A stretch of 64,000 nt of DNA from Candidatus Omnitrophota bacterium. Lineage in GTDB: Bacteria; Omnitrophota; Gorgyraeia; VGKH01. Both the position numbers and the translations under genes were made by a program. Numbering within the stretch: position 1 is the stretch's first letter; the number at the start of each line of letters is the position of its first letter. The stretch is from contig JAKLEP010000002.1 in the NCBI GenBank assembly GCA_022703055.1, positions 160,480-224,479 of the forward strand. The letters are read 5' to 3'. The notes beneath the pieces were generated by a model. The model searched no databases. It was not told the DNA's origin and worked only from the letters and a program-made list of their open reading frames with translations. Below are positions 1-64,000 of this stretch, piece by piece.

Positions 1-298
1 CTTTTAAGTCTCTTTCGGGAAGCGATGGTAAAATCGGCTCATAATACCCGCCGCCCATCATCTCGATTTGATTGCGAGAAACCATTTCTTTTATTATGCC
101 TATAGTTTTGGGATGTTTCTCTCCCAGGTAATCCAGGAGACAGCCCGATATATGAAAGGTCATCTTAATATCCGGGTAATCATGCAGGAGATTAAGAAAC
201 GGGCCATAACAGAGCCTGTGGGCCCTTTCGAAGATGCTCTCGAAATTGCCCACCGGCTGATGAAAATGAAGCGCCATGGCAAAGAATATTTTGTTCAT
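1..298 (-). CDS. GH57-family glycoside hydrolase (alpha-glucan active), 5' part only; gene runs off the left window edge
   Basis: Absent from the ORF track because it has no in-window stop. Manual minus-strand translation from ATG 298..296 gives MNKIFFAMALHFHQPVGNFESIFERAHRLCYGPFLNLLHDYPDIKMTFHISGCLLDYLGEKHPKTIGIIKEMVSRNQIEMMGGGYYEPILPSLPERDLK. HFHQP and GGYYEPIL are hallmark GH57 N-terminal motifs. Confidence 0.8.
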   Translation of the reverse strand, partial: MNKIFFAMALHFHQPVGNFESIFERAHRLCYGPFLNLLHDYPDIKMTFHISGCLLDYLGEKHPKTIGIIKEMVSRNQIEMMGGGYYEPILPSLPERDLK

Positions 299-311
299 GT
301 TTAATATATTT

Positions 312-1553
312 TTAAGCGGCGTAAATTCTATCTCTCAATTTGCAGGCGATATCCCTGGCTGCCAGCATCTGCAGATAGAATTTCCTTTTTGATTTTTCAG
401 AATGTTTTGATAGGATTAAAGTCTTGTATGCATTGAACAATGCCTCTTCTTGTAAGATGAGTCCTTTATTGATAAGATTTATGCTCCAGGTCCTACCCTT
501 ATTGGCCCACCAAAATTGGCAGCTATGGAGAGCTTTATCCAAAGATGCCCGAGCATATTCATAAAGATGTTTGGCCTCTTCGCCATCTTGGACGTGGCTA
601 GCGGCATTGACGAGCTTTAAACATATATGCAGATGCTGCCATTGAAGGCTATGTATTTTGTTTAGCGGGTTTCTCCAGAGAGGATAATAATCTTTGATGG
701 CGATATCTTCTTTTGTGGTACTCCAGGATGAATTTAGAGGTGGCTTGGATTCCTTAATCGGGAACTTATCCAAAAGCTCGCTCATTGTAATTGTCCTGAT
801 ATGAGGTATCAATTGATTCTTAATCTTACGTTTTTTGCTGGCGATAATCTTAAAAATCTTCCCCAGGAATAGTTTTTCCCAATGCTTGATGTGATGCCCG
901 AAAGTCTCCGCGTCCATTGCGGTGATGACATAGATATCTTTTTTTCCTTTTGCTAAATATTCTAAAGCGGCGATGAATCCCATGCTATCCACGCTGCGAA
1001 AACTGATTTTATTGCTGACGATATCATCCCTGAAGAAAGTGATTATGTTTGAATTCTCAGCCTTAGTCCTATAAATCACATCCAGAGGCCATTCGTCTGT
1101 ACAGGATACTCCGCTTAACAGCACCCATTCGTAACCCATTTCCCGGATTAATTCTCCGGAGCTAGCCGAATAGCACATCTCGGGCATGAAAAAACCACGC
1201 GGCCTAAAATTATCAGCGAAGAACAATGAATTGGTTTCTTCATTTAATTCTATTTGCCTTCTGGCTTCATCTTTTGGAATAAGAGGAATGATGGCATGAT
1301 ATTTGGCAGAACCGACAAACTCAATCTGTTTATTTTTTGCAAGCTTATTAAAATCGGCAATGATATCTTTGCCGTTATGCTCTGATAGCATTTGAGTGAG
1401 GACTCCGCAGATATTAACGGTTATTTTGGCCTTAGGATGTTTTTTGAGCATTTTAAGAAGTGGACGGTAAGATTCGTTGCTGACTTTTTCTAATATCGGA
1501 TAGGATTGTGTTGGGGGCTGATAAAAATGTAAAAAAGGAGCCCAGTATATCAA
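312..1553 (-). CDS. GH57-related glycoside hydrolase family protein
   Basis: 413-aa ORF. The N-terminus FLHFYQPPTQ matches the GH57 HF(H/Y)QP motif, and the mid-protein MDAETFGHH resembles the GH57 D-x-E-x-FGH catalytic region. It lies directly upstream of a second GH57 gene. Confidence 0.7.
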   Translation of the reverse strand: MIYWAPFLHFYQPPTQSYPILEKVSNESYRPLLKMLKKHPKAKITVNICGVLTQMLSEHNGKDIIADFNKLAKNKQIEFVGSAKYHAIIPLIPKDEARRQIELNEETNSLFFADNFRPRGFFMPEMCYSASSGELIREMGYEWVLLSGVSCTDEWPLDVIYRTKAENSNIITFFRDDIVSNKISFRSVDSMGFIAALEYLAKGKKDIYVITAMDAETFGHHIKHWEKLFLGKIFKIIASKKRKIKNQLIPHIRTITMSELLDKFPIKESKPPLNSSWSTTKEDIAIKDYYPLWRNPLNKIHSLQWQHLHICLKLVNAASHVQDGEEAKHLYEYARASLDKALHSCQFWWANKGRTWSINLINKGLILQEEALFNAYKTLILSKHSEKSKRKFYLQMLAARDIACKLRDRIYAA

Positions 1554-1701
1554 TTCTACTCCTTTAAATAATTTTATTTATAACCAGATTACTTTTTAAA
1601 CAATATTAAAAACAATTTACAATACAGGTATATTTTTTTCTATTGTAATAGCAAGCCAAAGCCTAAAGCAGAAAACCTGTAAGAAATGTGACTAAACTCG
1701 A

Positions 1702-1893
1702 TTATAAAGATAATTCTTTCTTAATCTCCTTCTCTGCTCTTAACCAATCATCAAGGTCATTTCCACCCTGATAACCTCTCTGCTCAAAATAAGAATAAGC
1801 GCGCTCCTGAATCATACGACTAAGCTCATCTGCGGTTACTCTTCTGAACGATCTTTTCTTATTATTCTTTGAATTCATCTTCTTGCTAAACAT
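1702..1893 (-). CDS. DUF2934-like small protein
   Basis: 63 aa. IQERAYSYFEQRGYQGGNDLDDWLRAEKEI fits the RAY-x-W/F-E-x-RG...DW-x-AE pattern of DUF2934. Confidence 0.55.
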   Translation of the reverse strand: MFSKKMNSKNNKKRSFRRVTADELSRMIQERAYSYFEQRGYQGGNDLDDWLRAEKEIKKELSL

Positions 1894-1933
1894 TTCTCAT
1901 TCACCTCTCTTTCTGAAAAATTATATTTCTTGT

Positions 1934-3941
<2,008 letters not shown>

Positions 3942-3942
<1 letters not shown>

Positions 3943-4964
3943 TAAATTTGTACTCCTCTTAAGAATTCTGCTGCCTGTTCCGGCGGAAGAGGACAGATAT
4001 AAAAACCTGTGCCCCATTCAAAACCGGCCACACGCGTAAGCCTTGGCATGATTTCTATGTGCCAATGATAATCTTGATCAACAGTCTTCCAATATCCGGC
4101 CTTAGCTTTTCTAAATGGTGCCGTATGCAAAACATAATTGTAAGGAGGATTGCCTAATCCTTTTTTCATCTTCAGTAATACTGCCTTTAAGATTTGGGCT
4201 AACCCATTTTCTTCTGATTGATCAAGTTTTATAAAATCACAGCTATGTTTTTTAGGTAAAATCCATACTTCGAAAGGAAAGCGCGAAGCAAATGGTGTGA
4301 CTGCCACAAAACCATCTACGTCTAAAACTACTCTTACTTTGGAATCTAACTCCTGTTTGATCAAATCGCAGAATACACATCTCTCATGGTAATCAAAATA
4401 TCTTTTGGCCCCGACCAATTCTTCCTTAACACGTTTTGGATTTACAGGAGTCGCAATCAGTTGTGAACGGGAATGCCTTATCCTCCCACCACCAGCAACC
4501 CAACCATAATTCTTAAATACTAGAACGTATTTAAAACGGGGATCTTTCTCTAAATCTATCAATCTTTCTTTGTAGCAATCAATTACGCATCTTATCTGAT
4601 CTGTTTCTAACTCACAGATATTATCAATATGTTTTGGCGTTTCGATTATTACCTCGTGAGCTCCTATGCCATCCATCAAATCATATACACCTATACCGCG
4701 TCGATTAAGCTTGCCTTCTATTCTTAAGGCTGGCTTGATGCTTGGAACCACGCGGACTTTCCAACCCGGGCTATTTGGCCTGGAATGAGAATCGCGCACA
4801 GCCCTGATTTCAAGAGGAGTCTGAGACTCCCTGCCTTCACAGAAAGGACACTCGCCTTCAGGAGGGCCGTCCTGGGAAGCTTTAAAATCATCTGGTCTTC
4901 TTGCCCTTTCAGTGGCGATTATAACCCAACGACCAAGTATAGGATCTTTTCTTAACTCTGGCAT
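3942..4964 (-). CDS. GalT-family paralog with the second (nucleophile) His of HxHxQ replaced by Arg
   Basis: 340 aa, collinear with the downstream paralog ([45 protein letters not shown]). The active-site segment reads RHSRSQLIATP instead of EHDHSQLIALP. Confidence 0.7.
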
Positions 4965-5028
4965 TTTACCTCACTTATAGAATAGAATCAGATTATATCA
5001 CAAATCTAATTTTTTGTGCAAGCTTTTT

Positions 5029-5958
5029 TTAACTTAATATAATGCCCTTGGTTATCTTGTGGCCGCAGATGAACTGATCCGCTGTAAGTTTCCTGCCAGA
5101 TTCTAACTGTAACAGTTTGATACTGATAGCGTTATCTCCGCAGGCTACTAGAATCCCCTCTTTTGAGGTACTGATCACTTCTCCGGGCTTAAGGCTGGCT
5201 ACATCCATAGTCACGACTTTTACTTGCCAGATCTTCAATAATTTTCCCTGCCAATAGCTAAAACTACCCGGCCAGGGAATAGTTCCTCTAGTCTGGTTAA
5301 AAATATCTTCTGCGGGTTTAGACCAATCAATCAGACCATCGGTCCTCTTTAATTTCGGCGCAAGGGTCGCTTCTTTAGAATTCTGTCTCTTCAATTCCGT
5401 ATCGCCTTGTTCTAGTTTTGCCAAAACATCCGCCAGCGATTCCGCTCCTAAAACAGAAAGTTTTTTGTTCAAAGTTTCGGAAGTATCAGAGGTCTTTATT
5501 TCTATTTCTTTCTGAGCGATGATTTCCCCCTGATCCATAAATTCATTCATCTTGATAATGGTTACTCCGGTTTTATTCTCTCCCTTAATAATCGCCCAAT
5601 TTATCGGTGCTGCTCCTCTATATTTCGGCAACAGTGATGCGTGAACATTTATCGCCATCTTCCTGGGGACTGAAATCAAACTTTTGGGCAAGATTAATCC
5701 GTAGGATACGACTACAAAAATATCGGCTTGCATTTTTTTAATTGATTCAATAAAGCTTGGATCTATTTTTGCAGGCTGCATCAATTTTAAACCAAATCCG
5801 ACAGCCGTATCTTTAACTGCTGTTGAACTAGATAAAAGGTGCCGACCTTTTTTGCGGTCTGGCTGGGTCACTACGCAAGACAATTCATTTTTAGTCTCCG
5901 CTATTTTCTTTAGCGATTCAACCGCAAATTCCGAACTGCCGAAAAACACAATCTTCAT
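5029..5958 (-). CDS. fmt: Methionyl-tRNA formyltransferase
   Basis: MKIVFFGSSEFAV N-terminus, HASLLPKYRGAAPINWAI formyltransferase motif, 309 aa. Confidence 0.93.
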   Translation of the reverse strand: MKIVFFGSSEFAVESLKKIAETKNELSCVVTQPDRKKGRHLLSSSTAVKDTAVGFGLKLMQPAKIDPSFIESIKKMQADIFVVVSYGLILPKSLISVPRKMAINVHASLLPKYRGAAPINWAIIKGENKTGVTIIKMNEFMDQGEIIAQKEIEIKTSDTSETLNKKLSVLGAESLADVLAKLEQGDTELKRQNSKEATLAPKLKRTDGLIDWSKPAEDIFNQTRGTIPWPGSFSYWQGKLLKIWQVKVVTMDVASLKPGEVISTSKEGILVACGDNAISIKLLQLESGRKLTADQFICGHKITKGIILS

Positions 5959-5967
5959 TTCAATCCT

Positions 5968-7833
5968 TTATAAATCCACATTTATCGTGGTTATTACCCC
6001 GGATTTCCTTTTATATTCTAATATGGGTTTGTGGATAAGTGAACAAATATTTTTAACAGAGCTTCCCTTCAATAATATATTCCAATAGAAATTACCTCTG
6101 AGCTTTGAGGGAATCGAAGGACTGGGCTCGTATATCTCTATGGTTTTAGCCTTATTCGATTTGGTTAGCGTATCGAACAAAGCAAAGCTTACCTCTTTTA
6201 CCCTATCATTAATCTTACCGCGCAGATTAACCTGTACTAAATGCCTAAATGGCGGAAAACCTAATTCTCTCCTATTGTTCAGTTCCTGCTTATAAAAATA
6301 ATCGGGATCATTTTTATATATCGCCTGCATGATGTAGTGTGTAGGATTTGAAGTCTGGATAATCATTTTGTTTGCAGTAATCTTTCTAAGCCTATAAAGC
6401 AGAGAATATGTCTTTTCTGCCGCCCGAAAATCTATTCTATTCAATGAGGCATCGGGCTTTAATACTCCTAAGAGATCGACGCTAAAATTATGTTTCTTTA
6501 GACTAATTTGAGTAGAGATTAAAATATCGAAGTCGTCTGCTGGCAGACTTGATTCTTTATCCCAGCGCCTGATTTTTGCCTGGGGGAACATCCTATGCAT
6601 TTCGCTTTCAAGCTTCTCGGTTCCTATTCCAGAATAACGCATATACGCAGCCTGACAATTCGGGCAAATGGACAAAGCTTGAGTTTTATAATTGCAATAT
6701 CTGCAAGTCAAAGATTTCTTATCGTAATGATAAGTCAAGCTGATATTACATCTTGGGCATTTCAATGAATAGCCGCAGCTTCGGCATTGGATAAACGTAG
6801 AAAATCCTTTGCGGTTCATAAAAAGCATGACCTTGCCGCCCGAAGCCAGTGTATTTTGGATATTGTTTTCTAAAAAAGACGAAAGAATAAAATCCCTTTT
6901 TCTCTGCCTGAATCTTTCTTCGTTGGTATCAAGTAACTTGACATCAATTGTTTTAGAAACTGTTCCTTTTGGCTCAACTAATTTTGCATTTTTTTGTTTT
7001 ATCTGAGAAAAAGTCTCCAAGGAAATTGTGGTGCTTGATAAAACTAGCGAAGCCTTTTCTTTTTCTACGCGCATATAAGCCACTGACCGAGAATGGTAAT
7101 GCGGCGACTGGTCATGTTTATAGGCGTAATTGTCTTCTTCCTCAATAATAATAAGCCCTAGATTATTGACGGGTGCAAAAACTGCCGAGATAACACCGAT
7201 GACTATGCTGGCCTGGGAATTTTTTATCCTGGCCCATTCGTGCAACCCCTGATTTGGATTTTGTGTACCATACAAAACCGCGACTCTACCACTGAATTCT
7301 GCCTCAAGTTTATCAAAGTAATCCTTGATATATGATATCTCAGGCACCAAAAATATAACGTCTCTTTGTGCAGATAATACGGTTCTTATCTTGCCCAGAT
7401 AGAAATCCCATTTTTCCTGCTCCGGTAAATCTTTCAGAACAGAAACTTCTGGTTTTCCCGAAGGAACATTGGATACAATCTTTCCCTTATGCAGGATATC
7501 GACTTGCTTGCCTTTTCTTATCGCCTGCGGAAGAGATATCTCTATCATCTCCCCCAAACTGCAGCAATAATAATCAGCTAGCTCCTTTAACTGGCTTAAT
7601 AAATCTTCATCCAATATTGGAGTTTCGTCGATTAAAGATAGAATCGGTTTTAAATGCCTGAATTCTGATTTCTCTTTTAAAGCGACTACGTATCCGATCA
7701 ACCTTTTATTGCCAAAACCGACTTTGACTCTTGCGCCGACGCTAACTTTGCCAAGCATACTTACCGGAATCGCATAATCAAACCTGGTTTCAATTGGTAA
7801 ATTAAATATTACCTGGGCTATCTTTCTCTTCAT
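5968..7833 (-). CDS. priA: Primosomal protein N' (PriA) homolog with degenerate helicase/ATPase motifs
   Basis: 621 aa. It has the N-terminal 3'-DNA-binding-like region (RVKVGFGNKRLIGYVV), the Cys-rich zinc region CRSCGYSLKCPRCNISLTYHYDKKSLTCRYCNY...CPNC, and the GIGTEKLE motif. Walker A, DEEH and GRAGR positions are substituted (see findings). Confidence 0.8.
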   Translation of the reverse strand: MKRKIAQVIFNLPIETRFDYAIPVSMLGKVSVGARVKVGFGNKRLIGYVVALKEKSEFRHLKPILSLIDETPILDEDLLSQLKELADYYCCSLGEMIEISLPQAIRKGKQVDILHKGKIVSNVPSGKPEVSVLKDLPEQEKWDFYLGKIRTVLSAQRDVIFLVPEISYIKDYFDKLEAEFSGRVAVLYGTQNPNQGLHEWARIKNSQASIVIGVISAVFAPVNNLGLIIIEEEDNYAYKHDQSPHYHSRSVAYMRVEKEKASLVLSSTTISLETFSQIKQKNAKLVEPKGTVSKTIDVKLLDTNEERFRQRKRDFILSSFLENNIQNTLASGGKVMLFMNRKGFSTFIQCRSCGYSLKCPRCNISLTYHYDKKSLTCRYCNYKTQALSICPNCQAAYMRYSGIGTEKLESEMHRMFPQAKIRRWDKESSLPADDFDILISTQISLKKHNFSVDLLGVLKPDASLNRIDFRAAEKTYSLLYRLRKITANKMIIQTSNPTHYIMQAIYKNDPDYFYKQELNNRRELGFPPFRHLVQVNLRGKINDRVKEVSFALFDTLTKSNKAKTIEIYEPSPSIPSKLRGNFYWNILLKGSSVKNICSLIHKPILEYKRKSGVITTINVDL

Positions 7834-8915
7834 TTTATAATATCCAGAATATCTTTTGTTTCCACGGAGGTAAAAACCGATGTGTTTTGCTTCATCTTCG
7901 CTAACTCGGAAGGATTATTCTTCAATTTCAGAACCATATCTTCAATATCATTTACGTTCTTGGCGATAAAGCCGATGCCTTGCGATTGCATCAGCTTAGC
8001 ATTTGTTTTCTCCTGTCCCGGTATTAAATTAAAAAATATCATGGGCAGCTTTTTGACTAATGATTCGGAGATTGTCAGGCCTCCGGCCTTGGTAATTATC
8101 ACGTCGCTGGCCGACATCAATTCGTGCATATTATCTACCAAGCCAAAAACCACCAGGGATTCTTGGCCAAGTTTTACTAGTTTATTAAACAGTTTTTTAT
8201 TCCTGCCGCAAACAACCAGAAGCTGGATATGCTTCTGCAAAGAATTGACAATTCTCTCTATCGGGCCCAAACCGATAGCCCCAGTAACAATCAAAGCAGT
8301 AAAAACATCTGGTCTTATATTCATTTTTCTACAAAGATATTCCTTATCAGATGATTTCAAGAAGCCGCTTCTGACCGGAATGGGCATGACTTTAATCTTT
8401 TCTAATTTGACGCCATGCGAAACCAGATAATCTTTTAGCTTCGGATAGGCTACGGTATAAATATCAACTTCTTCTGCCAGCCAAAAATGATGAATTGAAA
8501 AATCGGTCACCACCGATATTAATTTTGCCTTAAGGCCCGATGTTTTTTTCAGACGAGAAACCACTCGGTTTGAGAAGAAATGGGTAGAAATAACGATATC
8601 TGGATTTTGAGTGAGAATAAATTTATCCAGCTTGCGTGAATTTATAAAATTAAAGAAATTGCGCACTAAATTGACTGGCCAAATTAACCATCGATTATTG
8701 GTAAGCCAAAAGAAAACACCCCAGATAAAAGGAAGCCGAGAAATCAAAAAACTGTATCCTCGGCTATAAGAAAATCTAAAAAATCGGTTGGTATAATCCA
8801 GCGCATCGATAAGAATAATTTCATGCAAGGATTGTAACTTCAACCTTTGAGAAATAGCCTCGGCGGCTTTTTTGTGGCCTTCTCCTGCCGTCGCATATAT
8901 AACTAATATTTTCAT
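7830..8915 (-). CDS. GT28-family glycosyltransferase (MGDG synthase/UgtP-like diacylglycerol glycosyltransferase)
   Basis: MKILVIYATAGEGHKKAAEAI N-terminus is typical of MGDG-synthase-like proteins. The C-terminal ITKAGGLTISE...IPGQE motif is as in MurG/GT28. Confidence 0.7.
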   Translation of the reverse strand: MKILVIYATAGEGHKKAAEAISQRLKLQSLHEIILIDALDYTNRFFRFSYSRGYSFLISRLPFIWGVFFWLTNNRWLIWPVNLVRNFFNFINSRKLDKFILTQNPDIVISTHFFSNRVVSRLKKTSGLKAKLISVVTDFSIHHFWLAEEVDIYTVAYPKLKDYLVSHGVKLEKIKVMPIPVRSGFLKSSDKEYLCRKMNIRPDVFTALIVTGAIGLGPIERIVNSLQKHIQLLVVCGRNKKLFNKLVKLGQESLVVFGLVDNMHELMSASDVIITKAGGLTISESLVKKLPMIFFNLIPGQEKTNAKLMQSQGIGFIAKNVNDIEDMVLKLKNNPSELAKMKQNTSVFTSVETKDILDIIK

Positions 8916-8946
8916 TGTTTTGAGTTTATATTGATTGAAAGGTGAG

Positions 8947-9495
8947 CTATTTTAAAACTATCTCGACTGCTTCTTTAAGATTCCCGGTGATATAGTCCGG
9001 CTTCTCCTGCCAGTTAGACATGTTTTCCAGCTTCTCTTTCCCGGAAAGAACCAAAATCGTTTTAAAACCAAGCCCTTTCCCCGTCTGGACGTCTCTAATA
9101 CTGTCCCCGATAAAATATGTGGAATTTAAATCTATATTTTTGGCGCCTACGCTTTCTAACGCTTTTTTTATCAGTCCTGCCTTGGGCTTGCGGCAATCAC
9201 AGTTCTCTTGGGCGGTATGGGTGCAATAAAAAACTTCTTTTATCCTGGCTTTATTCTTTGATACTTCTTTGAGCATACGGGAAGTTATGTCTTTTAAGTT
9301 TTCCGCCGGATAGATTCCTTCCGAAACTCCCGCCTGATTGGAAATTACAAAAATATCGAAACCGGAGTCGGTCAACTTCTTTAATGCCTCAAGGCTCCCC
9401 GGCACAAACTTAAATTCACTCCAATGGGTAACGTATTTAAAATCCCCCGGATATTCGTTTATTACGCCGTCTCGATCAAGAAAAATAACTTTCAT
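8947..9495 (-). CDS. gmhB: D-glycero-D-manno-heptose 1,7-bisphosphate phosphatase (HAD-IIIA)
   Basis: FLDRDGVIN HAD motif I, the CTHTAQENCDCRKP zinc-loop motif, GDSIRD motif; 182 aa. Confidence 0.85.
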   Translation of the reverse strand: MKVIFLDRDGVINEYPGDFKYVTHWSEFKFVPGSLEALKKLTDSGFDIFVISNQAGVSEGIYPAENLKDITSRMLKEVSKNKARIKEVFYCTHTAQENCDCRKPKAGLIKKALESVGAKNIDLNSTYFIGDSIRDVQTGKGLGFKTILVLSGKEKLENMSNWQEKPDYITGNLKEAVEIVLK

Positions 9496-10513
9496 TATCT
9501 CTTACCCACTTTATCAATCTTGTGATACCTTCCTCTACATTGACCCTTGTTTTCCAATTCAATGTCTTTTCTAACTTTTTAGTATCGGAAATATAGACCT
9601 TTTGGTCCGATGGCCGCCAATCAGTGAATTTTAGTTTAGGTTTTTTTTCGGTGGCTTTTTCTATCTGTTCAATAAACTCAAGCAGTGAAATAGTATTGTT
9701 ATTGCCTCCGCCGATATTGAAAACTCCATGATTTTTATCAGACTTGATAAACTTCTCGAAAGCATCTATTAAATCGGAGACATAAAGCATGTCCCTTACT
9801 TGTTTTCCGTCTCCGTAGATAGTTATCGGCTTGTTAAAAAGTGCAGCAATGATAAACCAAGCAACCCAGCCCTGGTCTTCGAATCCGAACTGACGCGTTC
9901 CATAAGTGCAGGACATACGAAAAGCCGCAGTTTTCATACCATAGATGTGGCCATATTCCTGCACATAAAGTTCCCCTGTCAGTTTACTGACTCCGTAAGG
10001 AGTATGTCCGGTTAAATCCGTCGGCATATCTTCGGAAACTCCCAAAATATTATCGTAAATGTACCTTTTTTCTTTTTCTTTTAAAGGGATCTTATCGACA
10101 TTCTCGCCGTAGACCTTATTTGTGGAACAATAGATAAAAGCGGCATACTTACAGACTTTCCTTGTGGCTTCCAAAGTATTTAAGGTTCCGAAAGCATTAA
10201 TGCTGAAATCTTCCAAAGGATCTTTTACAGAAGAAGCGACTCCTGGTTGGCCTGCCGTATGAATCACGACATCCACTCCTTTGCCCAAAGCTTTCAAAAC
10301 ATCCTTTTCGTTTCTTACGTCTCCCTTGATTCTTTTTACGTTCTTATATTTAGCCAGATAATTCCAGTTATATTCTACGGATTTTTGGTCATATCCGAAT
10401 ATTTTGGAGCGCATTAAATTGTCTAATATGGTGACGTCATCGCCTTTTGTCGCGAAATGTTCCGCGCAATGAGAACCGACCAACCCGGCTCCGCCAGTGA
10501 TTAAAATCCTCAT
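9476..10513 (-). CDS. NAD-dependent sugar-nucleotide epimerase/dehydratase (extended SDR, CDP-paratose 2-epimerase-like)
   Basis: MRILITGGAGLVGSH Rossmann N-terminus and the YGVSK catalytic Y-x3-K. Start is set at ATG 10513 (GGAGAG 6 nt upstream, ATGA overlap with the upstream stop) rather than the TTG at 10540 used by the track. Confidence 0.75.
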   Translation of the reverse strand: MRILITGGAGLVGSHCAEHFATKGDDVTILDNLMRSKIFGYDQKSVEYNWNYLAKYKNVKRIKGDVRNEKDVLKALGKGVDVVIHTAGQPGVASSVKDPLEDFSINAFGTLNTLEATRKVCKYAAFIYCSTNKVYGENVDKIPLKEKEKRYIYDNILGVSEDMPTDLTGHTPYGVSKLTGELYVQEYGHIYGMKTAAFRMSCTYGTRQFGFEDQGWVAWFIIAALFNKPITIYGDGKQVRDMLYVSDLIDAFEKFIKSDKNHGVFNIGGGNNNTISLLEFIEQIEKATEKKPKLKFTDWRPSDQKVYISDTKKLEKTLNWKTRVNVEEGITRLIKWVRDNESYFS

Positions 10514-11277
10514 TTCTTTCTCTCCCTTTTCATTTGCCAATATTTGGCATAGCTTATTATCTGATATAAACTCGCAAAATAAGCAATCATAAAACCGACG
10601 AATCCGTCTTTGTATGCTCTTTTGCCAAATAGAGATCTGAAAAACCTATCAATTGTCCTCCAGAATGCCTTGCCGAAAGACATCTGGCGGCCAGTATTAA
10701 TCCATTTTTTTGCCTCTAAAGTTGTTTGTCTATTCAGGCTTGCCAGAAAATGTTCGAAATCAGGATAGCCTTTATGGACTATATCTTTGGTCAAGTGTCC
10801 GGTCTCGCCATCTAAAAATACTTTTGGATGGACTTCGACTTCCTCGTAATGAAATTTGCTTTTTTTAAATAAACGCAGCTTACCTGCAGGATACCAGCCT
10901 GAATACCTCACCCAATAATCTCCGATAAAATTTCGCAAAGGTATGGAAAAAGCGCTGAATTTTGTATTGGCTTCCAGTACTTTGGAAATTTCCTGCTTTA
11001 ATTCTTCCGTCACGAACTCGTCGGCGTCCAGGCTTAAGACCCATTCATTTCTGGCCTGGGAATATGACCAATTGCGATGAATGCCTTCAATGTCCATGCG
11101 CCTTTCAAAAATTTTATCGGCGAACTTCTGGGCGATTTCCACTGTCTTATCAGTGCTCATATCATCGACGATGACAATTTCATCGGCCCATCCATGGACA
11201 CTCTGTAAACATTTTTCGATATTATCCTGTTCGTTTTTGGTAATCACCACTACTGACAAAGGTATCTTTTTATCCAT
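10510..11277 (-). CDS. GT2-family glycosyltransferase
   Basis: LSVVVITKNEQDNIEKCL, IVIVDDMSTDKT and LSLDADE (DxD) motifs; 255 aa. Confidence 0.8.
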   Translation of the reverse strand: MDKKIPLSVVVITKNEQDNIEKCLQSVHGWADEIVIVDDMSTDKTVEIAQKFADKIFERRMDIEGIHRNWSYSQARNEWVLSLDADEFVTEELKQEISKVLEANTKFSAFSIPLRNFIGDYWVRYSGWYPAGKLRLFKKSKFHYEEVEVHPKVFLDGETGHLTKDIVHKGYPDFEHFLASLNRQTTLEAKKWINTGRQMSFGKAFWRTIDRFFRSLFGKRAYKDGFVGFMIAYFASLYQIISYAKYWQMKRERKK

Positions 11278-12376
11278 TTAAAACCTTTTTTAACTGTTCT
11301 GAGACAAATTTAATCTGTTTTTTATTCATGTGCGGATACATTGGCAGCGCTATAATCTCCTGGCAGACGCGTTCTGCCACTGGGAAATCTCCCTTTTTGT
11401 AATTCAATTCCTTGTATGCCTCCTGCAAATGTAAAGGCATAGGATAATAAATTGAAACGCCGATTCCTTTTTGGCGCAACTCTTCGTAAATCCTGTCCCG
11501 ATCCTTTATCCTCACAGCATAAATATGATAAACATGCGATGCATCTTTTGCGGATTGAGGCAACGTTATATTTTTCTCATCTTTTAGAAGCTGACTGTAA
11601 TATTTTGCATTTTCCTGCCGTAGTTTATTCCATTTATCTAATTTTGTCAGTTTCGCCCGCAAGATTATCGCCTGAATTGTATCCAGGCGCGAATTATAGC
11701 CTTTTATTGCATGCTCGTATCTACCCTTTCTTCCGCAATCCCTAAGCATGAAAATCTTTTGGTAGATTTTTTCGCTATCTGTAACGACCATTCCCGCATC
11801 GCCGAATGCGCCCAAGTTTTTAGTCGGATAAAAACTGAAACATCCTATATCGGCGAGCGAGCCGCATTGCTTACCTTGATACAAAGCTCCGTGCGCCTGA
11901 GCGGCATCCTCAACTACTTTCAGATTATATTCTTTGGCGATAGCTGAAATCGGCTGCATATCAGCTGATTGTCCAAAAAGATGCACCGGAATTATCGCCT
12001 TGGTGTTTTTAGTGACTGCTTTTCTGATTTTTTCAGGATCGATATTATAGGTTTTATCGTCGATATCGACAAATACCGGTTTTGCGCCGGTATAAGATAC
12101 TGCCAAGGCGGTAGCTATAAAAGTAAAAACCGGAACGATTACCTCGTCACCCTCTTTTATCCCTAAGCTCAAAAGCGAAAGAAACAAAGCGTCAGTCCCG
12201 GAATTAAGTCCAATGGCGTAATTCGTCCCGCAATGGCGGGCAAATTCTGCTTCAAACAGCTTTACGTCCTCGCCAAGTATAAAAGAACTCTTTACGAAGA
12301 GATTCTCTAAGGGTTTCTTGATATCCCTTCTAATCTCCCGATATTGAGCATTCAAATCAACAAAAGGCACATTCAT
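11270..12376 (-). CDS. DegT/DnrJ/EryC1/StrS-family PLP-dependent sugar aminotransferase
   Basis: MNVPFVDLNAQY N-terminus and SFYPTKNLGAFGDAG with the PLP lysine retained. Start is set at Met27 of the track ORF (ATG 12376, ATGA overlap). Confidence 0.85.
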   Translation of the reverse strand: MNVPFVDLNAQYREIRRDIKKPLENLFVKSSFILGEDVKLFEAEFARHCGTNYAIGLNSGTDALFLSLLSLGIKEGDEVIVPVFTFIATALAVSYTGAKPVFVDIDDKTYNIDPEKIRKAVTKNTKAIIPVHLFGQSADMQPISAIAKEYNLKVVEDAAQAHGALYQGKQCGSLADIGCFSFYPTKNLGAFGDAGMVVTDSEKIYQKIFMLRDCGRKGRYEHAIKGYNSRLDTIQAIILRAKLTKLDKWNKLRQENAKYYSQLLKDEKNITLPQSAKDASHVYHIYAVRIKDRDRIYEELRQKGIGVSIYYPMPLHLQEAYKELNYKKGDFPVAERVCQEIIALPMYPHMNKKQIKFVSEQLKKVLNG

Positions 12377-13467
12377 TGTTTTAGCAGCTCCTTGGCTGCG
12401 CCAAAAACCTCTTCTTCTCGGACATCTCGAAGACACTGCTTGTTGTTGTCGCACGGTAATAGCTTAAACCTCTGATAGCAAGGCTGACAAGCCAATCTCG
12501 TTTTTATAACTATGTGATTTTTGCTTCTCGGATAAGGCCCATAAACTTTATCGTCAACCGGGCCAAAAATCGAAACTGTCTTTGCCCCGACGGCGACGGC
12601 CAAATGCAACGGTCCGCCGTCATTGGCGATAACTAATTTAGTCTTCGCTAGTAATGCAGCAAATTGCGCAATGTCAGTTTTGCCGCAGCAGTCAATAGCA
12701 GAATTCTTCGCGCCATCAACTACTTTTAAGCAGGACTCTTTGTCTTTCAAATCTCCCATGACTAAAATTTTAAGTTTTAATTCTTCGGCTAATCTCCTGG
12801 CAACAGCTGCAAATTTCTCCGCCGGCCACTGCTTTATCGAGGCATCCTTGCCCCAGCTTGCACCACCGCCAGGGATTACAGCAACTAAAGTATCTCCAGC
12901 GATTATTCCCTGTTCTGACAAAAAACCATCAGCCCATTTTCTGGCTTCATCCGGAACGAACAAATCCAGATGGCTATCTTTATATTCAATATTTAAGAAT
13001 TTCAATAAATCGAGATAATATTCTACAACATGTTTTGCCTGGTATCCATCAATATTTATTTTATCTGTTAAGAAAACCCCGCGATTTTTATAATTAAAAC
13101 CTATCCTTTTTTTGATGCCGATCAGCCAACTAAAAAAGCTGTAATGTTTGCCCAAAGACAAATCAATCGCAGCATCAAATTTTTCTTTCTTAACTGAATT
13201 CAATAAATTATTGAATTCTTTCAGGCATTTTAATTTTGATTCTTTCCCGAGATCCCGGTAATGATCCTTCTCAAAGACAAAAACCTTGTCTATGTTAGGA
13301 TTAGCTTCTAAAATCTTAACGGTACGGATATTGCAAAGATACCCAATGTAGACATCGGGACGATTTTTCTTGAGATTTCTCACAACCGGCGTGGTAAATA
13401 AAACGTCTCCAATCCCGAAAGGATTGATAACCAACACTCTTTTTAGATTATACTCTCTTGTAGTCAT
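12373..13467 (-). CDS. GT9-family ADP-heptose:LPS heptosyltransferase
   Basis: VLVINPFGIGDVLFTTP N-terminal motif and the C-terminal NDGGPLHLAVAVG motif typical of RfaC/RfaF-like GT9 enzymes. Confidence 0.8.
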   Translation of the reverse strand: MTTREYNLKRVLVINPFGIGDVLFTTPVVRNLKKNRPDVYIGYLCNIRTVKILEANPNIDKVFVFEKDHYRDLGKESKLKCLKEFNNLLNSVKKEKFDAAIDLSLGKHYSFFSWLIGIKKRIGFNYKNRGVFLTDKINIDGYQAKHVVEYYLDLLKFLNIEYKDSHLDLFVPDEARKWADGFLSEQGIIAGDTLVAVIPGGGASWGKDASIKQWPAEKFAAVARRLAEELKLKILVMGDLKDKESCLKVVDGAKNSAIDCCGKTDIAQFAALLAKTKLVIANDGGPLHLAVAVGAKTVSIFGPVDDKVYGPYPRSKNHIVIKTRLACQPCYQRFKLLPCDNNKQCLRDVREEEVFGAAKELLKQ

Positions 13468-14863
13468 CCCTTAATCTTATGATATCATCTTCCTTGAGGT
13501 ATTTTCCTGTCTGGACCTCAACAATCTTCAGAGGCTTATTGCCCGAAGGATTTTCCAGGCGATGAACCTTGCCCGCCGGTATATAAATACTCTCGTTTGA
13601 CCTGACTAATTTAACCATTTTTCCGCAAGTCACCCTGGCAATACCCTCAACGACCACCCAGTGTTCGGCGCGCTTGCGATGAAATTGCAGACTAAGCCTC
13701 TTTTTCGGGTCTATCTCAACCAACTTCACTTTAAAATCAAAATCATATTGCAACACGATATAGCTTCCCCATGGCCGGTTGACTTTCTTATGATAAATAT
13801 ATTCCTCTCTGTTTTTATCCTTTAGGAAGTCGACAATCTTTCTGACTTTCTCGGAGTAATCCTGCTTACAGACCAAAAGCGCATCAGGGGTATCGACTAT
13901 AATCAAGTCCTTTAGACCGAGGGTTGCCACAAACCTATCTTTGCTCCAGACCAGGATATTTTTGCTATCCACGTCGTAAGAGTCGGCCTTAAGGACATTA
14001 TCGTTTTTGTCATTGCCTAAAATATCCTTCAACGCCTGCCAGCTGCCGACATCAGACCAAGCGAATCTGGCCGGTATCATCGAGACCAACTTCGATTTCT
14101 CCAAAATAGCGTAATCAATCGATATAGGAGTAATCTTTTGCCAAATTTTGGTTATATCTTTGTTTGGGTAGACTGAAATTATCTTGCTGTAAAGCGAAGG
14201 AGTATATTTCTTAATCTCGCTTAAGATGACGGATGTTTTCCAAATAAAGATTCCGCTATTCCAAAAATAATTTCTTTGTTTTAAAAATCCTTTGACCTTC
14301 TCCAAGCCTGGCTTTTCAATAAATTTATCAACTAAATAGCCTTTGGATTTTGGACTGATTTTATTTAAGGTTTTAATATATCCATATCCTGTCATGGCTT
14401 TTTGTGGCACGACGCCTAAAGTAACCAAATAACCATCATCTGCCAAGGCACTGGCATCTTTTACAGCATTAATGAATAATTTATTCTTGGATATGATATG
14501 GTCCGACGGAAGAACTATCATACTGCTATTGTGGTCTTTTAAGAAAAGATACCTTGCAGCCAACGCAATTGCCGGAGCGGTGTTCTTGCCGAGCGGTTCC
14601 AGAAAAATATTTTTATCGGGGATGCCAAACTGTTCCAATTCTTTCTTAATCTCAAACAGGTAATGCTGATTAGTGATAACACAGATATTCTTGCTGGGAA
14701 TCAATTTATTTACTCTTAAAATCGTCTGCTCAAGCAGAGTCTTATCGGAGACAACCTTCAGGAACTGTTTTGGCGCAAGCTGCCTGCTTAAAGGCCAGAA
14801 GCGGCTGCCCACACCGCCTGCCAAAATCACCGCATACAAATTATTTTCTTTATTATTTTTCAT
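13448..14863 (-). CDS. manC: Mannose-1-phosphate guanylyltransferase / mannose-6-phosphate isomerase (bifunctional type II PMI-GMP)
   Basis: AVILAGGVGSRFWPLSR nucleotidyltransferase motif and a C-terminal cupin (RPWGSY...HRKRAEHWVVVEG). Start is set at ATG 14863 (AGGAG about 10 nt upstream) rather than the TTG at 14869. Confidence 0.9.
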   Translation of the reverse strand: MKNNKENNLYAVILAGGVGSRFWPLSRQLAPKQFLKVVSDKTLLEQTILRVNKLIPSKNICVITNQHYLFEIKKELEQFGIPDKNIFLEPLGKNTAPAIALAARYLFLKDHNSSMIVLPSDHIISKNKLFINAVKDASALADDGYLVTLGVVPQKAMTGYGYIKTLNKISPKSKGYLVDKFIEKPGLEKVKGFLKQRNYFWNSGIFIWKTSVILSEIKKYTPSLYSKIISVYPNKDITKIWQKITPISIDYAILEKSKLVSMIPARFAWSDVGSWQALKDILGNDKNDNVLKADSYDVDSKNILVWSKDRFVATLGLKDLIIVDTPDALLVCKQDYSEKVRKIVDFLKDKNREEYIYHKKVNRPWGSYIVLQYDFDFKVKLVEIDPKKRLSLQFHRKRAEHWVVVEGIARVTCGKMVKLVRSNESIYIPAGKVHRLENPSGNKPLKIVEVQTGKYLKEDDIIRLRDDYKRV

Positions 14864-15705
14864 CAGCAAATTCTCCTTTTTTGTCTGAATGGGGTTTTAA
14901 ACCTCACTCTAAACCATTTTAATGGAAACCACCAATATCTTTTATTTATACTTTCCCAATCATCATAACTCAACTGATGATTCTTAATGCGATCATTCAT
15001 AACTGCGGGATGAGTCCCAAAATACGCCGGGAACCTGTTGAGATTGCCGAAATCGTAATCTTCGTTCCTTTCCTGTTTATCAAGACTAGTAAATCCTATC
15101 TTTTCGGCATTAACCCGCCTTTGGGTCATTATATCAGAAGGCTGTACCCAGCCATAATGATAAATAAAACATCCTGTTTTTTGTCGGTTCAAAGAAGCCT
15201 TGTCTTTTTTTTCGAATCCGTAGGCGTCACCAATTGACAGGATCTGGCCGTTATTTCTAATAATCCTATCCTGCTTCTGGAACCAGCCGCTGTCGACCCT
15301 ATACCTGTAATAGCTGCCATAAAAATGCAGCCAGGTAAATCTAAAAGCCTCTACCTTGGAATCATTCAAATGCTTCATCATTAGTTTCTTTAAAATCGGT
15401 AAATCTTTTTCGTGTATAACTTCATCACTCTGCAGATAAAAAGCCCAATCGCCTTTGCATTCCGATAAAGCGATATTGGTCTGATGCGACAAAACCAAAG
15501 ATTTTTCCGAAAAATCCCATTTGTTCTGGATTATTTTTATACGCGGATCATTGATAGATTTAATGAGTTCCAAAGTCCTGTCTTCCGAATCTCCGACATT
15601 GACTATGAATTCATCGCAAATCGGCAAGATCGACCGAATTGATTCCAAAATCGGATAATTAAATTTAATCGCGTTTCTGGCGATGGTAAATCCGCTTACC
15701 TTCAT
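14863..15705 (-). CDS. Glycosyltransferase-like protein (GT2-like fold, family uncertain)
   Basis: 280 aa. FTIARNAIKFNYPILESIRSILPICDEFIVNVGDSEDRTLELI resembles proteins usually annotated as family 2 glycosyltransferases. ATGA overlap with the upstream gene. Confidence 0.5.
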   Translation of the reverse strand: MKVSGFTIARNAIKFNYPILESIRSILPICDEFIVNVGDSEDRTLELIKSINDPRIKIIQNKWDFSEKSLVLSHQTNIALSECKGDWAFYLQSDEVIHEKDLPILKKLMMKHLNDSKVEAFRFTWLHFYGSYYRYRVDSGWFQKQDRIIRNNGQILSIGDAYGFEKKDKASLNRQKTGCFIYHYGWVQPSDIMTQRRVNAEKIGFTSLDKQERNEDYDFGNLNRFPAYFGTHPAVMNDRIKNHQLSYDDWESINKRYWWFPLKWFRVRFKTPFRQKRRIC

Positions 15706-16814
15706 TTGCCCGCTACCTCTCTATATACTTGCAAAGTCTTTCTTGCGGTTTCTTGCCAAGAAAATGGCCTGGATTTCTCCAAACCTTTTCTTTGCAGATC
15801 TTCCTTTAATTTGTTATCGCTCAAAATCCTTAATATGGCGCTGGAAATTTCATCGATGCTATTTGGCTCGATCAATAATGCCGCCTCTTCGCCTATCTCT
15901 TTGCATGACGAAACATTGGAAGTAATTACAGCCCTGCCGCAGCTAAAGGCCTCTAGTATAGGAAATCCAAAGCCTTCATAAAACGACGGATAGACAAAAA
16001 CATCGGCCAGATTATAAAAATTATTTAAAATATTATTGGGCTGATAATCTAAAAACATTATGTCTTTTTTATGCTTGGACTCATCATAAAGCTTAAAAAC
16101 TTTCTCGTACATCCAGCCCTTCATGCCGATTATAACTAATTTGTGCGGAATATTGTTTTTTTCTTTTAGTGCGTTGAAAGCCAAGATCAGATTACCGATA
16201 TTCTTGCGCGGCTCGATTGTACCCACAAACAGAATAAAATCTTCTTTTACCCCGAAATCGCCGACTATATTTCTGGCTTTTTGGATTTCTTGCTCAGCCA
16301 TAGGATAAAAATTATCCCTGTCAACTCCGACGTAAACCAGCTCTATCTTTTTATCGGGTACGTTGTATAATCTCTGCAAATCAGAAATCGTGCTTTTGGA
16401 ATAACAAATAATCTTATCGGCCTTGGCGATGGTATCCAAAATCTGCCTCTCAGAGCTGGCAATCGCATCTTTAGAATGGCCATAGTCAAACATCCTAAAT
16501 ATTAAATCGTGCACTGTGACGACGATTTTGGCACCTTTTATGTTCAACATGTCCTGGCTGGGAGAATGAAAAATATCTACCTTGCCTAATGTCCTATCAA
16601 GCCCTGCGCTGAATCTTTCGATTTTATGCCTTATATTCGATGCTTTAATATCGGGGAGGCTTTTGTCTCTGCTGAATAATTTTATTTTTGAGTACAGCAG
16701 AAAATCATCTTCTCTGTCTAAACTAACCAGATTCTTTACAAGATTATAAGTATACTGGCCTACGCCGGTGCGTGTCTTCTTTAATGTTGAACGTATATCT
16801 ATCGCTATCTTCAT
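15702..16814 (-). CDS. GT4-family (GT-B) glycosyltransferase
   Basis: C-terminal YPSFYEGFGFPILEAFSCGRAVITS is the E-x7-E retaining GT4 motif; 370 aa. Confidence 0.85.
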   Translation of the reverse strand: MKIAIDIRSTLKKTRTGVGQYTYNLVKNLVSLDREDDFLLYSKIKLFSRDKSLPDIKASNIRHKIERFSAGLDRTLGKVDIFHSPSQDMLNIKGAKIVVTVHDLIFRMFDYGHSKDAIASSERQILDTIAKADKIICYSKSTISDLQRLYNVPDKKIELVYVGVDRDNFYPMAEQEIQKARNIVGDFGVKEDFILFVGTIEPRKNIGNLILAFNALKEKNNIPHKLVIIGMKGWMYEKVFKLYDESKHKKDIMFLDYQPNNILNNFYNLADVFVYPSFYEGFGFPILEAFSCGRAVITSNVSSCKEIGEEAALLIEPNSIDEISSAILRILSDNKLKEDLQRKGLEKSRPFSWQETARKTLQVYREVAGK

Positions 16815-16819
16815 AAAAA

Positions 16820-17587
16820 TTAGTCTAATCCAGTCAGGCTAACAGTGACCAAGCCGCCTGCGGTAACAATTTTAATTAAAAACGGGGTCTTGTCCTTATT
16901 ATTGAAAAACCAGATTGTCAGGCGGCTTTTATGCCGCGGGCTTTTATCCGCGCGCTTGACTTCCGCTGTTACTATCCAATACCCAACTTTACCGTTGCCC
17001 AAAACCAATTCTTTATAATCTGAGACCTTGGCTATCATGATATAATTCTTCTGGTTCGTGTTGATATGGGTCTGGATTTCTTTGCCGACTTGGAATTCCT
17101 GGCTGCGCAAATAGAATATCGCGGAAATCGGATCGCGGGTATCTTCAAAAATCACTCTCTGGACGTCGCCGGTATTCATTATCTTTTGCTTATGATCGTA
17201 AACGAGCTCTCTGTTGTAATTGTATGTGCCGGGCGTTTTGACTTGCTGGATGAATTTTAAAGGGCACAAGGTCTTACTATCGACGAATGAATCGGCCTGC
17301 ATCTGGGCGTTGAAAATCTTGGAGAAATAATCCATTGTTTTAGCCGTCGCCCTGAAATGGAGCACGCTTTTTCTATCAAGCCTGTCTGTGCCGAGATCCT
17401 CGATTTTCGCCGTTGCCGCCGGAAGTATCCCGAGAAATTTTATTTTCATAGACAGAGATTTACTGTCTAGATTTTTATTGTTAAAGTTTTTAATTAGCAA
17501 GCTCGGACTATCTTTAATGATCTCTCTTAAAATTAACAAAGCCAAAATTATTAATAAAGTTACGAAAACTATCTTCATAATCCTCAT
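16820..17587 (-). CDS. DUF3108-like secreted/periplasmic protein
   Basis: N-terminal signal/anchor MRIMKIVFVTLLIILALLIL. The beta-rich body has a pattern recalled from DUF3108 proteins (tentative). Confidence 0.4.
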   Translation of the reverse strand: MRIMKIVFVTLLIILALLILREIIKDSPSLLIKNFNNKNLDSKSLSMKIKFLGILPAATAKIEDLGTDRLDRKSVLHFRATAKTMDYFSKIFNAQMQADSFVDSKTLCPLKFIQQVKTPGTYNYNRELVYDHKQKIMNTGDVQRVIFEDTRDPISAIFYLRSQEFQVGKEIQTHINTNQKNYIMIAKVSDYKELVLGNGKVGYWIVTAEVKRADKSPRHKSRLTIWFFNNKDKTPFLIKIVTAGGLVTVSLTGLD

Positions 17588-19365
17588 TTTGCCCCTCCTT
17601 CGGTTATCACTGGCTTTACTGGAGTTGCGACAACTTCGTATACTTCAATATCATCAAGATTCTTAATAAACTTAAGCCCTTTATTTCGCCTTATTTTGTC
17701 AAGTTCGACTTTTTCGCTCAATAAATTTGTTTCTTTATAGGGATTTGTGTGCACAAGCACATATTTTACCCCCATCCATTTAAGGATACCTGCAGTATCT
17801 GGCATCGAAAGCTTGTCTATCAACTGCGCCAACTCGTTTGCACGGGTACCAGGGATGGTGGCGTTTATAATCTTTTTTTGATGTATCGTCTGATGAAATT
17901 TATACATTTCATTTTGGCCGTTGGCATCCAAGGGATACTCTGCGATTATGTAATCTTTGGGCTCATTTTTTAACCAATCATAAATTTGTGGATGCACAGT
18001 AAGATCAATTACCTTAAAAGGAGGAAAATTTAGAAATTCAAAAAGAAGCAATCCTGAAAACAAACAAGTAGCCAAGATTTTAGATAGGTTGGTCTTAAAT
18101 TTCTTCAATACAATCTTAAGTCCAAAGCCAGCCAAAACCGATACTGCGAGCATTACGAGTAATCCAAATCTTGCATAAGCCCTGATCATCGGCAGAACTT
18201 TATAAATAAAAAATGACGGTAGATAGATCTTAATTGATCCGAATTTCCACCAAGGCGGCTGAGAAAACAGCCACGAAACTATAACTAATAATAGAAAATA
18301 TCCGATAAAGAATTTTTCTTCCTGATTTGATGAGTTTTTATTTCTTCTTCTCCAGAAACGAAATGCCAAAAAAGCAAATATAATAGTAGTCCAACCTAAA
18401 TAAAGTGCATGTTCAGTAAAGCTCACGCCATAAAGAAAATCACCTACGAAGTATTCTGTAAATTTACCAAAAATAGGATGCTGAGCTGAAGGCAAAAAGT
18501 AACTTAATGGCTTTGCCGACTGAGAAAATAAATCTTCGAATGGCCGGCGATAAGGATTAAAACCTGAAGCGATGCTGGAAGCAGAAAATCTTAAAGCATT
18601 CTTTATAAAAGGGAAATATTGGGGCAGCAATATCACAAACGCTAAAAGCAGTATAACTACCACTCTCTTAAAATATTTTATATCCTCTTTAAACAAACTT
18701 GGTTTTTTAAATAATTTTGTCCTCCAATTAAATAAAATTAAGTAAACCATGAAAATAATAAAAACATAGAATCCAAACAACATAATATGCAGGTCGAATG
18801 AAAATAATATTAAAATGCTGCAAAGAAATAAAACAGCCGTGGCCTTAGAAAACTTATCTTTTAGCAGGATAGCGCTTAATAAACACAAGGGAATCCATTC
18901 ATTAAGGGTTAAAGTTGGATGCTGCCATAGGCGGGCAAACTGATAAGGGCAAAAAGCAAAAGCTACGCCGCTAAATACGCCTGAGAAAATGTTTTTGGTA
19001 AGATAAAAAACAAGCATGTAGACAACTATTCCGCTTAGAAATATATTAAAAAGCAAGATTAAATTGTAAGCAATCAAAGGTGATGTGGCGATACTTAAAA
19101 TAGACATTAAAAACACATAGATATAAGGCGAATAGCCAGTAGAAAATAAATCTACTCCGGATGGATAGCCGATTAAAGTCGTATGGAGTATCGGAAGATG
19201 ATTATGAAAAGAATAATTGAGCATCCAAAACTGCCAAATGCTTCCATAAGGCTCGTCGGTAAACTGAAAACCGGGGATATGCGAATTAATTTTAAAGACG
19301 AGCGGAAAGGTCATAGCTACGGTCAAAATCGCAAAAATCAAGAAAATGAATAAATGTTTTTTCAT
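17584..19365 (-). CDS. Polytopic membrane protein, possible GT-C-type glycosyltransferase or glycan polymerase
   Basis: 593 aa with more than 10 hydrophobic segments followed by a soluble C-terminal domain. It sits inside the glycan cluster. No diagnostic motif was recognised. Confidence 0.4.
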   Translation of the reverse strand: MKKHLFIFLIFAILTVAMTFPLVFKINSHIPGFQFTDEPYGSIWQFWMLNYSFHNHLPILHTTLIGYPSGVDLFSTGYSPYIYVFLMSILSIATSPLIAYNLILLFNIFLSGIVVYMLVFYLTKNIFSGVFSGVAFAFCPYQFARLWQHPTLTLNEWIPLCLLSAILLKDKFSKATAVLFLCSILILFSFDLHIMLFGFYVFIIFMVYLILFNWRTKLFKKPSLFKEDIKYFKRVVVILLLAFVILLPQYFPFIKNALRFSASSIASGFNPYRRPFEDLFSQSAKPLSYFLPSAQHPIFGKFTEYFVGDFLYGVSFTEHALYLGWTTIIFAFLAFRFWRRRNKNSSNQEEKFFIGYFLLLVIVSWLFSQPPWWKFGSIKIYLPSFFIYKVLPMIRAYARFGLLVMLAVSVLAGFGLKIVLKKFKTNLSKILATCLFSGLLLFEFLNFPPFKVIDLTVHPQIYDWLKNEPKDYIIAEYPLDANGQNEMYKFHQTIHQKKIINATIPGTRANELAQLIDKLSMPDTAGILKWMGVKYVLVHTNPYKETNLLSEKVELDKIRRNKGLKFIKNLDDIEVYEVVATPVKPVITEGGAK

Positions 19366-19384
19366 ATTTTAATATTTCTTTCGC

Positions 19385-20557
19385 TTATGCGCTTTTTGTC
19401 AATGCCTCATCAAAAATCTTTTCCCAGCTGATGTCCGAAGCATACCTTATAGCATTTTCTCTGTATTTATAATATAATTCACCGTCGGACGTTAATTTGG
19501 TAACGGCTCTTACAAGTTCTTCCTTGTTATAGTTTATAGCAACCCCCATCGGTATTCTTTCGATCTCTTCTGCTATCCAAGGGACTCGCGTAATTATTAC
19601 TGGCAGCCCGCAGGCTAAATATTGTTTTGGCTTTCCGGGATCGGTATACCAGGTAAAACTGTCTGAATGCGGCTCGTATAATGACATGCCAACTCCACAA
19701 GTTGCCAGAGCATTTTCAACATCTTCGTGACTATCAATATAGCCCTTAAATTCAACCTGAGGCTCCAAGCTTAACTCTCTTACTTTGTTTTTAAGATACT
19801 GCTCTAGCTCTCCTGTACCAATAATAATCAATTTGATGTTCGAATTATTTGCGATTATTACCGGCAAGGAATCTATCAATAGCTCTAATCCCTGCCCCTT
19901 CCTCAGATGACCCATATAAACCAAACGATTCCTATCAATCTGGCCGGCTTCCGGCCTGTTTATCCTTTCAAAACGCACTCCTATAGGCACTACAATTTGG
20001 TTGTCAGTTCTCTTAAGCCCTTCTTTTTGCCTCGCTATGATCATCCTTGCCGATAAATTCCACACTTTATCAGAATGCTTGGCACAAAACCTATCAATCG
20101 CATGATAAATCCAGTTTAACAGTCGATTGTCAAACCGATTAGGCACATAATCAATAGTATAAAATACAACTTTTTTTACTTTACCTATTGTCCTTAATAC
20201 TATTCCTGAAAATGCATTCAACGGGTCTGCCCCTACAAACAAATCAAATTTATCAGGGCACCTAACAGTCCAACAAATAGTATAGAAAATATCCTTAAAA
20301 TACATTAAGATTGACGGCAATTCCCAATTGAAAGCTTTCCTCTTCTCGATATTTCCACTGTTATATATGTTAAAGAATGATCTTGTATCTTGAGCATAGG
20401 AAAATGGATGGCCGATAAAAAGCAAAAAATCCACTTTGTCCTTTAGATATTCCTCAAGCTCCTGGGCAGGGCCGGTAGCAAACACATGGGTGACTATCGC
20501 TACCCTATTAAATTTACTGTCGATATTTGTTTTTATACCACTCAATGGTTTTTGCAA
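19385..20557 (-). CDS. GT4-like glycosyltransferase
   Basis: 390 aa with a GT-B-like C-terminal half (LVYMGHLRKGQGLELL...GLPVIITRV). The start codon is TTG and uncertain; a second in-frame TTG lies at 20545. Confidence 0.6.
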   Translation of the reverse strand: MQKPLSGIKTNIDSKFNRVAIVTHVFATGPAQELEEYLKDKVDFLLFIGHPFSYAQDTRSFFNIYNSGNIEKRKAFNWELPSILMYFKDIFYTICWTVRCPDKFDLFVGADPLNAFSGIVLRTIGKVKKVVFYTIDYVPNRFDNRLLNWIYHAIDRFCAKHSDKVWNLSARMIIARQKEGLKRTDNQIVVPIGVRFERINRPEAGQIDRNRLVYMGHLRKGQGLELLIDSLPVIIANNSNIKLIIIGTGELEQYLKNKVRELSLEPQVEFKGYIDSHEDVENALATCGVGMSLYEPHSDSFTWYTDPGKPKQYLACGLPVIITRVPWIAEEIERIPMGVAINYNKEELVRAVTKLTSDGELYYKYRENAIRYASDISWEKIFDEALTKSA

Positions 20558-21455
20558 TCCCTTCTTGTAAATTTGTTTTTGCCTTCCATCCTAACTTCTT
20601 ACTCAAGCTCGAATCCATTAATTTGCGAGGCATACCGTCGGGAAAAGAAGAATTCCAAGTGATCTTTCCCCCAAAACCGGTCTTTTCTTTAACAATTTCA
20701 GCTAACTGCTTGATAGATACATCGCTACCCGAGCCGATGTTTAAGAATTCAGGTAAATCCTTGGCATCGTATTTTTCCATAAAATAAACGCAGGCATCCG
20801 CCAGATCTTCTACGAACAAAAACTCTCTTCTAGCCTTGCCTGTACCCCATAGTTCTATATACTTAGAATTGGAATTTTTTGCCTCAACGAATTTCCTAAT
20901 CAAACTTGATATAACATGTGAAGCCTTTGGATCAAAATTATCATTTGGTCCATAGAGGTTCGGCGGAACTAACGAGATAAAATTGGTATTATATTGCTTG
21001 TTGTAATAACTGCACAATTTTAATCCTGCGATTTTTGCGATGGCATAGCCTTCGTTAGTCGGCTCTAATTTGCCGCTTAAAAGATATTCTTCTTTCATCG
21101 GCTGGCGACACTGCCGAGGATATATACAAGAACTGCCAAGATAGAGCAATTTCTTAACCCCATGCTTATAGCTTGCATTTATAACATTCGCCTCTATCAT
21201 CAAATTATCGTATAAAAACTCTGCCGGATTTTCTATGTTAGCCTTTATGCCTCCTACTCTGGCGGCAAAATGAAAGACATATTCCGGCCTCTCTTTAGCC
21301 ATAAATTCATCTACCAATTTCTGATTGTGCAGATCGAATTCTTCAATGGTCTTAAGGATTAGATTGTTATATCCTTTCTCTCTGAGCAAATTAACCACAG
21401 ATGTCCCGACCATCCCCGTGTGGCCTGAAACATATATTCTAGCTTTTTTATCCAT
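20514..21455 (-). CDS. fcl: GDP-L-fucose synthase-family epimerase/reductase (Fcl/WcaG; could equally be a ColC-type GDP-L-colitose synthase)
   Basis: RIYVSGHTGMVGTSVVNLL N-terminus, SSCIYP, YAIAKIAG (Y-x3-K); 313 aa. It lies immediately downstream of gmd and a 3-dehydrase-like gene. Confidence 0.8.
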   Translation of the reverse strand: MDKKARIYVSGHTGMVGTSVVNLLREKGYNNLILKTIEEFDLHNQKLVDEFMAKERPEYVFHFAARVGGIKANIENPAEFLYDNLMIEANVINASYKHGVKKLLYLGSSCIYPRQCRQPMKEEYLLSGKLEPTNEGYAIAKIAGLKLCSYYNKQYNTNFISLVPPNLYGPNDNFDPKASHVISSLIRKFVEAKNSNSKYIELWGTGKARREFLFVEDLADACVYFMEKYDAKDLPEFLNIGSGSDVSIKQLAEIVKEKTGFGGKITWNSSFPDGMPRKLMDSSLSKKLGWKAKTNLQEGIAKTIEWYKNKYRQ

Positions 21456-22689
21456 TTTTTCGCTCCATTATTTCTTCAAAAGCCCGAACTATATATTCCA
21501 AATCTTCCGTTTTAAGATACTGATGGGCCCCTATATAAAATCCATTCTCGCCGACAAATTCGGCGTTTGGCAGCTTGCCTTTATAAATTTTCTTGAGGTG
21601 GGAGTAAGCCGGCTGCTGCAGAGGAACGCATCCAAAAAGCGGCCTTGTCTCTACGCCTCTTTTCTCCAATTCCATCCTTAATGCTTTACGGCAGATAACT
21701 CTCGGTTTCCTAATTACCAACGGATATGCCAGATAGCTTACGCAGGAAGAATAATCGGGCAGCTGTAATATTCCGGAATATTTAGAAAGTTTTTCATTCA
21801 AATACTTAACGATCCTCTGGCGCTTGCTTATTATGTCATTAATCTTGCCTAATTGTGCCAGGGCTATAGCAGCTTGAAATTCCATTGTTTTAAAATTATA
21901 ACCTATTAAATCATGCAAAAACCGCGGATCAAAATCATCTGCCTTGCCATCATGGTATTTAAGATAGGGGCATATTCCTTTGCTTCGGGTGCATATTCTA
22001 CATTCGCATAACCTGCCATTAGTTTTGATTTTCTTTGAGAGGCGGTAAATATCGTAATGATTGGTAACGATTGCCCCCATTTCCCCCGCTTGGATATTAT
22101 GGGCGATGTAAAAGGAAAAAACACCTGCATCTGCCGCGGCACCGCATTTCTTGCCGCGATAAACTGACCCGTGAGCCTCCGAAGCATCATCCAAAACAAT
22201 CAAATTATATTTCTTGGCGATTGATTTTATCTTGTCTATCTGGACGGAAAAGCCCATTAAATCAACGGGAAGAATAATACTGTATTTGTTTTTATCTTTG
22301 GCTTTTATTAGGTGTCTTTCTACGGCCTCTGGGCTAATGCCAAAAGTAAAAGGATCTATATCTACGAATACCGGCTCAAATCCAGCTAGAACAATAGCGT
22401 GAATTACAGAGATATAAGTTAACGGCGAGGTAATAATCTTAGGCCGATTTTCTAATTTGTACAAATATTTTAGCGCGGTTAAAACAGTAATCAGGGCTGC
22501 TGTCCCGGAGCTGGTGGCAACACAATACTTTGCACCGATAAAATCCGCCCATTTCTTTTCAAATTCATAGGTTTTAGCGCCTTCTGTTATCCTCCCGGAA
22601 TCCAGTACCTCCAGCACATTCTTTCTTTCCTCAGGACCTATTTCCAGCCATCCCACAGATATTCTTCTCATATTTTTATTTCTTTTCAT
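21448..22689 (-). CDS. PMP/PLP-dependent sugar 3-dehydratase-like enzyme (E1/RfbH/ColD type) of the DegT family
   Basis: DegT-fold protein whose cofactor Lys position is His (SFYIAHNIQAGEMG, against SFYPTKNLGAFGDAG in the 11270..12376 paralog). It also carries a Cys cluster, GRLCECRICTRSKGIC, resembling the GRDCYCAPGCDNTC [2Fe-2S] motif of E1/RfbH. Start is set at ATG 22689 (TGATG overlap with the gmd stop). Confidence 0.65.
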   Translation of the reverse strand: MKRNKNMRRISVGWLEIGPEERKNVLEVLDSGRITEGAKTYEFEKKWADFIGAKYCVATSSGTAALITVLTALKYLYKLENRPKIITSPLTYISVIHAIVLAGFEPVFVDIDPFTFGISPEAVERHLIKAKDKNKYSIILPVDLMGFSVQIDKIKSIAKKYNLIVLDDASEAHGSVYRGKKCGAAADAGVFSFYIAHNIQAGEMGAIVTNHYDIYRLSKKIKTNGRLCECRICTRSKGICPYLKYHDGKADDFDPRFLHDLIGYNFKTMEFQAAIALAQLGKINDIISKRQRIVKYLNEKLSKYSGILQLPDYSSCVSYLAYPLVIRKPRVICRKALRMELEKRGVETRPLFGCVPLQQPAYSHLKKIYKGKLPNAEFVGENGFYIGAHQYLKTEDLEYIVRAFEEIMERKNG

Positions 22690-23732
22690 CAATCAACACT
22701 CCACCATTTCCTTGGAAATTTTTCTTTTAACATCTTGTCTCCTTCGCCGATCGGCTTAAGCCCTGCCGCGCGCATGTCTGCATCCACCATTATTTTAACC
22801 AGGTCGCTGAATTTGACTTTGGGTTGCCAGCCAAATGTCTTTTTAGCTTTGCTTGTATCCGCAATCAATTCTCCGACTTCAGTAGGACGAAAATATCTCG
22901 GGTCAATCTTTACGAATTTCTTGGAATCTAGGCCTGCGTAGGAAAACGCCTCATCAACAAATGCCTTCACCGAATGAGATTCTCCCGTGCCAAGCACAAA
23001 ATCATCCGGCTTGCCCTGCTGGAGGATTTGCCACATTGCTTCTACATATTCCGGAGCATAGCCCCAGTCTCTTTTTGCCTCCAAATTTCCCAAATAAAGA
23101 TAATCCTGTTTTTTAGCTAGGATTGCAGCGATCGCGCGTGTTATTTTACGGGTAACAAAAGTCTCGCCGCGCCTGGGAGATTCGTGATTAAATAATATTC
23201 CATTTGATGCAAATATCTTGTATCCTTCCCTGTAATTTTTTATCATCCAATAACCATAAACTTTAGCGCAGGCATAGGGGCTTCTCGGCTGGAATGGAGT
23301 ATTTTCATTTTGCGGCGGCTTGGACGAACCAAACATTTCGCTCGATGATGCCTGGTAAAATTTGATGTTGCTTGCGCTTCTTTTGATAGCTTCAAGGATT
23401 CTGGTCGCGCCTAAGGCGGTAATATTTCCGGTATATTCGGGGATATCAAAGCTAACTCTTACGTGGGACTGCGCTCCTAGATGATAAATCTCGTCCGGCT
23501 TGATATTATAAACTATATTGGAAACCTGTTCGGAATCGGAAAGGTCGCCGTAATGAAGAAAAAGTTTTGCTCCTGATTTATGGGGATCGATATAAATGTG
23601 GTTAATCCTCGCGGTATTGAAAGTGCTGGCTCGCCTGATAATCCCATGGACTTCATATCCTTTTGACAAAAGAAACTCTGCCAGATATGAACCATCCTGC
23701 CCAGTTATGCCGGTAATTAATGCTTTATTCAT
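22689..23732 (-). CDS. gmd: GDP-mannose 4,6-dehydratase
   Basis: [34 protein letters not shown] is the canonical Gmd N-terminus; YACAKVY catalytic motif; 347 aa. Confidence 0.95.
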
Positions 23733-23733
23733 C

Positions 23734-24555
23734 TTATCTTTTCTCCTTTAAGAAAATAATTCCGACTTTGATTCTCAAAAAATACATACTTAATGCCAAT
23801 ATCGGATGCATCAGAAGTCTTTTCCACTTTCCCTTTTCCAAGAAGACTCCGAAATACCTATAACCAAAGCCTAATTGCTTCTTTATAATAGGATCTTTTT
23901 TGCCCCATTTTTCTGCGTACCGCCTAAATGAGATGGCATAATATTCTTTTTTATCTAAATATCGTTTTAAGTTAAACCCTGATTCATTATGAAACAAAAT
24001 AGAATTTGTGATTCCTGTTTTGCCTGCCCTGTTTATTCTCCTGTCAAAATCCCAATCTTCCGGGCCGTTTAGGGTCTCGTCAAATCCGCCGATCTCAAGA
24101 AATTTGTCCCTTCTTCCGAATCTAACGGCATCAATACAGGTCGCATTGTAGAAACTGCGCTCAAAATCCCTTACCCTTATCCAAAAACCTTCACCCCTGA
24201 TCTTCTCTGGTATATACAAAGCGATGAAGCCCCCATTTTGACAAAGCGAAACCGATTCCTTAATCAAATCGCGGGACAAAATCATATCCGCATCAAGATA
24301 AAGCACGTATTCTCCTTTTGCCTCTTTCATGCCAAGATTTCTTTGCGCAGCGCGTTCAGGACCAAAATTGTAGACTTTATCGGTGAATCTTTTAGCTATC
24401 TCTTTGGTTTTATCAGCAGAATTATTATCGACGATGATTAACTCAATATTGTCTCGAGGATAAGTTTGGATTTCAATACTCTGGATACAATTCAGGATAT
24501 TCTTTTCTTCGTTTCTTGTAGTTATTATTACAGAAACACTGGGAAAACTAGCCAT
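23734..24555 (-). CDS. GT2-family glycosyltransferase
   Basis: [31 protein letters not shown] motifs. Start is set at Met22 of the track ORF (ATG 24555, GGAGG about 9 nt upstream, just after the upstream stop). Confidence 0.8.
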
Positions 24556-24557
24556 TT

Positions 24558-25796
24558 TTATGCCTCCGCCCAAGAGATTCTCATAAATATAAGAAATAAC
24601 GTTGCTGAAGATACGCATAAAACAATCAGAACCGCTGCCAGCGTTGAATGGAATAATAAAATCGCTAAAGTCTGCAAAACAGTTGCTAAGATCAAGAATT
24701 TAATGAACTTAAAATTGTTTACGGAAAGTAGATAAAAAGACACTACATTAACGATCCCGAATAAACTCATGGCAACAGAAAACAACCTGCCAAGCAAAAC
24801 CGAAGCAGGATTTGACTTACCTGTTATCAACCCCAATAAGTTTGCAGGAAATAAATTATAAACCGATATACACGCAAAACATAATAACGCCGAGAAAAGC
24901 AAAGCTTTATTTAATACATGGTGATGTTGTTTTTCCTCTGCTAAAAGATTCGCCGCCCTGGGAAACAAAACCAAGGCTATCGGGCTGGGGATAAAAAATA
25001 AAATCTTACCGATAAACTGAGCTATGGCATAGTTTCCCGCATCCTGGGGGCTGAAAAAGTGCTTCACTAACACCATATCGATATTGGTAAGCGCCATCAT
25101 AGTCAGCATAAATAACATAGACGGTATGAAATAACAGTACATTTCCTTTATTTCCTTGACTTCGACCTGAACTCTGTCTTTCATTGCAATAATAACTTCT
25201 CTTATCGGAAGAACATACAGCATAATACCAAGCAATAATGAGATCATAAAACCGACTAAACCACCGATGATATTCAAGCCTGCCTTTACAAAAATAAATG
25301 TGAAAATAATCTTAATCAGCCCAGAAATAATGCTTATAGTGCCTTCCCAATAGAATTTCTCCATCCCTTGGAGAAATCCCGAAAGAACCGGATAAATGGC
25401 GCTCAAAAACAGTATCGAGGCTAAATAATTTATATATATGTCGGATCCGATATTCAGAAAATATGCGATCTTTTCTCTCAACAACAAAACCAATCCAACA
25501 ATAATCAGCCCGATAAAAAGATTATGCTTCAAGAAAATAAAAAACAGGCTGGATATTTTATTAATCTTTTCGCGTATATTAAAGGCTGAAATGAATTTTA
25601 TCACCATCGTCCGGAATGCCGCTATAGGCATTGCTATAATCAAAAGCAAAGATATTAAAGAAGATAAAATCCCATATTCAATTTCAGTCAGGTTACGAAC
25701 TAATACCAATTGGTATATAAGATTGGTTAGGCTGGAAAAGCTTGCTGCGAAAAACATAAAAATGGCGTTTTTTGAGAATTTATCGTTTAAGTTCAT
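24558..25796 (-). CDS. Wzx-like polysaccharide/oligosaccharide flippase (MOP superfamily)
   Basis: 412 aa and about 12 hydrophobic helices. The N-terminus KNAIFMFFAASFSSLTNLIYQLVLVRNL is typical of flippases. Located in the glycan cluster. Confidence 0.65.
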   Translation of the reverse strand: MNLNDKFSKNAIFMFFAASFSSLTNLIYQLVLVRNLTEIEYGILSSLISLLLIIAMPIAAFRTMVIKFISAFNIREKINKISSLFFIFLKHNLFIGLIIVGLVLLLREKIAYFLNIGSDIYINYLASILFLSAIYPVLSGFLQGMEKFYWEGTISIISGLIKIIFTFIFVKAGLNIIGGLVGFMISLLLGIMLYVLPIREVIIAMKDRVQVEVKEIKEMYCYFIPSMLFMLTMMALTNIDMVLVKHFFSPQDAGNYAIAQFIGKILFFIPSPIALVLFPRAANLLAEEKQHHHVLNKALLFSALLCFACISVYNLFPANLLGLITGKSNPASVLLGRLFSVAMSLFGIVNVVSFYLLSVNNFKFIKFLILATVLQTLAILLFHSTLAAVLIVLCVSSATLFLIFMRISWAEA

Positions 25797-25802
25797 AGCT
25801 AT

Positions 25803-27266
25803 TTAACTCGTTTTAGCTTTAGAGCTAAAATCAAAAATATGACCCAAAACCTTAAAACCTGCCCTAAAGAAATAGCTCAGGTCGTGAAAATCCCTTATTG
25901 AGGTAAAACGATTCAGTAAAAATTCCGGATTGAATGCTATCTTATAAATCTCCTGAACTAAATTCATAAGTTTTTCTTCGGAGAAATTCACGCTCATAAT
26001 AGGCTCTTTCATGTCGTATCGATCCCAATCTAAAGTCTTAAGCCACCCATTTCGCTTACATTCATCAAAAAGTCTTGAGCCAGGATAAGGAATCACGATC
26101 GTTGCCTGCATGGTATAGGCATAGCCTTTCTTAAGAAGTGATTTGCCTAAATTTAAAGTATTTAGCGCATCGCTATAATCTTCCCAGGGATAACCAAACA
26201 TGATTGTGATATGCGGGAATAATCCTTCTTCTCTGGCAAGCTTACAAGATTCAATTATTTGCTCGGTAGTCAAATTCTTGTTGATCCTATCAAGAGTTTT
26301 TTGATTTGCCGACTCAAGGCCAAAAAGAAGCAGGCGAAAACCCGCCTGCTTCATCAGCCGATAATCTTCCTTGGTTAAAGCGCCAAAACGCATATTGCAA
26401 TCGATAGACACCTTTTTATTATAGCCTCGCTCAATCATGCCTTTGCAAAAATTCCTTAGCCACTCGCCTACCGGGAATGTCCCTGTGTCGTCCATAATCT
26501 CTTTGACCGAATATTGGCTTATCAATTTACCGATTTCGTCCAACACGTTTTCAACACTGCGAACCCTAAACGACGGATACAAAGTCGGCCAGGAACAAAA
26601 TGTGCATTTGGCCCACCAGCAATCCCTTCCGGACATAATGTAGGTTCCGGGCAATCTTCTATAATTGCCGTTTTTATAGGCATAGGTTTTCCACTTAGTC
26701 AGATCCCTGTCGATAAAAGGCAAAGAATCTAGATCATGATTTAATTTAAACTCTCCGCTGTTTTTGACCTGCCCCTTATCGCGGTACCAAATCCCCGGCT
26801 CAAATTCTTTGCGATTATTCTCCAGGTTGTCGCACAGATTCGCTAAAAGAAAATCATAATCTCCGCCACAAAGCACAAAATCTACCTTAGAATTATTAAA
26901 AGATTCCTCTGGCAAGGCTGTTACATGATCGCCGAACAAAACGCACTTTATTTTTGGCCTTATTGACTTTAATTGGTCAATAATACTCCAATGCTGTTTT
27001 ACAACCGGCGTTTTTGTTTCAAAAGCAATTAGATCAGGGTTATTCTTGATTATAAAATTGAGGAAGTCGCCCCAATTCATACCTTCGGATATGCAATCAT
27101 TCCATAGGACTTCATGGCCTTGGCTTTTAAGCAAAGTGGCTGCCTGGGCAGGAACAACAGGATAAATATAGGTCGGCTCTTTAAAATACTGAAATTGCCT
27201 GTTTTGACCTAAAGTAGGATGCCCTTTATCTGTCTTTAAAGGCGGGTAAGATATAATTACCTTCAA
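25803..27266 (-). CDS. B12-binding-domain radical SAM enzyme
   Basis: N-terminal cobalamin-binding-like Rossmann region, then GRDCWWAKCTFCSWP...FRVRSVENVLDEI at the radical SAM core position; 487 aa. The start codon is TTG. Confidence 0.7.
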   Translation of the reverse strand: MKVIISYPPLKTDKGHPTLGQNRQFQYFKEPTYIYPVVPAQAATLLKSQGHEVLWNDCISEGMNWGDFLNFIIKNNPDLIAFETKTPVVKQHWSIIDQLKSIRPKIKCVLFGDHVTALPEESFNNSKVDFVLCGGDYDFLLANLCDNLENNRKEFEPGIWYRDKGQVKNSGEFKLNHDLDSLPFIDRDLTKWKTYAYKNGNYRRLPGTYIMSGRDCWWAKCTFCSWPTLYPSFRVRSVENVLDEIGKLISQYSVKEIMDDTGTFPVGEWLRNFCKGMIERGYNKKVSIDCNMRFGALTKEDYRLMKQAGFRLLLFGLESANQKTLDRINKNLTTEQIIESCKLAREEGLFPHITIMFGYPWEDYSDALNTLNLGKSLLKKGYAYTMQATIVIPYPGSRLFDECKRNGWLKTLDWDRYDMKEPIMSVNFSEEKLMNLVQEIYKIAFNPEFLLNRFTSIRDFHDLSYFFRAGFKVLGHIFDFSSKAKTS

Positions 27267-27309
27267 TTTGGCCTAAACTCTCCTTCAAAAAAGCCCGATA
27301 CTCTATCTT

Positions 27310-28299
27310 TTAGGCTTTTTCCTCTTTTAATTTTGACTGAAATAGGCCTTTCAGGAAGAAAAACCCATATGCAATATGAGTTGTTATTATACCAAAAAAC
27401 TTAAGCAAAATCAACCTTAAGTCTTTGGAAATAGAAAAGATAAGAACGAGCAGAAAATAGACAGCTAATAAGGCAAGGTAAGCAATTTTTAGCTGGTGAG
27501 AGAATTGCGCAAGAACAAAACCTGACACTAAACCGATTAAAAACAAAGAAGGCAAGAAATATGTAAACTCAAAATTAGGATTCAGGCCTCTTTTAGTAAA
27601 ATATCCTCTATGCAACGCGTAACTTATTACCTGTTTTAAATGCGCTCTAAACAATGGCCTTCTATGATGGTAAACCAGGACCGCAGGATCATAGATTATT
27701 TTCTTATTTAATTTCCGCGTTACGGCCGCGCAAAGAAAAGTATCCTCACCCGGCCAGAAATTGGTGTTAAAACCTCCCAATTCGGCAAAAATATCGCGGC
27801 GGATAAGAAAGTTGCAGGACGGATAATCCCAGACAAAGCAGGCTTTCTTGGATTTGTACCTGAGGGCATGAAAACCGCTGACCAAAATCGACTCGTAGAC
27901 CTCTCCGCTCGCCTTTTGAAACAAAGAATCGCTTTTGGGCGTTATGGCAGGGCCGCAAACCGCAGCAATCCTGTTATTAGAAAAATGCCGCACAGCATTT
28001 CTTAGCCAATCGCCGAAGGGATAGGCATCATCGTCGATAAAAGCCAGGATGTCAGCATCGGTTTTATCTAAGGCAAAATCACGCTTCTTTGGCGGAGTGA
28101 TATTGCCGGTTGGAATAACTCTTATTCTGCTAGAATTAAACTTAAAGTTGCCATTATCTTCATCGGGAAGAATAATAATATCATAATTAGGATAATCTAA
28201 TTGCAGGCAATAATCGACGCACTCTTTTAAATTCTGATTCATCTCTTTTAAGGGGACAATTATAGAGACTTTCGGATTATTCTTTTGGAGGTTGGTCAT
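27310..28299 (-). CDS. GT2-family glycosyltransferase with C-terminal transmembrane segments
   Basis: VSIIVPLKEMNQNLKECV, FIDDDAYP (DxD), GEDTFLC, then hydrophobic helices at the C-terminus; 329 aa. Confidence 0.75.
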   Translation of the reverse strand: MTNLQKNNPKVSIIVPLKEMNQNLKECVDYCLQLDYPNYDIIILPDEDNGNFKFNSSRIRVIPTGNITPPKKRDFALDKTDADILAFIDDDAYPFGDWLRNAVRHFSNNRIAAVCGPAITPKSDSLFQKASGEVYESILVSGFHALRYKSKKACFVWDYPSCNFLIRRDIFAELGGFNTNFWPGEDTFLCAAVTRKLNKKIIYDPAVLVYHHRRPLFRAHLKQVISYALHRGYFTKRGLNPNFEFTYFLPSLFLIGLVSGFVLAQFSHQLKIAYLALLAVYFLLVLIFSISKDLRLILLKFFGIITTHIAYGFFFLKGLFQSKLKEEKA

Positions 28300-29026
28300 A
28301 ATATTTCAAAATATTTAAGCGATAAAAAATCGCTAAAGTGTCTATCCAAGTTTTATAAATTGACCTTATGCCAATCCGGCCGTATCTTTTTTGGGAATGT
28401 ACCACAACCGGCGCCTCTACTATGCGATAACCCAAATGGCGGGCATTAACAAGCACCTCAAGATCATAGGCAAATTCCTTGACTAAAATTTTAGGCAGAA
28501 CCTTCTCTAGAACTTCTGCCTTAAATAGCTTCAGGCCCGTCTGGGTATCATGAATCGGCAAACCGAATAATATCTTAATAAGAAAGAAATATACGCGGCT
28601 GACTATCTTTCTGTGCCAGGGATAGATTATTTTTGAATCGGGGTGCATTTTCGAGCCAATAACCACATCTGCGTCATTCGCGCGCATTATGTCAAAGAAA
28701 TTTTGCAGCTGTCTCGGATGCAGTTCCATATCTGCATCGAGAAATATTGCGTATTTTCCGCTTATGTAGCGGAATCCTTTCTTGATCGCCCTACCCTTGC
28801 CGAAATTAGAAAGATTTCTCTTTACGATAACCTGGCTTTTGTTTTTGGCGATCTCGGATGCGATTTCAAATGTATTGTCGCTAGAGCCGTCATCGATTAC
28901 AACTATCTCATAGTCACAACCAAACTCATCAAAAGTGCGGATTGTCTCCTCTATATTATCTTTTAAATGGTAGGCTTCATTGTAGGCTGGAAGCAAAATT
29001 GAGACTTTTCCGTCGAGATTCTTCAT
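28277..29026 (-). CDS. GT2 polyprenol-phosphate glycosyltransferase (Dpm1/ArnC/GtrB-like)
   Basis: VSILLPAYNEAYHL, IVVIDDGSSDNT, FLDADME, DTQTGLKLF motifs; 249 aa. Confidence 0.75.
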   Translation of the reverse strand: MKNLDGKVSILLPAYNEAYHLKDNIEETIRTFDEFGCDYEIVVIDDGSSDNTFEIASEIAKNKSQVIVKRNLSNFGKGRAIKKGFRYISGKYAIFLDADMELHPRQLQNFFDIMRANDADVVIGSKMHPDSKIIYPWHRKIVSRVYFFLIKILFGLPIHDTQTGLKLFKAEVLEKVLPKILVKEFAYDLEVLVNARHLGYRIVEAPVVVHSQKRYGRIGIRSIYKTWIDTLAIFYRLNILKYYDQPPKE

Positions 29027-29033
29027 TTTATAA

Positions 29034-29975
29034 TTAGGATATTCTAAACCAGGAAATCGTTCTTTCTAATCCCTCTTTAAGCGGGGTCTTGGGTTGCCAC
29101 TTAAGCAGGCGTTTGGCTTGAGCTATTATCGGCTTGCGCTGCTTGGGATCATCTTGCGGAAGAGGCTTATAAACAATCCTACTCTTGCTGCCGGTAAGTT
29201 TGAGGACTATACGAGCTAATTCTTTTATAGTAAATTCGTTGGGATTGCCGATATTTATCGGCGTATGTATATCAGAATGCATTAACTTTATTATGCCTTC
29301 CACCAAATCATCTATGTAACAAAAAGAACGCGTCTGGCTTCCGTCGCCGTAAACGGTTATGGGAATATTTTTCAGAGCCTGGTCAATAAAATTAGGCACA
29401 GCCCTTCCATCTTGTCTTCTCATGCGCGGTCCGTAGGTATTAAAAATTCTGATAATCCTGCTGTCTATTTTATGAACTCTATGGTAAGCCATGGTTATTG
29501 CTTCGGCAAAACGCTTGGCTTCATCATAAACTCCGCGCGGCCCGATAGGATTGACATGGCCCCAATATGATTCCGGCTGCGGATGAACCAATGGATCGCC
29601 ATACACTTCCGATGTTGAAGCAAGCATGAACTTAGCTTTTTTGGCTTTTGCTAAGCCAAGGGCGTTATGAGTTCCTAAAGCACCGACTTTCAAAGTCTGA
29701 ATCGGGTACATCATATAATCAACCGGGCTTGCCGGCGAAGCAAAATGCAGGATATAATCGACGCTGCCCTTGATTTTAATAGGTTTGGATATATCATGTC
29801 TTACAAATTTGAAATTATTCTTTTTTAGAAGCTGAGTGATATTCTTCATATCACCGCTGATTAGATTATCCACACAGATCACATTGAGTTTTTTCTCAAC
29901 AAATCTATCGCAAAGGTGGCTCCCGATAAAGCCTGCCCCGCCGGTAACTAACACTGTCTTCATTTTTGAAACCAT
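29034..29975 (-). CDS. UDP-glucuronate decarboxylase (UDP-xylose synthase)
   Basis: [33 protein letters not shown] (Y-x3-K), [17 protein letters not shown], typical of UXS/ArnA-C-terminal-type decarboxylases. An alternative start lies at ATG 29963. Confidence 0.8.
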
Positions 29976-30889
29976 GAGATCGTCCTCTTCAATCCTTCCT
30001 TGAAATCTACTTTTGTTTTATATCCCAATACTTTTCTTGCCAGAGATATATAAGCTTGAGTTTTAAAGACATCTCCCGGTCTTGGTTTAGCAAAAGCAGG
30101 TTTAAGCGATTTATTCATAAGCTTATTAAGAATATCTACCAGTCCTAAAACTGACGCTGCTTTTCCATAACCTATATTGATAACTTCGCATTTTAATCCG
30201 CTTCTTAAGGCGGAAGCCATATTTGCCTCCACTACATTATCAATGTAAACAAAATCCCGGGATTGCTTACCCGTGCCGAAAATCGGAGGCGGTTGGTTAG
30301 CCAGCATGCAAGTTATGAACTTGGATATTACCCCTGCATATTCATCATCCGGAGCCTGCTTGGGCCCAAACACATTAAAATACCTTAAGCTTACGGTTTC
30401 TAAACCGTAATTTTTGCTAAATACTCTACAATAATGCTCACCTGCAAGCTTATTCAGGGCATATACAGATATGGGCTGAGGTATATCGCTTTCTCTTTCA
30501 GGAAGCTTTTTAGTATCTCCGTATACGGCGCTTGTTGAGGCAAAAACGAAACGTTTAACAGCAGTATCAACCGATGCCTTTAAGAGATTTAGCGTCCCCC
30601 CAATATTTACTTCATTGTATTCATCGGGATTTTTCATCGAACCAGGAACCGAACGAAGCGCCGCATGGTGCAAAACAAAATCCACCCCATATGTAGCCTT
30701 CTTGACAGCATCTAGATTTCTAATATCTCCATTAATAAATTCTATATCTTTTAAAACTGGCGATAAGTTCTCCATCTTTCCGAAAGACAGATTATCCAAA
30801 ACCCTGACCGAATGTCCGTCTTTGACCAATCTTTCGACGAGATTGGAACCGATAAAACCTGCTCCTCCGGTAACTAGGAATTTGCTCAT
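29960..30889 (-). CDS. NAD-dependent nucleotide-sugar 4-epimerase (TviC/WbpP-like)
   Basis: [27 protein letters not shown] (Y-x3-K); 309 aa. Translationally coupled (ATGA) to the upstream TviB-like dehydrogenase. Confidence 0.75.
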
Positions 30890-32193
30890 AATAATACTAT
30901 TTTCTTATTTTTAATATTTTTGAGGACTCCGCGGGTATCAAAAATCAGATTTGCATGTTTAATTATCTCTCTATAATTTATGCATTTATGATCCGTGGCA
31001 AGAACCACGCAATCGAACTTTTTAATCGTATCCTTGCTTAATTTAATTGATTTAAGATTGATTTTGCCGAATTTTAAATAAGGTATATAGGGATCGAAAT
31101 AAGAAACCTTTATCTTATCCTGGAGCAGCAATTCGATGACATCCAGAGAAGGAGATTTTCTTAAATCTTTGACATCCCTCTTGTAGGTTGCGCCCAAAAC
31201 CAAAACCTTGGATTTGTTCACCGGATTTTTTCTATCTTTTAGCATATCTTTTAATCTGTTGACAATGTATGCTGGCATAGATGAATTGAGTTGCGAAGCT
31301 AATTTGATGAACCGAGAATCAAAACCGAATTTCTTTGCTTTCCAATAAAGGTAAAGCGGATCCTTGGGGATGCAATGGCCGCCGACTCCAGGCCCGGGAT
31401 AAAACGGCATAAAACCGAAAGGCTTAGTCTTAGCAGCGTCAATGATCTCCCAAATATTCATTTTTAACTTATTGGCCATCATGGCCATTTCATTGATCAG
31501 GCCGATATTTACAATGCGAAAAGTATTCTCGATTAGCTTAACCGTCTCCGCTGCACGGGGTGAAGAAACAATAACCGCATGTTTTACAATCTTTCTATAA
31601 AGTAGCTGCGCTAATTTGGAAGAATCGGAGTTTATTCCTCCGATGACCTTGGGAATCTTATTTAAAGGAAAAAGTTTATTGCCGGGGTCTATTCTCTCCG
31701 GAGAAAAGGCCAGATAGAAATCCTTTCCGCAGCGCATTCCCTTTGACTCTAAGATAGGCAGGATTACCTCTTCCGTCGTCCCGGGATAAGTTGTGCTTTC
31801 TAGGATAATAAGTTTGTTTTTACCAATGAACTGGCGGATTTTTCTGACTGCCTGCAACACAAAAGATATGTCCGGCAAATATTTTCTTTTTAGAGGCGTA
31901 GGCACACAAATCAATACAACGTCGCATTCCTCTAATTCTTTGAAATTGGTGGTGGCTTTTATTCTTTTCTTTGACAGGAGAATTTTTAAGTCTTGGCTGG
32001 TGACATCGGCGATATAATTTACGGATTTGTTGACTTTGTTAACCCTGTCGGAATCTGTATCTAGGCCGATAACTTTAAAACCTGCTTTGGCAAAGCTAAC
32101 AGCCAAAGGCAAACCGACATAGCCTAAGCCTACTACTGCTATCTTTGCTTTTTTTGTATCTATCCTGCTTTTTAAGATATTTAATTGCGACAT
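30886..32193 (-). CDS. Nucleotide-sugar 6-dehydrogenase (UDP-GlcNAc/UDP-ManNAc dehydrogenase; TviB/WbpA/WecC-like)
   Basis: KIAVVGLGYVGLPLAVSFAKAGFKVIGLD Rossmann motif and the GPGVGGHCIPKDP catalytic Cys motif; 435 aa. Confidence 0.8.
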   Translation of the reverse strand: MSQLNILKSRIDTKKAKIAVVGLGYVGLPLAVSFAKAGFKVIGLDTDSDRVNKVNKSVNYIADVTSQDLKILLSKKRIKATTNFKELEECDVVLICVPTPLKRKYLPDISFVLQAVRKIRQFIGKNKLIILESTTYPGTTEEVILPILESKGMRCGKDFYLAFSPERIDPGNKLFPLNKIPKVIGGINSDSSKLAQLLYRKIVKHAVIVSSPRAAETVKLIENTFRIVNIGLINEMAMMANKLKMNIWEIIDAAKTKPFGFMPFYPGPGVGGHCIPKDPLYLYWKAKKFGFDSRFIKLASQLNSSMPAYIVNRLKDMLKDRKNPVNKSKVLVLGATYKRDVKDLRKSPSLDVIELLLQDKIKVSYFDPYIPYLKFGKINLKSIKLSKDTIKKFDCVVLATDHKCINYREIIKHANLIFDTRGVLKNIKNKKIVLL

Positions 32194-32197
32194 AAAA

Positions 32198-33502
32198 TTA
32201 CTTGCTTGCCCTGCCGACTGCTACATACTTGAAGCCTAGACTAAGTAATTTATCCCTGTCATAGAAATTTCTTCCGTCGAAGATTATAGCTTGCTTCATT
32301 ATCTTTTTTAAGCGCTTAAAATCTATTTTCCCAAATTCATCCCACTCCGTAACTAGAACTAAACAATCACAATCCTTAGCTAAATCATAAACATCTTTAC
32401 AGAATTTAACATTATTAAGCACTTCTTTAGCTTTAGACATCGCATGAGGATCAAAAACTTTGATTTTTACCCCTTCCTGCTGCAACAGATGAATTATATC
32501 CAGCGACGGGGCATTGCGCATATCATCTGTACCGGGTTTAAAAGCAAGACCCAATATTCCAATCGTCTTATCTTTTAAAATCCAAAGGGTTTTCTCTATG
32601 TTTCTCACTAATGCTTTTTTCTGCTCTTCGTTTATGGCCTTAACGCATTTAAGCAAACTAAAATCATATCCTTCTTTCTGGGCGATACTGATAAAGGCAT
32701 CCACGTCCTTCGGGAAACAACTACCTCCGTATCCTATGCCAGCGTCTAGAAAAGCTCTACCTATTCTCTGATCAAAGCCCATGCCTTCGGCTACTTTAGA
32801 CACATCAGCACCCACTAAATCACAAATCTGGGAAATTGCGTTTATAAAAGAAATCTTGGCCGCCAGAAAAGAATTTGAAGCGTGCTTAATCAATTCAGCC
32901 GATTTGATATCCGTAACCACCACTGGAGCCTTTAAGGGACGGTAAAGTTTCATAAGAAGCTCCTTGGCTTCTTCCGACTCAACCCCAAGGACAACTCGGT
33001 CAGGATGCATGAAGTCATTAATCGCCTTGCCTTCTCTTAAGAACTCAGGGTTGGATGCCACATCAAAGTTAATCTTCTTTTTATTATTTATCTGAATGGT
33101 ATGTTTAATCCATCTTCCGGTATCCACAGGAACCGTCGATTTCTCGACTATAAGCTTATACGATTTCATGGACTGCGCGATTTCTGCCGCAACATTTTCT
33201 ATAAAAGTGAGGTCTGCCTCGCCGTTTTTCTTGGAAGGAGTTCCTACGGCGATGAAGATTATATCTGTCTTATCAATGGCTTCTTTTATGCTGGATGAAA
33301 AAGCAAGGTTGCCTTTTTTGACGTTTTTCCTCATCATGTCCTCGAGGCCAGGCTCAAAAATCGGCATGATAAGCTTCTTTAAATTAGCGATTTTTTGTTT
33401 GTTATTATCTACGCAGATTACTTGATTGCCTAGTTCGGCGAAACAAACTCCGCTAACCAAACCGACATAACCTGTGCCGATAATCGAAATTTTCATAGTC
33501 AT
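32198..33502 (-). CDS. ugd: UDP-glucose 6-dehydrogenase
   Basis: MKISIIGTGYVGLVSGVCFAELGNQVICVD and GYGGSCFPKDV catalytic Cys motif; 434 aa. Confidence 0.9.
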   Translation of the reverse strand: MTMKISIIGTGYVGLVSGVCFAELGNQVICVDNNKQKIANLKKLIMPIFEPGLEDMMRKNVKKGNLAFSSSIKEAIDKTDIIFIAVGTPSKKNGEADLTFIENVAAEIAQSMKSYKLIVEKSTVPVDTGRWIKHTIQINNKKKINFDVASNPEFLREGKAINDFMHPDRVVLGVESEEAKELLMKLYRPLKAPVVVTDIKSAELIKHASNSFLAAKISFINAISQICDLVGADVSKVAEGMGFDQRIGRAFLDAGIGYGGSCFPKDVDAFISIAQKEGYDFSLLKCVKAINEEQKKALVRNIEKTLWILKDKTIGILGLAFKPGTDDMRNAPSLDIIHLLQQEGVKIKVFDPHAMSKAKEVLNNVKFCKDVYDLAKDCDCLVLVTEWDEFGKIDFKRLKKIMKQAIIFDGRNFYDRDKLLSLGFKYVAVGRASK

Positions 33503-33509
33503 AGCTTCC

Positions 33510-35681
33510 TTATTCCGACTGAGAACCGGCTTTTCTCTGATGGTAGGACTTGTTCATATCGAAGGCCATCTCGGGGAATGCCTTCAATCTCATAATCAAC
33601 CAAATTGCGCTTCCATTGCCTCTGGTAATATTATAATTGATTTCCATCTCCCAGCAATGGAGGTCTCTTACTATCGTGTAATCCTGCTCCAATAAATTGT
33701 CAAAACGCGGATACCAACGTTCATAAATCCTAAAGCCCCATTTATCGTTGAGGCGATATTTTAATTCAGTGGTCGTCTGATTGCTGATTTTTCTTTCAAA
33801 TCTTCTACCCAGGCCAAATGACCATTTCTCTTCTTCATTTTCTTTATGCTTGGCATCATGAAGATATATATCGAAATTGCCGGAGCTGAAATATTTGTTT
33901 CTACGGTCATAAACCGAATCGGCATCCAGGCGTATCCAATTATGAGGCAGAAATTCCAGATCGGAGTTAATGTTAGAAAAGCTTCCGCCCTCGTCTTGGC
34001 CATGTTTAAATATATAGGTCGAATCTACAATATAACGCAAGAAATCAACCGTTTTTAAATCCCGTTTTGTCTGAAGCTTATTTTCCAGGCTAAGTTTTAA
34101 GTCGCTGGCTTTTCCTATCGAGTCTATAGTGTCATATTGAATTAATTCGGCAGAAGTGACATTGGGTTTACGTATATAACTGTAAGTGATACTCGGCGTT
34201 ATAATGTGTCTTAAGCCATTATATCTAAAAAATAACGTATCATTACTTTTGTCAAACAACTTATAAAATTTTGTACTCAGATTTATTCCTGAATATAAAA
34301 CGTTTCTAAGCTCGTCTCCGGATTTATCGATATTGTTGCTAAAATAAGTTTCCCTGACACCGACGAAGGGACTGACCCCAACAAAACCTACCTTATCCTG
34401 ATGGGAAAGCTCATTGTATGTATCAAATCTAAAGGTTTTTTGGTTCAAATCCGAAGGAGCAGCTTCTTTATTTGCCAAGAACGCTGAGCTAGAATTGTTC
34501 AGAAAATAGAAATAAGAACTGCCTAATCTATAGCTGGGAACATCTAGTTTTAATTCCGGGAGCCTCTCAGTCTCGGTGAAATATCTGTTGAAGCGTTTCC
34601 TGACCAGCATATTCAGGCTGTAATAAGGCCTCGCCTTGGTTAATAAAAGGTAGGAGTCCGGCTGGTAATCCTTTTCGTACTCGGAGTAAAAATAATCTTT
34701 AACGAAAGATTCATCCGACATCCGGTTGAATTGCATAACCATATTGGTCTCATCGTCTATCTTTTTAGATTGCTGCAGCTGGATTCTGAATCTTTCTCTT
34801 TCCGTTGTATTCCGCGGCTCATCCCAGACATGCTTAGTCTCGATGTTACGTTCGTTTGTATAATAGGTCCTAAGTATGCCTTTGCCTAGCAATGACGTAT
34901 CAAAAGTATTGTCGAAACCCCAGGCAAAATCTTTTCTTTCGCGATAGTCCAAATGCAAGCGTCCATTTAGATACTGATTAAAATCATAGCGCCATGCCTG
35001 CAACAAGAATGTCCCCCAGTCTTTAGAACTCCCGGGGACTAAAGTAACCCGTGGACGATTCTCATCTAAGCTCTGGACAAATTTAGGTATATAAAACAAG
35101 GGGAGATTGCCCACTCTAAGCGTAACGTTTCTGGCAATGACCTTATTTTCCGGGAAAACTTCAATTCTCTTGGCTTGAAATCTGTAGTGCGGATGGGCTA
35201 AATCGCAAGTGGTAACGTAACCTTTATTAACTCTAAACTCGCTTGCATTAATTCTCTCTATAGACTCGCCCTTGCCGTAAAATGGCTTAGCCTTAATTTC
35301 TCCGTTGATGATCTTACCTTCGCTTTTATCAAAGTTATAGACAATCTTATCTCCAGTTATTTCACCTTTTTGGGAAACAACTTTTACATGACCTTCGGCA
35401 AGCGCGTCTTTGGTCTGTGTGTTTACCTTGATTTTATCGCAAGTTAATGTCGAGCCCTGATAGGTAATAATAACCTTACCTTCTGCTTCGATTTCTTTAG
35501 TATCGGATAAGAATTCTACTTTATCTCCGTCAACAATGATAGGCTGCTTTTTCTCTTCAGCGATAGGCTGCTTCGTATCTCCAATAACAGAATCTTTCTT
35601 CTCTTCGCAGAAAGACTCTGTCAAAAAGAGAATCAAGGACAAAATAAAAACGATAAAAATAATTAACTTATATTTCTTCAT
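33510..35681 (-). CDS. lptD: LPS-assembly outer-membrane protein LptD (OstA family)
   Basis: Signal peptide MKKYKLIIFIVFILSLILF, an N-terminal OstA/LptA-like jellyroll (IIVDGDKVEFLSD...AEGKVIITYQGSTLTCDKIKVN...AEGHVKV), and a long aromatic-rich beta-barrel region. Start is set at ATG 35681 rather than the TTG at 35702. Confidence 0.75.
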   Translation of the reverse strand: MKKYKLIIFIVFILSLILFLTESFCEEKKDSVIGDTKQPIAEEKKQPIIVDGDKVEFLSDTKEIEAEGKVIITYQGSTLTCDKIKVNTQTKDALAEGHVKVVSQKGEITGDKIVYNFDKSEGKIINGEIKAKPFYGKGESIERINASEFRVNKGYVTTCDLAHPHYRFQAKRIEVFPENKVIARNVTLRVGNLPLFYIPKFVQSLDENRPRVTLVPGSSKDWGTFLLQAWRYDFNQYLNGRLHLDYRERKDFAWGFDNTFDTSLLGKGILRTYYTNERNIETKHVWDEPRNTTERERFRIQLQQSKKIDDETNMVMQFNRMSDESFVKDYFYSEYEKDYQPDSYLLLTKARPYYSLNMLVRKRFNRYFTETERLPELKLDVPSYRLGSSYFYFLNNSSSAFLANKEAAPSDLNQKTFRFDTYNELSHQDKVGFVGVSPFVGVRETYFSNNIDKSGDELRNVLYSGINLSTKFYKLFDKSNDTLFFRYNGLRHIITPSITYSYIRKPNVTSAELIQYDTIDSIGKASDLKLSLENKLQTKRDLKTVDFLRYIVDSTYIFKHGQDEGGSFSNINSDLEFLPHNWIRLDADSVYDRRNKYFSSGNFDIYLHDAKHKENEEEKWSFGLGRRFERKISNQTTTELKYRLNDKWGFRIYERWYPRFDNLLEQDYTIVRDLHCWEMEINYNITRGNGSAIWLIMRLKAFPEMAFDMNKSYHQRKAGSQSE

Positions 35682-35723
35682 TATTAAGCTTTTGGGTCTC
35701 AAAATTAGTAGCCAAAGATCTGG

Positions 35724-36647
35724 TTAATCGGTATTCTCTTTCACTAAAAACATTGCCCCGAAAATTCCGGCGTTATCTGTCAATTTGGCCTTTACAATCT
35801 TAACGGTCCTTCTCTGAGTAGGCATCGCCAAAGATTTTACCGTATTTTCAATTTCATCGAATAAAACCTTGCCTGCATTAGCAACCCCTCCGCCAATAAC
35901 TATTCTGTCGGGATTCAAAAGATTGACAACCCCTGCCAAGGCTACGCCGATATGCCTACCTGCCTCTTGCCAGATGGCAATAGCTTTTTTATTCTTTTTT
36001 TTGGCCAATTCAGCCAATCTCTCCAGAGATATGGAACTACCAAAACTGCCTCTTGCTTTCTGTAATAAATATTTATTGCCCACGAAACGTTCAAGACAGC
36101 CTCTGCCGCCACAATTACATTTCGGCCCTTTTTCTGCTATCGGCATATGGCCTACCTCGCCGGCAGAAAAACTTGAACCACGGTAAATATTGCCATCAAT
36201 AATTACCCCTCCGCCAACGCCTGTTCCCAAAGTTATACAAACCGCGTTTTTGGCATTTCTGGCTGCGCCCATACGGCTTTCTGCTAAAGCAACAAGATTA
36301 ACATCGTTATCAACAAAAGTTTTTATGCCAGTTCTTAAACTAAACCATTTCCTTATAGGGAATTTCCTCCAGCCGGGAATATTAGGAAGATAATCTACTA
36401 TACCATTTTTGAAATCAACCGGGCCAGGAAGACCGATCCCCGCCCCTATTATATCTTTGGCATGTAATTTCTTTTCTTGCAAAATGTTATGTACTGTTCT
36501 GGTAATCTCGGCCAGCAACTTTAATCTTCCAGGAAAACTCTTAGTCGTCAAATTGACTTTTTTAAGGATTTTACCTTTCGAATCCAATAAACCTATCTTA
36601 ACGTTAGTTGCCCCCAAGTCTATTCCGATTATGAATTTTGATTGCAT
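35724..36647 (-). CDS. ROK-family sugar kinase (glucokinase-like)
   Basis: IIGIDLGATNVKIGLLD, GLPGPVD, and the ROK zinc motif GHMPI...CNCGGRGCLERF; 307 aa. Confidence 0.85.
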   Translation of the reverse strand: MQSKFIIGIDLGATNVKIGLLDSKGKILKKVNLTTKSFPGRLKLLAEITRTVHNILQEKKLHAKDIIGAGIGLPGPVDFKNGIVDYLPNIPGWRKFPIRKWFSLRTGIKTFVDNDVNLVALAESRMGAARNAKNAVCITLGTGVGGGVIIDGNIYRGSSFSAGEVGHMPIAEKGPKCNCGGRGCLERFVGNKYLLQKARGSFGSSISLERLAELAKKKNKKAIAIWQEAGRHIGVALAGVVNLLNPDRIVIGGGVANAGKVLFDEIENTVKSLAMPTQRRTVKIVKAKLTDNAGIFGAMFLVKENTD

Positions 36648-36703
36648 TTGAATAGTTATTATATATTAACTAAGATTATTTTGCAAGCCTATAAAAGGAA
36701 ATA

Positions 36704-37714
36704 TTAGGACTTGTATTCTCCGAAAACGCAAACCCGATTTTTCCCCATATTCTTTGCCCGGTAAAGACACCAGTCTGCTTTGTCCAAGAGTTCTTCGACA
36801 GTCTTCGCATCTTCCGGAAATGTGGTTACACCGATGCTAACGGTTACCTTCAATCTCTCATCGTAAGCCTTGATTTCTTTATTATGGATGTTTTCCCTGA
36901 TACGTTCTGCCACAAATTCGGCGCCTTTTTTTGCGGTATCGGTCAAAATAACCAAGAACTCTTCTCCGCCGTACCTCCCTACCAAATCTATCTCTCGGAT
37001 ATTTGACTTAATGCTCCTAGCAACATCCTTTAATACTGCATCTCCAACCAGATGGCCGAATTTGTCGTTATAAGACTTAAAATTATCAACATCCAGCATT
37101 AAAAAAGAAAGGTTCATTTTGTACTTAGCCGATCTTTGCAATTCCTCTGAAAACCTGGCGAAACAGTGCCTGCGAGTATACAGCTTGGTAAGGCTATCAG
37201 TAATGGCTAGTTTTTCTATTTCCTCATATAATTTTATCCTATTAAGGCCCAAAGAAAACTGGTGAGCCAAGACTGAGAACCTATCTTTCTCGCCAGCCGA
37301 AATACCCTTTACAACTAGATATCCGGCTTCCTGCTTATGTGATTTTAACGGAAAAATAAAATAATCCTTATAATCCTTTAGCTTTGAATCGTCAAAGCTA
37401 ATCTGAAGGTCTTGAAAAGCCATATTGTGACTTTCCAGTTTATCTTTAAATATTGTAAATGCCTCCTCTTCTTTCAATGTTTTTGCGATATCCTTGGTAA
37501 TTTCATAAAGCGCAAAAGTGTTTTCTGCCTCTGTCTCAAGTTCATAAATATTTTTGTGCAAAACGGTTGTTTCGGCAAAAAGTTTATCATAAGATAGCTG
37601 CCTTTCGCGTAATTTCTGGCTAGCCGTCGATTCTCTCCCCTTCAATAATGATTGCAGGGAATAAATAGAGAAAAATGTAATAGCCAAAAGTAAAACCCAG
37701 GCTATGAACAGCAT
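36704..37714 (-). CDS. Membrane-anchored diguanylate cyclase (GGDEF), with RxxD I-site
   Basis: N-terminal TM helix, coiled-coil-like linker, and a GGDEF domain with REIDLVGRYGGEEF (RxxD five residues before GGEEF). Confidence 0.85.
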   Translation of the reverse strand: MLFIAWVLLLAITFFSIYSLQSLLKGRESTASQKLRERQLSYDKLFAETTVLHKNIYELETEAENTFALYEITKDIAKTLKEEEAFTIFKDKLESHNMAFQDLQISFDDSKLKDYKDYFIFPLKSHKQEAGYLVVKGISAGEKDRFSVLAHQFSLGLNRIKLYEEIEKLAITDSLTKLYTRRHCFARFSEELQRSAKYKMNLSFLMLDVDNFKSYNDKFGHLVGDAVLKDVARSIKSNIREIDLVGRYGGEEFLVILTDTAKKGAEFVAERIRENIHNKEIKAYDERLKVTVSIGVTTFPEDAKTVEELLDKADWCLYRAKNMGKNRVCVFGEYKS

Positions 37715-38997
37715 ACCTTATCCCTTCCTGAATCTTTAGCTTTAAGAAGCTGCATATCTGCCTTTAATATAAACTCCTCTTTAGTTCGTGCGTCAGAAGG
37801 AAAACTAGCTACCCCCATAGAAACAGTGATGTTGGTTTTTTTCTTGCGCAAGAATATATCAAAGTCTTTGATTTTCTTTCTTAGCTCATCTGCCAGGTGG
37901 ACAGCCTTAGCTTTGGGGATATCGGGCAATAAAACCGCAAACTCTTCGCCTCCGTATCGGCAAACAAGATTTCCCGGTTCAGAAAAAAAGCTGTTTAAAA
38001 TATTGCCTACTGTTTTTAACACAATATCTCCGGCGATGTGGCCGTATTTATCATTATATGATTTAAATTTATCAATATCTAAAATAATCAGGGAGACTTC
38101 CGATTTCTTTCTTACCGCCCTGATAATTTCTTGATTAAGCTGGTGGAAGAAATACCGTCTCAAGTACAAGCTGGTAAGGTCGTCTCTTATTGCCAGCTCC
38201 CTGGTCCGCTGATAAAGCATCGCGTTCTCAAGAGCCATTGCTCCTAGGTCGGAAATAGTGGAGAGAAATCTTAAGTCTTCGGAATTAAAAACTCCCGGAT
38301 GAGGGTTGTCTATCCTCAAAACGCCGAGCATTGTTTTACCGCTAGATAGAGGCGAAGATATCATAGAACGAAAACCCCTTATGTCTTTCTGGGGAATCTT
38401 TTCTAAATCAAAGCGAAAATCTTTCTCGGCATCTTCTATTATTAAAGGCTGCATCTTAACCAAAACCCAGTGATCAAATATGTCCCCAATTTTTGATTTA
38501 ATGGGAGCGCTTTGGTCTTCTTTTTTGGTAGCCAAGATCCCTAGCTCTTTGGATTCCTGGTCGAACAAAAACAAAATACAAACATTGCCTTTTTTATACA
38601 AGAGGTTAAATGCTTCGTTAACAAGGAATCGCGCTATATCATCTAAAACGAGGCTGCTGCCAAGCGTCTCAGTCAGACCTTTAAGAGAATTATATCTTTG
38701 TATTTTATGATTTAAACTTTTGACCAGAGAATTGCTTTGCTTAAAATCATTGGACAGCAGATTTATCTTTTCCTGAAGCTCTTCTTCTTGCAGAGATAAC
38801 ACTTTTTTCTTTTTAACAAGCCCGTGAATAAGACAATAGACAACCACAAGCAGGACCAAGAAAAAACAAGCGAGATATATTAGAGATGAAATATTATATT
38901 TAAGGGAATAAAAAAGAAAAAAAAGAAGGTAGGCTATAAATATGACAAAAGAAGCAATATAATTATTAAATAATCGTTTCCTCTGTGTCTTTATCAA
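37702..38997 (-). CDS. Membrane-anchored GAF-GGDEF diguanylate cyclase, no I-site
   Basis: Two N-terminal TM helices, a GAF-like region (...[40 protein letters not shown]), and a GGDEF domain with [14 protein letters not shown] (no RxxD). TTG start. Confidence 0.8.
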
Positions 38998-40069
38998 AGA
39001 AATGAACCTTACTCATGTCGAAAACTAAGTCCATATCCCGATTAACTTCCGGCCGGTCATGGGCGCCAACCCTTGCGATAAAAGTATGCTTTCCGGTATT
39101 CAGATAAAGGTAGACCTCTGAACCCATCGGCTCAAAGACTTCGCAAGTTACCCTGACGATATTCTCGGGCGGAGCCTCGGAAACAAATAATTTATCATAG
39201 ATATCTTCTGAGCGGATACCGAGCACAACATCCTTATCTAAATAAGATCTGAGCTGATCGTACATCTCCTGGACAATCTTAACCTGGAATTTGCCTTCGT
39301 TAAAATACAGCTTTCCTTCTCTCTTGAAAATCTTGCCAGTCATAAAATTCATTGGCGGCGAGCCGATAAAACCTGCGACAAACTTATTTACCGGCTTATC
39401 GTATATGGTTATGGGATCAGCTATCTGCTGGACCTTGCCGCTTTTCATGACTACGATTTTGTCGCCCATAGTCATGGCCTCGACCTGGTCGTGAGTGACA
39501 TAAATCATTGTTGTCTGAAGCCTCAGATGCAATTTGTGTATTTCCGTACGCATCTGCACCCTCATCTTGGCATCTAAGTTACTCAGGGGTTCATCAAATA
39601 AGAATACCATCGGTTTTCTCACGATGGCACGACCGACAGCTACACGCTGTCTCTCTCCGCCCGATAATTCCTTAGGCCGGCGGTTTAATAGCTTCTGAAT
39701 GCCTAAAATCTCAGCTGCCTCTTTGACTCTACGGTCAATCTCCAATCTAGGGTAACCTCTTAACTTTAATCCAAAAGCCATATTCTCAAAAACTGTCATG
39801 TGAGGATAAAGCGCGTAATTCTGGAATACCATGGCGATATCCCTATTTTTTGCCGGAACATTATTTACAAGGCGGTTCCCGATAAAAATATCCCCGGAAC
39901 TCGGCTCTTCTAAACCCGCAATCATTCTTAGAGTAGTAGATTTTCCACAGCCAGACGGACCGACCAAAACCACGAATTCTTTATTATTGATACCGAGATT
40001 GACATTATCTACTGCGAGGATATTCCCCGGAAAGATTTTTGTGAGGTTTCTTACACTTACCTGAGCCAT
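38966..40069 (-). CDS. Carbohydrate-type ABC transporter ATP-binding protein (MalK/UgpC/MsmX family)
   Basis: GPSGCGKST Walker [15 protein letters not shown] signature, [11 protein letters not shown] Walker B, and a C-terminal MalK-type regulatory/TOBE region. No permease or binding-protein gene is adjacent. Confidence 0.85.
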
Positions 40070-40125
40070 AAGGTTTTTTCTATCTTGTTATATTTAAAAT
40101 TATTATAACAAAACACCTGGTTTCT

Positions 40126-40965
40126 TCAACTAAAATAATCCATTAAGCTGCTGAGAGTGGATTGCAAATTCTTACGATGCACTATCATATCGATAAGCCC
40201 ATGCTCCAACAAGAACTCCGAACGCTGAAAACCCTCTGGAAGTTTTTGCTTTATAGTCTGCTCAATAACTCTTGGGCCGGTAAAACCTATTAAAGCTTTA
40301 GGCTCGGCGATAATTACATCTCCTAAGCCAGCAAAAGAAGCCATAACTCCCGCCATGGTAGGATTGGTTAGAACTGAAATGTACAAAAGACCAGCATCTT
40401 GATGTTTAGCTAGCGCTGCCGAGGTCTTCGCCATCTGCATTAGAGAGAACATACCTTCATACATCCTCGCTCCGCCGCCCGAACCGGAAATGATAATCAT
40501 GGGGAATCTCTTCTTTGTAGCCGCTTCAATTGCGCGAGTAATCCTCTCGCCAACGACCGATCCCATGGAGCCCATAATAAAACGAGAATCTGTCACAGCC
40601 AAGCCAGCATTTTTACCGCCTATTTTGCCCAGGCCTGTTATTGCTGCATCTTTTAGGCCTGTCAAATCTTGGTCGGCCTGCAATTTTTCTTTATAGGATT
40701 TTGGCCCGCAGAACTCTAAGGGATCAACTGGAGAAAGTTCGCTGTCCAGTTCCTGAAAGGTATCTTTATCCAATAAAGAATCTATTCTTTCTCTTGCTGT
40801 GAGTGTAAAATGAAAATTGCAGTTAGGGCAAACTTTGAAATTATCAATTAACTTTTTATTATAGATCGGTTGGTTGCAGCCTTCGCATTTAGTCCATAAT
40901 CCGTCGGGGATATCCTTTTTCTTGACTCTTACGATGGTATATTTTGGCTTGCCGAATAATGGCAT
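40126..40965 (-). CDS. accD: Acetyl-CoA carboxylase carboxyltransferase beta subunit
   Basis: N-terminal zinc ribbon WTKCEGCNQPIYNKKL...CPNCNFH followed by the carboxyltransferase domain (GGSMGSVVGE-like GSMGSVVGER); 279 aa. Confidence 0.92.
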   Translation of the reverse strand: MPLFGKPKYTIVRVKKKDIPDGLWTKCEGCNQPIYNKKLIDNFKVCPNCNFHFTLTARERIDSLLDKDTFQELDSELSPVDPLEFCGPKSYKEKLQADQDLTGLKDAAITGLGKIGGKNAGLAVTDSRFIMGSMGSVVGERITRAIEAATKKRFPMIIISGSGGGARMYEGMFSLMQMAKTSAALAKHQDAGLLYISVLTNPTMAGVMASFAGLGDVIIAEPKALIGFTGPRVIEQTIKQKLPEGFQRSEFLLEHGLIDMIVHRKNLQSTLSSLMDYFS

Positions 40966-40973
40966 CTAAATCC

Positions 40974-42248
40974 TCACTTTAAAGAACTGAATCTATTGAT
41001 AGTCAGCCCGGAAAGAACCTTAGGATAAAAATACGTTGATTTTGGCGGCATTTTTTCTCCTCCGCCAGCTATCGCCCTGAGCTGATCGATCTTTACAGGA
41101 TTAAGTAGAAATACGGCCTCAGCCTTATTATCGTTAATCGTTTCAATTGCCGCGTCTTCATCCTTGATATATATAACATCTTTGTCTTTTATGTTTAATT
41201 TCTTGAAAATCACGTGTTGCAAGATGGAAACATCCAGGCTCTTCAATTCTTTTGAACCGGTCTCGATAAATTCATCCAAATTCGCCGAATTATTAAATCT
41301 CAACAGATAAAAATTCCCGCCTTTATATAAACCGTATGCGTGCTCGGCGAAACCTGCTTTCCTTAAAAGCGCGAATAACTCATACTTATCTTTGATTTTT
41401 TCTATGCTGAAATATCCCTGTAATGCACTTATATCGTTAGGTATTTTCTTGATTAGGCGGTGAATTGGCAGAATTTGCAAATCCTTGGCATTTAAATCGG
41501 TAAAGTATGTCATTATGTAGTTAAAATCTTCATTGCCAGTAAAGACTTTCTTCTTTTTTCTCATCAGATTGCAAAATTCCTGGCCGACCTCAAACCGGTG
41601 ATGGCCATCGGCAATATAGATACTCTTATCTTCCATGCATTTCTTCAATAAATCTATTGCCGCAGGATCTGATAGGCGCCAAATCTTAGTTCCTACCTTC
41701 TCTACATCATATACATCAATAATAGGCTGATTACCCAGAATATACTTATCAAAAATCCTTTTCATGATTCTATCGGTGTCGGAAAAAATGACGAAAATCG
41801 GGCTGGTATTGGCTTTTACTTTTTTGATAAGCTCAAGTCTGTTTTCCTTGGCAGCTAAATGAGTATTTTCATGAGGGAAAACCCCCGCCTTGGAAGAATG
41901 CTTTAATTTTAGCAATCCCAAAAATCCCAGCCGGCTTTTTCTCTCGCCCTTATAATAATATTCCTGAGAATAAAAATAGAAACATTTTTCCTTGTCTTCG
42001 CTTAAAATCCCGCTTTTTAGCCAACGGTCCAATGTCTTTTTGGCCCGTGAGAATTGATTATCCCTGGCGTTATCGCCCGCACTTTCCTTGTTAAGTTCTA
42101 TCCGGATAAAATTATAAGGGCTTCTTTTATAATACATTGATTGGTCTTTTTTGGAAATTACATCGTAGGGCGGACAATAAACCTTGGAAAGGTCTTTTAC
42201 TTTATCGTGATTATAAACCGTAGCTTTAAAAGGGCTTATTTCTGTCAT
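40974..42248 (-). CDS. DUF1015-family protein
   Basis: MTEISPFKATVYN...VYCPPYDVIS N-terminus and IADGHHRFE motif, as recalled for DUF1015. Start is set at Met19 of the track ORF (ATG 42248, ATGA overlap). Confidence 0.7.
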   Translation of the reverse strand: MTEISPFKATVYNHDKVKDLSKVYCPPYDVISKKDQSMYYKRSPYNFIRIELNKESAGDNARDNQFSRAKKTLDRWLKSGILSEDKEKCFYFYSQEYYYKGERKSRLGFLGLLKLKHSSKAGVFPHENTHLAAKENRLELIKKVKANTSPIFVIFSDTDRIMKRIFDKYILGNQPIIDVYDVEKVGTKIWRLSDPAAIDLLKKCMEDKSIYIADGHHRFEVGQEFCNLMRKKKKVFTGNEDFNYIMTYFTDLNAKDLQILPIHRLIKKIPNDISALQGYFSIEKIKDKYELFALLRKAGFAEHAYGLYKGGNFYLLRFNNSANLDEFIETGSKELKSLDVSILQHVIFKKLNIKDKDVIYIKDEDAAIETINDNKAEAVFLLNPVKIDQLRAIAGGGEKMPPKSTYFYPKVLSGLTINRFSSLK

Positions 42249-42604
42249 AGCAATAAATACACTCCTATCATTCCGCCGATAACATCGGCTAATAAATCCC
42301 AACCGGAACAGACTCTAGTAGAAACGAATAATTGATGGAGCTCATCCGAGGCTCCATAAAGGAAAATGATAGCCAATACTATAAGATATATTTTCTTATT
42401 ATTCAAGAGAGAATAAGAATTTTTTATTGCCCTAACTAAAAGCAAGCCGAATACGGCATATTCAGCTATATGGATTATTTTATCAATATGAGGAAAGCTT
42501 ATCGGCAAAGTCATAGCCGGAAGGCTAGACATATAAAAAATAAAACCTGCATACAAAATTACAGGTATCCAAAGCTTAAAAAAATTAGTTTTATTTATTC
42601 CCAT
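42245..42604 (-). CDS. VanZ-like family membrane protein
   Basis: 119 aa with 4 hydrophobic segments. DKIIHIAEYAVFGLLL and SDELHQLFVSTR...D.LAD motifs are typical of VanZ-like proteins. Confidence 0.7.
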   Translation of the reverse strand: MGINKTNFFKLWIPVILYAGFIFYMSSLPAMTLPISFPHIDKIIHIAEYAVFGLLLVRAIKNSYSLLNNKKIYLIVLAIIFLYGASDELHQLFVSTRVCSGWDLLADVIGGMIGVYLLL

Positions 42605-42851
42605 GAGGGCAATTTGAAGAAGGGCAGCTATGACAAGTTTTATCGGATTTTGATTTGCCTTCTTTTGATTTTTTGTAATCCGTAGCGTAAAAGCCTGAAC
42701 CTTTGAATATTATACCAGCCCCCGAACCGATAAGTCGTTTTAATTTTAATTTTTTACATTTGGGGCATTTCTTGATAGGCTCTTCGGTCATATTCTGGAA
42801 AATTTCGAAATTATGACCGCAGTTTAAACATTCGTATTCGTAAGTCGGCAT
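42591..42851 (-). CDS. FmdB-family zinc-ribbon protein
   Basis: MPTYEYECLNCGHNFEIFQNMTEEPIKKCPKCK is the canonical FmdB/CxxC-x-CxxC N-terminus; 86 aa. Confidence 0.8.
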   Translation of the reverse strand: MPTYEYECLNCGHNFEIFQNMTEEPIKKCPKCKKLKLKRLIGSGAGIIFKGSGFYATDYKKSKEGKSKSDKTCHSCPSSNCPHGNK

Positions 42852-42858
42852 ATCTCTC

Positions 42859-44007
42859 CTATTTAAATGCTCGTTTTATTTTTTCGGCAAACGTAGGATT
42901 GTCTATATCTTCGCCGGTTGAATTGGCGAATTCTTCTAAAATCCTTCTCTGCTCTGCCGTCAAATTTGTCGGGACTTCAATCTTGACCCTGATCAATTCA
43001 TCGCCTTGAGCATAGCCATGTAAATCAGGCATCCCCTTGCCGCGTATTCTGAAGATTTTCCCGCTTTGAGTTCCTGCAGGAACTTTCATTTTGATTTTGC
43101 CATCCAGCGTCGGGACTTCAACTTCGCCGCCTAAGGCTGCTTTGACAAAACTTATTCCTACTTCGGCATAAAGATCATTATCTTGCCTTTGAAAAACCGG
43201 ATGCTCTCTTACCCCGATGAGAAGGTACAAATCACCTTTACCGCCAACGCCCGATTCTCCCTCGCCTTTAATTCTAAGATGTGAATTATTATCGACCCCA
43301 GGAGGAATCTTAACTTGAATCTTGCGAGTAACTTTGACTCTGCCTTGACCCTGGCAATCTGGACAGGGTTGGGTGATTATTTTTCCCTCGCCGCCGCAAC
43401 GATTGCAGGTCTGGGCCATTTGAAAAAATCCGCTGGAAAATACCACCTGCCCCTGGCCTTTACATTGCGGGCAGATCTGTTTCTTAGTCCCCAGCTTAGC
43501 TCCCGAGCCGCCACAGGTATTGCATACCTCATATCTGGGGACTTTAATAGTCTTTTCAACGCCGTCGTGGGCTTCCTCTAAATCGATATCTAGTTCAAAC
43601 TGAATATCTCGGCCACGTCTCTGTCTGCCAGAGCTTCTTCTTCCGCCACCAAAGATATCAAATCCCAGATCTCCGAATATCTCATCAAATAATCCGCCGC
43701 CAAAACCGGCATCACCCATACTGCTAAAGATACTGGAAAAATCAGCACCTTTAAATATATCTTCATAGGTATATTTCTGGTCTATCCCGGAATGTCCATA
43801 TTGATCGTAAAGGGCTCTTTTCTGCGAGTCAGATAAGACTGCGTAGGCTTCGGAAATCTCTTTAAATTTTTCTTCCGCCTCTTTCTTCTTATCTTCGCTG
43901 ACTCTATCGGGATGAAATTGTAAGGCAAGACCACGATACGCCTTCTTGATATCTTCAAGCGAAGCGCTTTTCTGCACACCCAAAATTTCGTAATAATCGC
44001 GTTTCAT
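42859..44007 (-). CDS. dnaJ: Molecular chaperone DnaJ
   Basis: J-domain DYYEILGV...HPDR, a G/F-rich linker, and four CxxCxGxG zinc motifs; 382 aa. Confidence 0.97.
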
Positions 44008-44020
44008 ATGATTAATCTAA

Positions 44021-44081
44021 AAGCAAAAAGGAAAAAGTCAAAAGTAAAAAGTTTTTAAACCCGCGACTTTTTCCTTTTTGC
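44021..44081 (-). promoter_or_regulatory. Perfect 18-bp inverted repeat (stem-loop) in the dnaK-dnaJ intercistronic spacer
   Basis: AGCAAAAAGGAAAAAGTC (44021..44038) and GACTTTTTCCTTTTTGCT (44064..44081) are exact reverse complements separated by 25 nt. The repeat fills most of the 84-nt gap. Confidence 0.6.
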
Positions 44082-44091
44082 TCTTCAAGCT

Positions 44092-45990
44092 TTATTTGCT
44101 CTTGTCTTTATCGTCATCCTCAACGGTATAATCCGCGTCGACGATATCTTCTTTTGCAGCCGGACCTTTTTGTTCTTGCGATTGTTGCGGTCCTTGCTGA
44201 TTAGGTCCTTGAGGACCAGCTTGCGCCTTTTGCTTGGCTGCAGACTGTTTATAAATCTCCTCAGCCAACTTATGAGCAGCTTTAGTTAAATCCTCCATGC
44301 CTTTTTTGATTCTTTCGATGCTCTTGTCTTTAACCGCTGTCTTTAAATCATTAAGTTTGGCCTCGATATCTGCGCGCTCGGATTGAGATACCTTATCACC
44401 ATAATCCTTCAATGACTTTTCCGTGGCATAGATAAGATTATCCGCCTGATTAATTTGGTCAACTTCTTCTTTTCTCTTGGAATCTGCGGAAGCGAATTTC
44501 TCGGCGTCTCTGACCATCTTATCGATTTCTTCTTTGGAAAGTTTTTTCGGCGCAGTAATTTTAATTGACTGCTCTTTGCCGGTCCCTAAATCCTTGGCAT
44601 GGACATGCACGATGCCGTTTGCGTCAATATCAAAAGCTACCTCGATCTGAGGTATGCCCCGCGGCGCTGCTGGAATACCGACTAAATCAAATCTACCTAA
44701 TTCCACGTTATCTTCAGCCATTGACCTCTCACCCTGCAGAACGCGGATCGTTACCGCAGTCTGATTATCGGCCGCAGTCGAAAAAACCTGGCTCTTCTTT
44801 GTGGGGATAGTCGTATTTCTCTCGATAAGCTTTGTACTGACTCCGCCCAATGTTTCTATACCTAGAGACAAAGGCGTGACATCGAGCAATAAGACATCCT
44901 TCATGTCGCCTTTAATGATCGCCGCCTGGATTGCCGCGCCTAAAGCCACGCATTCCATGGGATCAATACCGCGCTCGATTTTCTTACCGACGTAATCCTC
45001 GACAAATTTCTGCACGATAGGCATTCTTGTCGGACCACCGACCATGATTACACGGTCGATTTCGCTGGCTGATAACTTTGCATCTGAAAGCGCCTGCTCC
45101 ATGGGATGCTTACATCTGTTAATGATAGGCCCAACCAACTCTTCAAGTTTTGCTCGGTTGATTGACATGGTAAGATGTTTTGGGCCAGTGGAATCAGCAG
45201 TAATAAAGGGAAGATTGATATCCGTAGTCAAGGTGCTGGAGAGTTCAACCTTTGCCTTTTCTGCTGCCTCGCGGACGCGCTGTATCGCCATCTTGTCATT
45301 TTTCAAATCGATCCCGGTTTGGCGATTAAATTCCTTGGTGATGTAATCAATCAACATATTGTCCATATCGGTTCCGCCGAGCTGAGTGTCGCCGGATGTA
45401 GATTTGACCTGAAAAACGCCTTGAGCCATTTCCATGATCGTGACATCCAGCGTTCCGCCACCGAGATCAAAAACCATAATCTTTTGTTCCTTCTGCGATT
45501 TCTCCAAACCGTAAGCTAAACATGCGGCAGTAGGTTCGTTGATGATACGCAACACCTTTAATCCGGCTATCTCGCCTGCATCTTTAGTAGCAGTTCTCTG
45601 GTTGTCATCAAAATATGCCGGGCAGGTGATTACTACCTCTTCGACCTTATCGCCAAGATAGGCTTCGGCATCCTGCTTAATCTTCTGCAAAATGAATGCA
45701 GAGATCTGCTGCGGCGTATATTCTTTGCCATGGGCTTTGAATTTGAAATCCGAGCCCATTTTGCGTTTTGCCGCCTGGATTGTGCCTTCAGCATTAATGG
45801 CTGCCTGGCGCCTTGCCGGCTCTCCGACCAAGCGCTGTCCATCTTTAGTAAAAGCCACATAAGACGGGAAGGCCTTGCCGCTTGATACACCCGCGCCTTC
45901 GGCTGACGGGATAATCACTGGACGACCACCTTCCATAACCGCTGCTGCTGAGTTTGAAGTTCCCAAATCAATTCCTATTACTTTTGCCAT
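44092..45990 (-). CDS. dnaK: Molecular chaperone DnaK (Hsp70)
   Basis: [24 protein letters not shown]-like [11 protein letters not shown] motifs; 632 aa. Confidence 0.98.
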
Positions 45991-45991
45991 G

Positions 45992-46558
45992 TTAACCTCC
46001 TTGTTTCTTTTTTGTCGCTACTTTGACTTTTGAAGTCCGTATTACTCTATCCTCTAAAGTATATCCTTTTTGAAACTCCTCAATTATAATGCCATCATCA
46101 AATTTATCCGACTCTTCCTGCATTAAAGCTTCGTGAAGGTGCGGATCGAATTTTTTCCCATTTGCTTCAATGGGTTTAACGCCGTTTTTCTTAAGCATCT
46201 CATAAAGATGCGCCAGAATCATCTCAATACCTTTTAAAAAAGCCATTGGGTCTTCGTGTTTGGTTTGTGCGGCTTCGACCGAACGCTCCAAGTCATCCAA
46301 CACACCCAAAAGCTCCAAGATGATATCTTCGTTGGCGAATTTGGTAAATTCGAATTTTTCTTTCTCCATGCGCTTCTTGGCGTTATCGAATTCTGCCTGA
46401 AGCCTCAAGATTCTTTCCCAGTATTCATTTGCTTTAGCTGCGTCTTCTCGAAGTTTCTTTAATTCGCTTTCCTTAATCTGGACCATCTCGTCTTTGGCCT
46501 CTTGCTGCTCTTGCTGTTTATGTTCTTTATCTATTTTCGACATATGCTTAAAAATCAT
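45992..46558 (-). CDS. grpE: Nucleotide exchange factor GrpE
   Basis: Coiled-coil N-terminus, [12 protein letters not shown], and a C-terminal beta domain ([10 protein letters not shown]...[16 protein letters not shown]). An alternative start at ATG 46543 lies just after the hrcA stop. Confidence 0.9.
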
Positions 46559-47288
46559 TTAATATATCGCTAATTAATTCCGAAAGATAATCAACCGCTG
46601 AAATAACCTTGGCATACTGCATTCTCTTCGGGCCCAAAACCGCGACTCTGCCGGTCGGCTTATTCTTATAGCTGTAGCTGGATACCACCAAAGAACAATC
46701 ATTTATTTCATTACAATGAATTTCGCTTCCGATAAATACCGCTATCTTCCTATCCAGTTCTTGATTGATAATATCAATCAGCTTTTGCTTTTCCTCGAGG
46801 AGCCTTAATATCTGCCTTATCTTCTCGATATTGCCGAATTCCGGCTGGTCTAACATGAAACTGGCACCTTTATAAAAAAGCCGGTCATGAAGCTGCGGAA
46901 AATAAACTAGGCCAGTGCAATGGGTAAAATCCGAAAGAACATCGGAAGTCGTATCGAGCAATCTTTCAAGTTCCTTAATATTTTTTCTGTATTCAGCATC
47001 GATACGGCTTCTCTCATCTTCCAGAAGCTTCATCTTCTTCATCAGGTAATTTACGTAGTAGCGATAGCCTTTTTCCGTAGGAACTCTGCCAGCCGAAGTA
47101 TGCGGATGCGTCAGGAATCCTAATTCTTCCAGCTCTGACAAAACATTCCTGATCGTGGCCGTGCTTAGATCAAAAGCATAATCCTTAGCCAACGCTTCAG
47201 AACTTACCGGCGCTGCTTTTTCGATATAAGTATCGATTGCCGCAGCTAAAATCTCATTTTTTCTTGATTCAAAATCAGTCTGTCTCAT
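46548..47288 (-). CDS. hrcA: Heat-inducible transcription repressor HrcA (short, 246 aa)
   Basis: N-terminal winged helix ([11 protein letters not shown]...[38 protein letters not shown]). It is first in an hrcA-grpE-dnaK-dnaJ arrangement, with CIRCE elements upstream. Confidence 0.85.
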
Positions 47289-47304
47289 AATGTTAACCCC
47301 CGAT

Positions 47305-47332
47305 TAGCAATCTATTTGGAAGGAATGCTAAG
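47305..47332 (-). promoter_or_regulatory. Degenerate CIRCE-like inverted repeat in the hrcA 5' leader
   Basis: TTAGCAATC-N10-GAATGCTAA. The arms match each other at 8 of 9 positions, and the spacer is 10 nt rather than 9. It lies 17 nt upstream of the hrcA ATG. Confidence 0.5.
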
Positions 47333-47372
47333 GAAGTATTTTAACATATAATATTTCTTTGTCAATATATTA

Positions 47373-47399
47373 TTAGCACTAAGCTAGCAAGAGTGCTAA
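47373..47399 (-). promoter_or_regulatory. CIRCE operator (HrcA binding site)
   Basis: TTAGCACTA-AGCTAGCAA-GAGTGCTAA against the consensus TTAGCACTC-N9-GAGTGCTAA, with one arm mismatch. A TTGACA hexamer (47360..47365 on the minus strand) lies between the two CIRCE elements. Confidence 0.9.
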
Positions 47400-47415
47400 T
47401 TTCAGGGCAAAAAAA

Positions 47416-47691
47416 TTATTTTTCCATTTCTAAAACAAACTTAATTGCACTAATATTTACATGCCTGTCTTCCATCAAATAATGTATATATTCAAGTTTC
47501 TGAATCTGAACCATTGAATAACAACGCGTCTTTTTGCCAATACGCTTTGGTTTGATTATACCCTTCTTCTCTAATTCACGTAGGGTCCAGACTGGAATAT
47601 GGCAAATCTTGCTGGCAATGCTTATAACATACACCGGCTCGTCAGGATCTATCTGGACTTTCATTTTATTTGCATCTTGCGGCTTATCCAT
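47416..47691 (-). CDS. MerR-family transcriptional regulator, HspR-like
   Basis: 91 aa. VYVISIASKICHIPVWTLRELEKKGIIKPKRIGKKTRCYSMVQIQKLEYIHYL is a MerR-type HTH in the pattern of HspR-like heat-shock repressors. GGGGG SD 5 nt upstream of the ATG. Confidence 0.7.
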   Translation of the reverse strand: MDKPQDANKMKVQIDPDEPVYVISIASKICHIPVWTLRELEKKGIIKPKRIGKKTRCYSMVQIQKLEYIHYLMEDRHVNISAIKFVLEMEK

Positions 47692-47715
47692 TTCAACCCC
47701 CTACTTCCAGATAAA

Positions 47716-47744
47716 AATATAGCATATCTTAATAATATTGTCAA
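47716..47744 (-). promoter_or_regulatory. Sigma-70-type promoter for the HspR-like gene
   Basis: The minus strand reads TTGACA (47744..47739), a 17-nt spacer, then TATATT (47721..47716), about 25 nt upstream of ATG 47691. The dyad ATATCTT-N12-AAGATAT (47724..47749) overlaps the -35 hexamer and spacer. Confidence 0.65.
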
Positions 47745-47787
47745 GATATATTTACAAAAATTATTAGATATTATAACAGTGAATATT

Positions 47788-47827
47788 AAATAAAAGAGCC
47801 GCACTGACTTTCCAGTCAGGGCGGCTC
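47788..47827 (-). terminator. Rho-independent terminator ending the pilin/giant-protein/paralog unit
   Basis: The minus strand reads GAGCCGCCCTGAC-TGGAAA-GTCAGTGCGGCTC followed by TTTTATTT: a 12-bp stem with one mismatch, beginning 50 nt after the stop at 47877. Confidence 0.8.
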
Positions 47828-47876
47828 CTAGACCTAAAATGGTCTATATTACAGCAGAAACTATGTTTATACTATT

Positions 47877-49310
47877 TTACTGTACAAAACACCTACAGGA
47901 TTCGCATTCACTGCAATTAAGCCATGTGCTGCTTGTCTGAATCCAATAATAGTCATAGTTTTGAGCGGATGCGTATCCAGTACATGAAGTACCGACCTTC
48001 TGGGTACAATATGAAGTTGTGTAATTGAAACCTAATAACTTACAGAATTGCTGGCAATCATCGCCGCCGTTATCTCCTCTATAACCAACGATATCATATT
48101 CTCCGCCCGTTCCATCTCGTATATGAGGATTAGATAAATCGACATAAGCTATGCTGCCACTAAATCCTCTAGCGCAATTGGCATATGAGGCTCTTTCATC
48201 TTCGAGCGCAGTGTTGGTCTCGTTTACCCAGACACTTCTAGGAGGACACCAAGCAGGACAATCTGTTCCATCTGCTTTACATAATTTCTTATTATTCTCT
48301 TCTATTGTACCGGTAACATCCAATTTAACATTGGGAGTTGTGTTTCCGATACCCACATTACCACCGTTAATATATGAGGTACCTGCCGGATCAAGTTTAA
48401 TATTTGCCGACATGGTCGGGAATCCGCTACCGATATCAGCATAACTCTTGACAACATCTCCTAATGAAATAGAACCATCCAACCATAAACGATAATTAGA
48501 ACCATATTGGCCATCCGGGCCTAAATACATCATGGTGTATTTAGCGCCGTCATTGACATTCTCATGCGTCCAGCCGAATCCCCAGCCGCTGTTGTCGGCG
48601 ATCAATCTTGAATCGACAACATAAGGATAGATTGCGCCCAGGCGTCCTGATTTGACATAAGTAGTATCAAAAGCGCCAAGCGAAAGAAGGTTGGTTTCAT
48701 AGTTAGAGCCGCCAAGTTGCAATCTAGCCAAAGGACTTGCAGTCCCCACTCCTATTTTATTAGCACCCGGCAAAATTAGGTCTCCTGTTCCTGTCTTTAG
48801 ATACATCAACCAACCAATTTCATCAGGAGAATACCAACCAAAGGCATAATTGACTGATGGCTTGGACATGAACCAATATCTTAATGCAGAAGGAACTTCG
48901 AATTTTAGCTGGTCCATGCTCCTGGTAAGCACCAAGTTATCGGTGAACCGGCCTCCTCCTGTAACATCTAATTTATATGATGGACTGGTTGTTCCAACTC
49001 CCACATTAGAACCAGTCTGATAGACTACAGAATTACCAAGAGTGCTTGTGCCTGTAAATATAGGAAAGTAATTTGTAGTTCCGCTTCCGCCGATTCCTGA
49101 AGCAGCAGAAGTCTGCCAAGTGGCAAGACCGGTAGCATCTGAGGTAAGCACCTTACCGGCACCGGGAGAACCTCCTTTAATCGTTATCTGGCCGTTGACC
49201 GTGACACTTTGCGCGGTTATCGGGCCGTCGACGACTTGCAGTTCGGCGAATGCATTGACATAAAAACCTAAACCTACTACTACGGCTAGCACTATTAGTA
49301 ACTTTTTCAT
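47877..49310 (-). CDS. Secreted fibre-like protein, paralog 2 (variable Cys-rich C-terminal domain)
   Basis: Signal peptide MKKLLIVLAVVVGLGFYVNAFA, ITIKGGSPGAGKVLTSDATGLATWQ, a repeated (N/K)(V/I)G(V/I)G(T/N)(T/A)(S/T)P..(K/R)L(D/Q)(V/L) motif, and a C-terminal 140 aa with 13 Cys; 477 aa. Confidence 0.6.
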   Translation of the reverse strand: MKKLLIVLAVVVGLGFYVNAFAELQVVDGPITAQSVTVNGQITIKGGSPGAGKVLTSDATGLATWQTSAASGIGGSGTTNYFPIFTGTSTLGNSVVYQTGSNVGVGTTSPSYKLDVTGGGRFTDNLVLTRSMDQLKFEVPSALRYWFMSKPSVNYAFGWYSPDEIGWLMYLKTGTGDLILPGANKIGVGTASPLARLQLGGSNYETNLLSLGAFDTTYVKSGRLGAIYPYVVDSRLIADNSGWGFGWTHENVNDGAKYTMMYLGPDGQYGSNYRLWLDGSISLGDVVKSYADIGSGFPTMSANIKLDPAGTSYINGGNVGIGNTTPNVKLDVTGTIEENNKKLCKADGTDCPAWCPPRSVWVNETNTALEDERASYANCARGFSGSIAYVDLSNPHIRDGTGGEYDIVGYRGDNGGDDCQQFCKLLGFNYTTSYCTQKVGTSCTGYASAQNYDYYWIQTSSTWLNCSECESCRCFVQ

Positions 49311-49338
49311 TTTAGTACCTCCATATCTTTTTGCTTAA

Positions 49339-49367
49339 CTTATATCAAATTATTCTAATAATTGCAA
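49339..49367 (-). promoter_or_regulatory. Candidate internal sigma-70-like promoter upstream of paralog 2
   Basis: The minus strand reads TTGCAA, 17 nt, then TATAAG in the 99-nt gap between the paralogs. AT-rich context, so it could be fortuitous. Confidence 0.3.
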
Positions 49368-49409
49368 ATAATTATAAAGACGTTTTGTTTTGTTTTTATT
49401 TATCACCTT

Positions 49410-50870
49410 CTATTGCTTAGTTATCACATCATGATGATAAGCACAACTTGCCGTTTCTCCTCTGCATTGAGTTCCTGAACTATAATACCTTGTAAAATGG
49501 CAGGTTGAGCTAGTTGTAATTTGCCCCTGACAAGTCTCCCCTGGATTTATTCCGCAATAACAATAGTACGTATCATTGCTATTGCATGGGCTATTGCATT
49601 GATAATATTTTGTCATTATGATACTATCACCACTCTTAAGGACATAAGCTCCATTAGACTTGATATCACCATTTACATCAAGCTTAACAGTCGGGCTTGC
49701 TGTCCCTACACCGACATTAGTTGATGTTACTGTCAATGGAGCAGCACCACTACCGGCCTGAACATGCAGTTTCTGACTAGAACTATCCACTCTTAAAACT
49801 GCATCACCGGCTACAGCACTGGTAGAATATTGCCCAGATGCCGCAGCTATAGCTAATCTTGCTTCTGAAGCTGTACGGCCAAGTCCTATGTCCGTACGAC
49901 TTGTGCCGGCTCCGCTGAGCACCGACAATGCTTCAGCATCAGGACTTACTACTGTAAGTTTTTTACTGGGCGCGCTTGTTCCAATGCCTACATTACCTCC
50001 AGTAAAATATGAAGTACCGGCGGGGTCAAGCTTAACCGTCGGTGTCATAGTTGGGAATCCGGTTCCTATATCAGCATAGCTTTTAGCAATATCGCCCAAT
50101 GAAATAGCGCCATCTAACCATAAACGATAATTGGCACCAAATTGGCCATTCGGCCCTAAATACATCATTGAATACTTATCACCCGTAGTAACATTCTCAT
50201 GAGTCCATCCAAACCCCCAGCCGCTTTCATCAGCAATTAATCGTGTGTCTATGACATAGGGATAGATTGCGCCTAAGCGTCCTGCCTTGACATAAGTTGT
50301 ATCAAATCCACCAAGCAGGAGAAGATTATTTTCGTAGTTAGAGTTGCCTAGCTGTAGCTTTCCTAATGGACTGGTGTTACCAACACCGATATTATCGGCA
50401 AAATAATTGGCGGTCCCGCCGTAGCCCCAGCTAAAATATGAGCCAGTATACCAAAGGGCTTCAGCGTCATTAACTCTTAGGGCAACACCCGTTAATCCTT
50501 TATTAAGGTTGAGCGGACCGGCAATATCAAGTTTATAGGCTGGAGAAGTTGTGCCAATACCAACATTGGTTCCGCTCTGATAAACCGCAGAATTTCCTAT
50601 AGAAGTTGTACCGCTAAATATAGGAAAATAATTTGTAGTACCGCTTCCGCCAATACTGCCAGAGGAAGGCGACTGCCAAGTAGCAAGGCCGGTTGAATCC
50701 GAAGTAAGCACCTTGCCGCTACCGGGAGAACCTCCTTTAATCGTTATCTGGCCGTTGACCGTGACACTTGCCGCGGTTATCGGGCCGTCGACAACTTGCA
50801 GTTCGGCGAATGCATTTGCATAAAAACCTAAACCTACTATTACGGCTAGCACTATTAGTAACTTTTTCAT
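49410..50870 (-). CDS. Secreted fibre-like protein, paralog 1 (different Cys-rich C-terminal domain)
   Basis: Signal peptide MKKLLIVLAVIVGLGFYANAFA. The first roughly 60 aa are nearly identical to paralog 2, and it has the same repeated VGIGT.P..KL motif (4 copies). The C-terminal 70 aa contain 10 Cys; 486 aa. Confidence 0.6.
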   Translation of the reverse strand: MKKLLIVLAVIVGLGFYANAFAELQVVDGPITAASVTVNGQITIKGGSPGSGKVLTSDSTGLATWQSPSSGSIGGSGTTNYFPIFSGTTSIGNSAVYQSGTNVGIGTTSPAYKLDIAGPLNLNKGLTGVALRVNDAEALWYTGSYFSWGYGGTANYFADNIGVGNTSPLGKLQLGNSNYENNLLLLGGFDTTYVKAGRLGAIYPYVIDTRLIADESGWGFGWTHENVTTGDKYSMMYLGPNGQFGANYRLWLDGAISLGDIAKSYADIGTGFPTMTPTVKLDPAGTSYFTGGNVGIGTSAPSKKLTVVSPDAEALSVLSGAGTSRTDIGLGRTASEARLAIAAASGQYSTSAVAGDAVLRVDSSSQKLHVQAGSGAAPLTVTSTNVGVGTASPTVKLDVNGDIKSNGAYVLKSGDSIIMTKYYQCNSPCNSNDTYYCYCGINPGETCQGQITTSSTCHFTRYYSSGTQCRGETASCAYHHDVITKQ

Positions 50871-50904
50871 TTTAGTACCTCCTAATTATCATTCTCGCTA
50901 ATAA

Positions 50905-53900
50905 CTAATTTGGACCGCTTGAGCCAGCCTCATTAACCATCCTCATTACTTTGTTGTGGACAACTACATCGTCGGCTATATAGGTATGGTTAGGCTCAAC
51001 CTCCAAATTATATACGTCTACGATAGAATCTTTCGCTTCTATCTTAGTTATCTTCTTTAGTGCTAGCTGTGAATCATCTGAAACCATAATCTTGTCTCCG
51101 ACCTTCAAAGTAGAGGCCTCGACATATTCCTTGCCGTTATATATAGGGTGAATGCCAGTTACATTCAAGGCCCTGCCACCTTCAGTCTCTATGACAAAAT
51201 ATCCTTTCATCATAGGATGAGGGAAGGTTTTGGTTACTTCTGAAGCAACTGTCTTTCCTTCAGGAGTAACGCTTAAGACCTTATCACCAGTCAAGACTTT
51301 CTCAATGGCCTTGGATGTTCCGTCTGCCATAGCAATCTTAGTCCCTGGCAATAAGCATCCTCCGCCGCCTCCACCTGTGGAGTGACGGATAATGTTCGTA
51401 TTCACAAAAGTTGTCATACCAGTTCCAGATACATATACCGCATCAGATAAAGAATCTGTCGCTCTGTTGCGATAGATTTCTGTCCCGGAAATAGTCGTTG
51501 CCTTATTAGAGTTAATATAGATACCGCCGCCCTTACTTGTCGAGCCGTTAGCGACGTTATCTTCAATATCGCAGTTTTCAATGTTAACCGGCGCATTATC
51601 AACTACAATACCACCGCCGTTGCCGGATGTCAATCCGTAAGAGATACCAAAACCTCTAAAAGTAACAAGATTGGTCGCGGCTGCAAAATTGACCACCGGC
51701 GTGGTTAGCGCTTGGCTTTGGCCGCTGATAATTGTATCGTTTGGATTAGCAGATGTACTCTCAACGGTTAATGCCTTATTTCTATTGAAAGTGATCCTTT
51801 CATTATAGATTCCCGGAGCAGCGGTAATCCTGAAATTATTATCCAGGGATGCATAATTAAGCGCCTCTGTTATAGTATTGTAACATGCAACGCAAACTGA
51901 AGAAGCGTTATAGACCTTTACAGGATTGTTGCACCCGGTAACGTTAATATTGACCGTCGCTGTGTTGCTCCACAAAGGTGTAGTGCAGGCATTGCTAACC
52001 CTGTAAGTGAAACTATCAGCCCCTATGTATCCAGCTGTTGGTGTATAGGTGAAGCTACCATTAACAGACAAGGAAAGCGTACCATGCAAAGGATCGCTCA
52101 TTTTCTGCACGCTTCCAAAAGCCCAAGTAGGAGCTTCAGGATTAACATCGTTTATGACAACTCCATTAGAGAAGGTCACTGTTAAAGTGCTATTTTGTGT
52201 AGCGGTATAACTATCATTGACTGCCACTGGTGGATCATCGCAACGCTGGGAAATACTAAGCCTAACCAACGTCACATTACCTTGTGTTCCGCTACCGCAA
52301 TCGCTTACTGGCCTGTAGGTAAACGTATCTTCACCATACCAGTTAGCGCTCGGTACATAAGTAAACGAACCTGGGCCGTATGTATTCATTGTCAATGTTC
52401 CATGGCTAGGACCAGTTACTAAAACTGCTGATGCAGGTTCGCCTCCACCATTATTTGGATCGATATCATTATCCAGTAAGGTAGGCGCATACCCACCAAG
52501 AGACATATCTTCTGCCCCATAATAGTGATCTTCAACGCCTGTCGGAAGTTGGCAGCTATTGACAGTTAAATAAACTGTAGCTACGTTGCTGTATAAGTTA
52601 TTGCAACTGCTGCGCGCCCTGTAAGTGAAGCTATCACTACCGGTATAACCCGTTGTTGGCGTATAAGTGAATGAACCGTTGGTATTCAAAGTCACTGTTC
52701 CATGGGATGGGTCACTATACTTATAAGCAGTTAACGTAACTCCGCCATCAACGCTATAATCATTGGCTAATACACCGGGAGCGGCTACGGTATAAGCAGT
52801 ATTAATCATAACATCGCTGTAGGTATCATTCACTGCTACTGGGTTATCGCAGGCCTTAGCTACAGAGATGTTGCGGCTGACTGTATTGGAATTTACGCAT
52901 CCATCGGTTACTGTGAAGCTGACTGTGCGAGTGGCTGTCGATGGATCCTCCGAGGTATTCCTGTATCTTACTGAACGTAGCGCAAGTTGATAGTTGGCAA
53001 CTGTTGCGCTTCCGGATAGTGTCATGGTTCCAGTGGTTGAGTTCCAGCTACCGGTTATGCCGTTAGCTGTAGTGTATTCTAGAAGATCCTGGTTGCTAGT
53101 ATAATTGGCGGTAATCTGGACCGTGCCGCCAGTTAAATTCGTACTATCAGCATCTGTTACGGTTATGGTGCTAGAAATAACTGTCGCTGACTGGTTCTCG
53201 GTATAGCTTAAAGTACTGGTTTCAATATTAGCTAATACCGGAGCGTCACAGACAGATGCGATAGTAATGTTACGAGTTACTGTATTGGAATCCACACATC
53301 CATCATTAACCTTGAATGTGACTGTACGTGTGGCTGTCGATGGATTCTCCGAGGTATTCCTATATGTTACCGCGCGTAGCGCAAGTTGATAGTTGGCTAA
53401 TGTTGCGCTGCCGGTTAATGTCATGGTACCGGTGGTTGAGTTCCAGCTACCGGTTATGCCGCTGACGCCTGGGAATGCCAGGACATCTTGGCTACTGGCA
53501 TAATTGCTGGTAATCTGGACTGTACCCCCGGTTAAGTTGGTACTGTCTGTATCCGTTACTGTTATACTACCAGTAATCGCTGTAGCTGCTTGATTCTCAG
53601 TGTAAGCCAACGCAGCAGTCTCAATATTAGCTAAGACTGGAGGACTGCAAACCGTACCCACGTTGATATTACGTGTGGCTGTATTGGAATCTAACCCGCC
53701 ATCATTTACTTTGAAACTCACTGTGCGTTGCAAAGTTGATGGATTAGCGGAGGTATTCCTATATGTTACCGCGCGTAGCGCAAGTTGATAGTTGGCAACT
53801 GAAGAGCTGCCGGTTAATGTCATGGTACCGGTGGATGAGTTCCAGCTACCGGTTATGCCGCTGACGCCTGGGAATGCCAGGATATCTTCAGCGCTGGCAT

Positions 53901-56900
53901 AATTGCCGGTGATCTGGACTGTGCCGCCGGCCAAGTTAGTACTGTCAACATCTGTAACTGTGATAGTCGAAGTAATTGCTGTAGCTGCCTGGCCTTCATC
54001 ATAACTTAAAGCACTGGTCTCGATGTTAGCCAAGACTGGTGCATCAGGAACAGATGTTAAACTTATAGCTCTGCTGACCGTGTTAGAACTCACGCATCCA
54101 TCAGTTACTGTAAAGCTGACTGTTCGTTGCAGAGTTGATGGATTCTCCGAAGTATTCCTATATGTCACTGAGCGTAACGCGAGTTGATAGTTGGCTAATG
54201 TTGCGCTACCGGTTAATGTCATGGTACCGGTGGATGAGTTCCAGCTACCGGTTATGCCGCTGGCTGCGGTAAAGGCTAAGACATCTTCAGCGCTGGCATA
54301 ATTGCCGGTGATCTGGATTGTACCGCCGGTTAAATTGGCACTATCAACATCTGAAATAGTAATAGCCGAAGTGATAGCTGTAGCTGCTTGATTCTCAGTG
54401 TAAGCTAATGCGGAAGTCTCAATATTAGCTAATACTGGAGCATCACAAACAGATGTGATAGTAATGTTACGAGTTACTGTATTGGAATTCACACATCCAT
54501 CAGTTACTGTAAAGCTGACTGTTCGTTGCAGAGTTGATGGATTCTCCGAAGTATTCCTATATGTCACTGAGCGTAACGCAGTCTGATAATTAGCTAACGT
54601 TGCGCTACCGGTTAGTGTCATGGTACCGGTGGATGAATTCCAGCTACCGGTTATGCCGCTGACGCCTGGGAATGCTAAGACATCTTCAGCGCTGGCATAA
54701 TTGCCGGTGATCTGGACTGTGCCTCCGGTTAAGTTGGTGCTATCTGTATCTGTTACGGTTATAGCACCAGTAATTGCCGTAGCTGCCTGATTCTCGGTAT
54801 AAGCCAATGCTGAAGTTTCGATATTGGCTAATGCAGGGGCATTGCAGACAGGTGTTATAGTGATATTGCGTGTAACCGTGTTAGAATTCACGCATCCATC
54901 ATTCACTGTGAAACTTACTGTGCGTTGTAAAGTTGATGGGTTAGATGAAGTATTCCTATATGTTACCGCGCGTAGCGCAGCCTGATAGTTGGCTAATGTT
55001 GCGCTGCCGGTTAATGTCATGGTACCGGTGGATGAGTTCCAGCTACCGGTTATGCCGCTGACGCCTGGAAATGCCAGGACATCTTCAGCGCTGGCATAAT
55101 TGCCGGTGATCTGGACTGTGCCTCCGGTTAAGTTGGTGCTGTCAACATCTGTAACTGTGATAGCGCTGGTAATCGCTGTAGCTGCCTGGCCTTCAGTATA
55201 ACCTAAAGCACTGGTCTCGATGTTGGCTAAGACTGGTGCGTCGCAGACAGCTCCCACTGTGATGTTGCGTGTAACTGTATTAGAATCCACGCATCCATCA
55301 TTAACCTTGAATGTAACTGTACGCTGCAAGGTTGATGGATTATCCGAAGTATTCCTATATGTCACTGCGCGTAGCGCAGTCTGATAGGTAGCCAATGTTG
55401 CGCTGCCGGATAGTGTCATGGTTCCGGTGGATGAGTTCCAGCTACCGGTTATGCCGCTGACACCTGGGAATGCCAGGACATCTTCCGCGCTGGCATAATT
55501 GCCGGTGATCTGGACTGTGCCACCTGCTAAACTAGTACTATCAACATCGGAAATTGTTATATTGCTGGTAACCGCTGTGGCTGATTGATTCTCAGTGTAA
55601 GCCAATGCAGCAGTCTCAATATTAGCTAAGACTGGAGCATCGCAAACAGCTCCTATAGTTATACCACGAGATACTGTATTAGAAGATAAAGCACCATCAG
55701 TTACTGTAAAGCTGACTGTTCGTTGCAGAGTTGATGGATTCTCCGAAGTATTCCTATATGTTACCGCGCGTAGCGCAAGTTGATAGTTGGCAACTGTTGC
55801 GCTGCCGGTTAATGTCATGGTACCGGTGGTTGAGTTCCAGCTACCGGTTATGCCGCTGACGCCTGGAAATGCCAGGACATCTTGGCTGCTAGCATAATTG
55901 CCGGTGATTTGGACTGTACCGCCTGCCAAATTGGTGCTGTCGGCATCTGTAACCGTTATGGTACCAGTGATTGCCGTAGCTGCCTGATTCTCAGTGTAAG
56001 CCAATGCAGCGGTCTCAATATTAGCTAATACTGGAGCATTACCAACTGCACCCACGTTTATATTACGAGTTGCTATGTTAGAATTCAAAGCACCATCATT
56101 TACCCTAAAGCTTACTGTGCGCTGCAAAGTTGATGGTGTGGCTGAAGTATTCCTGTAAGTTACTGTACGTAACGCAGCCTGATAGTTGGCAACTGAAGAA
56201 CTGCCGGTTAGTGTCATAGTTCCGGTAGATGAATTCCAGCTACCGGTTATACCGCTGGCAGCTGTGAATTCAAGAAGATCCTCACCGCTGGCATAATTGC
56301 CAGTAATCTGGACTGTACCGCTAGCTAAGTTAGCGCTATCAACATCTGTGGCGGTCATTGTCGTGGTAATAGCTATTGCCGGCTGGCCTTCCGTGTAGCT
56401 TAAAGCGCTGGTCTCAATGTTGGCCAAGACTGGCGCATCAGGTACCGGTTGAACGGTAATCGATGTGGTAGCCGTATTGCTAATTCTACTGGTACTATCA
56501 ATAATATTATAGGTGAAACTATCTCCGCCGTTGTAGTCAGCCGCTGGAGAATATCTGATGGTAAGATTCCCAGTATTTATAGTTGCGGTTCCGTGAGAAG
56601 GCGCACTAACAATACTGTTAATGGTTATAGTATCTCCAGTATCGGGATCGTAGTCATTATTCATAACCGAGAGATTTGTAGGCGTATCTTCATTAACTGA
56701 TAAGCTGTCATTGACCGCTACTGGCGCATCTGGCATGGCATTAAGATTAACCGTTACTGTGGCTGAATTGCTTATCAAATGTGAAGTACTGGAATCTTGA
56801 ATTCTATAGGTAAAGGTATCTGTGGTCCCGTCAAAGTCAGGGTTGGGAACATAATGCAAAGCATCTATAATCTGAGTAACTGTGCCATTTGCCGGTTGAG

Positions 56901-59496
56901 TAAAATCGTAAATGGCAATAGTGTCTCCTGAGTCGGGATCGTAATCAACTCCAAAACCATTATCTAACAAAACAGAAATATCTATAGGGACATCTTCGTC
57001 GGTTGTCGCGGTATCATCTCTTGCCACCGGATTATCAGGAACCGGACTAACTACTAACATTACTTGCGCAAAACCACTGCAAGCACCATAAGTATCGCAT
57101 GCCCTGTAAGTAAAGTAATCCGTGCTGCTGAAATTAGGATTTGGCGTATAAGTAAAAGAACCATCAGCGCCAAACGTGTTTAAGGTTCCGTAACTTGGGC
57201 CAGTTGCACCCGTTCTATCTGCATGTATTGGGTCTCCGTCCGGATCAGAATCATCACTCAATACTCCGGGGGCAGCAACTGTTCTAGGTGTATCCTCAGT
57301 AAGAAAATAACTGTTGTTATTTGCCACAGGAGGATTGTTAGCAGTCACAGTAATCGCAACGTTTAATTTGGCGCTATGCAATCCGTAATAATCAGTAGCG
57401 ATAAAAGTAACGGTGTAAGAACCGGTCGCTGATGGTGTCCAGCTAAAGCTTCCGGTATCTGTGGCATCGTTAAAATTAAAAGTTGCTCCACTGGGTAAAT
57501 TAAATGCACTGATATCAGTCACGTTCAAAGGAGCAACGCCAGTATCTACGCCCGTGACGGTGAAAGTTAAAGTTTCGCCGACACGTTTTGAAAAAGGCCC
57601 AGCTGGGCTGGAACTGATAGTCGGTATACCTCTATCTGCTCTAAGATAAGTACCTGTATTCTTTAAGTTTTGTCTAAATTTCGGCCAAGGCATAGTTGTA
57701 GACGGAGTGGATAAATCCCATATATGGGCGTTTCCGCTCAAGTCTGCAATAGCGGCTCTAAACAAAGTTGTACTCCCCAATGCCCCAACGCTTGGTGAAG
57801 ATAATTCTATTGTCCCCATTCCCGTCTTTGGGAAACCATCAACTGGATCAGCTACGCCATAAGGTGTATCTTGATCATCATGATGATAACCATAGAGATT
57901 GCCATCCCAGCATCCTATGAGCACTTCAACGTCGCCGTCATTGTCAATATCCACCAATGCTGGAGATGAATCATATGCGGTCGACATAGTAACACTGGTC
58001 CTGTCTACCGGCCATCCAACGACTGTAGTACCGTCATGATGCAAAGCATAGACTCCGCCATCAGATGTGCCTGCGACCAATTCAAGATCTTGATTATATT
58101 CTTCAAGGCCTGTTGTGCCATAAAGCGCTAAATTTCCTATAGCAACTGAAGAGGTTGATGCAGCGCTGGTGCCTCCTAATCTCTTAGGCCAACCTAAACC
58201 TGTACCACTCGGCCAGGCTTCAACATAAGTAGCATCTTGATTCAAAGCGTACATATGCGCCGTGCTTGTTACGACAGCGACTTCCAGAATTCCATCGCCA
58301 TCAACATCCGCTAACGCAGGAGAAGAGTTAAAATATCCCTGGCCAGCGGGACGGTCAAAGAATCTACCGTCTGAATTTAGATAACCTACAAAATTTGTCC
58401 CATTATATCTCCATGCGCATAATCTAGTGGAATGTGCGGTTATGATTTCAGGGTAACCGGTTCCGCCAATATTTCCAACCGCAGGAGAAGAGTTGACGAT
58501 ACTGGGATAACCAAAAATAGAACCAATACGTGCCCCGGCATAATTCCAAATGTTGACACCGCCGTTGGTGCCTACTGCGATGATCTCAAGATTGGTATCG
58601 TTGTTGACGTCTTCAAGCACTACAGAGTTATCGATGGAATCATTTGCGGCGCCAGTACTATCCAAGGCCTGAATTGGGAATCCAGTGACAGGATCGGCTA
58701 AGCCATCGCTATTGAGATCCTGCGCATGCCAGACATAGACTTTGCCGTTGGTATTTCCAACCACTACTTCCATGATACTGCCGTCTTTATCCAAATCGGC
58801 TATCGCAGGAGTACCTTTAACAGAAATACCAGCTTCTGTCTGGGCGAATAAACCATTGGATTGAGATGGGAAGAAGCTTCCCCATGTCCCACCGCTATAA
58901 TTCCAAGCATAGATATCGCCGTTATCATCGGCAAAAATCAGCTCTCCTTCAGGATCGGTATCTAAATTGACAATGACTGGCGAAGAATGAATAGGATAAA
59001 CCGGAGATCCGATACTCAATAAACTCATCCCGCCCGGCAAATCTGGTGTTTCATCCGGAAGGCTCCCCTTATAAAGATATGGCTCTCCTGTCTCTTTAAT
59101 CCTGAACCCTATATTGGTGCCTTTGATGTCAGCCTGGCCTAAAAACTCAGGGTTATCCCCTGCTTTGTAATCGACATAGGCTTCATTGAGGCTTACGCCC
59201 AAGGCGGTGTTTATCTGGCTTATGCCGTTAGCAAAGAAATATTTACTGTGGCTGGGGAAATAATCAGCTATTTGGCCTGTCTGAATCTCTGCAAGGCCGG
59301 CCTTGGCCATATCGATTTTCTCTTCTAATGTCGGCTCACTACTACCTCCGCCGCCGCCCCCGTCGCCATCTGCAATCATAAAATTCATCTCGGCTGAGAC
59401 GGGAGCTAAGGCTAAACTCCAACACATCAAGATAACTAGTGGCCGGATTAAGTAAACATGAAACCAGCTTTTTCTATCTTTGATTAGCTTTTTCAT
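50905..59496 (-). CDS. Giant secreted multi-domain adhesin-like protein (2863 aa): FG-GAP/VCBS-type beta-propeller, Ig/cadherin-like domains, 9 x 133-aa repeats, parallel beta-helix, C-terminal Hint/BIL domain
   Basis: AAGGAG SD and an N-terminal hydrophobic signal-like segment. D-x-D/N-x-D-G loops (DLDKDG, DVNNDTNLE, DVDGDGILE, DIDNDGDVE) and WPKFRQNLKNTG fit a propeller. Repeated P-V-A-x-(N/D)-D...SFTYTP units are cadherin/Ig-like. GGGI..D/GGGIYINS beta-helix rungs precede GGGGGGCLLPGT...VVVHN. Confidence 0.85.
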   Translation of the reverse strand: MKKLIKDRKSWFHVYLIRPLVILMCWSLALAPVSAEMNFMIADGDGGGGGGSSEPTLEEKIDMAKAGLAEIQTGQIADYFPSHSKYFFANGISQINTALGVSLNEAYVDYKAGDNPEFLGQADIKGTNIGFRIKETGEPYLYKGSLPDETPDLPGGMSLLSIGSPVYPIHSSPVIVNLDTDPEGELIFADDNGDIYAWNYSGGTWGSFFPSQSNGLFAQTEAGISVKGTPAIADLDKDGSIMEVVVGNTNGKVYVWHAQDLNSDGLADPVTGFPIQALDSTGAANDSIDNSVVLEDVNNDTNLEIIAVGTNGGVNIWNYAGARIGSIFGYPSIVNSSPAVGNIGGTGYPEIITAHSTRLCAWRYNGTNFVGYLNSDGRFFDRPAGQGYFNSSPALADVDGDGILEVAVVTSTAHMYALNQDATYVEAWPSGTGLGWPKRLGGTSAASTSSVAIGNLALYGTTGLEEYNQDLELVAGTSDGGVYALHHDGTTVVGWPVDRTSVTMSTAYDSSPALVDIDNDGDVEVLIGCWDGNLYGYHHDDQDTPYGVADPVDGFPKTGMGTIELSSPSVGALGSTTLFRAAIADLSGNAHIWDLSTPSTTMPWPKFRQNLKNTGTYLRADRGIPTISSSPAGPFSKRVGETLTFTVTGVDTGVAPLNVTDISAFNLPSGATFNFNDATDTGSFSWTPSATGSYTVTFIATDYYGLHSAKLNVAITVTANNPPVANNNSYFLTEDTPRTVAAPGVLSDDSDPDGDPIHADRTGATGPSYGTLNTFGADGSFTYTPNPNFSSTDYFTYRACDTYGACSGFAQVMLVVSPVPDNPVARDDTATTDEDVPIDISVLLDNGFGVDYDPDSGDTIAIYDFTQPANGTVTQIIDALHYVPNPDFDGTTDTFTYRIQDSSTSHLISNSATVTVNLNAMPDAPVAVNDSLSVNEDTPTNLSVMNNDYDPDTGDTITINSIVSAPSHGTATINTGNLTIRYSPAADYNGGDSFTYNIIDSTSRISNTATTSITVQPVPDAPVLANIETSALSYTEGQPAIAITTTMTATDVDSANLASGTVQITGNYASGEDLLEFTAASGITGSWNSSTGTMTLTGSSSVANYQAALRTVTYRNTSATPSTLQRTVSFRVNDGALNSNIATRNINVGAVGNAPVLANIETAALAYTENQAATAITGTITVTDADSTNLAGGTVQITGNYASSQDVLAFPGVSGITGSWNSTTGTMTLTGSATVANYQLALRAVTYRNTSENPSTLQRTVSFTVTDGALSSNTVSRGITIGAVCDAPVLANIETAALAYTENQSATAVTSNITISDVDSTSLAGGTVQITGNYASAEDVLAFPGVSGITGSWNSSTGTMTLSGSATLATYQTALRAVTYRNTSDNPSTLQRTVTFKVNDGCVDSNTVTRNITVGAVCDAPVLANIETSALGYTEGQAATAITSAITVTDVDSTNLTGGTVQITGNYASAEDVLAFPGVSGITGSWNSSTGTMTLTGSATLANYQAALRAVTYRNTSSNPSTLQRTVSFTVNDGCVNSNTVTRNITITPVCNAPALANIETSALAYTENQAATAITGAITVTDTDSTNLTGGTVQITGNYASAEDVLAFPGVSGITGSWNSSTGTMTLTGSATLANYQTALRSVTYRNTSENPSTLQRTVSFTVTDGCVNSNTVTRNITITSVCDAPVLANIETSALAYTENQAATAITSAITISDVDSANLTGGTIQITGNYASAEDVLAFTAASGITGSWNSSTGTMTLTGSATLANYQLALRSVTYRNTSENPSTLQRTVSFTVTDGCVSSNTVSRAISLTSVPDAPVLANIETSALSYDEGQAATAITSTITVTDVDSTNLAGGTVQITGNYASAEDILAFPGVSGITGSWNSSTGTMTLTGSSSVANYQLALRAVTYRNTSANPSTLQRTVSFKVNDGGLDSNTATRNINVGTVCSPPVLANIETAALAYTENQAATAITGSITVTDTDSTNLTGGTVQITSNYASSQDVLAFPGVSGITGSWNSTTGTMTLTGSATLANYQLALRAVTYRNTSENPSTATRTVTFKVNDGCVDSNTVTRNITIASVCDAPVLANIETSTLSYTENQSATVISSTITVTDADSTNLTGGTVQITANYTSNQDLLEYTTANGITGSWNSTTGTMTLSGSATVANYQLALRSVRYRNTSEDPSTATRTVSFTVTDGCVNSNTVSRNISVAKACDNPVAVNDTYSDVMINTAYTVAAPGVLANDYSVDGGVTLTAYKYSDPSHGTVTLNTNGSFTYTPTTGYTGSDSFTYRARSSCNNLYSNVATVYLTVNSCQLPTGVEDHYYGAEDMSLGGYAPTLLDNDIDPNNGGGEPASAVLVTGPSHGTLTMNTYGPGSFTYVPSANWYGEDTFTYRPVSDCGSGTQGNVTLVRLSISQRCDDPPVAVNDSYTATQNSTLTVTFSNGVVINDVNPEAPTWAFGSVQKMSDPLHGTLSLSVNGSFTYTPTAGYIGADSFTYRVSNACTTPLWSNTATVNINVTGCNNPVKVYNASSVCVACYNTITEALNYASLDNNFRITAAPGIYNERITFNRNKALTVESTSANPNDTIISGQSQALTTPVVNFAAATNLVTFRGFGISYGLTSGNGGGIVVDNAPVNIENCDIEDNVANGSTSKGGGIYINSNKATTISGTEIYRNRATDSLSDAVYVSGTGMTTFVNTNIIRHSTGGGGGGCLLPGTKIAMADGTSKAIEKVLTGDKVLSVTPEGKTVASEVTKTFPHPMMKGYFVIETEGGRALNVTGIHPIYNGKEYVEASTLKVGDKIMVSDDSQLALKKITKIEAKDSIVDVYNLEVEPNHTYIADDVVVHNKVMRMVNEAGSSGPN
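50953..51357 (-). other. Hint (Hedgehog/intein) domain, bacterial intein-like (BIL) type, aa 2714-2848 of the giant protein
   Basis: CLLPGTKIAMADGT (block A, Cys1), NVTGIHPIY (block B, T-x-x-H), VYNLEVEPNHTYIADDVVVHN (blocks F/G ending in HN). It is followed by Lys and only 15 further residues. Confidence 0.8.
51376..51927 (-). other. Parallel beta-helix (pectate-lyase-like) region of the giant protein, aa 2524-2707
   Basis: Periodic rungs: ITAAPGIYNERITF, LTVES...DTIISG, GGGIVVDNAPVNIENCDIEDN, GGGIYINSNKATTISGTEIYRN. Confidence 0.55.
52849..56436 (-). repeat. Nine head-to-tail copies of a 399-bp (133-aa) coding repeat inside the giant gene (aa 1021-2217)
   Basis: Each unit begins APVLANIETxAL(A/S)YTE(N/G)Q and ends ...SNT(V/A)(T/S)RNI(T/S/N)xxx(V/A)C(D/N/S). 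Long nucleotide strings, for example gttccagctaccggttatgccgct and ggtaccggtggatgagtt, recur at 399-bp spacing. Confidence 0.9.
57652..59004 (-). other. FG-GAP/VCBS-like beta-propeller region of the giant protein, about aa 165-615
   Basis: Recurrent hydrophobic-strand plus Asp/Asn-rich Ca-binding-like loops (ADLDKDG, EDVNNDTNLE, ADVDGDGILE, VDIDNDGDVE) alternating with aromatic-Gly turns (GKVYVW, GGVNIW, GNLYGY, NAHIWD). Confidence 0.6.
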
Positions 59497-59535
59497 TTTC
59501 TCTTCTCCTTCTTAGAAAATGGTTTTTTTATCAGT

Positions 59536-59949
59536 CTAATATTTACATCCTACCGGCGAAGAACAATAAGGTTCGCCATCCTTAACGCTCAAGTAACCTT
59601 CGACTTGAATAGTCATGGCTGGAGTCTTCTTATAAACAGCTTTCCCAAGATATGCTGGACTAGCCGAAGGATTATCTGCAACACTATAATCCCAACTTCT
59701 TTCATTCAAATCTAAGAAAAGATCAGTGTTGATTGCATTTATATCTGTAGTATATAAATGATAAGTGCCATTTCTTAAGTTATAAACTTTTTGCGCTGCA
59801 TATATGGCCCGAAGGCTGCTTTTTGCTTCGCTGACATCGGCCCTTACAACAACATCTTTATATACTGGCACTGCGATACCGACAGAAACTCCCAGTATCA
59901 CAACAACCACTATCAACTCCATCAATGTTATTGCATTTCTCTTTTTCAT
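59536..59949 (-). CDS. Type IV pilin / pseudopilin-like protein (prepilin-type N-terminal domain)
   Basis: MKKRNA/ITLMELIVVVVILGVSVGIAVP: a basic leader, Glu at +5 and a hydrophobic alpha1-N helix. The C-terminal CSSPVGC is a possible disulfide loop. Start is set at Met14 of the track ORF (ATG 59949); the track start 59988 would add an MILIIMNEMKEKI extension. Confidence 0.7.
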   Translation of the reverse strand: MKKRNAITLMELIVVVVILGVSVGIAVPVYKDVVVRADVSEAKSSLRAIYAAQKVYNLRNGTYHLYTTDINAINTDLFLDLNERSWDYSVADNPSASPAYLGKAVYKKTPAMTIQVEGYLSVKDGEPYCSSPVGCKY

Positions 59950-59990
59950 TATCTTTTCTTTCATTTCATTCATTATTATTAATATCATTC

Positions 59991-60030
59991 AACAAAAAAT
60001 CCAGACCATAGCTTTCAAGCGTACGTCTGG
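59991..60030 (-). terminator. Intrinsic terminator forming the riboswitch expression platform
   Basis: The minus strand reads CCAGACGTACGCTTGAAAGCTATGGTCTGG (outer 6-bp CCAGAC/GTCTGG stem plus inner TA and GC pairs) followed directly by ATTTTTTGTT. It lies between the aptamer and the pilin start. Confidence 0.6.
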
Positions 60031-60054
60031 ATTTCTCCATTCAAAACTTAACCT

Positions 60055-60146
60055 CGTTATCGGTACGCTCGGCTGCCATGGAATTACTTCTTTAGGCCCG
60101 AAACTTTGCGCCCCCGTCTTTCGACGGGTTTGCCCCCGCCATAAAC
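60055..60146 (-). promoter_or_regulatory. c-di-GMP-I (GEMM-I) riboswitch aptamer
   Basis: The minus strand reads GTTTATGGCGGGGGCAAACCCGTCGAAAGACGGGGGCGCAAAGTTTCGGGCCTAAAGAAGTAATTCCATGGCAGCCGAGCGTACCGATAACG. It matches the Vc2-type core GGGCAAACC-N4-GAAA-N4-GGGACGCAAAGCC..CGGCCTAAA....TACCGA, including the P2 GNRA hairpin CCGTC-GAAA-GACGG. It forms a GC-rich island in an AT-rich 476-nt gap. Confidence 0.85.
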
Positions 60147-60377
60147 TATGGCGGACCCCTGTCGGGGTTTTCGGATATTTCTACCCTTTACTAATGAATC
60201 ACTTTTTCTACTAAAAGATTACCATATATTCTCTGTTTTACAAGAGGGAAGGCTGCCTTTGAGAAAACGTTTTCTTATCTTCGCTTAAACCTATGTATAT
60301 CAGCATGTTAAGACATAATACCAACAAAAATAATTAAAAAAATTAGCAATTTATATACAAAAAAATCGGTTTTAGAC

Positions 60378-60406
60378 AAATAAAAAACCGCCTGTTTTTA
60401 GGCGGT
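60378..60406 (-). terminator. Rho-independent terminator downstream of hflX
   Basis: The minus strand reads ACCGCCT-AAAAAC-AGGCGGT (perfect 7-bp stem) followed by TTTTTTATTT, 59 nt after the hflX stop. Confidence 0.8.
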
Positions 60407-60464
60407 CGAGAAATATAAGGATATGTTTTTTCTACTTAAATCTTATCAAGGACTTAGCGATAAA

Positions 60465-61718
60465 TCATACCTGCTTATGATAAGTCGATAATTTTTTAGC
60501 CGTAACTATCGGCAAACTAGCTTTTATATTTGCTCCATCGGCATTATAATCTATACTGTATACTTCACCCTCGCGATAGATTTGATCAACCAAATCCATG
60601 CGGTTTATAGGAATAAATAAATCTATCACTGTAATCAAAGCTGAAAGTTCGGTTTCGATTTTCTCAAGAAGCTGCTCAATATTTTCTTTCTTCAATGCCG
60701 ATACGGCCACGGGATTAATGAAGTCTCTCTTCAGCCTCTCAATCCAGCCCCTGTCTTCAAGCTTGTCGATTTTGTTTAAAACCGTAACGATTGGTTTATC
60801 GTCAGCGCCAAGCTCTTTTAATACTTCATAAACTGCCTTGTTATGTTCATAACATCTGGCATGGCTTACATCCAAAACATGCAACAATAGATCGGATTCC
60901 TTAACCTCTTCCAAAGTCGCCTTGAATGCCTCGATTAGATGGTGCGGCAGGTGGCTCAAAAATCCGACGGTATCAGAAATGACTATCTTCTGATGGTTAG
61001 AAAGAGCGAGGCTTCTTGACAATGAATCAAGCGTAGTAAATAGACTGTCTCTTACGTGTTGCTCCGAACCGGTAAGCGTGTTTAAAAGCGTGGATTTTCC
61101 AGCATTTGTATAACCTACTAAAGCCACCGATGGGATATGTTTCTCTTTTCGTTTCTTTCTGGTGTTCTCGCGATGTTTCGTTAAATCTGATAAGTCTTTT
61201 CTTAATTTATCGATGCGTTTTCTGATGCGCCTGCGGTCAACTTCAAGCTTCTGCTCGCCTGGGCCTCTGGTCCCAATCCCACCGCCAAGCCTAGAAAGAA
61301 TGATACCTTTACCGGTAAGCCGCGGCAATAAGTATTCAAGCTGAGCAAGCTCTACCTGGATTTTTCCTTCCTGGCTTTTGGCATGCTGGGCAAAGATATC
61401 AAGAATAAGCTGGGTTCTGTCAATAATCTTAATTTTGATTATCTCTTCTAGATTTCTCTGCTGTGTGCCGCTAATATCGTCGTCAAAGATAACCGTATCG
61501 GCTGAATTCCCTTCGGCAATCATGGCGATTTCTTCCGCTTTGCCTTTGCCGATGAACATCCCCGGAGTCGGCTCCTGCCGCATACAAATAACCTTCTCAG
61601 TGACCCCAGCGCCTGCGGTATGGGTCAATTCTTCGAGTTCGGCAAGCGAATCCTCGGGGTTTAGCTTCTTAAAATGCTTGTCTTTAAAATCTACGCTGAC
61701 TAATATTGCCTTTTCCAT
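60465..61718 (-). CDS. hflX: GTPase HflX
   Basis: HflX N-terminal domain (LAELEELTHTAGA...), then G-domain motifs GYTNAGKST, DTVGF, NKID; 417 aa. Confidence 0.93.
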   Translation of the reverse strand: MEKAILVSVDFKDKHFKKLNPEDSLAELEELTHTAGAGVTEKVICMRQEPTPGMFIGKGKAEEIAMIAEGNSADTVIFDDDISGTQQRNLEEIIKIKIIDRTQLILDIFAQHAKSQEGKIQVELAQLEYLLPRLTGKGIILSRLGGGIGTRGPGEQKLEVDRRRIRKRIDKLRKDLSDLTKHRENTRKKRKEKHIPSVALVGYTNAGKSTLLNTLTGSEQHVRDSLFTTLDSLSRSLALSNHQKIVISDTVGFLSHLPHHLIEAFKATLEEVKESDLLLHVLDVSHARCYEHNKAVYEVLKELGADDKPIVTVLNKIDKLEDRGWIERLKRDFINPVAVSALKKENIEQLLEKIETELSALITVIDLFIPINRMDLVDQIYREGEVYSIDYNADGANIKASLPIVTAKKLSTYHKQV

Positions 61719-61722
61719 ATTA

Positions 61723-62643
61723 TTAATTTAAACAAGATTTTATCTTTCTTGCAACCGAAACCGGTTTTTTGCCGCTAATTTCAATCCAGCGGATTCTTTT
61801 TTCTTTTCTAAACCAGGTCAACTGCCTCTTGGCGTAATGGCGGGTATTGCGCTTAATCAATTCCCTGGCTCTTTCCTCCGTATATCTACTGTTTAGGAAA
61901 TCCCTTATCTCCCTTATGCCGATAATTTTTGCCGCCGTCAGGCTAAGCTTCTTCTTCAAAGCCCTTTTTATCTCCCCAACTAATCCTTTTTCAAACATCT
62001 CATCGACGCGCCGGTTTATATTGTCGTAAAGTTTATCTCGATTGATATTCAAGCCAAATAACTTTATATCATAATCTTTGGCAATCCCGCAAGCCTGCTT
62101 TTGCATTTGCGAAATTGGTTTATTGGTGGTCTCGTAAACCTCGAGCGCCCTGACTATGCGGCGTAAATCATGAGGATGAATCTTTCCTGCCGCCTCAGGG
62201 TCAATTCTCTCCAGGCGTTTAAACAAATAATTATTCCCGTATTTCTTAGCCAGGCTATATAACCGTCTGCGTATTTTTATGTCTGATTTGCCTTCCTCAA
62301 AAACACCGTCCAGCATAACCTTCATATAGAGACCGCTTCCGCCGACGATTAAAGGCATCTTTCCTTTTGCATGAATCTTCTCTATCGCCTTCAGAGCTTG
62401 TTTGCTAAAGTCGGAAACATTATAATTATCCTCAATCGAAACGATATCAACCAAATGATGAGGAATCCTCTTGCGTATTGATTTGGGGATTTTATCACTT
62501 ATAATATTCAATTCTTTATATACCTGCATGGAATCGCAAGAGATGATTTCGCCATTTATAATTTTAGCTAGCTCTAAAGCAATTTTCGATTTCCCCACTG
62601 CCGTGGGGCCAACAAGAAAAATTATCTTCTTTTTTTGAGTCAT
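61723..62643 (-). CDS. miaA: tRNA dimethylallyltransferase
   Basis: IIFLVGPTAVGKSKIALELA P-loop, SCDSMQVYKELNI, GGSGLY motifs; 306 aa. Confidence 0.93.
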   Translation of the reverse strand: MTQKKKIIFLVGPTAVGKSKIALELAKIINGEIISCDSMQVYKELNIISDKIPKSIRKRIPHHLVDIVSIEDNYNVSDFSKQALKAIEKIHAKGKMPLIVGGSGLYMKVMLDGVFEEGKSDIKIRRRLYSLAKKYGNNYLFKRLERIDPEAAGKIHPHDLRRIVRALEVYETTNKPISQMQKQACGIAKDYDIKLFGLNINRDKLYDNINRRVDEMFEKGLVGEIKRALKKKLSLTAAKIIGIREIRDFLNSRYTEERARELIKRNTRHYAKRQLTWFRKEKRIRWIEISGKKPVSVARKIKSCLN

Positions 62644-62649
62644 TAATTT

Positions 62650-63405
62650 TTAGGGATAGATCCTGGTGGGATAATCTTTTAAGGCCAGCGCCGCTTGAAG
62701 CGCCTCGGCATCGTAGCGTTTATCTAATTTTCCGACTCTGACACGGTAAATCTTCTTTCCATCTTCGGTATTGGCAGCAGTAATATAAGCTTCAAAACCG
62801 TCGTTTTTTAACTTGTCATTTAACTGCTGCGCCGAACTTTGATTAATAAAAGCTGCTACCTGAACAGTAAAGAATTCTTCGCGTGAGATAAGCTCATCAG
62901 ACTGTTTTGCTTCAAGGCTATTAGGAAATTTTTCCTTTAACTGCTTAAGGTAATTTTTTGCGATCTGCCAATTGCCCAATTTCAGGTCTGTCTGGCCAAG
63001 CCTAAAGTAAGCAAGATGTAATATATCTGAATTGGGATAGGTTTCTATAAAAGACTTGTATACCTCTGCGGCTTTAGTATAATTATCCTCCAGAAAAAAA
63101 CAATCTCCCGTCGCTAAAAATGCTCGCTGGAGGAATGCACCGCCGGGGAATTTATCGACTATTGTCCGGAAATCATCCCTGGCATCTTTATAGGAACCGA
63201 GCCTCATACGGCTCAAGCCCAGGTAAAAATATGCCTCCTCAGCCTCTTTAGCGGAAGAAATATTATCAAGGACATTAATGGCCTCCTCCGCGGCTTTCTG
63301 GTATTCTTTATCCAGATAATAGCTGTGCACATCTTCAATGCCGGAAAAACTCGCTCCTGTAAAAACTAACAGTAAAAGTAAAGTTGCAATTATTATCTTT
63401 AGCAT
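62650..63405 (-). CDS. TPR-repeat protein with C-terminal SPOR (peptidoglycan-binding) domain
   Basis: Signal/anchor MLKIIIATLLLLLVF and TPR-like AEEAYFYLGLS / YTKAAEVYKSFIETYPNS / LAYFRLGQ repeats. The C-terminal FTVQVAAFINQSSAQQLNDKLKNDGFEAYI...YRVRVGKL is typical of SPOR. Confidence 0.7.
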   Translation of the reverse strand: MLKIIIATLLLLLVFTGASFSGIEDVHSYYLDKEYQKAAEEAINVLDNISSAKEAEEAYFYLGLSRMRLGSYKDARDDFRTIVDKFPGGAFLQRAFLATGDCFFLEDNYTKAAEVYKSFIETYPNSDILHLAYFRLGQTDLKLGNWQIAKNYLKQLKEKFPNSLEAKQSDELISREEFFTVQVAAFINQSSAQQLNDKLKNDGFEAYITAANTEDGKKIYRVRVGKLDKRYDAEALQAALALKDYPTRIYP

Positions 63406-64000
63406 CTTTTCCCCTTAGAAATACTTTTTTGCAAATCTAACAATACTTTGTGGCGCCTTTCTTTTTCCCTTAATGGCACGTCGTCAGCCATTTTTTCTGC
63501 TTCGGTATGCGGCCGGGGAGAATATTTAAAAATATAGGCGCTGTCAAACTGAATTTCTTTGAATAAATCGCAAGTTTTCTTAAAATCTTCTTCTGTCTCG
63601 GTAGGGAACCCCACTATAACATCAGTTGAAAGCTGTCCGCCGACAATCCTGCGATATTCACCAGCTAACTTTCTGTAATGCGAGGCATCGTAGCCCCGAT
63701 TCATCATTTTTAATATTCTATCAGAACCTGACTGAACTGGCAAATGCAAAGATTTCTTTATCTTTTCTAAATCCCGCATTGCAGGAAGCAATCCTTCCGA
63801 TAAATCCTTTGGATGCGAAGTCAAGAAACTGAATTGTTTTAGCTCTTTAATATCGTTTACAATTTTAAGCAATTTGACAAAGTCAACATCGTCATATCTA
63901 TAGGAATTTACATTTTGACCGAGGAGCGTAACATCTTTTATCCCTAAGGCGATTGTATGGTTGATTTCATCAAGTATGTCTTTAAAATTGCGGCAATGGA
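63399..64000 (-). CDS. miaB: tRNA-2-methylthio-N6-dimethylallyladenosine synthase MiaB, 3' part (gene enters from the right window edge)
   Basis: The track ORF starts at an internal TTG. The frame stays open to position 64000 and reads ...HCRNFKDILDEINHTIALGIKDVTLLGQNVNSYRYDDVDFVKLLKIVNDI..., then LHLPVQSGSDRILKMMNRGY and the TRAM-proximal region. It lies adjacent to miaA. Confidence 0.85.
   Translation of the reverse strand, partial: HCRNFKDILDEINHTIALGIKDVTLLGQNVNSYRYDDVDFVKLLKIVNDIKELKQFSFLTSHPKDLSEGLLPAMRDLEKIKKSLHLPVQSGSDRILKMMNRGYDASHYRKLAGEYRRIVGGQLSTDVIVGFPTETEEDFKKTCDLFKEIQFDSAYIFKYSPRPHTEAEKMADDVPLREKERRHKVLLDLQKSISKGKRC

Follow-up and report, generated by a model that had tools for sequence, protein, structure and literature searches.

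Examination of a 64-kb stretch of DNA (hereafter the window) from an uncultured Omnitrophota bacterium revealed three overlapping genes that probably direct the synthesis of a GDP-linked 3,6-dideoxy sugar. The reading that we favour, with a probability of about one in two, is that the middle enzyme acts as a GDP-4-keto-6-deoxymannose 3-dehydrase and passes its product to an Fcl-like epimerase/reductase, GDP-colitose or an isomer being the end product. As judged from sequence comparison, this middle enzyme belongs neither with E1/RfbH nor with ColD but to a third lineage of His-type DegT enzymes, one that is large, old and present in bacteria and archaea; the invariant cysteine loop that it carries (C-x-C-x2-C-x6-C) is most likely the binding site of an iron-sulfur cluster.

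All three genes lie on the minus strand. They are gmd (22689..23732), coding for a GDP-mannose 4,6-dehydratase of 347 amino acids; a gene for a His-type DegT-fold sugar 3-dehydrase-like enzyme (21448..22689; 413 amino acids from its ATG, with an alternative TTG start at 22692); and a gene for an Fcl-family epimerase/4-reductase of 313 amino acids with a putative ColC-like role in the pathway (20514..21455). The coupling of the three genes proposed in the initial annotation was borne out: the TGA stop codon of gmd lies on the ATG of the DegT gene (TGATG, 22691-22687; overlap of 1 nt), the stop codon of the DegT gene lies across the ATG of the fcl-like gene (ATGGATAA, 21455-21448; overlap of 8 nt), and independent JGI/NCBI gene calls agree with all three ORFs. 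The first protein scores 507.6 bits against TIGR01472, above the equivalog cut-off of 415, and 1.6e-138 against PF16363, in agreement with its earlier identification as Gmd. The third, rightly assigned at the outset to the GDP-fucose synthase family, has GDP-L-fucose synthase NF047922 as its best match (431.5 bits, 2e-129, under the equivalog cut-off of 500), shares 45% identity with E. coli Fcl and keeps C109, H179, Y136 and K140.

The same cluster contains manC (13448..14869, minus strand), which codes for a bifunctional mannose-1-phosphate guanylyltransferase/mannose-6-phosphate isomerase (TIGR01479, 526 bits, cut-off 373; Pfam NTP_transferase, ManC_GMP_beta-helix and MannoseP_isomer). A GT1/GT4-type glycosyltransferase gene (19385..20557, minus strand; Pfam Glycos_transf_1), directly downstream of the fcl-like gene and overlapping it with its start, has a 62% identical ortholog at the equivalent position of a related locus (L001) and is a candidate for the transferase of the product sugar. 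Directly upstream of gmd are genes for a GT2 glycosyltransferase (23734..24618, minus strand; Pfam Glycos_transf_2), orthologs of which (62-68% identity) adjoin the enzyme in L001, L010 and L042, and for a Wzx-type flippase (24558..25796, minus strand; Pfam Polysacc_synt). The window further encodes a GmhB-like phosphatase and a heptosyltransferase.

None of the scanned minus-strand ORFs of at least 150 amino acids in the window encodes an E3-type protein (Fer2/FAD_binding_6/NAD_binding_1), a glucose-1-phosphate cytidylyltransferase or a CDP-glucose 4,6-dehydratase, as had been noted before; rfbF, rfbG and E3 (AscD) were not found as partners of the middle enzyme within the 64 kb, nor was any 4,6-dehydratase other than Gmd above a curated cut-off. 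The one gene for which a CDP-linked role had been suggested, that of a CDP-paratose-epimerase-like SDR, was not confirmed as such; it encodes a generic extended SDR (9476..10540) whose best model gives 163 bits against a cut-off of 365.

The middle enzyme is 100% identical to a protein from a Candidatus Omnitrophica MAG and matches the DegT family PF01041 (2.7e-81). Its His197 (codon 22099..22101, minus strand; motif SFYIAHNIQAG, 22084..22116) aligns with His220 of E1, with His188 of ColD and with the lysine of the ordinary aminotransferase of the window (11270..12376; FSFYPTKNLGA), and histidine occupies this cofactor-lysine position in 79/79 relatives, in line with the initial annotation. 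The PLP/PMP-site residues SSGT, Asp168 and Ser192 are invariant. According to a 2022 review, His in place of the Schiff-base lysine marks the characterised 3-dehydratases, and the H220K mutant of E1 indicates that this residue sets the type of reaction.

Relatives of the middle enzyme are found in 414 species representatives. The 80 best loci (31 archaeal and 49 bacterial) were fetched, residue conservation being counted over 79 relatives; they come from Omnitrophota, anammox Planctomycetes, Patescibacteria, Chloroflexota, methanogens, Bathyarchaeia and DPANN, which we take to be anaerobic lineages. Such a distribution fits an oxygen-sensitive cofactor, although phylogeny or horizontal transfer, and not cofactor chemistry, may lie behind the bias. 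Neighbour-joining on an alignment from which the loop and His columns had been deleted placed the middle enzyme outside the most recent common ancestor of E1 and ColD in 99 of 100 bootstrap replicates. A Cys-less sister clade, 41-48% identical to the middle enzyme and with a loop of similar length, has a GDP_Man_Dehyd-type SDR and genes of the GDP-heptose pathway as neighbours.

E1 (RfbH/AscC/DdhC), the CDP-6-deoxy-L-threo-D-glycero-4-hexulose 3-dehydrase of Yersinia and Salmonella, is the best match of the middle enzyme in both PDB (3bcx, 173 bits, 29% identity) and NCBIfam, and the two proteins share the DegT fold, the histidine and a Cys-bearing insertion of about 30 residues after a GR motif. 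The label E1/RfbH-like used in the initial annotation is apt for the histidine and the position of the loop. As a statement of family membership it fails: orthology with E1/RfbH was rejected on the score against the RfbH model NF011936 (223.2 bits, equivalog cut-off 423), the position in the tree, the lack of an equivalent of C193 and the different cysteine spacing. ColD/WbdK (2gms), the GDP-4-keto-6-deoxy-D-mannose 3-dehydratase of the colitose pathway, shares the histidine, the predicted substrate GDP-4-keto-6-deoxymannose and the partners ManC, Gmd and an Fcl-family enzyme corresponding to ColC. Identity with ColD was likewise rejected, as the middle enzyme is 27% identical to it (130-144 bits, against 270 bits for a representative of the ColD clade), lies outside that clade and carries a Cys loop where ColD has the similarly long, Cys-free HGWTRNLPKKNKVTGVKSDDQFEES.

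The cysteine loop Cys228-x-Cys230-x2-Cys233-x6-Cys240 (21970..22008, minus strand; CECRICTRSKGIC), a putative metal or iron-sulfur site, forms part of an insertion of about 25-30 residues that Lys-type aminotransferases lack, and its four cysteines are invariant in 79/79 relatives, bacterial and archaeal. The [2Fe-2S] motif of E1 is reportedly C193-x57-C251-x-C253-x7-C261, positions at which a rebuilt E1 sequence does have cysteines. In HMMER alignments GRLCEC of the middle enzyme falls gap-free on GRDCYC of E1, so that Cys228 and Cys230 correspond to C251 and C253; the loop had therefore been correctly located at the iron-sulfur loop of E1. Cys240 meets C261 only when gaps are allowed, the family has Ala or Ser in place of C193, all four cysteines sit inside the loop, and the spacing is CxCx2Cx6C instead of the CxCx3Cx3C of E1. 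With C193 absent and the spacing different, the homology argument holds for two of the ligand positions, or three at the most. The further cysteine pointed out earlier, said to lie 45 residues upstream, is Cys182, 46 residues upstream; it was rejected as a ligand candidate because it is conserved in just 7/79 relatives and has a counterpart in the ordinary aminotransferase. The AF2 model has pLDDT <50 across the loop, whose geometry is for this reason not readable from it. Short loops with four cysteines are frequent zinc-binding sites, and the invariant cysteines could equally well hold zinc.

The gene neighbourhoods of the relatives point to GDP-linked sugars. With at least 45% identity to the window Gmd as the definition, a Gmd-like gene is present in 32/80 related loci (about 40% with gmd within 7 kb). 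Of 70 loci, 22 have it as the immediate upstream neighbour and 21 have an Fcl-family gene as the immediate downstream neighbour; 11 loci, some bacterial and some archaeal, reproduce the exact gmd/dehydrase/fcl triplet. The upstream neighbours of the relatives included no CDP-glucose 4,6-dehydratase (TIGR02622). Some related loci, such as those of Scalindua, have other contexts. In five loci (L003, L006, L048, L031 and L034) the window-type enzyme coexists with a canonical RfbH, which argues for a separate, GDP-linked role of the former. In L003 the canonical RfbH (712 bits) is accompanied by rfbF (430 bits) and rfbG (499 bits), and in L031 and L034 it adjoins rfbF, while the window-type enzyme of all three has a gmd/fcl setting. 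CDP-glucose genes lie near a triplet or near-triplet in L002, L003, L034 and L056, L031 repeating the arrangement of L034; the fetched stretches of L002 and L056 show no canonical RfbH.

These model scores and the recurrent context agree with the colitose-type logic recognised in the initial annotation, in which manC and the three coupled genes would form one GDP-sugar module. GDP-mannose supplied by ManC would be converted by Gmd to GDP-4-keto-6-deoxy-D-mannose, from which the PMP-dependent middle enzyme, with His197 as general base, would remove the C3 hydroxyl to give GDP-4-keto-3,6-dideoxy-D-mannose. The Fcl-family enzyme would then epimerise C5 with its Cys/His pair and reduce C4 with its Tyr/Lys pair, as in Fcl, yielding GDP-L-colitose (3-deoxy-L-fucose) or a stereoisomer, and the sugar would enter a surface glycan through the neighbouring glycosyltransferases and flippase. 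Reduction of the sugar-ene intermediate may follow the pattern of E1 and SpnQ, a general ferredoxin or flavodoxin supplying the electrons in place of a dedicated E3. SpnQ, the dTDP-4-keto-2,6-dideoxyglucose 3-dehydratase of the spinosyn forosamine pathway, compared here by description, serves as model for this electron supply; unlike the proposed system it is dTDP-linked and belongs to an actinomycete natural-product pathway. It is an iron-sulfur 3-dehydrase that uses general ferredoxin/flavodoxin reductase systems and has no dedicated E3 (2022 review). Given this precedent, and given that the upstream candidate for an E3 next to the canonical RfbH of L003 is a glycosyltransferase, the absent E3 pointed out earlier is no paradox.

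The same pathway and product could be reached by ColD-type non-redox chemistry, in which PLP and L-glutamate are used and the enamine is hydrolysed, the Cys4 loop being a structural zinc site or another oxygen-independent structural element. All biochemically characterised GDP-linked C3-dehydratases work in this way; ColD lacks an iron-sulfur cluster and uses glutamate to regenerate PMP (2022 review), and the Campylobacter GDP-heptose C3-dehydratases are ColD orthologs (2023 study). The Cys-free loops of ColD and the sister clade, moreover, indicate that the catalytic core is workable without cysteines, and the zinc affinity of short four-Cys loops suits a structural site. We nevertheless consider this mechanism unlikely, given the shared GRxCxC motif with two cysteines exactly on E1 iron-sulfur ligands, the invariance of all four across two domains, the presumably anaerobic carriers and the placement outside the ColD clade. 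A different pathway altogether would follow if gmd and fcl made GDP-L-fucose, as the strong likeness of the third protein to Fcl would allow these two alone to do, and the middle enzyme served another branch, acting on a different 4-keto sugar (GDP-6-deoxy-4-keto-heptose or a dTDP sugar, for example) or turning the same intermediate into a side product. The roughly 60% of related loci without gmd within 7 kb, the GDP-heptose ties of the sister clade and the heptose-type genes of the window speak for it. It is made distinctly unlikely by the placing of the dehydrase gene, which shares stop/start overlaps with gmd on one side and fcl on the other, by the recurrence of the triplet, by the lack of a second 4,6-dehydratase above a curated cut-off in the window and by the sub-equivalog Fcl score.

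It is very unlikely that the middle enzyme is a divergent E1/RfbH acting on CDP-4-keto-6-deoxyglucose, with CDP-glucose genes and E3 elsewhere in the genome. The best database matches agree with such a role, as do the JGI label CDP-6-deoxy-D-xylo-4-hexulose-3-dehydrase on some relatives and the rfbF and CDP-dehydratase-like genes near the triplets of L002 and L056. Its score, however, is far under the RfbH cut-off, it branches outside E1 plus ColD, its own neighbours are gmd, fcl and manC instead of rfbF, rfbG and E3, and a redundant second E1 is improbable in the five loci that already have a canonical one. Least credible is an ordinary or degenerate sugar aminotransferase making, for example, GDP-perosamine. 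GDP-perosamine synthase (Per; 3bn1, 3dr4) acts on GDP-4-keto-6-deoxymannose and is the top Foldseek and a near-top sequence match (163 bits, 29% identity), the DegT fold is shared, and SpnQ has aminotransferase side activity. Per, however, is an aminotransferase and no dehydrase: it keeps the lysine and lacks the loop, splitting the HMMER alignment around query residues 219-248. The universal histidine of the relatives, the reaction-setting role of this residue and the Lys-type aminotransferase already encoded in the window all stand against the aminotransferase reading.

Our preferred reading remains a GDP-linked 3-dehydrase that stands apart from the described systems. The suggestion of a hybrid or undescribed route stands insofar as no described GDP-linked Cys-loop 3-dehydrase was found in the literature, where the 2022 review names E1, ColD and SpnQ only; the word hybrid is misleading, a third lineage being indicated instead. 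As gmd lies within 7 kb in only about 40% of the related loci, the substrate range may vary across this lineage.

The interval 20514-23732 carries, as the initial annotation had proposed, three minus-strand ORFs with overlapping start and stop codons. The first is gmd (22689..23732), whose product scores 507.6 bits against TIGR01472, above the cut-off of 415. The middle gene codes for a 413-amino acid DegT-fold protein (21448..22689; PF01041, 2.7e-81); its ATG at 22689, the start used in the JGI and NCBI gene calls, is overlapped by the gmd stop codon (TGATG), and an alternative TTG start lies at 22692. The ATG of the third gene, of the fcl family (20514..21455), lies in an 8-nt overlap with the end of the middle gene. 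Its product matches the GDP-L-fucose synthase model NF047922 at 431.5 bits, under the cut-off of 500, and in alignment shares 45% identity with E. coli Fcl, with Cys109, His179, Tyr136 and Lys140 kept; the conserved His179 is the histidine of the SHV motif and not that of GPHDNF. A Candidatus Omnitrophica MAG encodes a protein 100% identical to the middle one, and the gene order is common to three independent contigs.

The module belongs to a cluster of same-strand genes coding for several glycosyltransferases, a Wzx-type flippase, two nucleotide-sugar dehydrogenases, a Lys-type aminotransferase (11270..12376), a heptosyltransferase, a B12-binding radical SAM protein and a bifunctional ManC (13448..14869, minus strand; TIGR01479, 526 bits against a cut-off of 373). 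Minus-strand genes for a GmhB-like heptose bisphosphate phosphatase (8947..9495; 165.8 bits, just below the cut-off of 178) and a heptosyltransferase II-like protein (12373..13467; 135.9 bits against 134.6) give this part of the cluster a resemblance to LPS-core synthesis. The module is followed on the minus strand by genes for a 593-amino acid DUF6311 membrane protein (17584..19365) and a DUF3108 protein (16820..17587). Six related loci also have DUF6311 relatives, and the protein may act in glycan polymerisation or transfer. The radical SAM gene (25803..27266, minus strand) is located 2 kb upstream of gmd. The best NCBIfam match of its product is HpnJ-like (162 bits, far under cut-off), relatives lie at most 7 kb from a dehydrase of the window type in 21 of 80 related loci, and close orthologs (58-68% identity) are present in seven loci; the product is a possible class-B radical SAM methylase of the sugar or glycan. 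Also on the minus strand are two tandem overlapping galactose-1-phosphate uridylyltransferase-like (DUF4921/DUF4931) paralogs at 2944..4964, beside GAPDH and a GH57 enzyme, and a giant ORF of 2863 amino acids (50905..59496) whose predicted product combines numerous repeats of the bacterial cadherin-like and Ig types with a pretoxin-HINT domain at the C terminus and resembles a polymorphic-toxin or adhesin protein.

The closest solved relative of the middle protein is Yersinia E1, the CDP-sugar 3-dehydrase also named RfbH, AscC or DdhC (PDB 3bcx, 6.7e-50, 173 bits), followed by GDP-perosamine synthase (163 bits) and ColD, the GDP-4-keto-6-deoxymannose 3-dehydratase of the colitose pathway (130 bits); a 'putative NDP-4-keto-6-deoxyglucose-3-dehydratase' (PDB 9wvy) matches at 109 bits. 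RfbH is also the top NCBIfam model, yet the score of 223 bits falls short of its cut-off, 423. Foldseek against the PDB did not separate Per, ArnB, E1 and ColD, all at about 1e-27. Alignment bore out the replacement of the cofactor lysine by histidine: His197 (SFYIAHN) aligns with E1 His220 and ColD His188, and lysine stands at this position in the 11270..12376 aminotransferase, both as first annotated.

Residues 219-248 are an insertion relative to Lys-type aminotransferases, and HMMER split the alignment with perosamine synthase exactly there. They hold a loop with four cysteines, Cys228-x-Cys230-x2-Cys233-x6-Cys240. The alignment with E1 is ungapped across the insertion and superimposes GRLCEC on the GRDCYC that contains C251 and C253. 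Agnihotri et al. reportedly identified, in 2004, C193, C251, C253 and C261 as the E1 ligand set, which agrees with the cysteine positions in the E1 sequence rebuilt from the PDB-search alignment. Placing the cysteine cluster at the Fe-S site of E1 stands for the C251 and C253 positions; Cys240 falls on C261 in the gapped L-INS-i alignment only, Cys233 is without an E1 partner, and the position of the remote C193 of E1 is Ala or Ser in the window-type family. The additional upstream cysteine that had been singled out (Cys182) proved to be kept in only 7 of 79 relatives. ColD, which shares the histidine, has a loop of comparable length but without cysteines. In an AF2 model built from a 12-sequence alignment (mean pLDDT 78) the fold is confident and residues 225-264 of the Cys loop fall below 50, so that the model gives no cysteine geometry.

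Relatives of the middle protein turned up in 414 species when one genome for each GTDB species was searched by pattern scan. The best 80 loci, 31 archaeal and 49 bacterial by record title, come from lineages which we take to be all anaerobic: Omnitrophota, Scalindua and Brocadiales, Patescibacteria, Chloroflexota, Elusimicrobia and Clostridia, together with methanogens (including a cultured carrier, Methanobrevibacter cuticularis DSM 11139), Methanoperedens, Bathyarchaeia, Asgard and DPANN archaea. The histidine and all four loop cysteines are invariant in 79 of 79 full-length relatives. A wider search covered 1.84 billion 50%-cluster representatives. The top 150 representatives and six reference sequences comprised 42 proteins with His and the four-Cys loop, 10 with His and a three-Cys loop of E1 spacing, 32 with His and a Cys-less loop (the ColD clade included), 34 with His and no loop, and 30 of the Lys type. 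After the loop and the His column had been taken out, 353 columns were used for a neighbor-joining distance tree, which is not a maximum-likelihood tree. There the window protein fell outside the smallest clade containing E1 and ColD in 99 of 100 bootstraps; it is therefore neither E1 nor ColD and belongs to a third branch. The separation from ColD first proposed for it stands, and membership of the E1/RfbH family does not. Public databases label the family 'DegT/DnrJ/EryC1/StrS family aminotransferase', and JGI names some members as CDP enzyme or dTDP-sugar transaminase.

A Cys-less sister clade (41-48% identity to the window protein), preceded by a GDP_Man_Dehyd-type SDR, was observed at loci L086 (6001-7863), L087 (4363-6225) and L088 (6001-8277), on phage-like contigs with Portal_Mu or phage portal and ClpP-type protease genes. 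One form carries a fused methyltransferase at its N terminus and another is split by a LAGLIDADG-domain intein; at L088 the gene adjoins NTP_transferase, GHMP kinase, SIS and HAD genes, which together are what one would expect for the synthesis of GDP-heptose.

Gene neighbourhoods point to a GDP-sugar substrate. A Gmd-like gene (at least 45% identity to the window Gmd) was present in the fetched stretch of 32 of 80 loci and directly upstream in 22 of the 70 with enough flank, and an Fcl-family gene was directly downstream in 21 of these 70; the exact gmd–enzyme–fcl triplet occurs in 11 loci from both domains. Among upstream ORFs of at least 280 amino acids, 23 of 50 matched TIGR01472 at 1e-50 or better, and no upstream neighbour in related loci matched TIGR02622 (CDP-glucose 4,6-dehydratase) at that threshold. 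About 60% of related loci have no gmd within 7 kb, and at two (L002 and L056) CDP-glucose genes lie close by, with canonical RfbH not in view. In the most informative case, a PVC-group bacterium (L003, 1820-9159), a complete canonical CDP module of rfbF (TIGR02623, 430 bits), an SDR, rfbG (TIGR02622, 499 bits) and RfbH (712 bits; motifs SFYPAH and GRDCWCDPGKDDTC) is directly followed by gmd, a window-type enzyme (64% identity) and an fcl-like gene, which places two 3-deoxygenation systems in one operon-like run. Both paralogs also occur in L006, L048, L031 and L034, with rfbF adjoining RfbH in the last two. The association of each paralog with its own 4,6-dehydratase argues for a role of the window type in the GDP branch. 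Neither a cytidylyltransferase nor a CDP-glucose dehydratase was found among the minus-strand window ORFs of at least 150 amino acids, as had been noted of CDP-glucose genes in the window, and ManC is the sole sugar nucleotidyltransferase there.

A survey of Pfam domains in all 49 minus-strand window ORFs of at least 150 amino acids yielded no Fer2, FAD_binding_6 or NAD_binding_1 domain of the AscD-type reductase E3, in agreement with the initial annotation, and the ferredoxin motif CxxCxxCxxxCP was absent from the window and found once across the 80 loci. There is no conserved redox partner gene near the window-type enzyme. An E3 candidate suggested by its size, upstream of the canonical RfbH cluster of L003, was rejected as a glycosyltransferase. 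According to a 2022 review, the only characterised nucleotide-sugar 3-dehydratases are E1 (CDP, iron-sulfur, with E3), ColD (GDP, cluster-free) and SpnQ (dTDP, iron-sulfur), the four-Cys [2Fe-2S] motif being present in E1 and SpnQ and lacking in ColD; since SpnQ is fed by general ferredoxin or flavodoxin reductase pairs, we do not count the absence of E3 against a redox enzyme. Newer Campylobacter GDP-heptose C3-dehydratases are ColD orthologs, PLP- and glutamate-dependent. Our literature searches found no description of a GDP-linked iron-sulfur or Cys-loop 3-dehydrase.

The middle enzyme is probably a GDP-4-keto-6-deoxymannose 3-dehydrase and, slightly less surely, an iron-sulfur enzyme. In the proposed pathway, GDP-mannose from ManC would be converted by Gmd into GDP-4-keto-6-deoxymannose, two steps assigned through curated-model matches. 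The later steps are proposed from residue conservation, homology and gene context: a PMP ketimine would form on the His-type enzyme, His197 would take the C4' proton and the C3 hydroxyl would depart; the sugar-ene intermediate would be reduced via a putative loop-bound iron-sulfur cluster, with general low-potential carriers as source, to GDP-4-keto-3,6-dideoxymannose; and the Fcl-family enzyme would epimerise C5 and reduce C4, giving GDP-L-colitose or an isomer for use by the adjacent transferases. We give this pathway as a whole a probability of about 0.5. The main rival, which we regard as unlikely, leaves the pathway unchanged, gives the enzyme glutamate-dependent chemistry like that of ColD and makes the loop a zinc site or a structural element.

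Both the class of enzyme and its chemistry are known, and it is the lineage, the cysteine motif and the GDP setting that have not been described before. More tentatively, a third ancient lineage of His-type 3-dehydrases, found widely among anaerobic bacteria and archaea with CPR and DPANN groups among them, would carry an iron-sulfur cluster, possibly [4Fe-4S], on the four cysteines of one loop (C-x-C-x2-C-x6-C), use ferredoxin-type donors and deoxygenate GDP-activated 4-keto-6-deoxy sugars. Cluster-dependent reductive C3 deoxygenation would then be ancestral, with ColD, E1 and a number of Cys-less clades, among them one that is apparently phage-borne, as derived forms. A GDP-linked cluster-bearing 3-dehydratase would be a fourth combination beside E1, ColD and SpnQ, and a function would be given to a family of hundreds of uncultured anaerobes and methanogens that now goes by the bare label 'DegT family aminotransferase' or is misnamed as the CDP enzyme. 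It would bear on the order in which cluster-dependent and cluster-free deoxygenation arose, and would predict that Omnitrophota, anammox bacteria, methanogens, and DPANN or CPR organisms have 3,6-dideoxyhexoses, colitose for example, in their surface glycans.

Follow-up and report, generated by a model that had tools for sequence, protein, structure and literature searches.

The 64,000-nt stretch of Omnitrophota DNA analyzed here (the window) carries a c-di-GMP-I riboswitch aptamer with its own terminator, followed in order by a type IV pilin-like gene, a gene for a 2863-aa adhesin and two genes for fibre-like paralogs. All of them are encoded on the minus strand, and their coordinates agree to within a few bases with those given in an earlier note on this DNA. 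That note described one co-directional block bracketed by two strong intrinsic terminators, and both are present. Upstream, the hflX terminator (60376..60407) has an 8-bp GC-rich stem (60407-60386) and a T-run (-13 kcal/mol, z -4.0); the unit is closed by a strong terminator (47788..47828) within a -38.4 kcal/mol fold (z -6.8), beyond which lies the near-consensus promoter of merR-hrcA-grpE-dnaK (TTGACA-17-TATATT, 47744-47716). The gaps of 39, 34 and 99 nt (pilin/giant, giant/paralog A, paralog A/paralog B) and the gene order are exactly as claimed, consistent with a single unit under a genuine c-di-GMP-I riboswitch. None of the three gaps contains a terminator-like fold (z -0.5 against shuffles for the 99-nt gap), and the 99-nt gap is AT-rich and could hold an internal promoter. 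Both fibre genes have the identical start context GGAGGTACTAAAATG, a common ribosome-binding context. A candidate promoter at 60216..60243 (TTGTAA, a 16-nt spacer and TGgTAATCT, a weak -10 with extended TG) scores under the consensus threshold of our scan. Its two hexamer regions are kept, with a variable spacer, in the five lineages that we compared: the window (W) and R1 to R4, Omnitrophota at about genus-level divergence.

The pilin-like gene (59536..59949; 137 aa) lies in a longest open reading frame of 59536-59988, with its likely start at 59949, and encodes the leader MKKRNA, a mature N-terminus ITLMEL and two C-terminal Cys. Its assignment holds: Pfam N_methyl scores 22.9 bits (cut-off 21.2), the N-terminus matches PilA/GspG, and in the PDB the family profile finds major type IV pilins (8TJ2, 4e-10). 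The -1 and +1 residues are Ala and Ile instead of the canonical Gly and Phe, and T+2, L+3, E+5, C129 and C135 are invariant in the five lineages. Pfam scans of the other large ORFs of the 64-kb window found nothing beyond housekeeping and glycan/LPS genes: pilus and secretion components are missing, as is any TpsB, T6SS or Rhs context, in keeping with the earlier observation that the usual partners are absent from the window. A lone pilin gene remote from its machinery is nevertheless normal, and to call the export route unexplained was an overstatement. In particular, the R2 genome (GCA_016867135.1) encodes PilB/GspE, PilC, pilins, PilM, two PilZ proteins and a pilin-Hint protein; judged by gene content in this relative, such a PilB/PilC/PilM cluster with PilZ proteins would partly close the export gap. 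The PilB/GspE protein, found in this relative only, has an MshE-like N-terminal c-di-GMP motif just below the cut-off (37.1 bits vs 38). Two GGDEF cyclases are encoded near the locus as described, a GAF-GGDEF protein at 37702-38997 and a GGDEF protein at 36704-37714.

The giant surface protein (50905..59496) comprises, from N- to C-terminus, a Sec-type signal (VSA/E), an FG-GAP region, cadherin-like/Big_9 'tandem-95' domains (Pfam Cadherin_4/Big_9/Cadherin_5), nine tandem repeats (aa 1022-2218; 52843..56433), a beta-helix-like segment, a Hint domain (PT-HINT/Hint) and a 15-aa tail. The repeats share 66-92% identity, are spaced by exactly 133 aa at the protein level and are returned by TRF with a period of 399 and 8.7 copies. 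Public assemblies of the window's strain are frequently broken inside this gene, and in one of them a 1-nt deletion at window position 53081 splits it. Homologues with the same ends occur in the relatives.

The Hint end, also proposed in the earlier note, is an A-type bacterial intein-like (BIL) domain (50953..51357) with Cys2714 after a Gly run, TGIHP (TxxH) and a terminal His-Asn2848. It matches PT-HINT at 2e-13, the solved structure closest to it is 2LWY ('bacterial intein-like domain', 1.2e-13), and motif alignment finds Cys1, TxxH and HN all intact. The hydrophilic 15-aa tail that follows, KVMRMVNEAGSSGPN (50908..50952), begins with Lys, so the splicing nucleophile is absent, and it is too short to be a toxin domain; the relatives' giants have comparable tails of 15-17 aa that also start with K. 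Among the 26 closest single-Hint relatives, the Hint lies at the extreme C-terminus in 23, and many have prepilin signals at their start. Three such Hint-terminated genes lie within type IV pilus or Tad-like clusters, and fusions of pilin to Hint are seen repeatedly in further type IV filament loci. We found no description of this link between Hint and pilin-type N-termini in the literature we searched. This recurrence links the end of the giant to pilus biology.

Fibre-like paralog A (49410..50870; 486 aa) has a Sec signal (AFA/E), a GKVLTSD..ATWQ module, GNVGIGTTSP..KL.V repeats, one MAT-type beta-helix module and a Cys-rich tip. Paralog B (47877..49310; 477 aa) resembles it over the N-terminal two-thirds and ends in an unrelated Cys-rich tip: the two are 77% identical in aa 1-125, 54% in aa 126-330 and 17% thereafter, as expected for the two secreted paralogs with differing tips described previously. 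Among solved structures, the family profile matches only Bdellovibrio MAT fibres (8OND at 5.2e-24, then 8OML, 8OJN, 8OL4 and 8ON4).

The leader aptamer (RF01051, 60059..60144) is a full-length match at 66.8 bits (gathering score 35; E 7e-11), the sole Rfam match in the window, and has a G at the model position equivalent to Vc2 G20. The same aptamer is found in the relatives' leaders. Folding places two hairpins 5' of the aptamer core (60136..60167), CCCCGACAGGGG and CCGCCAT...ATGGCGG; in the relatives the second reads CTCCGA...TCGGAG or CCTCCGACG...CGTCGGAGG, two-sided changes that keep the pairing. Directly behind the aptamer (60037-59994) is an intrinsic terminator, absent from the earlier note's description, with a 13-bp stem, an 18-nt loop and a U-run (59994..60037; hairpin -19.7 kcal/mol), which serves as the expression platform of the riboswitch. 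Its loop (60024-60006) is complementary to the P2 3' strand of the aptamer (60081-60063), with a duplex of -24.0 kcal/mol that none of 20000 shuffles equalled. When the growing transcript is folded, this alternative helix displaces P2 at lengths 194-200, and the unconstrained minimum-energy folds of three of the four uninterrupted leaders contain it and lack the terminator. Enforcing P2 lets the terminator form. The R4 leader, unconstrained, folds as aptamer plus terminator, and the full-length leader with longer 5' context (length 207) returns to that fold. The two pairing segments of the loop are invariant in the five lineages, while the loop centre and linker vary; invariance of aptamer and platform among these lineages is too high for a covariation signal.

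We propose that the loop/P2 complementarity makes this leader a c-di-GMP OFF switch. Without ligand, the terminator loop would pair with the P2 3' strand during transcription, holding the terminator stem open so that the operon is read through. Binding of c-di-GMP would lock P2, free the loop and allow the terminator to form. On the modeled folds, expression of the operon at low c-di-GMP is somewhat the better bet, and the leader thus looks opposite to the earlier implication that c-di-GMP turns attachment on. The OFF reading rests on a kinetic argument, because the longer-context and R4 folds both return aptamer plus terminator, and it sits oddly with the MshE-like ATPase, which is expected to be c-di-GMP-activated. 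If the same operon were instead governed by an ON switch, c-di-GMP would promote read-through, and pilin, adhesin and fibres would be made at high c-di-GMP. This agrees with the usual rule that c-di-GMP favors attachment, with the motif in the relative's pilus ATPase and with the ON-type c-di-GMP riboswitches that precede adhesin and pilin genes elsewhere; such switches are known in Clostridioides, Bacillus and Vibrio, for example ahead of C. difficile pilA1, CD2831 and CD3246, B. thuringiensis cbpA and V. cholerae gbpA (PMC6200980, PMC7423583, PMC6366702). The unconstrained length-207 fold is compatible with it as well, since thermodynamics alone leaves the direction undecided. However, we found no sequence that would break the terminator in the folded-aptamer state specifically, and the sole strong alternative pairing competes with aptamer helix P2 and is therefore available only without ligand. 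We regard an ON switch as possible but distinctly less probable than the OFF switch.

Conserved synteny with RF01051, which the earlier note had suggested looking for, was found: all five lineages, W and R1 to R4, have the leader, pilin and giant as a set, and in the two further lineages whose assemblies reach the 3' end of the giant, fibre genes come next, with one to three per locus. Between W and R1, DNA identity is 86% in the leader, 79% in hflX and 60% in the pilin gene. Gene order has persisted even as protein identity has fallen to 44-76%. On sequence comparison, the locus is real and conserved.

Taken together, these observations favor, with some confidence, a chromosomal operon of an uncultured Omnitrophota bacterium for the exchangeable surface parts of a c-di-GMP-gated cell-contact apparatus, combining OFF logic, pilus-aided display, Hint self-cleavage and MAT-like fibres. 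The two AlphaFold monomer models have low pLDDT (54.7 and 42.8) and give it no fold-level support. In this model, the pilin would be cleaved by prepilin peptidase and polymerized by a type IV pilus or type II secretion-like machine encoded elsewhere. The giant adhesin and both fibres would reach the periplasm via Sec and the surface most likely with help of the same pilus-type machine, and the A-type end of the adhesin would cut itself, maturing or releasing its passenger. The fibres may be short relatives of the trimeric MAT prey-recognition fibres, with a common N-terminal part that docks to the cell and tips that differ by target. Such a kit would let the cell attach to surfaces or to the cells of a host or prey. 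A cell-contact apparatus, as envisaged earlier, is thus a plausible role for the gene products, here in a bacterium that depends on a host or on prey.

The pilin could alternatively be an ordinary pilus subunit, co-transcribed with a giant and fibres that act independently of it and of one another, their adjacency reflecting a variable stretch of chromosome from hflX to hrcA instead of a single apparatus. The locus is indeed plastic: fibre gene number varies, R1 has an additional secreted glycoside hydrolase-Hint gene, and fibre homologues occur elsewhere in unrelated contexts, for example in a glycan cluster in L008. Moreover, the synteny could be inherited rather than selected, because the five lineages are closely related (~80% DNA identity in housekeeping genes). 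The tight spacing, the single riboswitch, the missing internal terminators, the order kept despite protein divergence and the recurrence of Hint-terminated proteins in type IV filament loci all argue against such an island, which we consider a minority possibility.

Within the contact-apparatus model, self-cleavage of the Hint end would remove a pro-domain. A more elaborate role is ligase-like anchoring, in which a Gly-Cys2714 thioester is resolved by an amine or other nucleophile on a pilin, another envelope protein or a lipid. The adhesin, and in relatives the glycoside hydrolase and pilin-like protein, would then be covalently joined to the type IV filament or envelope (cf. Hedgehog cholesterol transfer and sortase). 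The intact catalytic residues with only a 14-19-aa tail after them, the terminal Hint and prepilin-type starts of the closest relatives and the three genes in pilus or Tad-like clusters fit this idea, and the 2LWY domain reportedly ligates without a nucleophilic side chain. Yet the acceptor is purely hypothetical, simple pro-domain removal explains the same data, and A-type domains are self-cleaving modules generally unable to ligate their flanks (PMC7765530). Anchoring therefore appears unlikely.

A polymorphic toxin or contact-dependent inhibition system, in which PT-HINT cuts a C-terminal toxin loose from its large filamentous carrier, would suit the best Pfam model of the end and the large, repeat-rich, secreted carrier, but it is contradicted by the 15-residue tail (15-17 in the relatives' giants), by 480-aa secreted fibres downstream in place of a small immunity protein and by the missing TpsB, T6SS and Rhs context, and is highly improbable. 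Equally improbable is a prophage remnant whose tail fibres are the two paralogs, as matches to PHROG tail-fibre families (phrog_9942, 1.7e-9) and the many family members named 'tail fiber domain-containing protein' might suggest, given the Sec signal peptides on both fibres, the lack of further phage genes in 64 kb, the same hflX-hrcA chromosomal slot in several lineages and solved relatives that are exclusively cellular Bdellovibrio fibres.

The nearest fibre system is the mosaic adhesive trimeric (MAT) family of Bdellovibrio bacteriovorus, specifically its non-S74 subgroup (Bd2133, Bd1334 and others; PMC10769870). Both sets have signal peptides, GNxGxGT..P..KL.V beta-helix shaft modules, unrelated swappable C-terminal tips and several paralogs per genome, and the window organism, like Bdellovibrio, is a proposed predator or parasite. 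The window fibres are shorter (~480 vs ~1000 aa) and lack the S74 chaperone domain; the ~130-aa N-terminal anchor that defines MATs is not demonstrated in them, and their conserved N-terminal module is also internal in other fibre proteins. They share an operon with pilin and giant under a riboswitch, whereas the word 'operon' is absent from the MAT paper (PMC10769870).

The Hint end resembles A-type BIL domains (Amitai 2003, Dassa 2004, via PMC7765530; solved 2LWY) in its N-terminal Cys, TxxH, C-terminal His-Asn and non-nucleophilic +1 residue, and in residing in a variable secreted bacterial protein where self-cleavage is expected. It differs in lying at the very end, before a 15-aa tail, and in having closest relatives that are often prepilin-type fusions in type IV filament loci.

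Type IVa pili and large putative adhesins are common in Omnitrophota, which have been proposed to be predators or parasites (PMC10066038; bioRxiv 10.1101/2023.11.21.568195). Very large surface proteins are reported there beside loci that resemble type II/IV secretion systems, small genes bearing class III signal peptides, and PilZ genes (bioRxiv 10.1101/2023.11.21.568195). Our locus shares with these giant-gene loci the phylum, a very large putative adhesin accompanied by pilus or type II/IV secretion-like genes and by small genes of the class III signal-peptide kind, and a c-di-GMP link, made there by downstream PilZ genes and GGDEF domains and in the window by an RNA switch. The published giants exceed 30,000 aa and sit beside whole machinery, whereas ours has 2863 aa and sits beside one pilin gene. 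We found nothing relevant on Hint/intein domains, tail fibres or riboswitches in these two papers, and no c-di-GMP switch of this kind is described for Omnitrophota in the literature searched.

The V. cholerae MSHA/MshE system likewise ties c-di-GMP to an attachment type IV pilus, and the R2 PilB-like ATPase has the MshE-like motif and PilZ neighbors. MshE-type control would act on the protein, the ATPase, whereas control in the window would be transcriptional, with the pilin and adhesin genes regulated in cis. The pilin and adhesin switches of Firmicutes and Vibrio also place a c-di-GMP aptamer in the 5' leader directly before a type IV pilin or large adhesin gene, with control at the level of termination. 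The C. difficile pilA1 switch is of class II and stands at the head of a whole pilus machinery operon. These are ON switches, whereas in the window a class I aptamer is joined to a platform that is predicted to be OFF and, unlike them, governs a machinery-less pilin, a giant Hint-terminated adhesin and MAT-like fibres. The earlier verdict that this is not a described operon type was thus too strong, because every part belongs to a known family (MAT-like fibres, an A-type BIL end, riboswitch-led pilin and adhesin genes) and giant surface proteins next to secretion-like loci are already reported for the phylum (bioRxiv 10.1101/2023.11.21.568195). A cell-attachment kit built of known parts in a new combination is the probable description.

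The unit lies on the minus strand between hflX (60465-61718, minus strand; TIGR03156, 1e-140), its upstream neighbor, and a merR-hrcA-grpE-dnaK block (47691 downwards, minus strand). All gene-like ORFs of at least 100 aa in the 64-kb window are on this strand. The unit comprises a riboswitch leader, a 137-aa pilin gene, the gene of a 2863-aa giant adhesin ending in a Hint domain, and the genes of two fibre-like paralogs of 486 and 477 aa. The earlier note had claimed two bracketing terminators, and both are real: one follows hflX (60407-60386 plus a T-run, minus strand; -13 kcal/mol, z -4.0), and the other ends the operon (47828-47788, minus strand; within a -38.4 kcal/mol fold, z -6.8). The sequence agrees exactly with the order of genes stated in that note and with its spacings of 39, 34, and 99 nt, and folding against shuffles found no terminator-like structure in these three gaps (z -0.5 for the 99-nt gap). 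The start context GGAGGTACTAAAATGAAAAAG is common to both fibre genes. Two GGDEF genes, which had been placed near the unit, are found by Pfam in the same window at 36704-38997. Because the aptamer, terminators, gene order, gaps, and GGDEF genes all check out, we regard the initial observation as confirmed. The claimed absence of the usual pilus and secretion partners from the window is likewise upheld by Pfam scans, which found no pilus or secretion component among its remaining large ORFs; these are only housekeeping and LPS/glycan genes (LptC, heptosyltransferase, and similar). The operon has a G+C content of 0.43-0.47, compared to 0.36-0.41 in most of the window.

Conserved synteny with RF01051 had been proposed as something to seek in relatives, and the aptamer or leader, the pilin gene, and the start of the giant gene are found together in four further Omnitrophota lineages (R1 to R4), at about genus-level divergence from the window's own lineage (W). 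R1 (JGI Ga0265297, a 671-kb contig) has the aptamer, a pilin with the canonical site G/FTLMEL (the slash marks cleavage), a 2679-aa Hint-terminated giant, three fibre genes, and merR-hrcA. R2 (NCBI MAG GCA_016867135.1 and lake metagenomes) has hflX, the leader, the pilin gene, and the giant start on one contig, and the giant end with its Hint domain, one fibre gene, and merR-hrcA on another; the metagenome scan contributed only the 5' end of this locus. Short Logan contigs carry hflX, aptamer, pilin, and giant start in R3 (one contig) and aptamer, pilin, and giant start in R4. Between W and R1, DNA identity is 86% in the non-coding leader, 79% in hflX, 84.5% in hrcA, and 60% in the pilin gene, and protein identity is about 50% for the pilin and for the N-terminus of the giant. 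These identities indicate that the regulatory RNA is strongly constrained and its cargo fast-evolving. Since the five lineages belong to a single clade about as deep as a genus, the synteny is evidence of retention, not of independent assembly. The operon terminator is directly followed by the hrcA-grpE-dnaK-dnaJ heat-shock block, at whose head are a sigma-70-type promoter close to consensus (TTGACA-17-TATATT with TG, 11/12 matches) and a 91-aa MerR-family gene (together 47416-47744). This arrangement is kept in R1 and in R2, the latter with a GIY-YIG gene inserted after merR.

The leader holds the sole RNA family that Rfam recognizes in the 64 kb, a c-di-GMP-I aptamer (RF01051) at 60059-60144, which matches model positions 1-87, the full length, with 66.8 bits against a gathering score of 35; the aptamers of four other groups, defined by lineage or assembly, score 61-67 bits. 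The literature that we searched held no description of a riboswitch in Omnitrophota. Work by Kellenberger in 2015 and by Nelson in 2015 is said to have tied an A at the position of Vc2 G20 to the cGAMP-selective Geobacter type and a G to c-di-GMP selectivity. In the cmscan alignment, the equivalent base (model position 11, next to the G12-C37 pair on its 5' side) is a G and not an A, so we rejected a cGAMP-type GEMM-I riboswitch; this residue marks the RNA at 60059-60144 as a predicted c-di-GMP-selective aptamer.

A terminator (60037-59994) begins 21 nt 3' of the aptamer, with a 13-bp hairpin followed by a U-run (-19.7 kcal/mol). Its 18-nt loop (60024-60006) pairs through 9 + 7 bp with 60081-60063, a segment that includes the entire 3' strand of aptamer helix P2. 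This loop/P2 duplex has an energy of -24.0 kcal/mol, which none of 20000 composition-preserving loop shuffles reached (shuffle mean -9.4). In W, R1, and R3, unconstrained minimum-energy folds from the aptamer core to the U-run contain the alternative helix instead of the terminator, which appears in all three once P2 is enforced. Folded as a growing transcript, the leader keeps P2 until the loop is made; at lengths 194-200, right before the terminator's 3' strand emerges, its minimum-energy fold has the alternative helix. The unconstrained fold is aptamer plus terminator for the full-length leader with more 5' context (length 207) and for the R4 leader. Both loop segments that take part in this pairing, GUACGCUU and GCUAUGG, are unchanged across the five lineages, and the loop centre and the aptamer-terminator linker vary. 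This computational evidence argues for an expression platform that would couple aptamer folding to expression.

The direction of switching can be proposed from the same pairing. With no ligand, the terminator loop would be held in the 16-bp helix with the P2 strand; because a loop fully engaged in this way cannot be closed by its own stem, transcription would read through. Binding of c-di-GMP would lock P2, free the loop, and lead to termination, as in a kinetic transcriptional OFF switch. We infer, with moderate confidence, that c-di-GMP turns this operon off.

Upstream in the leader, a promoter-like element (TTGTAA-16-TGgTAATCT; 60243-60216, minus strand) and two hairpins are kept among the lineages. 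The second hairpin (60136-60154) is immediately 5' of the aptamer core, overlaps the first 9 model positions, and lies outside the Rfam consensus structure; it shows compensatory changes (CCGCCAT/ATGGCGG versus CTCCGA/TCGGAG versus CCTCCGACG/CGTCGGAGG). The R2 leader has an insertion of ~82 nt (contig L010, 8030-8111), folding into two hairpins, in a near-identical aptamer. It separates the G from the C on the 3' strand of the P1 pairs and lowers the Rfam score to 29 bits, and a further ~150 nt of hairpin-rich sequence separates the terminator from the pilin start in this lineage. The insertion could be a small mobile element, the sign of a degenerating switch, or an extra helix tolerated by the junction.

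The first protein of the unit begins MKKRNA/ITLMELIVVVVILG, scores above the Pfam cut-off for N_methyl, and matches PilA and GspG at its N-terminus. Cleavage would leave a mature protein starting ITLME, whose Glu at +5 is invariant in the five lineages. At the cleavage site W has two non-canonical residues, Ala (-1) and Ile (+1), and R1 has the canonical G/F. With its short basic leader, cleavage site, hydrophobic alpha-1, and Glu+5, the protein has the features expected of a type IV pilin or pseudopilin and is predicted to be one. Searched against the PDB, the pilin-family profile finds 8TJ2 (4e-10), next the pilins of Geobacter, Neisseria, and Thermus, and more weakly GspG, and the major type IV pilins align with it from mature residue 1. 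Two C-terminal cysteines, C129 and C135, are also invariant in the five lineages. An AlphaFold2 monomer built from four sequences gave an unusable model (pLDDT 42.8), as expected for so shallow an alignment. Only four relatives exist among 5.8 billion clustered proteins, and the pilin is therefore clade-specific.

The giant adhesin starts with a Sec-type signal (...APVSA/E). An FG-GAP region is followed by Cadherin_4/Big_9/Cadherin_5 'tandem-95' domains (2e-75), and the protein also has nine exact 133-aa repeats, mutually 66-92% identical, an inferred beta-helix-like segment, and a Gly run leading into the C-terminal Hint domain. The array of 133-aa repeats (52-58 kb) is the only part of the window with positive GC skew. 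The pilin of the window has an identical counterpart at NCBI, from a Candidatus Omnitrophota MAG, and near-identical copies turn up in several metagenome assemblies, most of them broken inside the giant gene. One JGI contig has 99.992% identity to the window across 11.8 kb, and a single T missing at 53081 splits its giant gene into 2146 + 706 aa. We argue that the intact reading is the real one because a relative has an intact 2679-aa orthologue. We rejected phase variation as the cause of the split, since no homopolymer lies at the site, and consider an error of assembly or a frameshift at strain level the likelier cause. A search of genome contigs with the N-terminus of the giant yielded just a single fragment, from a distant Omnitrophota member, whose context was uninformative. 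A type I secreted RTX/LapA-like or a two-partner adhesin would need to look different: the giant carries a Sec signal and no RTX signal or TPS domain, ABC/MFP and TpsB genes are absent from the window, and the sole match of this kind, to LapB_rpt_80, is far below the cut-off.

At the other end of the giant, Pfam finds PT-HINT (2e-13) and Hint (4e-8), and the signature is intact, with Cys2714, TGIHP, and VVVHN2848, which holds the His-Asn2848 pair. The best solved relative is 2LWY, a 'bacterial intein-like domain' (1.2e-13). Fifteen residues follow His-Asn, the first of them (+1) a Lys; this +1 residue is Lys in three giants. The Hint-bearing giant diverges fast, with about 50% identity between W and R1. 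A Cys, a TxxH, a His-Asn, no +1 nucleophile, and a variable secreted host together form the signature of an A-type bacterial intein-like (BIL) domain, to which we assign this end on sequence grounds. A-type BIL domains self-cleave (PMC7765530). The PT-HINT match could suggest a polymorphic toxin with a pretoxin-HINT, a role excluded by the +1 Lys and the mere 15 residues after the Hint domain; no toxin domain lies in this tail, and the downstream genes encode the 486- and 477-aa secreted fibres.

The Hint end is not specific to adhesins in this clade, since R1 has a 638-aa secreted TIM-barrel glycoside hydrolase (GH2_C-like; contig L009, 7492-9408) that ends in a Hint domain, with Arg at +1, plus a 14-aa tail. 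Its gene lies between hflX and the riboswitch and has its own terminator. With the Hint domain of the window as query, a word-indexed homologue search gave 1 match and an exhaustive representative search 12865 relatives. Among the best 150 of these 12865, 26 have a single Hint domain, which in 23 of the 26 sits at the extreme C-terminus, with 1-17 residues left after the match, and many of these 23 proteins start with class III (prepilin or Flp/TadE-like) signal peptides. The three such genes that could be placed are in type IV filament loci: the pilus cluster of R2 described below; L021, where a pilin-Hint gene (8001-8816) is followed by another pilin gene; and L023, where a Hint-terminated protein (8001-9278) lies in a Tad-like cluster with many tiny Flp-like genes. 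L020 (8001-9278), L021, L023, and the proteins P0204, P0209, P0238, P0167, P0169, and P0276 exemplify this combination of a prepilin-type or Flp/TadE-like N-terminus with a C-terminal A-type Hint and a short tail, which recurs in type IV pilus or Tad-like gene clusters; one example is in the same MAG as R2. We found no paper that links Hint or intein-like domains with pilins in the literature searched.

Among the best 150 of the 12865 relatives (P0126-P0275), the other 124 have several Hint stretches per protein (2 to 20; typically 3-5 in 800-1100 aa), and in P0276 two Hint domains are parted by just 'KP'. L023, an unrelated contig, also has a c-di-GMP-I-GGC variant riboswitch (RF03167, 62.1 bits) at 12217-12309, followed at 12473-16066 by a gene whose product exceeds 1198 aa and includes Peptidase_C39-like and glycine-zipper domains. 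Both directly adjoin the Tad-like cluster that holds the Hint-terminated protein, which makes this a second case of a c-di-GMP riboswitch and a large protein beside a type IV filament locus.

A pilin gene without machinery alongside is not anomalous. The earlier note had called the export route unexplained. The window itself has no machinery, and the genome of the relative R2 encodes a pilus cluster. The cluster comprises response regulators, two PilZ proteins, a PilB/GspE ATPase, PilC/GspF, pilins, and PilM; the MshE-like c-di-GMP motif of the ATPase scores 37.1 bits, below the cut-off of 38. Another protein encoded in it has 425 aa, an N-terminus of prepilin type, and two Hint domains in tandem; the tail of this protein, ...HNKPIPTLPVEQNLPGGGDGF, resembles that of R2's giant.

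The most economical reading of these sequences is that the Hint end is a putative self-removing C-terminal pro-domain of proteins that travel with a type IV filament system. A role in ligation or anchoring is possible but unsupported. In a bolder version of that role, which we consider improbable, C-terminal A-type Hint domains would be a sorting/ligation module new to science, shared by the Omnitrophota clade and type IV filament loci. Its thioester would couple cargo covalently to a pilus subunit or envelope acceptor, sortase-like in a diderm, and the riboswitch would time the 'arming' of the pilus with adhesin and fibres. A pilin-like protein in a pilus cluster, a giant beside a dedicated pilin, and a glycoside hydrolase share one cassette of Hint plus short tail.

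The two fibres have a Sec signal (...NAFA/E) and repeated GNVGIGTTSP..KL.V motifs. They are 77% identical in the first 125 aa and 17% at the tips, and the tips also differ among six fibre orthologues and paralogs. We considered and rejected a prepilin signal at their hydrophobic N-terminus, since the hydrophobic core precedes AFA/E as in an ordinary Sec signal. Neither has a family in Pfam or NCBIfam. PHROG tail-fibre families match them. Over 1100 relatives come from Omnitrophota, Planctomycetota, and other phyla, and many bear the name 'tail fiber domain-containing'. A prophage remnant was rejected, as the window has no phage genes. PDB searches with each single sequence gave nothing significant, and only family profiles find the structures of mosaic adhesive trimeric (MAT) fibres, which were solved for the prey-recognition fibres of Bdellovibrio (PMC10769870). 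A 6-sequence profile reaches them at 1e-5. Against all PDB sequences, a 44-member profile finds 8OND (Bd2133, 5.2e-24), 8OML (5e-12), 8OJN (5e-11), 8OL4 (7.5e-11), and 8ON4 (1e-6), and its only non-MAT match is weak, to the S74-type chaperone protein 7DC3 (2.4e-3). An AlphaFold2 monomer of the 486-aa fibre, built with 44 homologues, gave an unusable model (pLDDT 54.7), as expected for a trimeric fibre.

Residues 35-111 of the fibres are a module found internally in other fibre proteins. This ~75-aa module, 'GGSPGxGKVLTSDxxGxAxWQ...GSGTTNYFP.F.G...GNS..Y..G.NVGIGT', is N-terminal in the window fibres (49410-50870, aa 35-111) and takes an internal place or one close to the tip in dozens of others. 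It occurs twice in R1's 480-aa paralog, with a weak echo before the tip domain of Bd2133 (8OND), and may be a mobile joint or collar.

Omnitrophota are widespread, uncultured, and ultra-small, and are thought to be predators or parasites. The locus is a compact, testable candidate for how they recognize and hold other cells. The candidate kit combines fibres of the Bdellovibrio prey-recognition type, a giant integrin/cadherin-like adhesin, and a dedicated pilin, all under a single second-messenger RNA switch that is assayable in vitro without culture. If the OFF direction is true, the cell would produce its attachment apparatus when c-di-GMP is low, opposite to the textbook rule, and this would suit a life cycle of 'attack phase versus attached phase'. 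The recurrent Hint ends on pilin-like proteins in type IV filament loci point to a maturation step, so far unstudied, in the surface display linked to pili.

Several parts of this system have known counterparts. Bdellovibrio MATs and the window fibres share a homologous beta-helical shaft with a swappable C-terminal tip (PMC10769870). In the Bdellovibrio proteins, the signal peptide directly precedes a conserved beta-rich N-terminal domain of ~130 aa, and one subgroup has an S74 chaperone-protease (PMC10769870). In the window fibres, about 100 aa conserved among the paralogs follow the signal peptide. Pfam finds no Peptidase_S74 match in them, so they would fall in the non-S74 subgroup. From sequence, they would be short, non-S74, MAT-like fibres, by the evidence of shaft and tip. 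Riboswitch control of pilin and adhesin genes is established in Clostridioides, Bacillus, and Vibrio (PMC6200980, PMC7423583, PMC6366702). Giant genes of Omnitrophota have been described beside loci that resemble type II/IV secretion systems; genes for proteins with class III signal peptides are close to them, and PilZ genes follow downstream (bioRxiv 10.1101/2023.11.21.568195). Nearly all of the phylum encodes type IVa pili (PMC10066038). The earlier suggestion that this is not a described operon type therefore holds for the combination but not for its riboswitch-pilin and riboswitch-adhesin genes or for the Omnitrophota giants, which had already been reported. The novelty lies in how the parts are combined: a class I aptamer is followed by a loop-sequestering terminator, the pilin stands alone and is specific to the clade, the FG-GAP/cadherin adhesin ends in a Hint domain, and between one and three MAT-like fibres complete the set. 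Also new are the occurrence of such a unit in Omnitrophota and the association of Hint domains with pilins.

Follow-up and report, generated by a model that had tools for sequence, protein, structure and literature searches.

Bdellovibrio grips its prey with surface fibres of the mosaic adhesive trimer (MAT) kind, and phage tail fibres classically evolve by swapping their distal ends as modules. MAT fibres begin with a signal peptide and a conserved N-terminal domain, contain capping-loop motifs and have either S74 or non-S74 ends, and their tips have been swapped in the course of evolution (PMC10769870). The non-S74 subgroup includes Bd2133, Bd1334, Bd2439, Bd2734 and Bd2740 (Caulton et al. 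2024, PMC10769870). Omnitrophota have been proposed to be predators or parasites that possess giant adhesin-like proteins and type IV pili (PMC10066038). Here we describe two tandem genes, W1 and W2, on a 64,000-nt stretch of an Omnitrophota chromosome (the window). We consider it fairly probable that they encode Sec-secreted, tail-fibre-like surface fibres of the MAT superfamily (non-S74 subgroup) that are diversified by recombination in shared modules.

All features given below lie on the minus strand of the window. W1 (49410..50870, 486 aa) and W2 (47877..49310, 477 aa) are separated by a 99-nt spacer, and each is a complete gene with its own Shine–Dalgarno sequence, start codon and signal peptide. 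The W1 product has an exact match on JGI contig Ga0116241_10000127, and ENA contig L006 has, with its genes ordered alike, a copy of the W2 product identical at 476 of 477 residues. Upstream of W1 lies the gene for a giant surface protein (50905..59496, 2863 aa) with FG-GAP domains, nine 133-aa repeats, cadherin-like/Big_9 domains and a C-terminal Hint domain (PT-HINT). Its stop codon is positioned 34 nt ahead of W1, and the giant gene also adjoins fibre genes in contigs L003 and L007. At the head of the string is a type IV pilin-like gene (59536..59988) with an N-terminal methylation motif (Pfam N_methyl, 6e-5) and weak ComP_DUS and Pilin_GH matches, which is kept in L003.

Directly 3′ of W2 is an intrinsic-terminator-like hairpin and U-tract (47787..47828; GGAGCCGCC-CUGACU-GGAA-AGUCAG-U-GCGGCUCU..., then UUUUAUUU), and folding of the 102-nt region yields −38.4 kcal/mol with z = −5.6. 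Because the gene string ends at this terminator, co-transcription of the pilin-like, giant and fibre genes is likely. The locus is chromosomal and runs from the pilin-like gene through the giant Hint-ended adhesin gene and one to three fibre genes to the hrcA–dnaK operon; synteny is conserved in three Omnitrophota genomes, which have 3, 2 and 1 fibre genes. The flanks comprise hflX, miaA, a gene for a TPR/SPOR protein, hrcA-grpE-dnaK-dnaJ, accD and GGDEF genes. The neighbours are housekeeping and surface-protein genes. In agreement with a preliminary description of this DNA, which had noted no phage genes nearby, phage structural, integrase and lysis genes are absent on either side.

That description had drawn attention to near-identical 5′ ends that include the Shine–Dalgarno sequence, and 173 of 185 nucleotides are indeed identical between the two genes (49141..49325 versus 50701..50885). 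The likeness begins exactly at GGAGGTACTAAA-ATG, and the DNA 5′ of that point is unrelated. The homogenised tract (50685..50882 in W1 and 49125..49322 in W2, with 92.5% nucleotide identity) extends from the Shine–Dalgarno sequence GGAGGTACTAAA and start codon through the signal peptide (aa 1–22, ...NAFA|ELQ) into roughly the first 40 mature residues. As read from the sequence, the signal peptide (MKKLLIVLAVVVGLGFYVNAFA|ELQ) lacks a lipobox Cys, and by eye an n-h-c signal peptide ending in AFA|E is carried by W1, W2 and all close relatives.

The identity profile is strongly non-uniform. Nucleotide identity is 96% for codons 1–30, 90% for codons 30–62 and 72% for codons 62–118, after which comes a block that cannot be aligned between the paralogues (aa 117–162 of W1, aa 119–186 of W2). 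Identity then ranges from 67 to 83% along the middle region (78% for the M domain overall) and falls to the random level in the C-terminal third, where ungapped 60-nt windows across the tips average 26%. The middle parts are homologous as originally proposed, save for the unalignable block, which had not been singled out. BLASTP aligns W1 and W2 at 65% identity over 332 aa (E = 2e-149) and returns no significant match between the tips (tip versus tip, E = 0.3), which agrees with their description as unrelated at the sequence level. Where the two proteins have identical amino acids, the codon is also the same in 51 of 56 cases in codons 1–62 versus 52 of 107 in the middle domain (Fisher p = 2.4e-8). 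Thus, the 5′ likeness, which had been attributed to homogenisation, is not explained by protein-level selection alone.

To place the two genes within their family, we searched for each module in 125 proteins: 123 collected family proteins together with W1 and W2. The N module (aa 23–118; 50517..50804 in W1, 48957..49244 in W2) carries the motifs GKVLTSDxxGLATWQ, GSGTTNYFPIF and NVGIGTTSPxYKLD, the last of which is a capping-loop motif; W1 and W2 each have three to four NVGIGTxxPxxKL sites. With the W2 copy as query, the module is found in 114 of the 125 proteins, in some of them at an internal position too. Only its first roughly 13 mature residues are specific to the N terminus, and the remainder is also internal in relatives. 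There follows, in W1, the A1 module (aa 117–162, 50385..50522; LNLNKG...ALWY.G.YFSWGYGGTANYF), which recurs in 35 other family proteins; a Peptidase_S74 domain forms the C-terminal end of many of these. In W2 this position is taken by the A2 module (aa 119–186, 48753..48956), which cannot be aligned with A1. Apart from W2 and P0122, a near-identical copy of W2, the only carriers of A2 in the collected family set are G2 (P0004) and R3 (P0001).

Both genes then encode the aromatic-rich, clade-specific M domain (aa 162–287, 50010..50387 in W1; aa 187–312, 48375..48752 in W2), limited in the same set to W1, W2, P0122, G2, R2 and R3. The W2 M domain is nearest to that of R3, at 83% nucleotide identity, which is the level of orthologues. 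The Ala/Ser-rich insert that had been noticed in W1 does exist, but it is a discrete conserved module, S (aa 300–398, 49677..49973), shared with 23 other family proteins including R1, R2, R3 and O1. The resulting architectures are N-A1-M-S-T1 for W1, N-A2-M-T2 for W2, N-A2-M-T3 for G2, N-S-Y-N-T3 for R1, N-M-S-T5 for R2, N-A2-M-S-T4 for R3 and N-S-X-T6 for O1, where T denotes the tip. The proposal of a conserved base with swapped tips holds in that swaps are seen directly across strains and species, but the base, too, is assembled as a mosaic from N, A1 or A2, M and, in some proteins, S.

All cysteines of W1 and W2 reside in the tips, T1 (aa 399–486, 49413..49676) having 8 and T2 (aa 336–477, 47880..48305) having 12, rather than the 10 and 13 counted previously. 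T2 carries the motifs WCPPRS, NPHI, DDCxxFCxLxGF and CxECxxCxC. A word-index search of 5.8 billion clusters reveals no homologue of T1, nor is there one among the collected family proteins. T2 occurs in only three other representative proteins (P0121, P0124 and P0126, on other scaffolds) among 1.84 billion representatives; a further carrier, P0123, is a cluster-mate of P0121. An AF2 model of T2 (pLDDT 76.8) has no fold neighbour in PDB or BFVD. A survey for further tip cassettes, as the preliminary description had envisaged, uncovered five tips in addition to T1 and T2, such that nine close relatives display seven mutually unrelated tips on shuffled shafts, with no tip matching any other in an all-versus-all comparison. 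One of these, T3, is 84% identical between two species, yet is mounted on different shafts.

The suspected resemblance to phage tail fibres reflects true homology to the superfamily of tail-fibre-like proteins and MAT fibres, as revealed by profiles and PHROG matches. W1 and W2 have no Pfam match at E ≤ 1 and no NCBIfam match, and their only library matches are weak ones to PHROG tail-fibre families (phrog_9942, 1.7e-9). Among 1148 homologues, many carry PF13884 (Peptidase_S74), and some are named ‘tail fiber domain-containing protein’; the family is present in many non-predatory phyla such as Bacteroidota and Planctomycetota. Single-sequence searches of the PDB with W1 and W2 return no match. 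Searched against the whole PDB, a profile of the nine closest relatives (A6) matches MAT fibres of Bdellovibrio and nothing else (Bd2133, 4e-9; Bd3182, 7.5e-6; Bd2439, 3e-3; Bd1334, 7e-3), and a wider profile (profile A1) matches Bd2133 at 9e-18 and four more MAT entries at ≤7e-5, followed by MyRF at 0.13. An AF2 model of the full-length monomer is of low confidence (pLDDT 57.8), and its top five Foldseek hits, Bd1334 and Bd2133, are not significant (E of around 3e-3, TM < 0.16). The link to MAT fibres lies largely in a short repeated motif-turn (GNVGIGTtsPxxKLxV) and its flanks.

Features of the locus parallel those of MAT fibres in several respects. Both have a signal peptide followed by a conserved N-terminal part, both have a shaft that in W1 and W2 is predicted to be beta-rich, with the capping-loop motif and profile homology to solved MAT shafts, and both end in unrelated C-terminal tips, which in MATs fold independently and in some cases have no homologue. 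Likewise, paralogues with very similar N-terminal parts have exchanged C termini, and a predatory or host-dependent lifestyle has been proposed for the organism. In contrast, W1 and W2 are about 480 aa long versus about 1000 aa, contain the clade-specific M domain and bear small, disulfide-rich tips. Their motif, V-G-I/V-G-T-T-x-P-x-x-K-L, is one residue longer than the published V-G-G/N-pi-x-x-P-x-x-x-L, and their genes form a tandem array, homogenised at the 5′ end, next to giant Hint-ended adhesin and pilin-like genes. [quoted passage not shown] The PDB entries are C-terminal fragments, and the profile homology concerns the shafts.

Contigs from related strains capture recombination at this locus. 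From 50792 to 48871, contigs L004 and L005 differ from the window by one mismatch (at 49040). Beyond a breakpoint within the A2 module of W2 (48790..48870) they diverge, with 7 mismatches up to gene nucleotide 520, 117 in nucleotides 521–1000, and then an unrelated tip. This variant haplotype thus has another middle domain and tip after about 48870, followed by an additional third gene. Short-read assemblies, with contigs interrupted within the repeats, are the source of the two- and three-gene haplotypes, and the third gene is known without its 3′ part. The 5′ end of W2 equals that of the second gene of the three-gene haplotype, and its middle domain belongs to the type seen in the last gene (R3). 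On alignment, replacement of the 3′ two-thirds of W2 (M and tip) between strains is the clearest event in the data. It probably proceeded through unequal crossing-over, which also altered copy number (1, 2 or 3 genes).

Repeats of this kind could be collapsed or joined wrongly in short-read metagenomes, and contigs from three other assemblies do begin or end inside the 5′ repeat (L001 ends at 49046; L004, L005 and L006 start at 50792). Collapse of the second and third genes would also yield the combination of 5′ end and middle domain found in W2. We nonetheless regard it as improbable that the near-identical 5′ ends, or W2 itself, are such an artefact. In the independent JGI contig L001 there is no substitution in W1, in the spacer or in the initial 264 nt of W2, and its sole difference from the window is a 1-nt indel upstream, in the giant gene. 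The whole order W1-W2-MerR-hrcA-grpE recurs on L006, from another sample, with 1 mismatch in 5054 nt, and a 671-kb contig of a syntenic relative carries three intact tandem fibre genes with like features. Moreover, the 5′ copies differ at 12 of 185 positions, and so are not a collapsed consensus.

The 5′ ends of W1 and W2 are 92.5% identical to each other versus 68–75% to any copy in the syntenic relative, whose housekeeping genes are 84% identical; in this sequence comparison, the pattern is one of concerted evolution. Such excess within-genome likeness is what gene conversion, the mechanism put forward initially, predicts. However, replacement of the 3′ part after a recent duplication, instead of conversion of the 5′ part, could produce the same high 5′ identity and fits equally well. 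Gene-conversion adhesin loci such as Neisseria pilE/pilS, and the tail-fibre cassettes of phages and tailocins, likewise combine a conserved 5′ part with a variable 3′ part, sharp tract borders and copy-number change. Unlike pilE/pilS-type loci, every copy here is complete and separately translatable, there is no retroelement-type repeat, and no recombinase, invertase or inverted repeats are found near the fibre genes. The direct repeats in the 64 kb are the paralogue pair, the internal repeats of the giant gene and a few short, low-identity pairs. A diversity-generating retroelement target was also considered and rejected: neither tip has a template/variable-type repeat, and the T2 model has no C-type-lectin neighbour in the PDB.

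The tail-fibre matches raise the question of whether W1 and W2 are remnants of a prophage, or fibres of a tailocin or phage-tail-like particle, left in the chromosome. Besides PHROG families being the only library matches, homologues are often annotated as tail-fibre-domain proteins with the phage-type S74 chaperone, and the N, A1 and S modules are common to many S74-ended proteins, a group that includes tail fibres and tailspikes (T5 pb1, K1F endosialidase) and bacterial ‘tail fiber domain-containing proteins’. However, neither W1 nor W2 has the S74 domain (PF13884; Pfam, E ≤ 1), both carry a Sec-type signal peptide at the N terminus, which the assembly of tail fibres in the cytoplasm does not require, and the flanks are free of the phage genes listed above. 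Three genomes that are at most 84% identical have the fibre genes at one and the same place, flanked by the giant adhesin gene on one side and the heat-shock operon on the other, and we therefore judge a phage remnant to be very unlikely. In polymorphic toxin loci (Rhs/CdiA/MafB), the main gene is typically followed by cassettes that vary in their C-terminal ends and are conserved and prone to recombination in their 5′ parts. The giant upstream protein has a pretoxin-HINT domain at its C terminus and no toxin after it, which would suit Cys-rich tips that are secreted effectors or toxins on cassettes attached to that protein. We give this arrangement a similarly slight chance. W1 and W2 each form a complete gene, translation and secretion signals included, they have no sequence in common with the part of the giant protein that precedes its Hint domain (across the window, tblastn with the N module matches only W1 and W2), no small immunity-like ORF follows the tips (a spacer follows W1 and a terminator follows W2), and the bulk of each protein is a fibre shaft homologous to MAT fibres.

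A more serious competitor, although still an unlikely one, is that W1 and W2 are structural proteins of the envelope or matrix (an S-layer-like or fibrillar coat) and that tip variation is antigenic escape from phages or grazers that recognize the coat. A signal peptide with repetitive beta-rich modules, the presence of the family in many non-predatory phyla, and the strain-level swap of exposed ends, which phage-driven diversifying selection would also produce, are compatible with such a role. Against it stand the closest characterised relatives, which are adhesive fibres (PMC10769870), the neighbouring pilin-like protein and cadherin/FG-GAP giant adhesin, the low copy number (1–3) and the lack of any detected S-layer or anchoring domain (for example, SLH).

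If the preferred reading of secreted MAT-like fibres is correct, each protein would have a conserved N-terminal end, a shaft of interchangeable modules with the repeated NVGIGTTxPxxKL capping-loop motif at their joints, and a small, disulfide-rich C-terminal tip that differs between W1 and W2. The fibres are predicted to be trimeric and to be displayed on the surface with the N terminus proximal to the cell. Homologous recombination within shared modules would generate fibre diversity: short conversion tracts would prevent the 5′ ends of tandem copies from drifting far apart, the middle domain and tip would be swapped by longer exchanges or unequal crossovers, and the same events would alter copy number among relatives. 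W2 itself looks like a fusion of the 5′ part of the second gene of the three-gene haplotype with a 3′ part of the last-gene type of a related species (R3). The observations of the preliminary description are confirmed and its interpretation is partly supported. Its ‘attachment end’ and ‘receptor-binding end’ are extrapolated from Bdellovibrio MAT fibres. By the same analogy, the tips are predicted to bind a ligand, host or prey; M and both tips are without a recognizable fold or family, and so the term adhesin rests on analogy.

A broader and more tentative proposal is that the pilin-like protein, the giant Hint-ended cadherin/FG-GAP protein and one to three fibres constitute a single conserved apparatus for host or prey recognition in an Omnitrophota lineage. 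The fibres might set specificity, and T1 and T2 might be new receptor-binding folds. If so, strains would re-target by exchanging M-plus-tip cassettes through recombination in shared modules, and T1 and T2 would represent disulfide-rich folds with almost no relatives anywhere.

The fibre genes W1 (49410..50870, minus strand, 486 aa) and W2 (47877..49310, minus strand, 477 aa) are arranged head to tail, and their similarity starts exactly at the Shine-Dalgarno sequence GGAGGTACTAAA; the DNA 5′ of it is unrelated. The preliminary description had reported near-identical 5′ ends that include the ribosome-binding site, and 173 of the 185 nucleotides it compared are indeed the same. A nucleotide identity plot, the check it had proposed, reveals a non-uniform profile along the genes: 96% identity for codons 1–30, 90% for codons 30–62 and 72% for codons 62–118, followed by a stretch that cannot be aligned (W1 residues 117–162, W2 residues 119–186), 67–83% in the middle domain and none in the C-terminal third. 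At identical residues, the same codon is used in 51 of 56 cases within codons 1–62 but in 52 of 107 across the middle domain, a difference with Fisher p = 2.4e-8. Thus, protein conservation does not explain the high identity of the 5′ ends.

Comparison with a syntenic relative (JGI 3300029288, on a contig of 671 kb, with 84% identity to the window in housekeeping DNA) reveals how these ends evolve. In it, the pilin-like and giant genes are followed by a trio of fibre genes (R1, R2 and R3) and then by MerR-hrcA-grpE-dnaK-dnaJ, and a more distant Omnitrophota genome carries one fibre gene at the same place. Over the first 186 nucleotides W1 and W2 are 92.5% identical, whereas either gene is only 68–75% identical to any of R1–R3; R1 and R3 share 83% identity. 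This within-genome excess of identity vanishes further into the genes, indicating that the 5′ ends evolve in concert within a genome. Together with the codon counts, this pattern bears out the earlier proposal that the tandem copies are homogenised at their 5′ ends.

Local searches of W1 and W2 segments against the collected relatives were used to define modules. The N module is present in 114 of the 125 proteins of the search set, and in some of them it also occurs internally. Module A1 is found in 36 proteins including W1 and is typical of fibres ending in Peptidase_S74 (S74, PF13884), whereas A2 is restricted to W2 (with its near-identical copy P0122), the family protein G2 and R3, and M to W1, W2 (with P0122), G2, R2 and R3. 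The ‘Ala/Ser-rich insert’ previously described in W1 is a genuine segment, although not a mere insert, because it constitutes a conserved module, S, shared by 24 proteins including W1. The resulting architectures are N-A1-M-S-T1 for W1, N-A2-M-T2 for W2, N-A2-M-T3 for G2, N-S-Y-N-T3 for R1, N-M-S-T5 for R2, N-A2-M-S-T4 for R3 and N-S-X-T6 for a further family protein, O1. The capping-loop motif is the site of the module junctions, and none of the tips T1–T7 cross-matches another in this map.

Exchange of tips is visible between strains. Two 3-kb contigs of a strain variant, from other samples, differ from the window at only one position between 50792 and 48871. Past 48871 identity drops to about 78% across the middle domain, and the variant gene ends in T3 where W2 has T2; it is followed by the start of a third gene whose signal-peptide region is orthologous to that of R3. 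The middle domain of W2 shares 83% identity with that of R3, a value at the orthologue level, against only 78% with that of G2. The simplest reading of these sequences is that an array of three genes underwent unequal recombination between its second and third members, giving rise to W2. We infer rather than observe this fusion, since the remainder of the third gene was not recovered; a search of metagenome contigs with its unique 5′ sequence returned only the contig already known. In addition, T3 is 84% identical in G2 and R1, yet sits on different shafts. The tip swapping suggested earlier is evident both between strains and between species. The locus lacks inverted repeats, a recombinase and repeats of retroelement type. 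A diversity-generating retroelement was rejected for want of a template repeat, as was an invertible or shufflon-type switch for want of meaningful inverted repeats.

The tips themselves are cysteine-rich. The counts of 10 and 13 cysteines given in the preliminary description are corrected here to 8 for W1 and 12 for W2, all within the tips. Its statement that the two tips are unrelated holds (T1 versus T2, E = 0.3), and the survey of relatives for further tip cassettes yielded T3–T7. A comparison of T2 with T4 gave no similarity, and the T2–T3 match is borderline (E = 0.001), covering the first roughly 60 residues of each and consisting mostly of the CKADGTDCP/CRADGTNCP stretch. No T1 homologues were detected by a word-index search or among the collected family proteins. 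For T2, the word-indexed search found one homologue, and when 1.84 billion representative proteins were searched exhaustively with HMMER, the domain turned up in only three other representatives: one on a different NVGIGT-containing stalk and two in short membrane-anchored proteins. The latter (P0124 and P0126, 219–256 aa) have an N-terminal transmembrane helix, an ‘MGHSxxEI’ motif and a C-terminal T2-type domain, so this type of tip is also used on a quite different anchor. The structural model of T2 is of medium confidence (pLDDT 76.8, against 54–66 for the other four models) and is mostly beta with one helix. It has no structural neighbour in PDB or BFVD, which leaves the idea of a C-type-lectin-like fold, raised by the ‘CQQFCKLLGF’ motif, unsupported. 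T1 and T2 are two essentially orphan cysteine-rich domains and candidates for binding modules.

Pfam and NCBIfam scans of the W1 and W2 proteins gave nothing useful, and the weak tail-fibre matches in PHROGs arise from the NVGIGTTSPxxKL motif. Among 5.8 billion protein clusters, a search identified 1,148 relatives; those named among the matches listed belong to Omnitrophota, Planctomycetota, Bacteroidota, Patescibacteria and other groups. Many relatives end in PF13884, the tail-fibre chaperone domain, which, with the PHROGs matches, substantiates the likeness to tail fibres noticed earlier. In a scan of species-representative genomes, the N module spans a similar range of phyla, including Bdellovibrionales, and the complete N-terminus (residues 1–116) occurs only in an Omnitrophota genome.

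Single-sequence searches against PDB gave chance matches only. However, when a profile was built from the nine closest relatives and run against all PDB sequences, it matched only the mosaic adhesive trimer (MAT) fibres of Bdellovibrio (E values: Bd2133, 4e-9; Bd3182, 7.5e-6; Bd2439, 3e-3; Bd1334, 7e-3). A wider family profile matches five MAT entries with E values of 7e-5 or less, led by Bd2133 at 9e-18; after them comes MyRF at 0.13, a protein that the MAT authors tied to the capping-loop motif (PMC10769870). MAT fibres are described as signal-peptide-bearing proteins whose N-terminal domain is conserved and whose beta-helical, trimeric shafts carry capping loops; they end either in S74 or in one of various adhesive tips, unrelated to each other and exchanged during evolution (PMC10769870). 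Judged from sequence, W1 and W2 appear to fit this description in every feature open to test, namely signal peptide, shaft homology and swapped tips. A full-length monomer AF2 model of W2 is poor (pLDDT 57.8), and its best Foldseek matches, Bd1334 and Bd2133, are not significant and only suggestive. Two Bdellovibrionales metagenome-assembled genomes encode giant multi-repeat proteins of more than 2,270 and more than 4,230 aa (L059, 7703..20392; L067, 3620..10429; both running off the locus) that are packed with NVGIGTTxPxxKL and GSGTxNY modules as in the W1/W2 family, so the shaft module also serves very long fibrous proteins of predatory lineages.

Upstream of W1, at a distance of 34 nucleotides, lies a giant surface protein gene (50905..59496, minus strand, 2,863 aa), preceded by a type IV pilin-like gene (59536..59988, minus strand, 150 aa) with an N-methylation motif. 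The pilin-like protein shows weak ComP/Pilin_GH similarity, and its gene is kept at the same place in the syntenic relative. The giant protein carries FG-GAP repeats, nine 133-aa repeats (tandem 399-nt units at 52820..56428, minus strand, 70–90% identical), cadherin-like/Big_9 domains and a C-terminal PT-HINT/Hint domain that is kept in both Omnitrophota relatives. This autoprocessing domain reads GGGGGC|LLPG ... VVVHN, and only about 17 residues follow it, leaving no toxin or other cargo behind it. W2 is followed by a gene for a MerR-type regulator and by hrcA-grpE-dnaK-dnaJ. The DnaK and DnaJ proteins belong to 90%-identity clusters in which the named members are ‘Candidatus Omnitrophota bacterium’, which assigns the window to an Omnitrophota metagenome-assembled genome. 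A strong hairpin with a U-tract (47787..47828, minus strand), recovered by folding after a consensus terminator scan missed it owing to an internal mismatch, is a predicted terminator after W2; the consensus scan found no comparable structure between the giant gene, W1 and W2. It is thus plausible that the fibre genes are co-transcribed with the giant gene. Sigma-70-like promoters close to consensus (11/12 matches, extended −10 TG) precede the MerR-type gene and hrcA (47716..47744 and 47338..47365, minus strand), so the heat-shock operon seems to be a separate transcription unit. Nearly all open reading frames of at least 150 aa in the window (1..64000) lie on the minus strand. GC skew is negative nearly everywhere; it turns positive only at 52–58 kb, within the repeat region of the giant gene.

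Sequence anatomy, homology, recombination pattern and genomic context are the observed basis for interpreting W1 and W2. Most likely, the proteins are exported by Sec and assemble into short trimeric surface fibres; the conserved N-terminal end would be cell-proximal and the disulfide-rich tip would act as a distal binding module. A cell with two or three fibres that differ in their tips would be able to bind a wider range of targets, and recombination in shared modules would homogenise the cell-proximal end while exchanging distal cassettes. Such a role fits the proposal that Omnitrophota live by predation or parasitism and possess giant, adhesin-like proteins together with type IV pili (PMC10066038).

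Other explanations fare differently. An origin of the pair as an assembly artefact is largely excluded because the region is reproduced in two independent assemblies. A 223-kb JGI contig of the same population matches the window without substitutions until it ends at 49046, its sole difference being a 1-nt indel that splits the giant gene product into 2,146 and 706 aa, and a 5-kb ENA contig from another sample spans W1-W2-MerR-hrcA-grpE with one mismatch. A remnant of a prophage or tailocin is contradicted by the signal peptides, the conserved synteny and the flanking housekeeping genes, which agree with the earlier remark that no phage genes are nearby. The PT-HINT neighbour might point to a polymorphic-toxin cassette, but W1 and W2 are complete, separately translated genes, share no pre-toxin sequence with the giant protein and have no immunity genes, which contradicts this reading. 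A structural coat protein undergoing antigenic variation is a possible alternative to binding fibres.

Omnitrophota are uncultured, very small bacteria, and to our knowledge attention to how they recognize partner cells has so far centred on giant proteins and pili. Phages and Bdellovibrio MATs provide known cases of mosaic, tail-fibre-like adhesins whose tips have been exchanged, and we found no literature tying such fibres to Omnitrophota. New here are the lineage, a compact architecture whose middle domain is specific to the clade, two cysteine-rich tips that are nearly orphan, the conserved linkage to a pilin-like gene and to a giant adhesin gene with a Hint end, and conversion and cassette replacement seen at the nucleotide level. 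The locus makes natural fibre diversification visible as 5′ homogenisation, module-plus-tip replacement, sharp breakpoints and copy-number change. W1 and W2 encode short proteins that should be easy to express, are homologous to fibres that Bdellovibrio uses on prey and carry tips of a kind that varies among tandem copies, strains and species, and they are concrete candidates for specificity determinants of Omnitrophota.

Follow-up and report, generated by a model that had tools for sequence, protein, structure and literature searches.

Here we report that a giant secreted, adhesin-like protein of an Omnitrophota bacterium ends in an intact Hint domain followed by a tail of only 15 residues. 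The domain is most likely a self-removing C-terminal module that would act via a Gly2713~Cys2714 thioester. With somewhat better than even confidence, we assign the last 150 residues to a catalytically intact Hint domain of the BIL-A / PT-HINT lineage (BIL, bacterial intein-like) that serves as such a module on exported proteins. By sequence, its clade appears to be carried in Omnitrophota and neighbouring phyla by adhesin-like giants, proteases and type IV pilin-like proteins. Because it has no Cys, Ser or Thr at position +1 and is accompanied by neither a toxin nor an immunity gene, it can be classed neither as an intein nor as a polymorphic toxin.

The giant protein and its terminal Hint domain

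The window is the whole stretch of 64,000 nucleotides that was analysed. The giant gene and its elements are listed below; the strand is minus, a correction or addition to the original prediction.

50905..59496, minus strand: giant gene, 2863 aa, with an AAGGAG ribosome-binding site before the ATG
59392..59496, minus strand: predicted Sec signal peptide, residues 1-35 (...LALAPVSA/EMN), then ADGDGGGGGGSS; read from the sequence, with the cleavage site placed by eye
51358..51375, minus strand: Gly6 linker, Gly2708-Gly2713, whose last Gly occupies position -1 at the predicted scissile bond
50953..51357, minus strand: Hint domain, Cys2714-Asn2848 (profile, structure-model and alignment evidence)
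51355-51357, minus strand: Cys2714, the Hint Cys1 (block A nucleophile)
Residues 2780-2783, minus strand: block B, T2780-G-I-H2783, with the Thr-x-x-His motif
Residues 2828-2839, minus strand: block F, VYNLEV...HTY
50953-50958, minus strand: block G, His2847-Asn2848 (Asn2848 codon 50955-50953)
50908..50952, minus strand: 15-aa tail, Lys2849-Asn2863, KVMRMVNEAGSSGPN; in relatives only Lys2849 (+1) is conserved
50907-50905, minus strand: TAG stop codon

From its N-terminus the protein comprises the Sec signal peptide, a Gly6 stretch, an FG-GAP region, cadherin-like / tandem-95 / Big_9 repeats, nine 133-aa repeats (period taken from the LANIET positions 1024...2088), more cadherin-like repeats, a beta-helix-like region, another Gly6, the Hint domain and the tail. 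The passenger shows weak similarity to rhombotarget A, and an exact-sequence lookup with the giant protein found no record. Matches to the GrpE encoded in the window were JGI metagenome contigs that end shortly before the giant gene.

The original prediction had placed an autoprocessing domain with Hint blocks A, B, F and G at 50905-51357, which is exactly Cys2714 to the stop codon. It had quoted the C-terminal sequence accurately (...HSTGGGGGG/CLLPGTKIAMADGT...NVTGIHPIY...VYNLEVEPNHTYIADDVVVHN/KVMRMVNEAGSSGPN and stop), including the Gly6 linker ahead of Cys2714, the sole cysteine of the domain and tail. The HMM comparison that it proposed returned Hint-type profiles: the best Pfam model was PT-HINT (PF07591; 58.2 bits, E=1.4e-15, cut-off 27.7), followed by Intein_splicing (41.1 bits) and Hint (40.2 bits), while Hint_2 stayed under its cut-off (23.0 against 28.4 bits). 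The TIGR models intein_Nterm (32.1 bits) and intein_Cterm (TIGR01443; 23.7 bits against a cut-off of 15.6) both passed. The best solved structure in a PDB sequence search was 2LWY, a 'bacterial intein-like domain' (E=1.2e-13). An AlphaFold2 model of the domain (pLDDT 95.6, pTM 0.89) matched RecA and DnaB mini-inteins, BIL2, 2LWY and Hedgehog 1AT0 in Foldseek with TM 0.86-0.92 and E down to 9e-12. The similarity to Hint domains is far beyond chance, and the modelled fold together with the block A and B residues places the domain in the Hint (Hedgehog/intein) superfamily. The predicted Hint fold with its blocks A, B, F and G is upheld.

A hidden C-terminal extension was sought past the TAG codon, where a second in-frame stop follows 10 codons on, and the next gene, 35 bp downstream, comes with a separate AGGAGG ribosome-binding site and signal peptide. 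Since both the second stop and these signals of the next gene are present, there is no hidden extension, and extension by read-through or frameshift was rejected.

Operon context

The giant gene is part of an operon with the following further elements.

60059..60144, minus strand: c-di-GMP-I riboswitch aptamer in the operon leader (matches Rfam RF01051 over the full model length; 66.8 bits, gathering score 35, E=7e-11)
59990..60037, minus strand: terminator-like hairpin (13-bp stem followed by U6) that separates the aptamer from the first gene and is a candidate for the expression platform
59536..59988, minus strand: type IV pilin / pseudopilin-like gene, MKKRNA/ITLMELIVVVVILG..., separated by 39 bp from the giant gene downstream
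49410..50870, minus strand: downstream gene, 486 aa, signal peptide; paralogue of 47877..49310, with a positional counterpart in the related genome L004
47877..49310, minus strand: second paralogue, 477 aa, signal peptide, Cys-rich C-terminus

The hairpin behind the riboswitch has a predicted folding energy of -20.5 kcal/mol (z=-3.2 against shuffles). A promoter scan of the operon gave no convincing promoter, and it also missed this long-loop hairpin. The pilin-like product matched Pfam N_methyl (22.9 bits, cut-off 21.2), with ComP_DUS below cut-off and NCBIfam PilA and GspG N-terminal matches (E~1e-10) also below cut-off; besides this gene, no type II secretion system (T2SS) or type IV pilus (T4P) machinery genes were found within the window. 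Pfam, NCBIfam and PDB sequence searches with both downstream paralogues returned nothing usable. No immunity-like gene lies downstream of the giant gene, where the two signal-peptide paralogues of about 480 aa, shared with the syntenic locus L004, are found instead. This arrangement, with a pilin-like gene, the giant gene and two surface-protein paralogues behind a c-di-GMP riboswitch, fits a regulated surface or adhesion structure.

At L004 the Hint domain is 62% identical and the passenger 43%, with the tail conserved at the Lys only. The flanking genes are 90-98% identical and the adhesin only 43%, so that this is not a clean orthologue comparison and the difference between 62% and 43% is weak evidence of purifying selection.

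Terminal Hint domains on exported proteins

A word-indexed homologue search with the last 181 aa of the giant protein as query gave only 5 matches, and an exhaustive representative search was then used. Among the 150 closest relatives, which contain 310 Hint domains, Cys1 is kept in 302 domains (97%), His-Asn in 293 (95%), Lys at +1 in 232 (75%) and Gly at -1 in 192 (62%), and poly-Gly precedes Cys1 in many relatives. In a 27-sequence alignment of terminal domains (A1), Cys1, the block-B His and His-Asn are invariant, and the block-B Thr is nearly so. A1 was too diverse for the genome scan, which was therefore run with a 5-sequence alignment.

In 37 of the 150 relatives the domain and a tail of 2-22 aa form the end of the protein. 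None of these 37 proteins stops exactly at His-Asn, so the peptide bond after Asn is always retained. True stop codons behind terminal Hint domains are also seen in genome contigs; an assembly artefact was rejected because many genomes show this terminal architecture closing at a true stop codon. Multiple terminal-Hint copies can occur per genome, and a single-cell genome alone contributed the loci L008 (three copies), L011 (two copies) and L012. The terminal arrangement is not unique to the window and recurs on many exported and type IV pilin-like proteins.

The terminal domains also group together. For 25 of 38 terminal domains the nearest neighbour is likewise terminal, against a share of only 12% for such domains in the set, and the Hint domain of the window has a mean identity of 42.5% to terminal domains against 34-35% to tandem ones. 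As judged from these sequence comparisons, it is part of a distinct clade with the junctions (Gly)n/Cys1...His-Asn/Lys. The carriers are extracytoplasmic and bear Sec or prepilin signals; among them are pilins, an S8 subtilase, a C1 protease with beta-helix, and cadherin-like and dockerin-bearing proteins. A type IV pilin-like N-terminus occurs in 11 of the 37 terminal-Hint proteins, compared with 1 of 117 others. In Omnitrophota genomes, terminal-Hint proteins (subtilase, papain-like protease, pilins) are encoded within GspE/F/G-pilin and minor-pilin clusters, one carrier gene being placed between gspE and gspF.

This clade on exported proteins and pilins of Omnitrophota has been little noticed so far. 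The open-access literature searched for Hint or intein together with Omnitrophota, pilins or type II secretion does not describe the arrangement, nor did it yield the extreme C-terminal site, the conserved Lys+1, the Gly-1/poly-Gly or the pilin and T2SS/T4P link of a BIL-A-like clade.

Predicted processing and alternative readings

By its sequence, the Hint domain fits the type-A BIL domains: it has His2847-Asn2848, Lys at +1 and a variable secreted host protein with a signal peptide and adhesin-type repeats, encoded at a locus 43% identical between flanks at 90-98%. BIL-type logic had been proposed in the original prediction, and the closest solved relative by sequence is indeed an A-type BIL domain, 2LWY of Clostridium thermocellum. 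Both share the Hint fold, Cys1, the C-terminal His-Asn, the VYN block-F motif, the lack of a +1 Cys/Ser/Thr and a variable, secreted, adhesin-like host. The domain of the window differs in lying at the extreme C-terminus before a 15-aa unconserved tail, and its clade differs in the conserved Lys+1, the Gly-1/poly-Gly and its association, in Omnitrophota, with type IV pilin-like proteins and T2SS/T4P-type clusters. BIL type B was rejected, as His-Asn is present and Hint_2 scores below cut-off. In the BIL-A literature (Amitai et al. 2003; Dassa et al. 2004; Aranko et al. 2013), as relayed by PMC4031507 and PMC7664689, type A domains have His-Asn, lack a +1 nucleophile and give mainly cleavage products. 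They can also splice, through attack on the thioester by the amine that Asn cyclisation releases (PMC4031507), so that in the present domain the canonical splicing route alone is excluded. The original claim that canonical splicing is impossible thus stands for that route and does not extend to amine-attack splicing of the BIL-A kind. Its description of the +1 residue as a non-nucleophilic Lys likewise holds insofar as Cys, Ser and Thr are absent, but this Lys is a conserved hallmark of the clade and not incidental.

The chemical steps (thioester formation, cleavage, transfer) and their timing are what we infer from these features. The Sec pathway would export the precursor, and the Hint domain would fold outside the cytoplasm. 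Cys2714 would then attack the Gly2713 carbonyl in an N-to-S acyl shift that gives the Gly2713~Cys2714 thioester, and cyclisation of Asn2848 would cut away the 15-residue tail. The thioester could be resolved by water, or by the freed Lys2849 amine in a BIL-A-type aminolysis. The passenger of about 2680 residues would thereby be detached from the Hint domain, with its poly-Gly C-terminus either free or capped by a short Lys-peptide. Self-removal alone would leave the benefit of carrying the domain unexplained. A more specific role than hydrolysis may be indicated by the strong conservation of Lys+1 and by the enrichment of these domains on pilins and within T2SS/T4P-type clusters.

Canonical splicing by a true (mini-)intein has a negligible probability. 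The TIGR intein N- and C-terminal models score above their cut-offs and the fold matches mini-inteins, but +1 is Lys2849, followed by 15 unconserved residues that form no functional C-extein, and the host is a hypervariable surface protein rather than a conserved enzyme site. The true inteins in the genome scan carry +1 Cys and score far lower. A canonical class 1 intein was rejected on these grounds; as the original prediction had it, there is no homing endonuclease and no C-extein beyond 15 aa. Another candidate was a decayed polymorphic toxin, in which a PT-HINT once preceding a C-terminal toxin is now cut to a 15-aa stub. PT-HINTs of polymorphic toxins are autoproteolytic Hint domains in Sec/T2SS-exported filamentous proteins (Zhang et al. 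2012, PMC3482391); they share with the domain of the window the best-scoring Pfam model and a Sec-exported filamentous-type host, but directly precede a C-terminal toxin and then immunity genes. As the original prediction had recognised, the giant protein has no toxin payload, its 15-aa tail being followed by TAG and no immunity gene, and its arrangement is therefore not that of polymorphic toxins even though the PT-HINT model scores best. Two relatives (P0100, P0130) carry the Hint domain inside RHS-type toxins, and their post-Hint sequence KLPMRMFNDTGSGD weakly resembles the 15-aa tail. Against decay, short tails recur in 37 of 150 relatives, including pilins and proteases; genuine PT-HINT toxins picked up by the genome scan score lower, vary at +1 and have tails of 90-200 aa; and the genes downstream are two large signal-peptide paralogues kept at the syntenic locus. 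We rejected the decayed toxin, considering it very unlikely given the recurrent short tails and the missing immunity gene.

A removable C-terminal module on many unrelated exported proteins of one genome recalls, by analogy, the T9SS C-terminal domain and the LPXTG/sortase, GlyGly-CTERM/rhombosortase and PEP-CTERM tags. These need a separate processing enzyme, whereas the Hint domain would be self-catalytic and has no homology to them. The Hint fold might instead act without catalysis, and stay attached, either as a C-terminal signal for recognition or secretion, comparable to the T9SS C-terminal domain, or as a binding module. Its place at the extreme C-terminus of diverse exoproteins of the secreted-cargo type (S8 subtilase, C1 protease, beta-helix, cadherin-like, dockerin-bearing) and the carrier gene between gspE and gspF suit such a role, which we nevertheless judge improbable, since pure binding would not need Cys1, the block-B His and His-Asn kept in 95-97% of domains, and pilin-type carriers require no cargo signal.

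Thioester transfer of the Hedgehog/BUBL/sortase type is a possible, if rather doubtful, alternative to self-removal. Here an external amine or hydroxyl and not water would resolve Gly2713~Cys2714; candidate acceptors are a lysine or the N-terminus of a co-encoded pilin-like or other surface protein, an envelope lipid or glycan, or the host-cell surface, and the passenger would end up covalently anchored or polymerised outside the cell without ATP. Hedgehog/Hog proteins (PDB 1AT0; structural match with TM 0.88) likewise have a C-terminal Hint at Gly/Cys, where thioester cleavage gives an N-terminal product with a modified or free C-terminal Gly. In Tetrahymena BUBL BIL2 (PDB 6Y75/6TMM), a BIL domain among the top three structural matches, the thioester is reported to be captured by lysines, which joins the N-extein to them by an isopeptide bond (PMC8616854); a BUBL-like relative (P0118) also appears in the list of matches. 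Further points for transfer are the enrichment of the clade on pilin-like proteins, its members inside GspE/GspF/GspG and minor-pilin clusters, the pilin-like gene located 39 bp ahead of the giant gene, the many paralogous carriers within a genome, as for a sorting tag, and poly-Gly linkers with Gly at -1 reminiscent of other C-terminal conjugation sites. However, the pilin association is co-occurrence only, and no adduct-recognition region is present: tails are unconserved and 2-22 aa long, and only 15 residues lie behind the core in the window, whereas in Hedgehog/Hog a sterol-recognition region follows the core and terminal Asn cyclisation is absent. For pure transfer the conserved Asn and the bond after it would be superfluous, as Hedgehog does without them. 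BUBL proteins, in turn, are cytosolic eukaryotic polyproteins with ubiquitin-like flanks, of which a Pfam scan found none in the giant protein, a giant secreted N-extein with no C-extein domain. A bolder version, which we put forward still more tentatively, is that the terminal Hint clade with (Gly)n/Cys...His-Asn/Lys works as a self-contained tag for extracellular ligation without ATP, joining the C-terminal Gly of an adhesin, protease or pilin to an amine that could be that of a pilus subunit, an envelope component or the host cell surface. Tandem-Hint/Tim44 proteins as a source of 'KGGGG...' amine acceptors for terminal-Hint donors are speculation.

The biological purpose of BIL domains has been open since their description in 2003, and the terminal-Hint clade offers an unusually clean test case, with exported proteins closed by just one Hint domain, a conserved Gly/Cys entry and Asn/Lys exit, and small pilin-like carriers, such as P0087 or P0112 of about 270 aa, that should be easy to express. 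If the domain serves self-removal only, it would be a further case of an autoprocessed pro-domain, though one that could still be employed as a self-cleaving tag. Should the thioester go to another molecule, this would be a new enzyme-free way to build or anchor surface structures, bearing on the attachment of host-dependent Omnitrophota to their partners. A ligation tag, if real, would give Omnitrophota and allied ultra-small bacteria a Hint-based functional counterpart of sortase/rhombosortase sorting or of thioester-domain adhesins.

The Hint domain at the C-terminus of the giant protein

The minus-strand frame 50905..59496 is the sole long ORF overlapping the noted region and encodes the giant adhesin-like protein of 2863 aa; its last 150 aa, read again from the DNA, were identical to those of the original prediction.

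C-terminal features of the giant protein
51358-51375 (-), residues 2708-2713: Gly6 run before the Hint domain
51357-51355 (-): Cys2714, start of the Hint domain (Cys1)
T2780-G-I-H2783 (-): block B
VYNLEV...HTY (-): block F
50958-50953 (-): His2847-Asn2848, end of the Hint domain
Lys2849 and 14 further residues, then TAG (-): tail

Cys2714 is the single cysteine of the domain and tail. A second in-frame stop follows ten codons past the TAG, and the next gene, starting 35 bp downstream, is preceded by an AGGAGG site and encodes a signal peptide of its own, which rules out a concealed C-terminal domain beyond the stop.

The C-terminus is a Hint domain, with similarity well past chance. The Pfam profiles PT-HINT (polymorphic-toxin Hint; 58.2 bits, E=1.4e-15), Intein_splicing (41.1 bits) and Hint (40.2 bits) scored above their cut-offs, as did both the N-terminal and C-terminal TIGR intein models, and Hint_2, the profile of type B bacterial intein-like (BIL) domains, scored below its cut-off. 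The top sequence match among solved structures was 2LWY, a Clostridium thermocellum 'bacterial intein-like domain' (E=1.2e-13), which has the VYN block-F motif in common with the window's domain. An AlphaFold2 model built from an alignment of 27 related domains (pLDDT 95.6, pTM 0.89) superposed with TM 0.86-0.92 on the RecA and DnaB mini-inteins, Tetrahymena BIL2, 2LWY and Hedgehog 1AT0. The profile comparison that the original prediction proposed, together with the 2LWY match and the superposition, thus bears out the blocks A, B, F and G and the Hint fold that it had recognized.

The domain shows every feature of type A BILs that can be assessed from sequence or model. It lacks the defining features of canonical inteins, and hence canonical splicing is not expected; it likewise lacks those of type B BILs, BUBL and PT-HINT toxin modules, and, unlike Hedgehog, has no adduct-recognition region. 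On both splicing and the absence of a polymorphic-toxin arrangement the earlier reading holds.

Conservation, architectures and carriers of related domains

An exhaustive HMMER search returned 12,799 proteins at E<1e-3, and many relatives are metagenomic fragments. The best 150 of these proteins were inspected and contain 310 complete domains, in which we scored the residues before Cys1 (-1) and after the terminal Asn (+1).

Conserved residues in the complete domains of the best 150 of 12,799 proteins
Cys at position 1: 302/310 (97%)
His-Asn at the domain end: 293/310 (95%)
Lys at +1: 232/310 (75%)
Gly at -1: 192/310 (62%)

The conservation of Lys at +1 suggests that this residue has a specific role, as a nucleophile or a catalytic aid.

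Two architectures, tandem and terminal, prevail among these 150 proteins. Tandem proteins carry arrays of 2-5 Hint domains connected through HN|KGGGG|C linkers; C-terminal to the array come a stretch rich in Gly and Ser, a hydrophobic segment and, last, a Tim44-like domain (PF04280). Relatives P0006-P0024 and others, as well as a gene at locus L019 (7470-10544), form a separate family of this kind with a signal peptide in front. If all junctions cleave, the released products would be KGGGG peptides and a membrane protein that starts with Lys-Gly4. The terminal architecture was found in 37 of the 150, with 2-22 residues after the Hint domain and, in 24 of the 37, a single Hint domain; none of the 37 ends exactly at His-Asn. 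Retention of His-Asn, and the presence of two or more residues behind it in every case, speak for selection on both junctions. Terminal domains group together: for 25 of 38 the nearest neighbour is itself terminal. The mean identity of the window's domain is 42.5% to terminal domains versus 34-35% to tandem ones.

A genome scan placed the nearest relatives in Candidatus Omnitrophota genomes and showed that the +1 residue is graded with distance. Close relatives, with Lys+1 and short tails, occur in Omnitrophota and in some Planctomycetota, Patescibacteria, Eisenbacteria and Bdellovibrionales genomes; farther out, the matches in Clostridia and Myxococcota are PT-HINT toxins of the classic type, whose +1 residue varies and whose toxin tails span 90-200 aa; the farthest are true inteins with +1 Cys within enzymes such as ribonucleotide reductase. 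Some close relatives sit within RHS/YD-repeat toxin-like proteins (P0100, P0130; locus L015, 1845-10082). Behind His-Asn, P0100 and P0130 read KLPMRMFNDTGSGD..., similar to the window's tail KVMRMVNEAGSSG, so the tail may be a remnant of, or an element common with, a longer C-extein.

A prepilin or Flp-like signal starts 11 of the 37 terminal-Hint proteins versus 1 of 117 others. Pilin-Hint genes lie amid other pilin-like genes in Omnitrophota loci L006, L007, L009, L013 and L014, and at L013 (970-8444) gspE, gspF and a pilin gene are a few kb upstream. At Omnitrophota locus L010 (1697-10254), an S8 subtilase that has an I9 propeptide and ends in Hint is flanked by gspE and gspF-gspG. Other carriers are a papain-family protease with a beta-helix (L012) and proteins with beta-helix, FG-GAP, dockerin or collagen-binding domains. 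In one single-cell genome, at least six ORFs end in Hint (L008, three; L011, two; L012). Given such varied exported carriers, several per genome, the module acts like a C-terminal tag common to many exported proteins. The tie to type IV filament systems is a notable link, by co-occurrence alone, and the window repeats it on a small scale with a pilin-like gene immediately upstream of the giant gene.

The passenger, its operon and a hypervariable locus

The passenger runs from a Sec-type signal peptide (...APVSA|EMN) through Gly6, FG-GAP repeats and cadherin-like/Big_9/tandem-95 repeats to nine 133-aa repeats and a beta-helix-like region. The near-regular 133-aa repeats (52100-56500, -; LANIET at residues 1024...2088) give weak matches to assorted Pfam models unrelated to one another, Calsyntenin_C and NEAT among them; their GC content is 0.47 versus ~0.40 elsewhere in the window, and the GC skew changes sign there. 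One Gly6 lies right behind the predicted signal-peptide cleavage site (ADGDGGGGGGSS; 59340-59390, -) and the second precedes Cys1; that this arrangement, with a flexible glycine run at each end of the mature protein, would suit head-to-tail ligation is pure conjecture.

Predicted regulatory elements upstream of the pilin-like gene
60059-60144 (-): c-di-GMP-I riboswitch (RF01051, 66.8 bits)
about 59990-60037 (-): terminator-like hairpin after the riboswitch, 13-bp stem and U6 run

Behind them lies an operon of the pilin-like gene, the giant gene and two surface-protein genes. The type IV pilin/pseudopilin-like gene ends 39 bp before the giant gene; its product has N_methyl above cut-off and N-terminal similarity to PilA and GspG. 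The two downstream genes (47877-50870, -) encode paralogous signal-peptide proteins of 486 and 477 aa, which matched no family in Pfam, NCBIfam or PDB and have repeated 'GNVGIGTTSPxxKLDVxG' motifs and Cys-rich C-termini. MerR, HrcA, GrpE, DnaK and DnaJ follow. Elsewhere in the window are genes for housekeeping functions, GGDEF genes and a cluster for polysaccharide synthesis, and no T2SS/T4P machinery genes; two GGDEF diguanylate cyclase genes (36704-38997, -) are ~20 kb from the riboswitch.

An Omnitrophota metagenome-assembled genome has a syntenic locus, L004: an adhesin that terminates in Hint and a 15-aa tail, a 499-aa paralogue (2281-3780) in the position of the window's downstream protein, then MerR, HrcA, GrpE, DnaK and DnaJ.

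Amino acid identity between the window and L004
HrcA, GrpE, DnaK, DnaJ, MerR: 90-98%
Hint domain: 62%
Passenger: 43%
Downstream protein: about 35%
Tail: Lys+1 alone in common

Flanks at 90-98% against a passenger at 43% indicate that the window comes from a close relative of the L004 genome and that the surface-protein locus (47400-59500) is hypervariable. Same-strain metagenome contigs break at this locus, L001 beginning within the 477-aa gene. The L004 comparison hints weakly at purifying selection on the Hint domain there. Published work associates BIL domains with variable secreted proteins, and a hypervariable locus with a Hint-terminated adhesin fits this.

Candidate processing reactions

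Type A BILs have His-Asn and no +1 nucleophile, and yield chiefly N- and C-cleavage products; splicing is possible when the amine released by Asn cyclization attacks the N-terminal thioester (PMC4031507; PMC7664689). By analogous chemistry, all of it inferred, the Gly2713-Cys2714 bond would become a thioester after Sec export, cyclization of Asn2848 would free the tail, and water, Lys2849 (alpha- or epsilon-amine) or another nucleophile would resolve the thioester. Plain self-removal, by cleavage or a short Lys-capped splice, is the likeliest reading and one we favor slightly over all others combined. Transfer of the thioester to an external acceptor ranks second, as a tentative alternative; it has precedents in Hedgehog, where only the first step occurs, at a Gly|Cys site, and the N-terminal domain passes to cholesterol (PMC7664689), and in BUBL BIL2, whose thioester is reportedly captured by lysine to give an isopeptide (PMC8616854). 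A non-catalytic signal role for the domain seems improbable. A decayed toxin is more doubtful still, the domain being without the marks of a toxin module, and a true intein can practically be dismissed.

Secreted adhesin-like proteins with BIL domains have been on record since 2003, and as a domain this one is therefore of an already-known type. The open-access literature searched held no description of the strictly terminal arrangement, of the (Gly)n|Cys...His-Asn|Lys signature, or of the distribution on pilins and exoproteins beside T2SS/T4P-type genes in Omnitrophota, and these points appear new. The importance of the finding would be much greater if covalent transfer were demonstrated.
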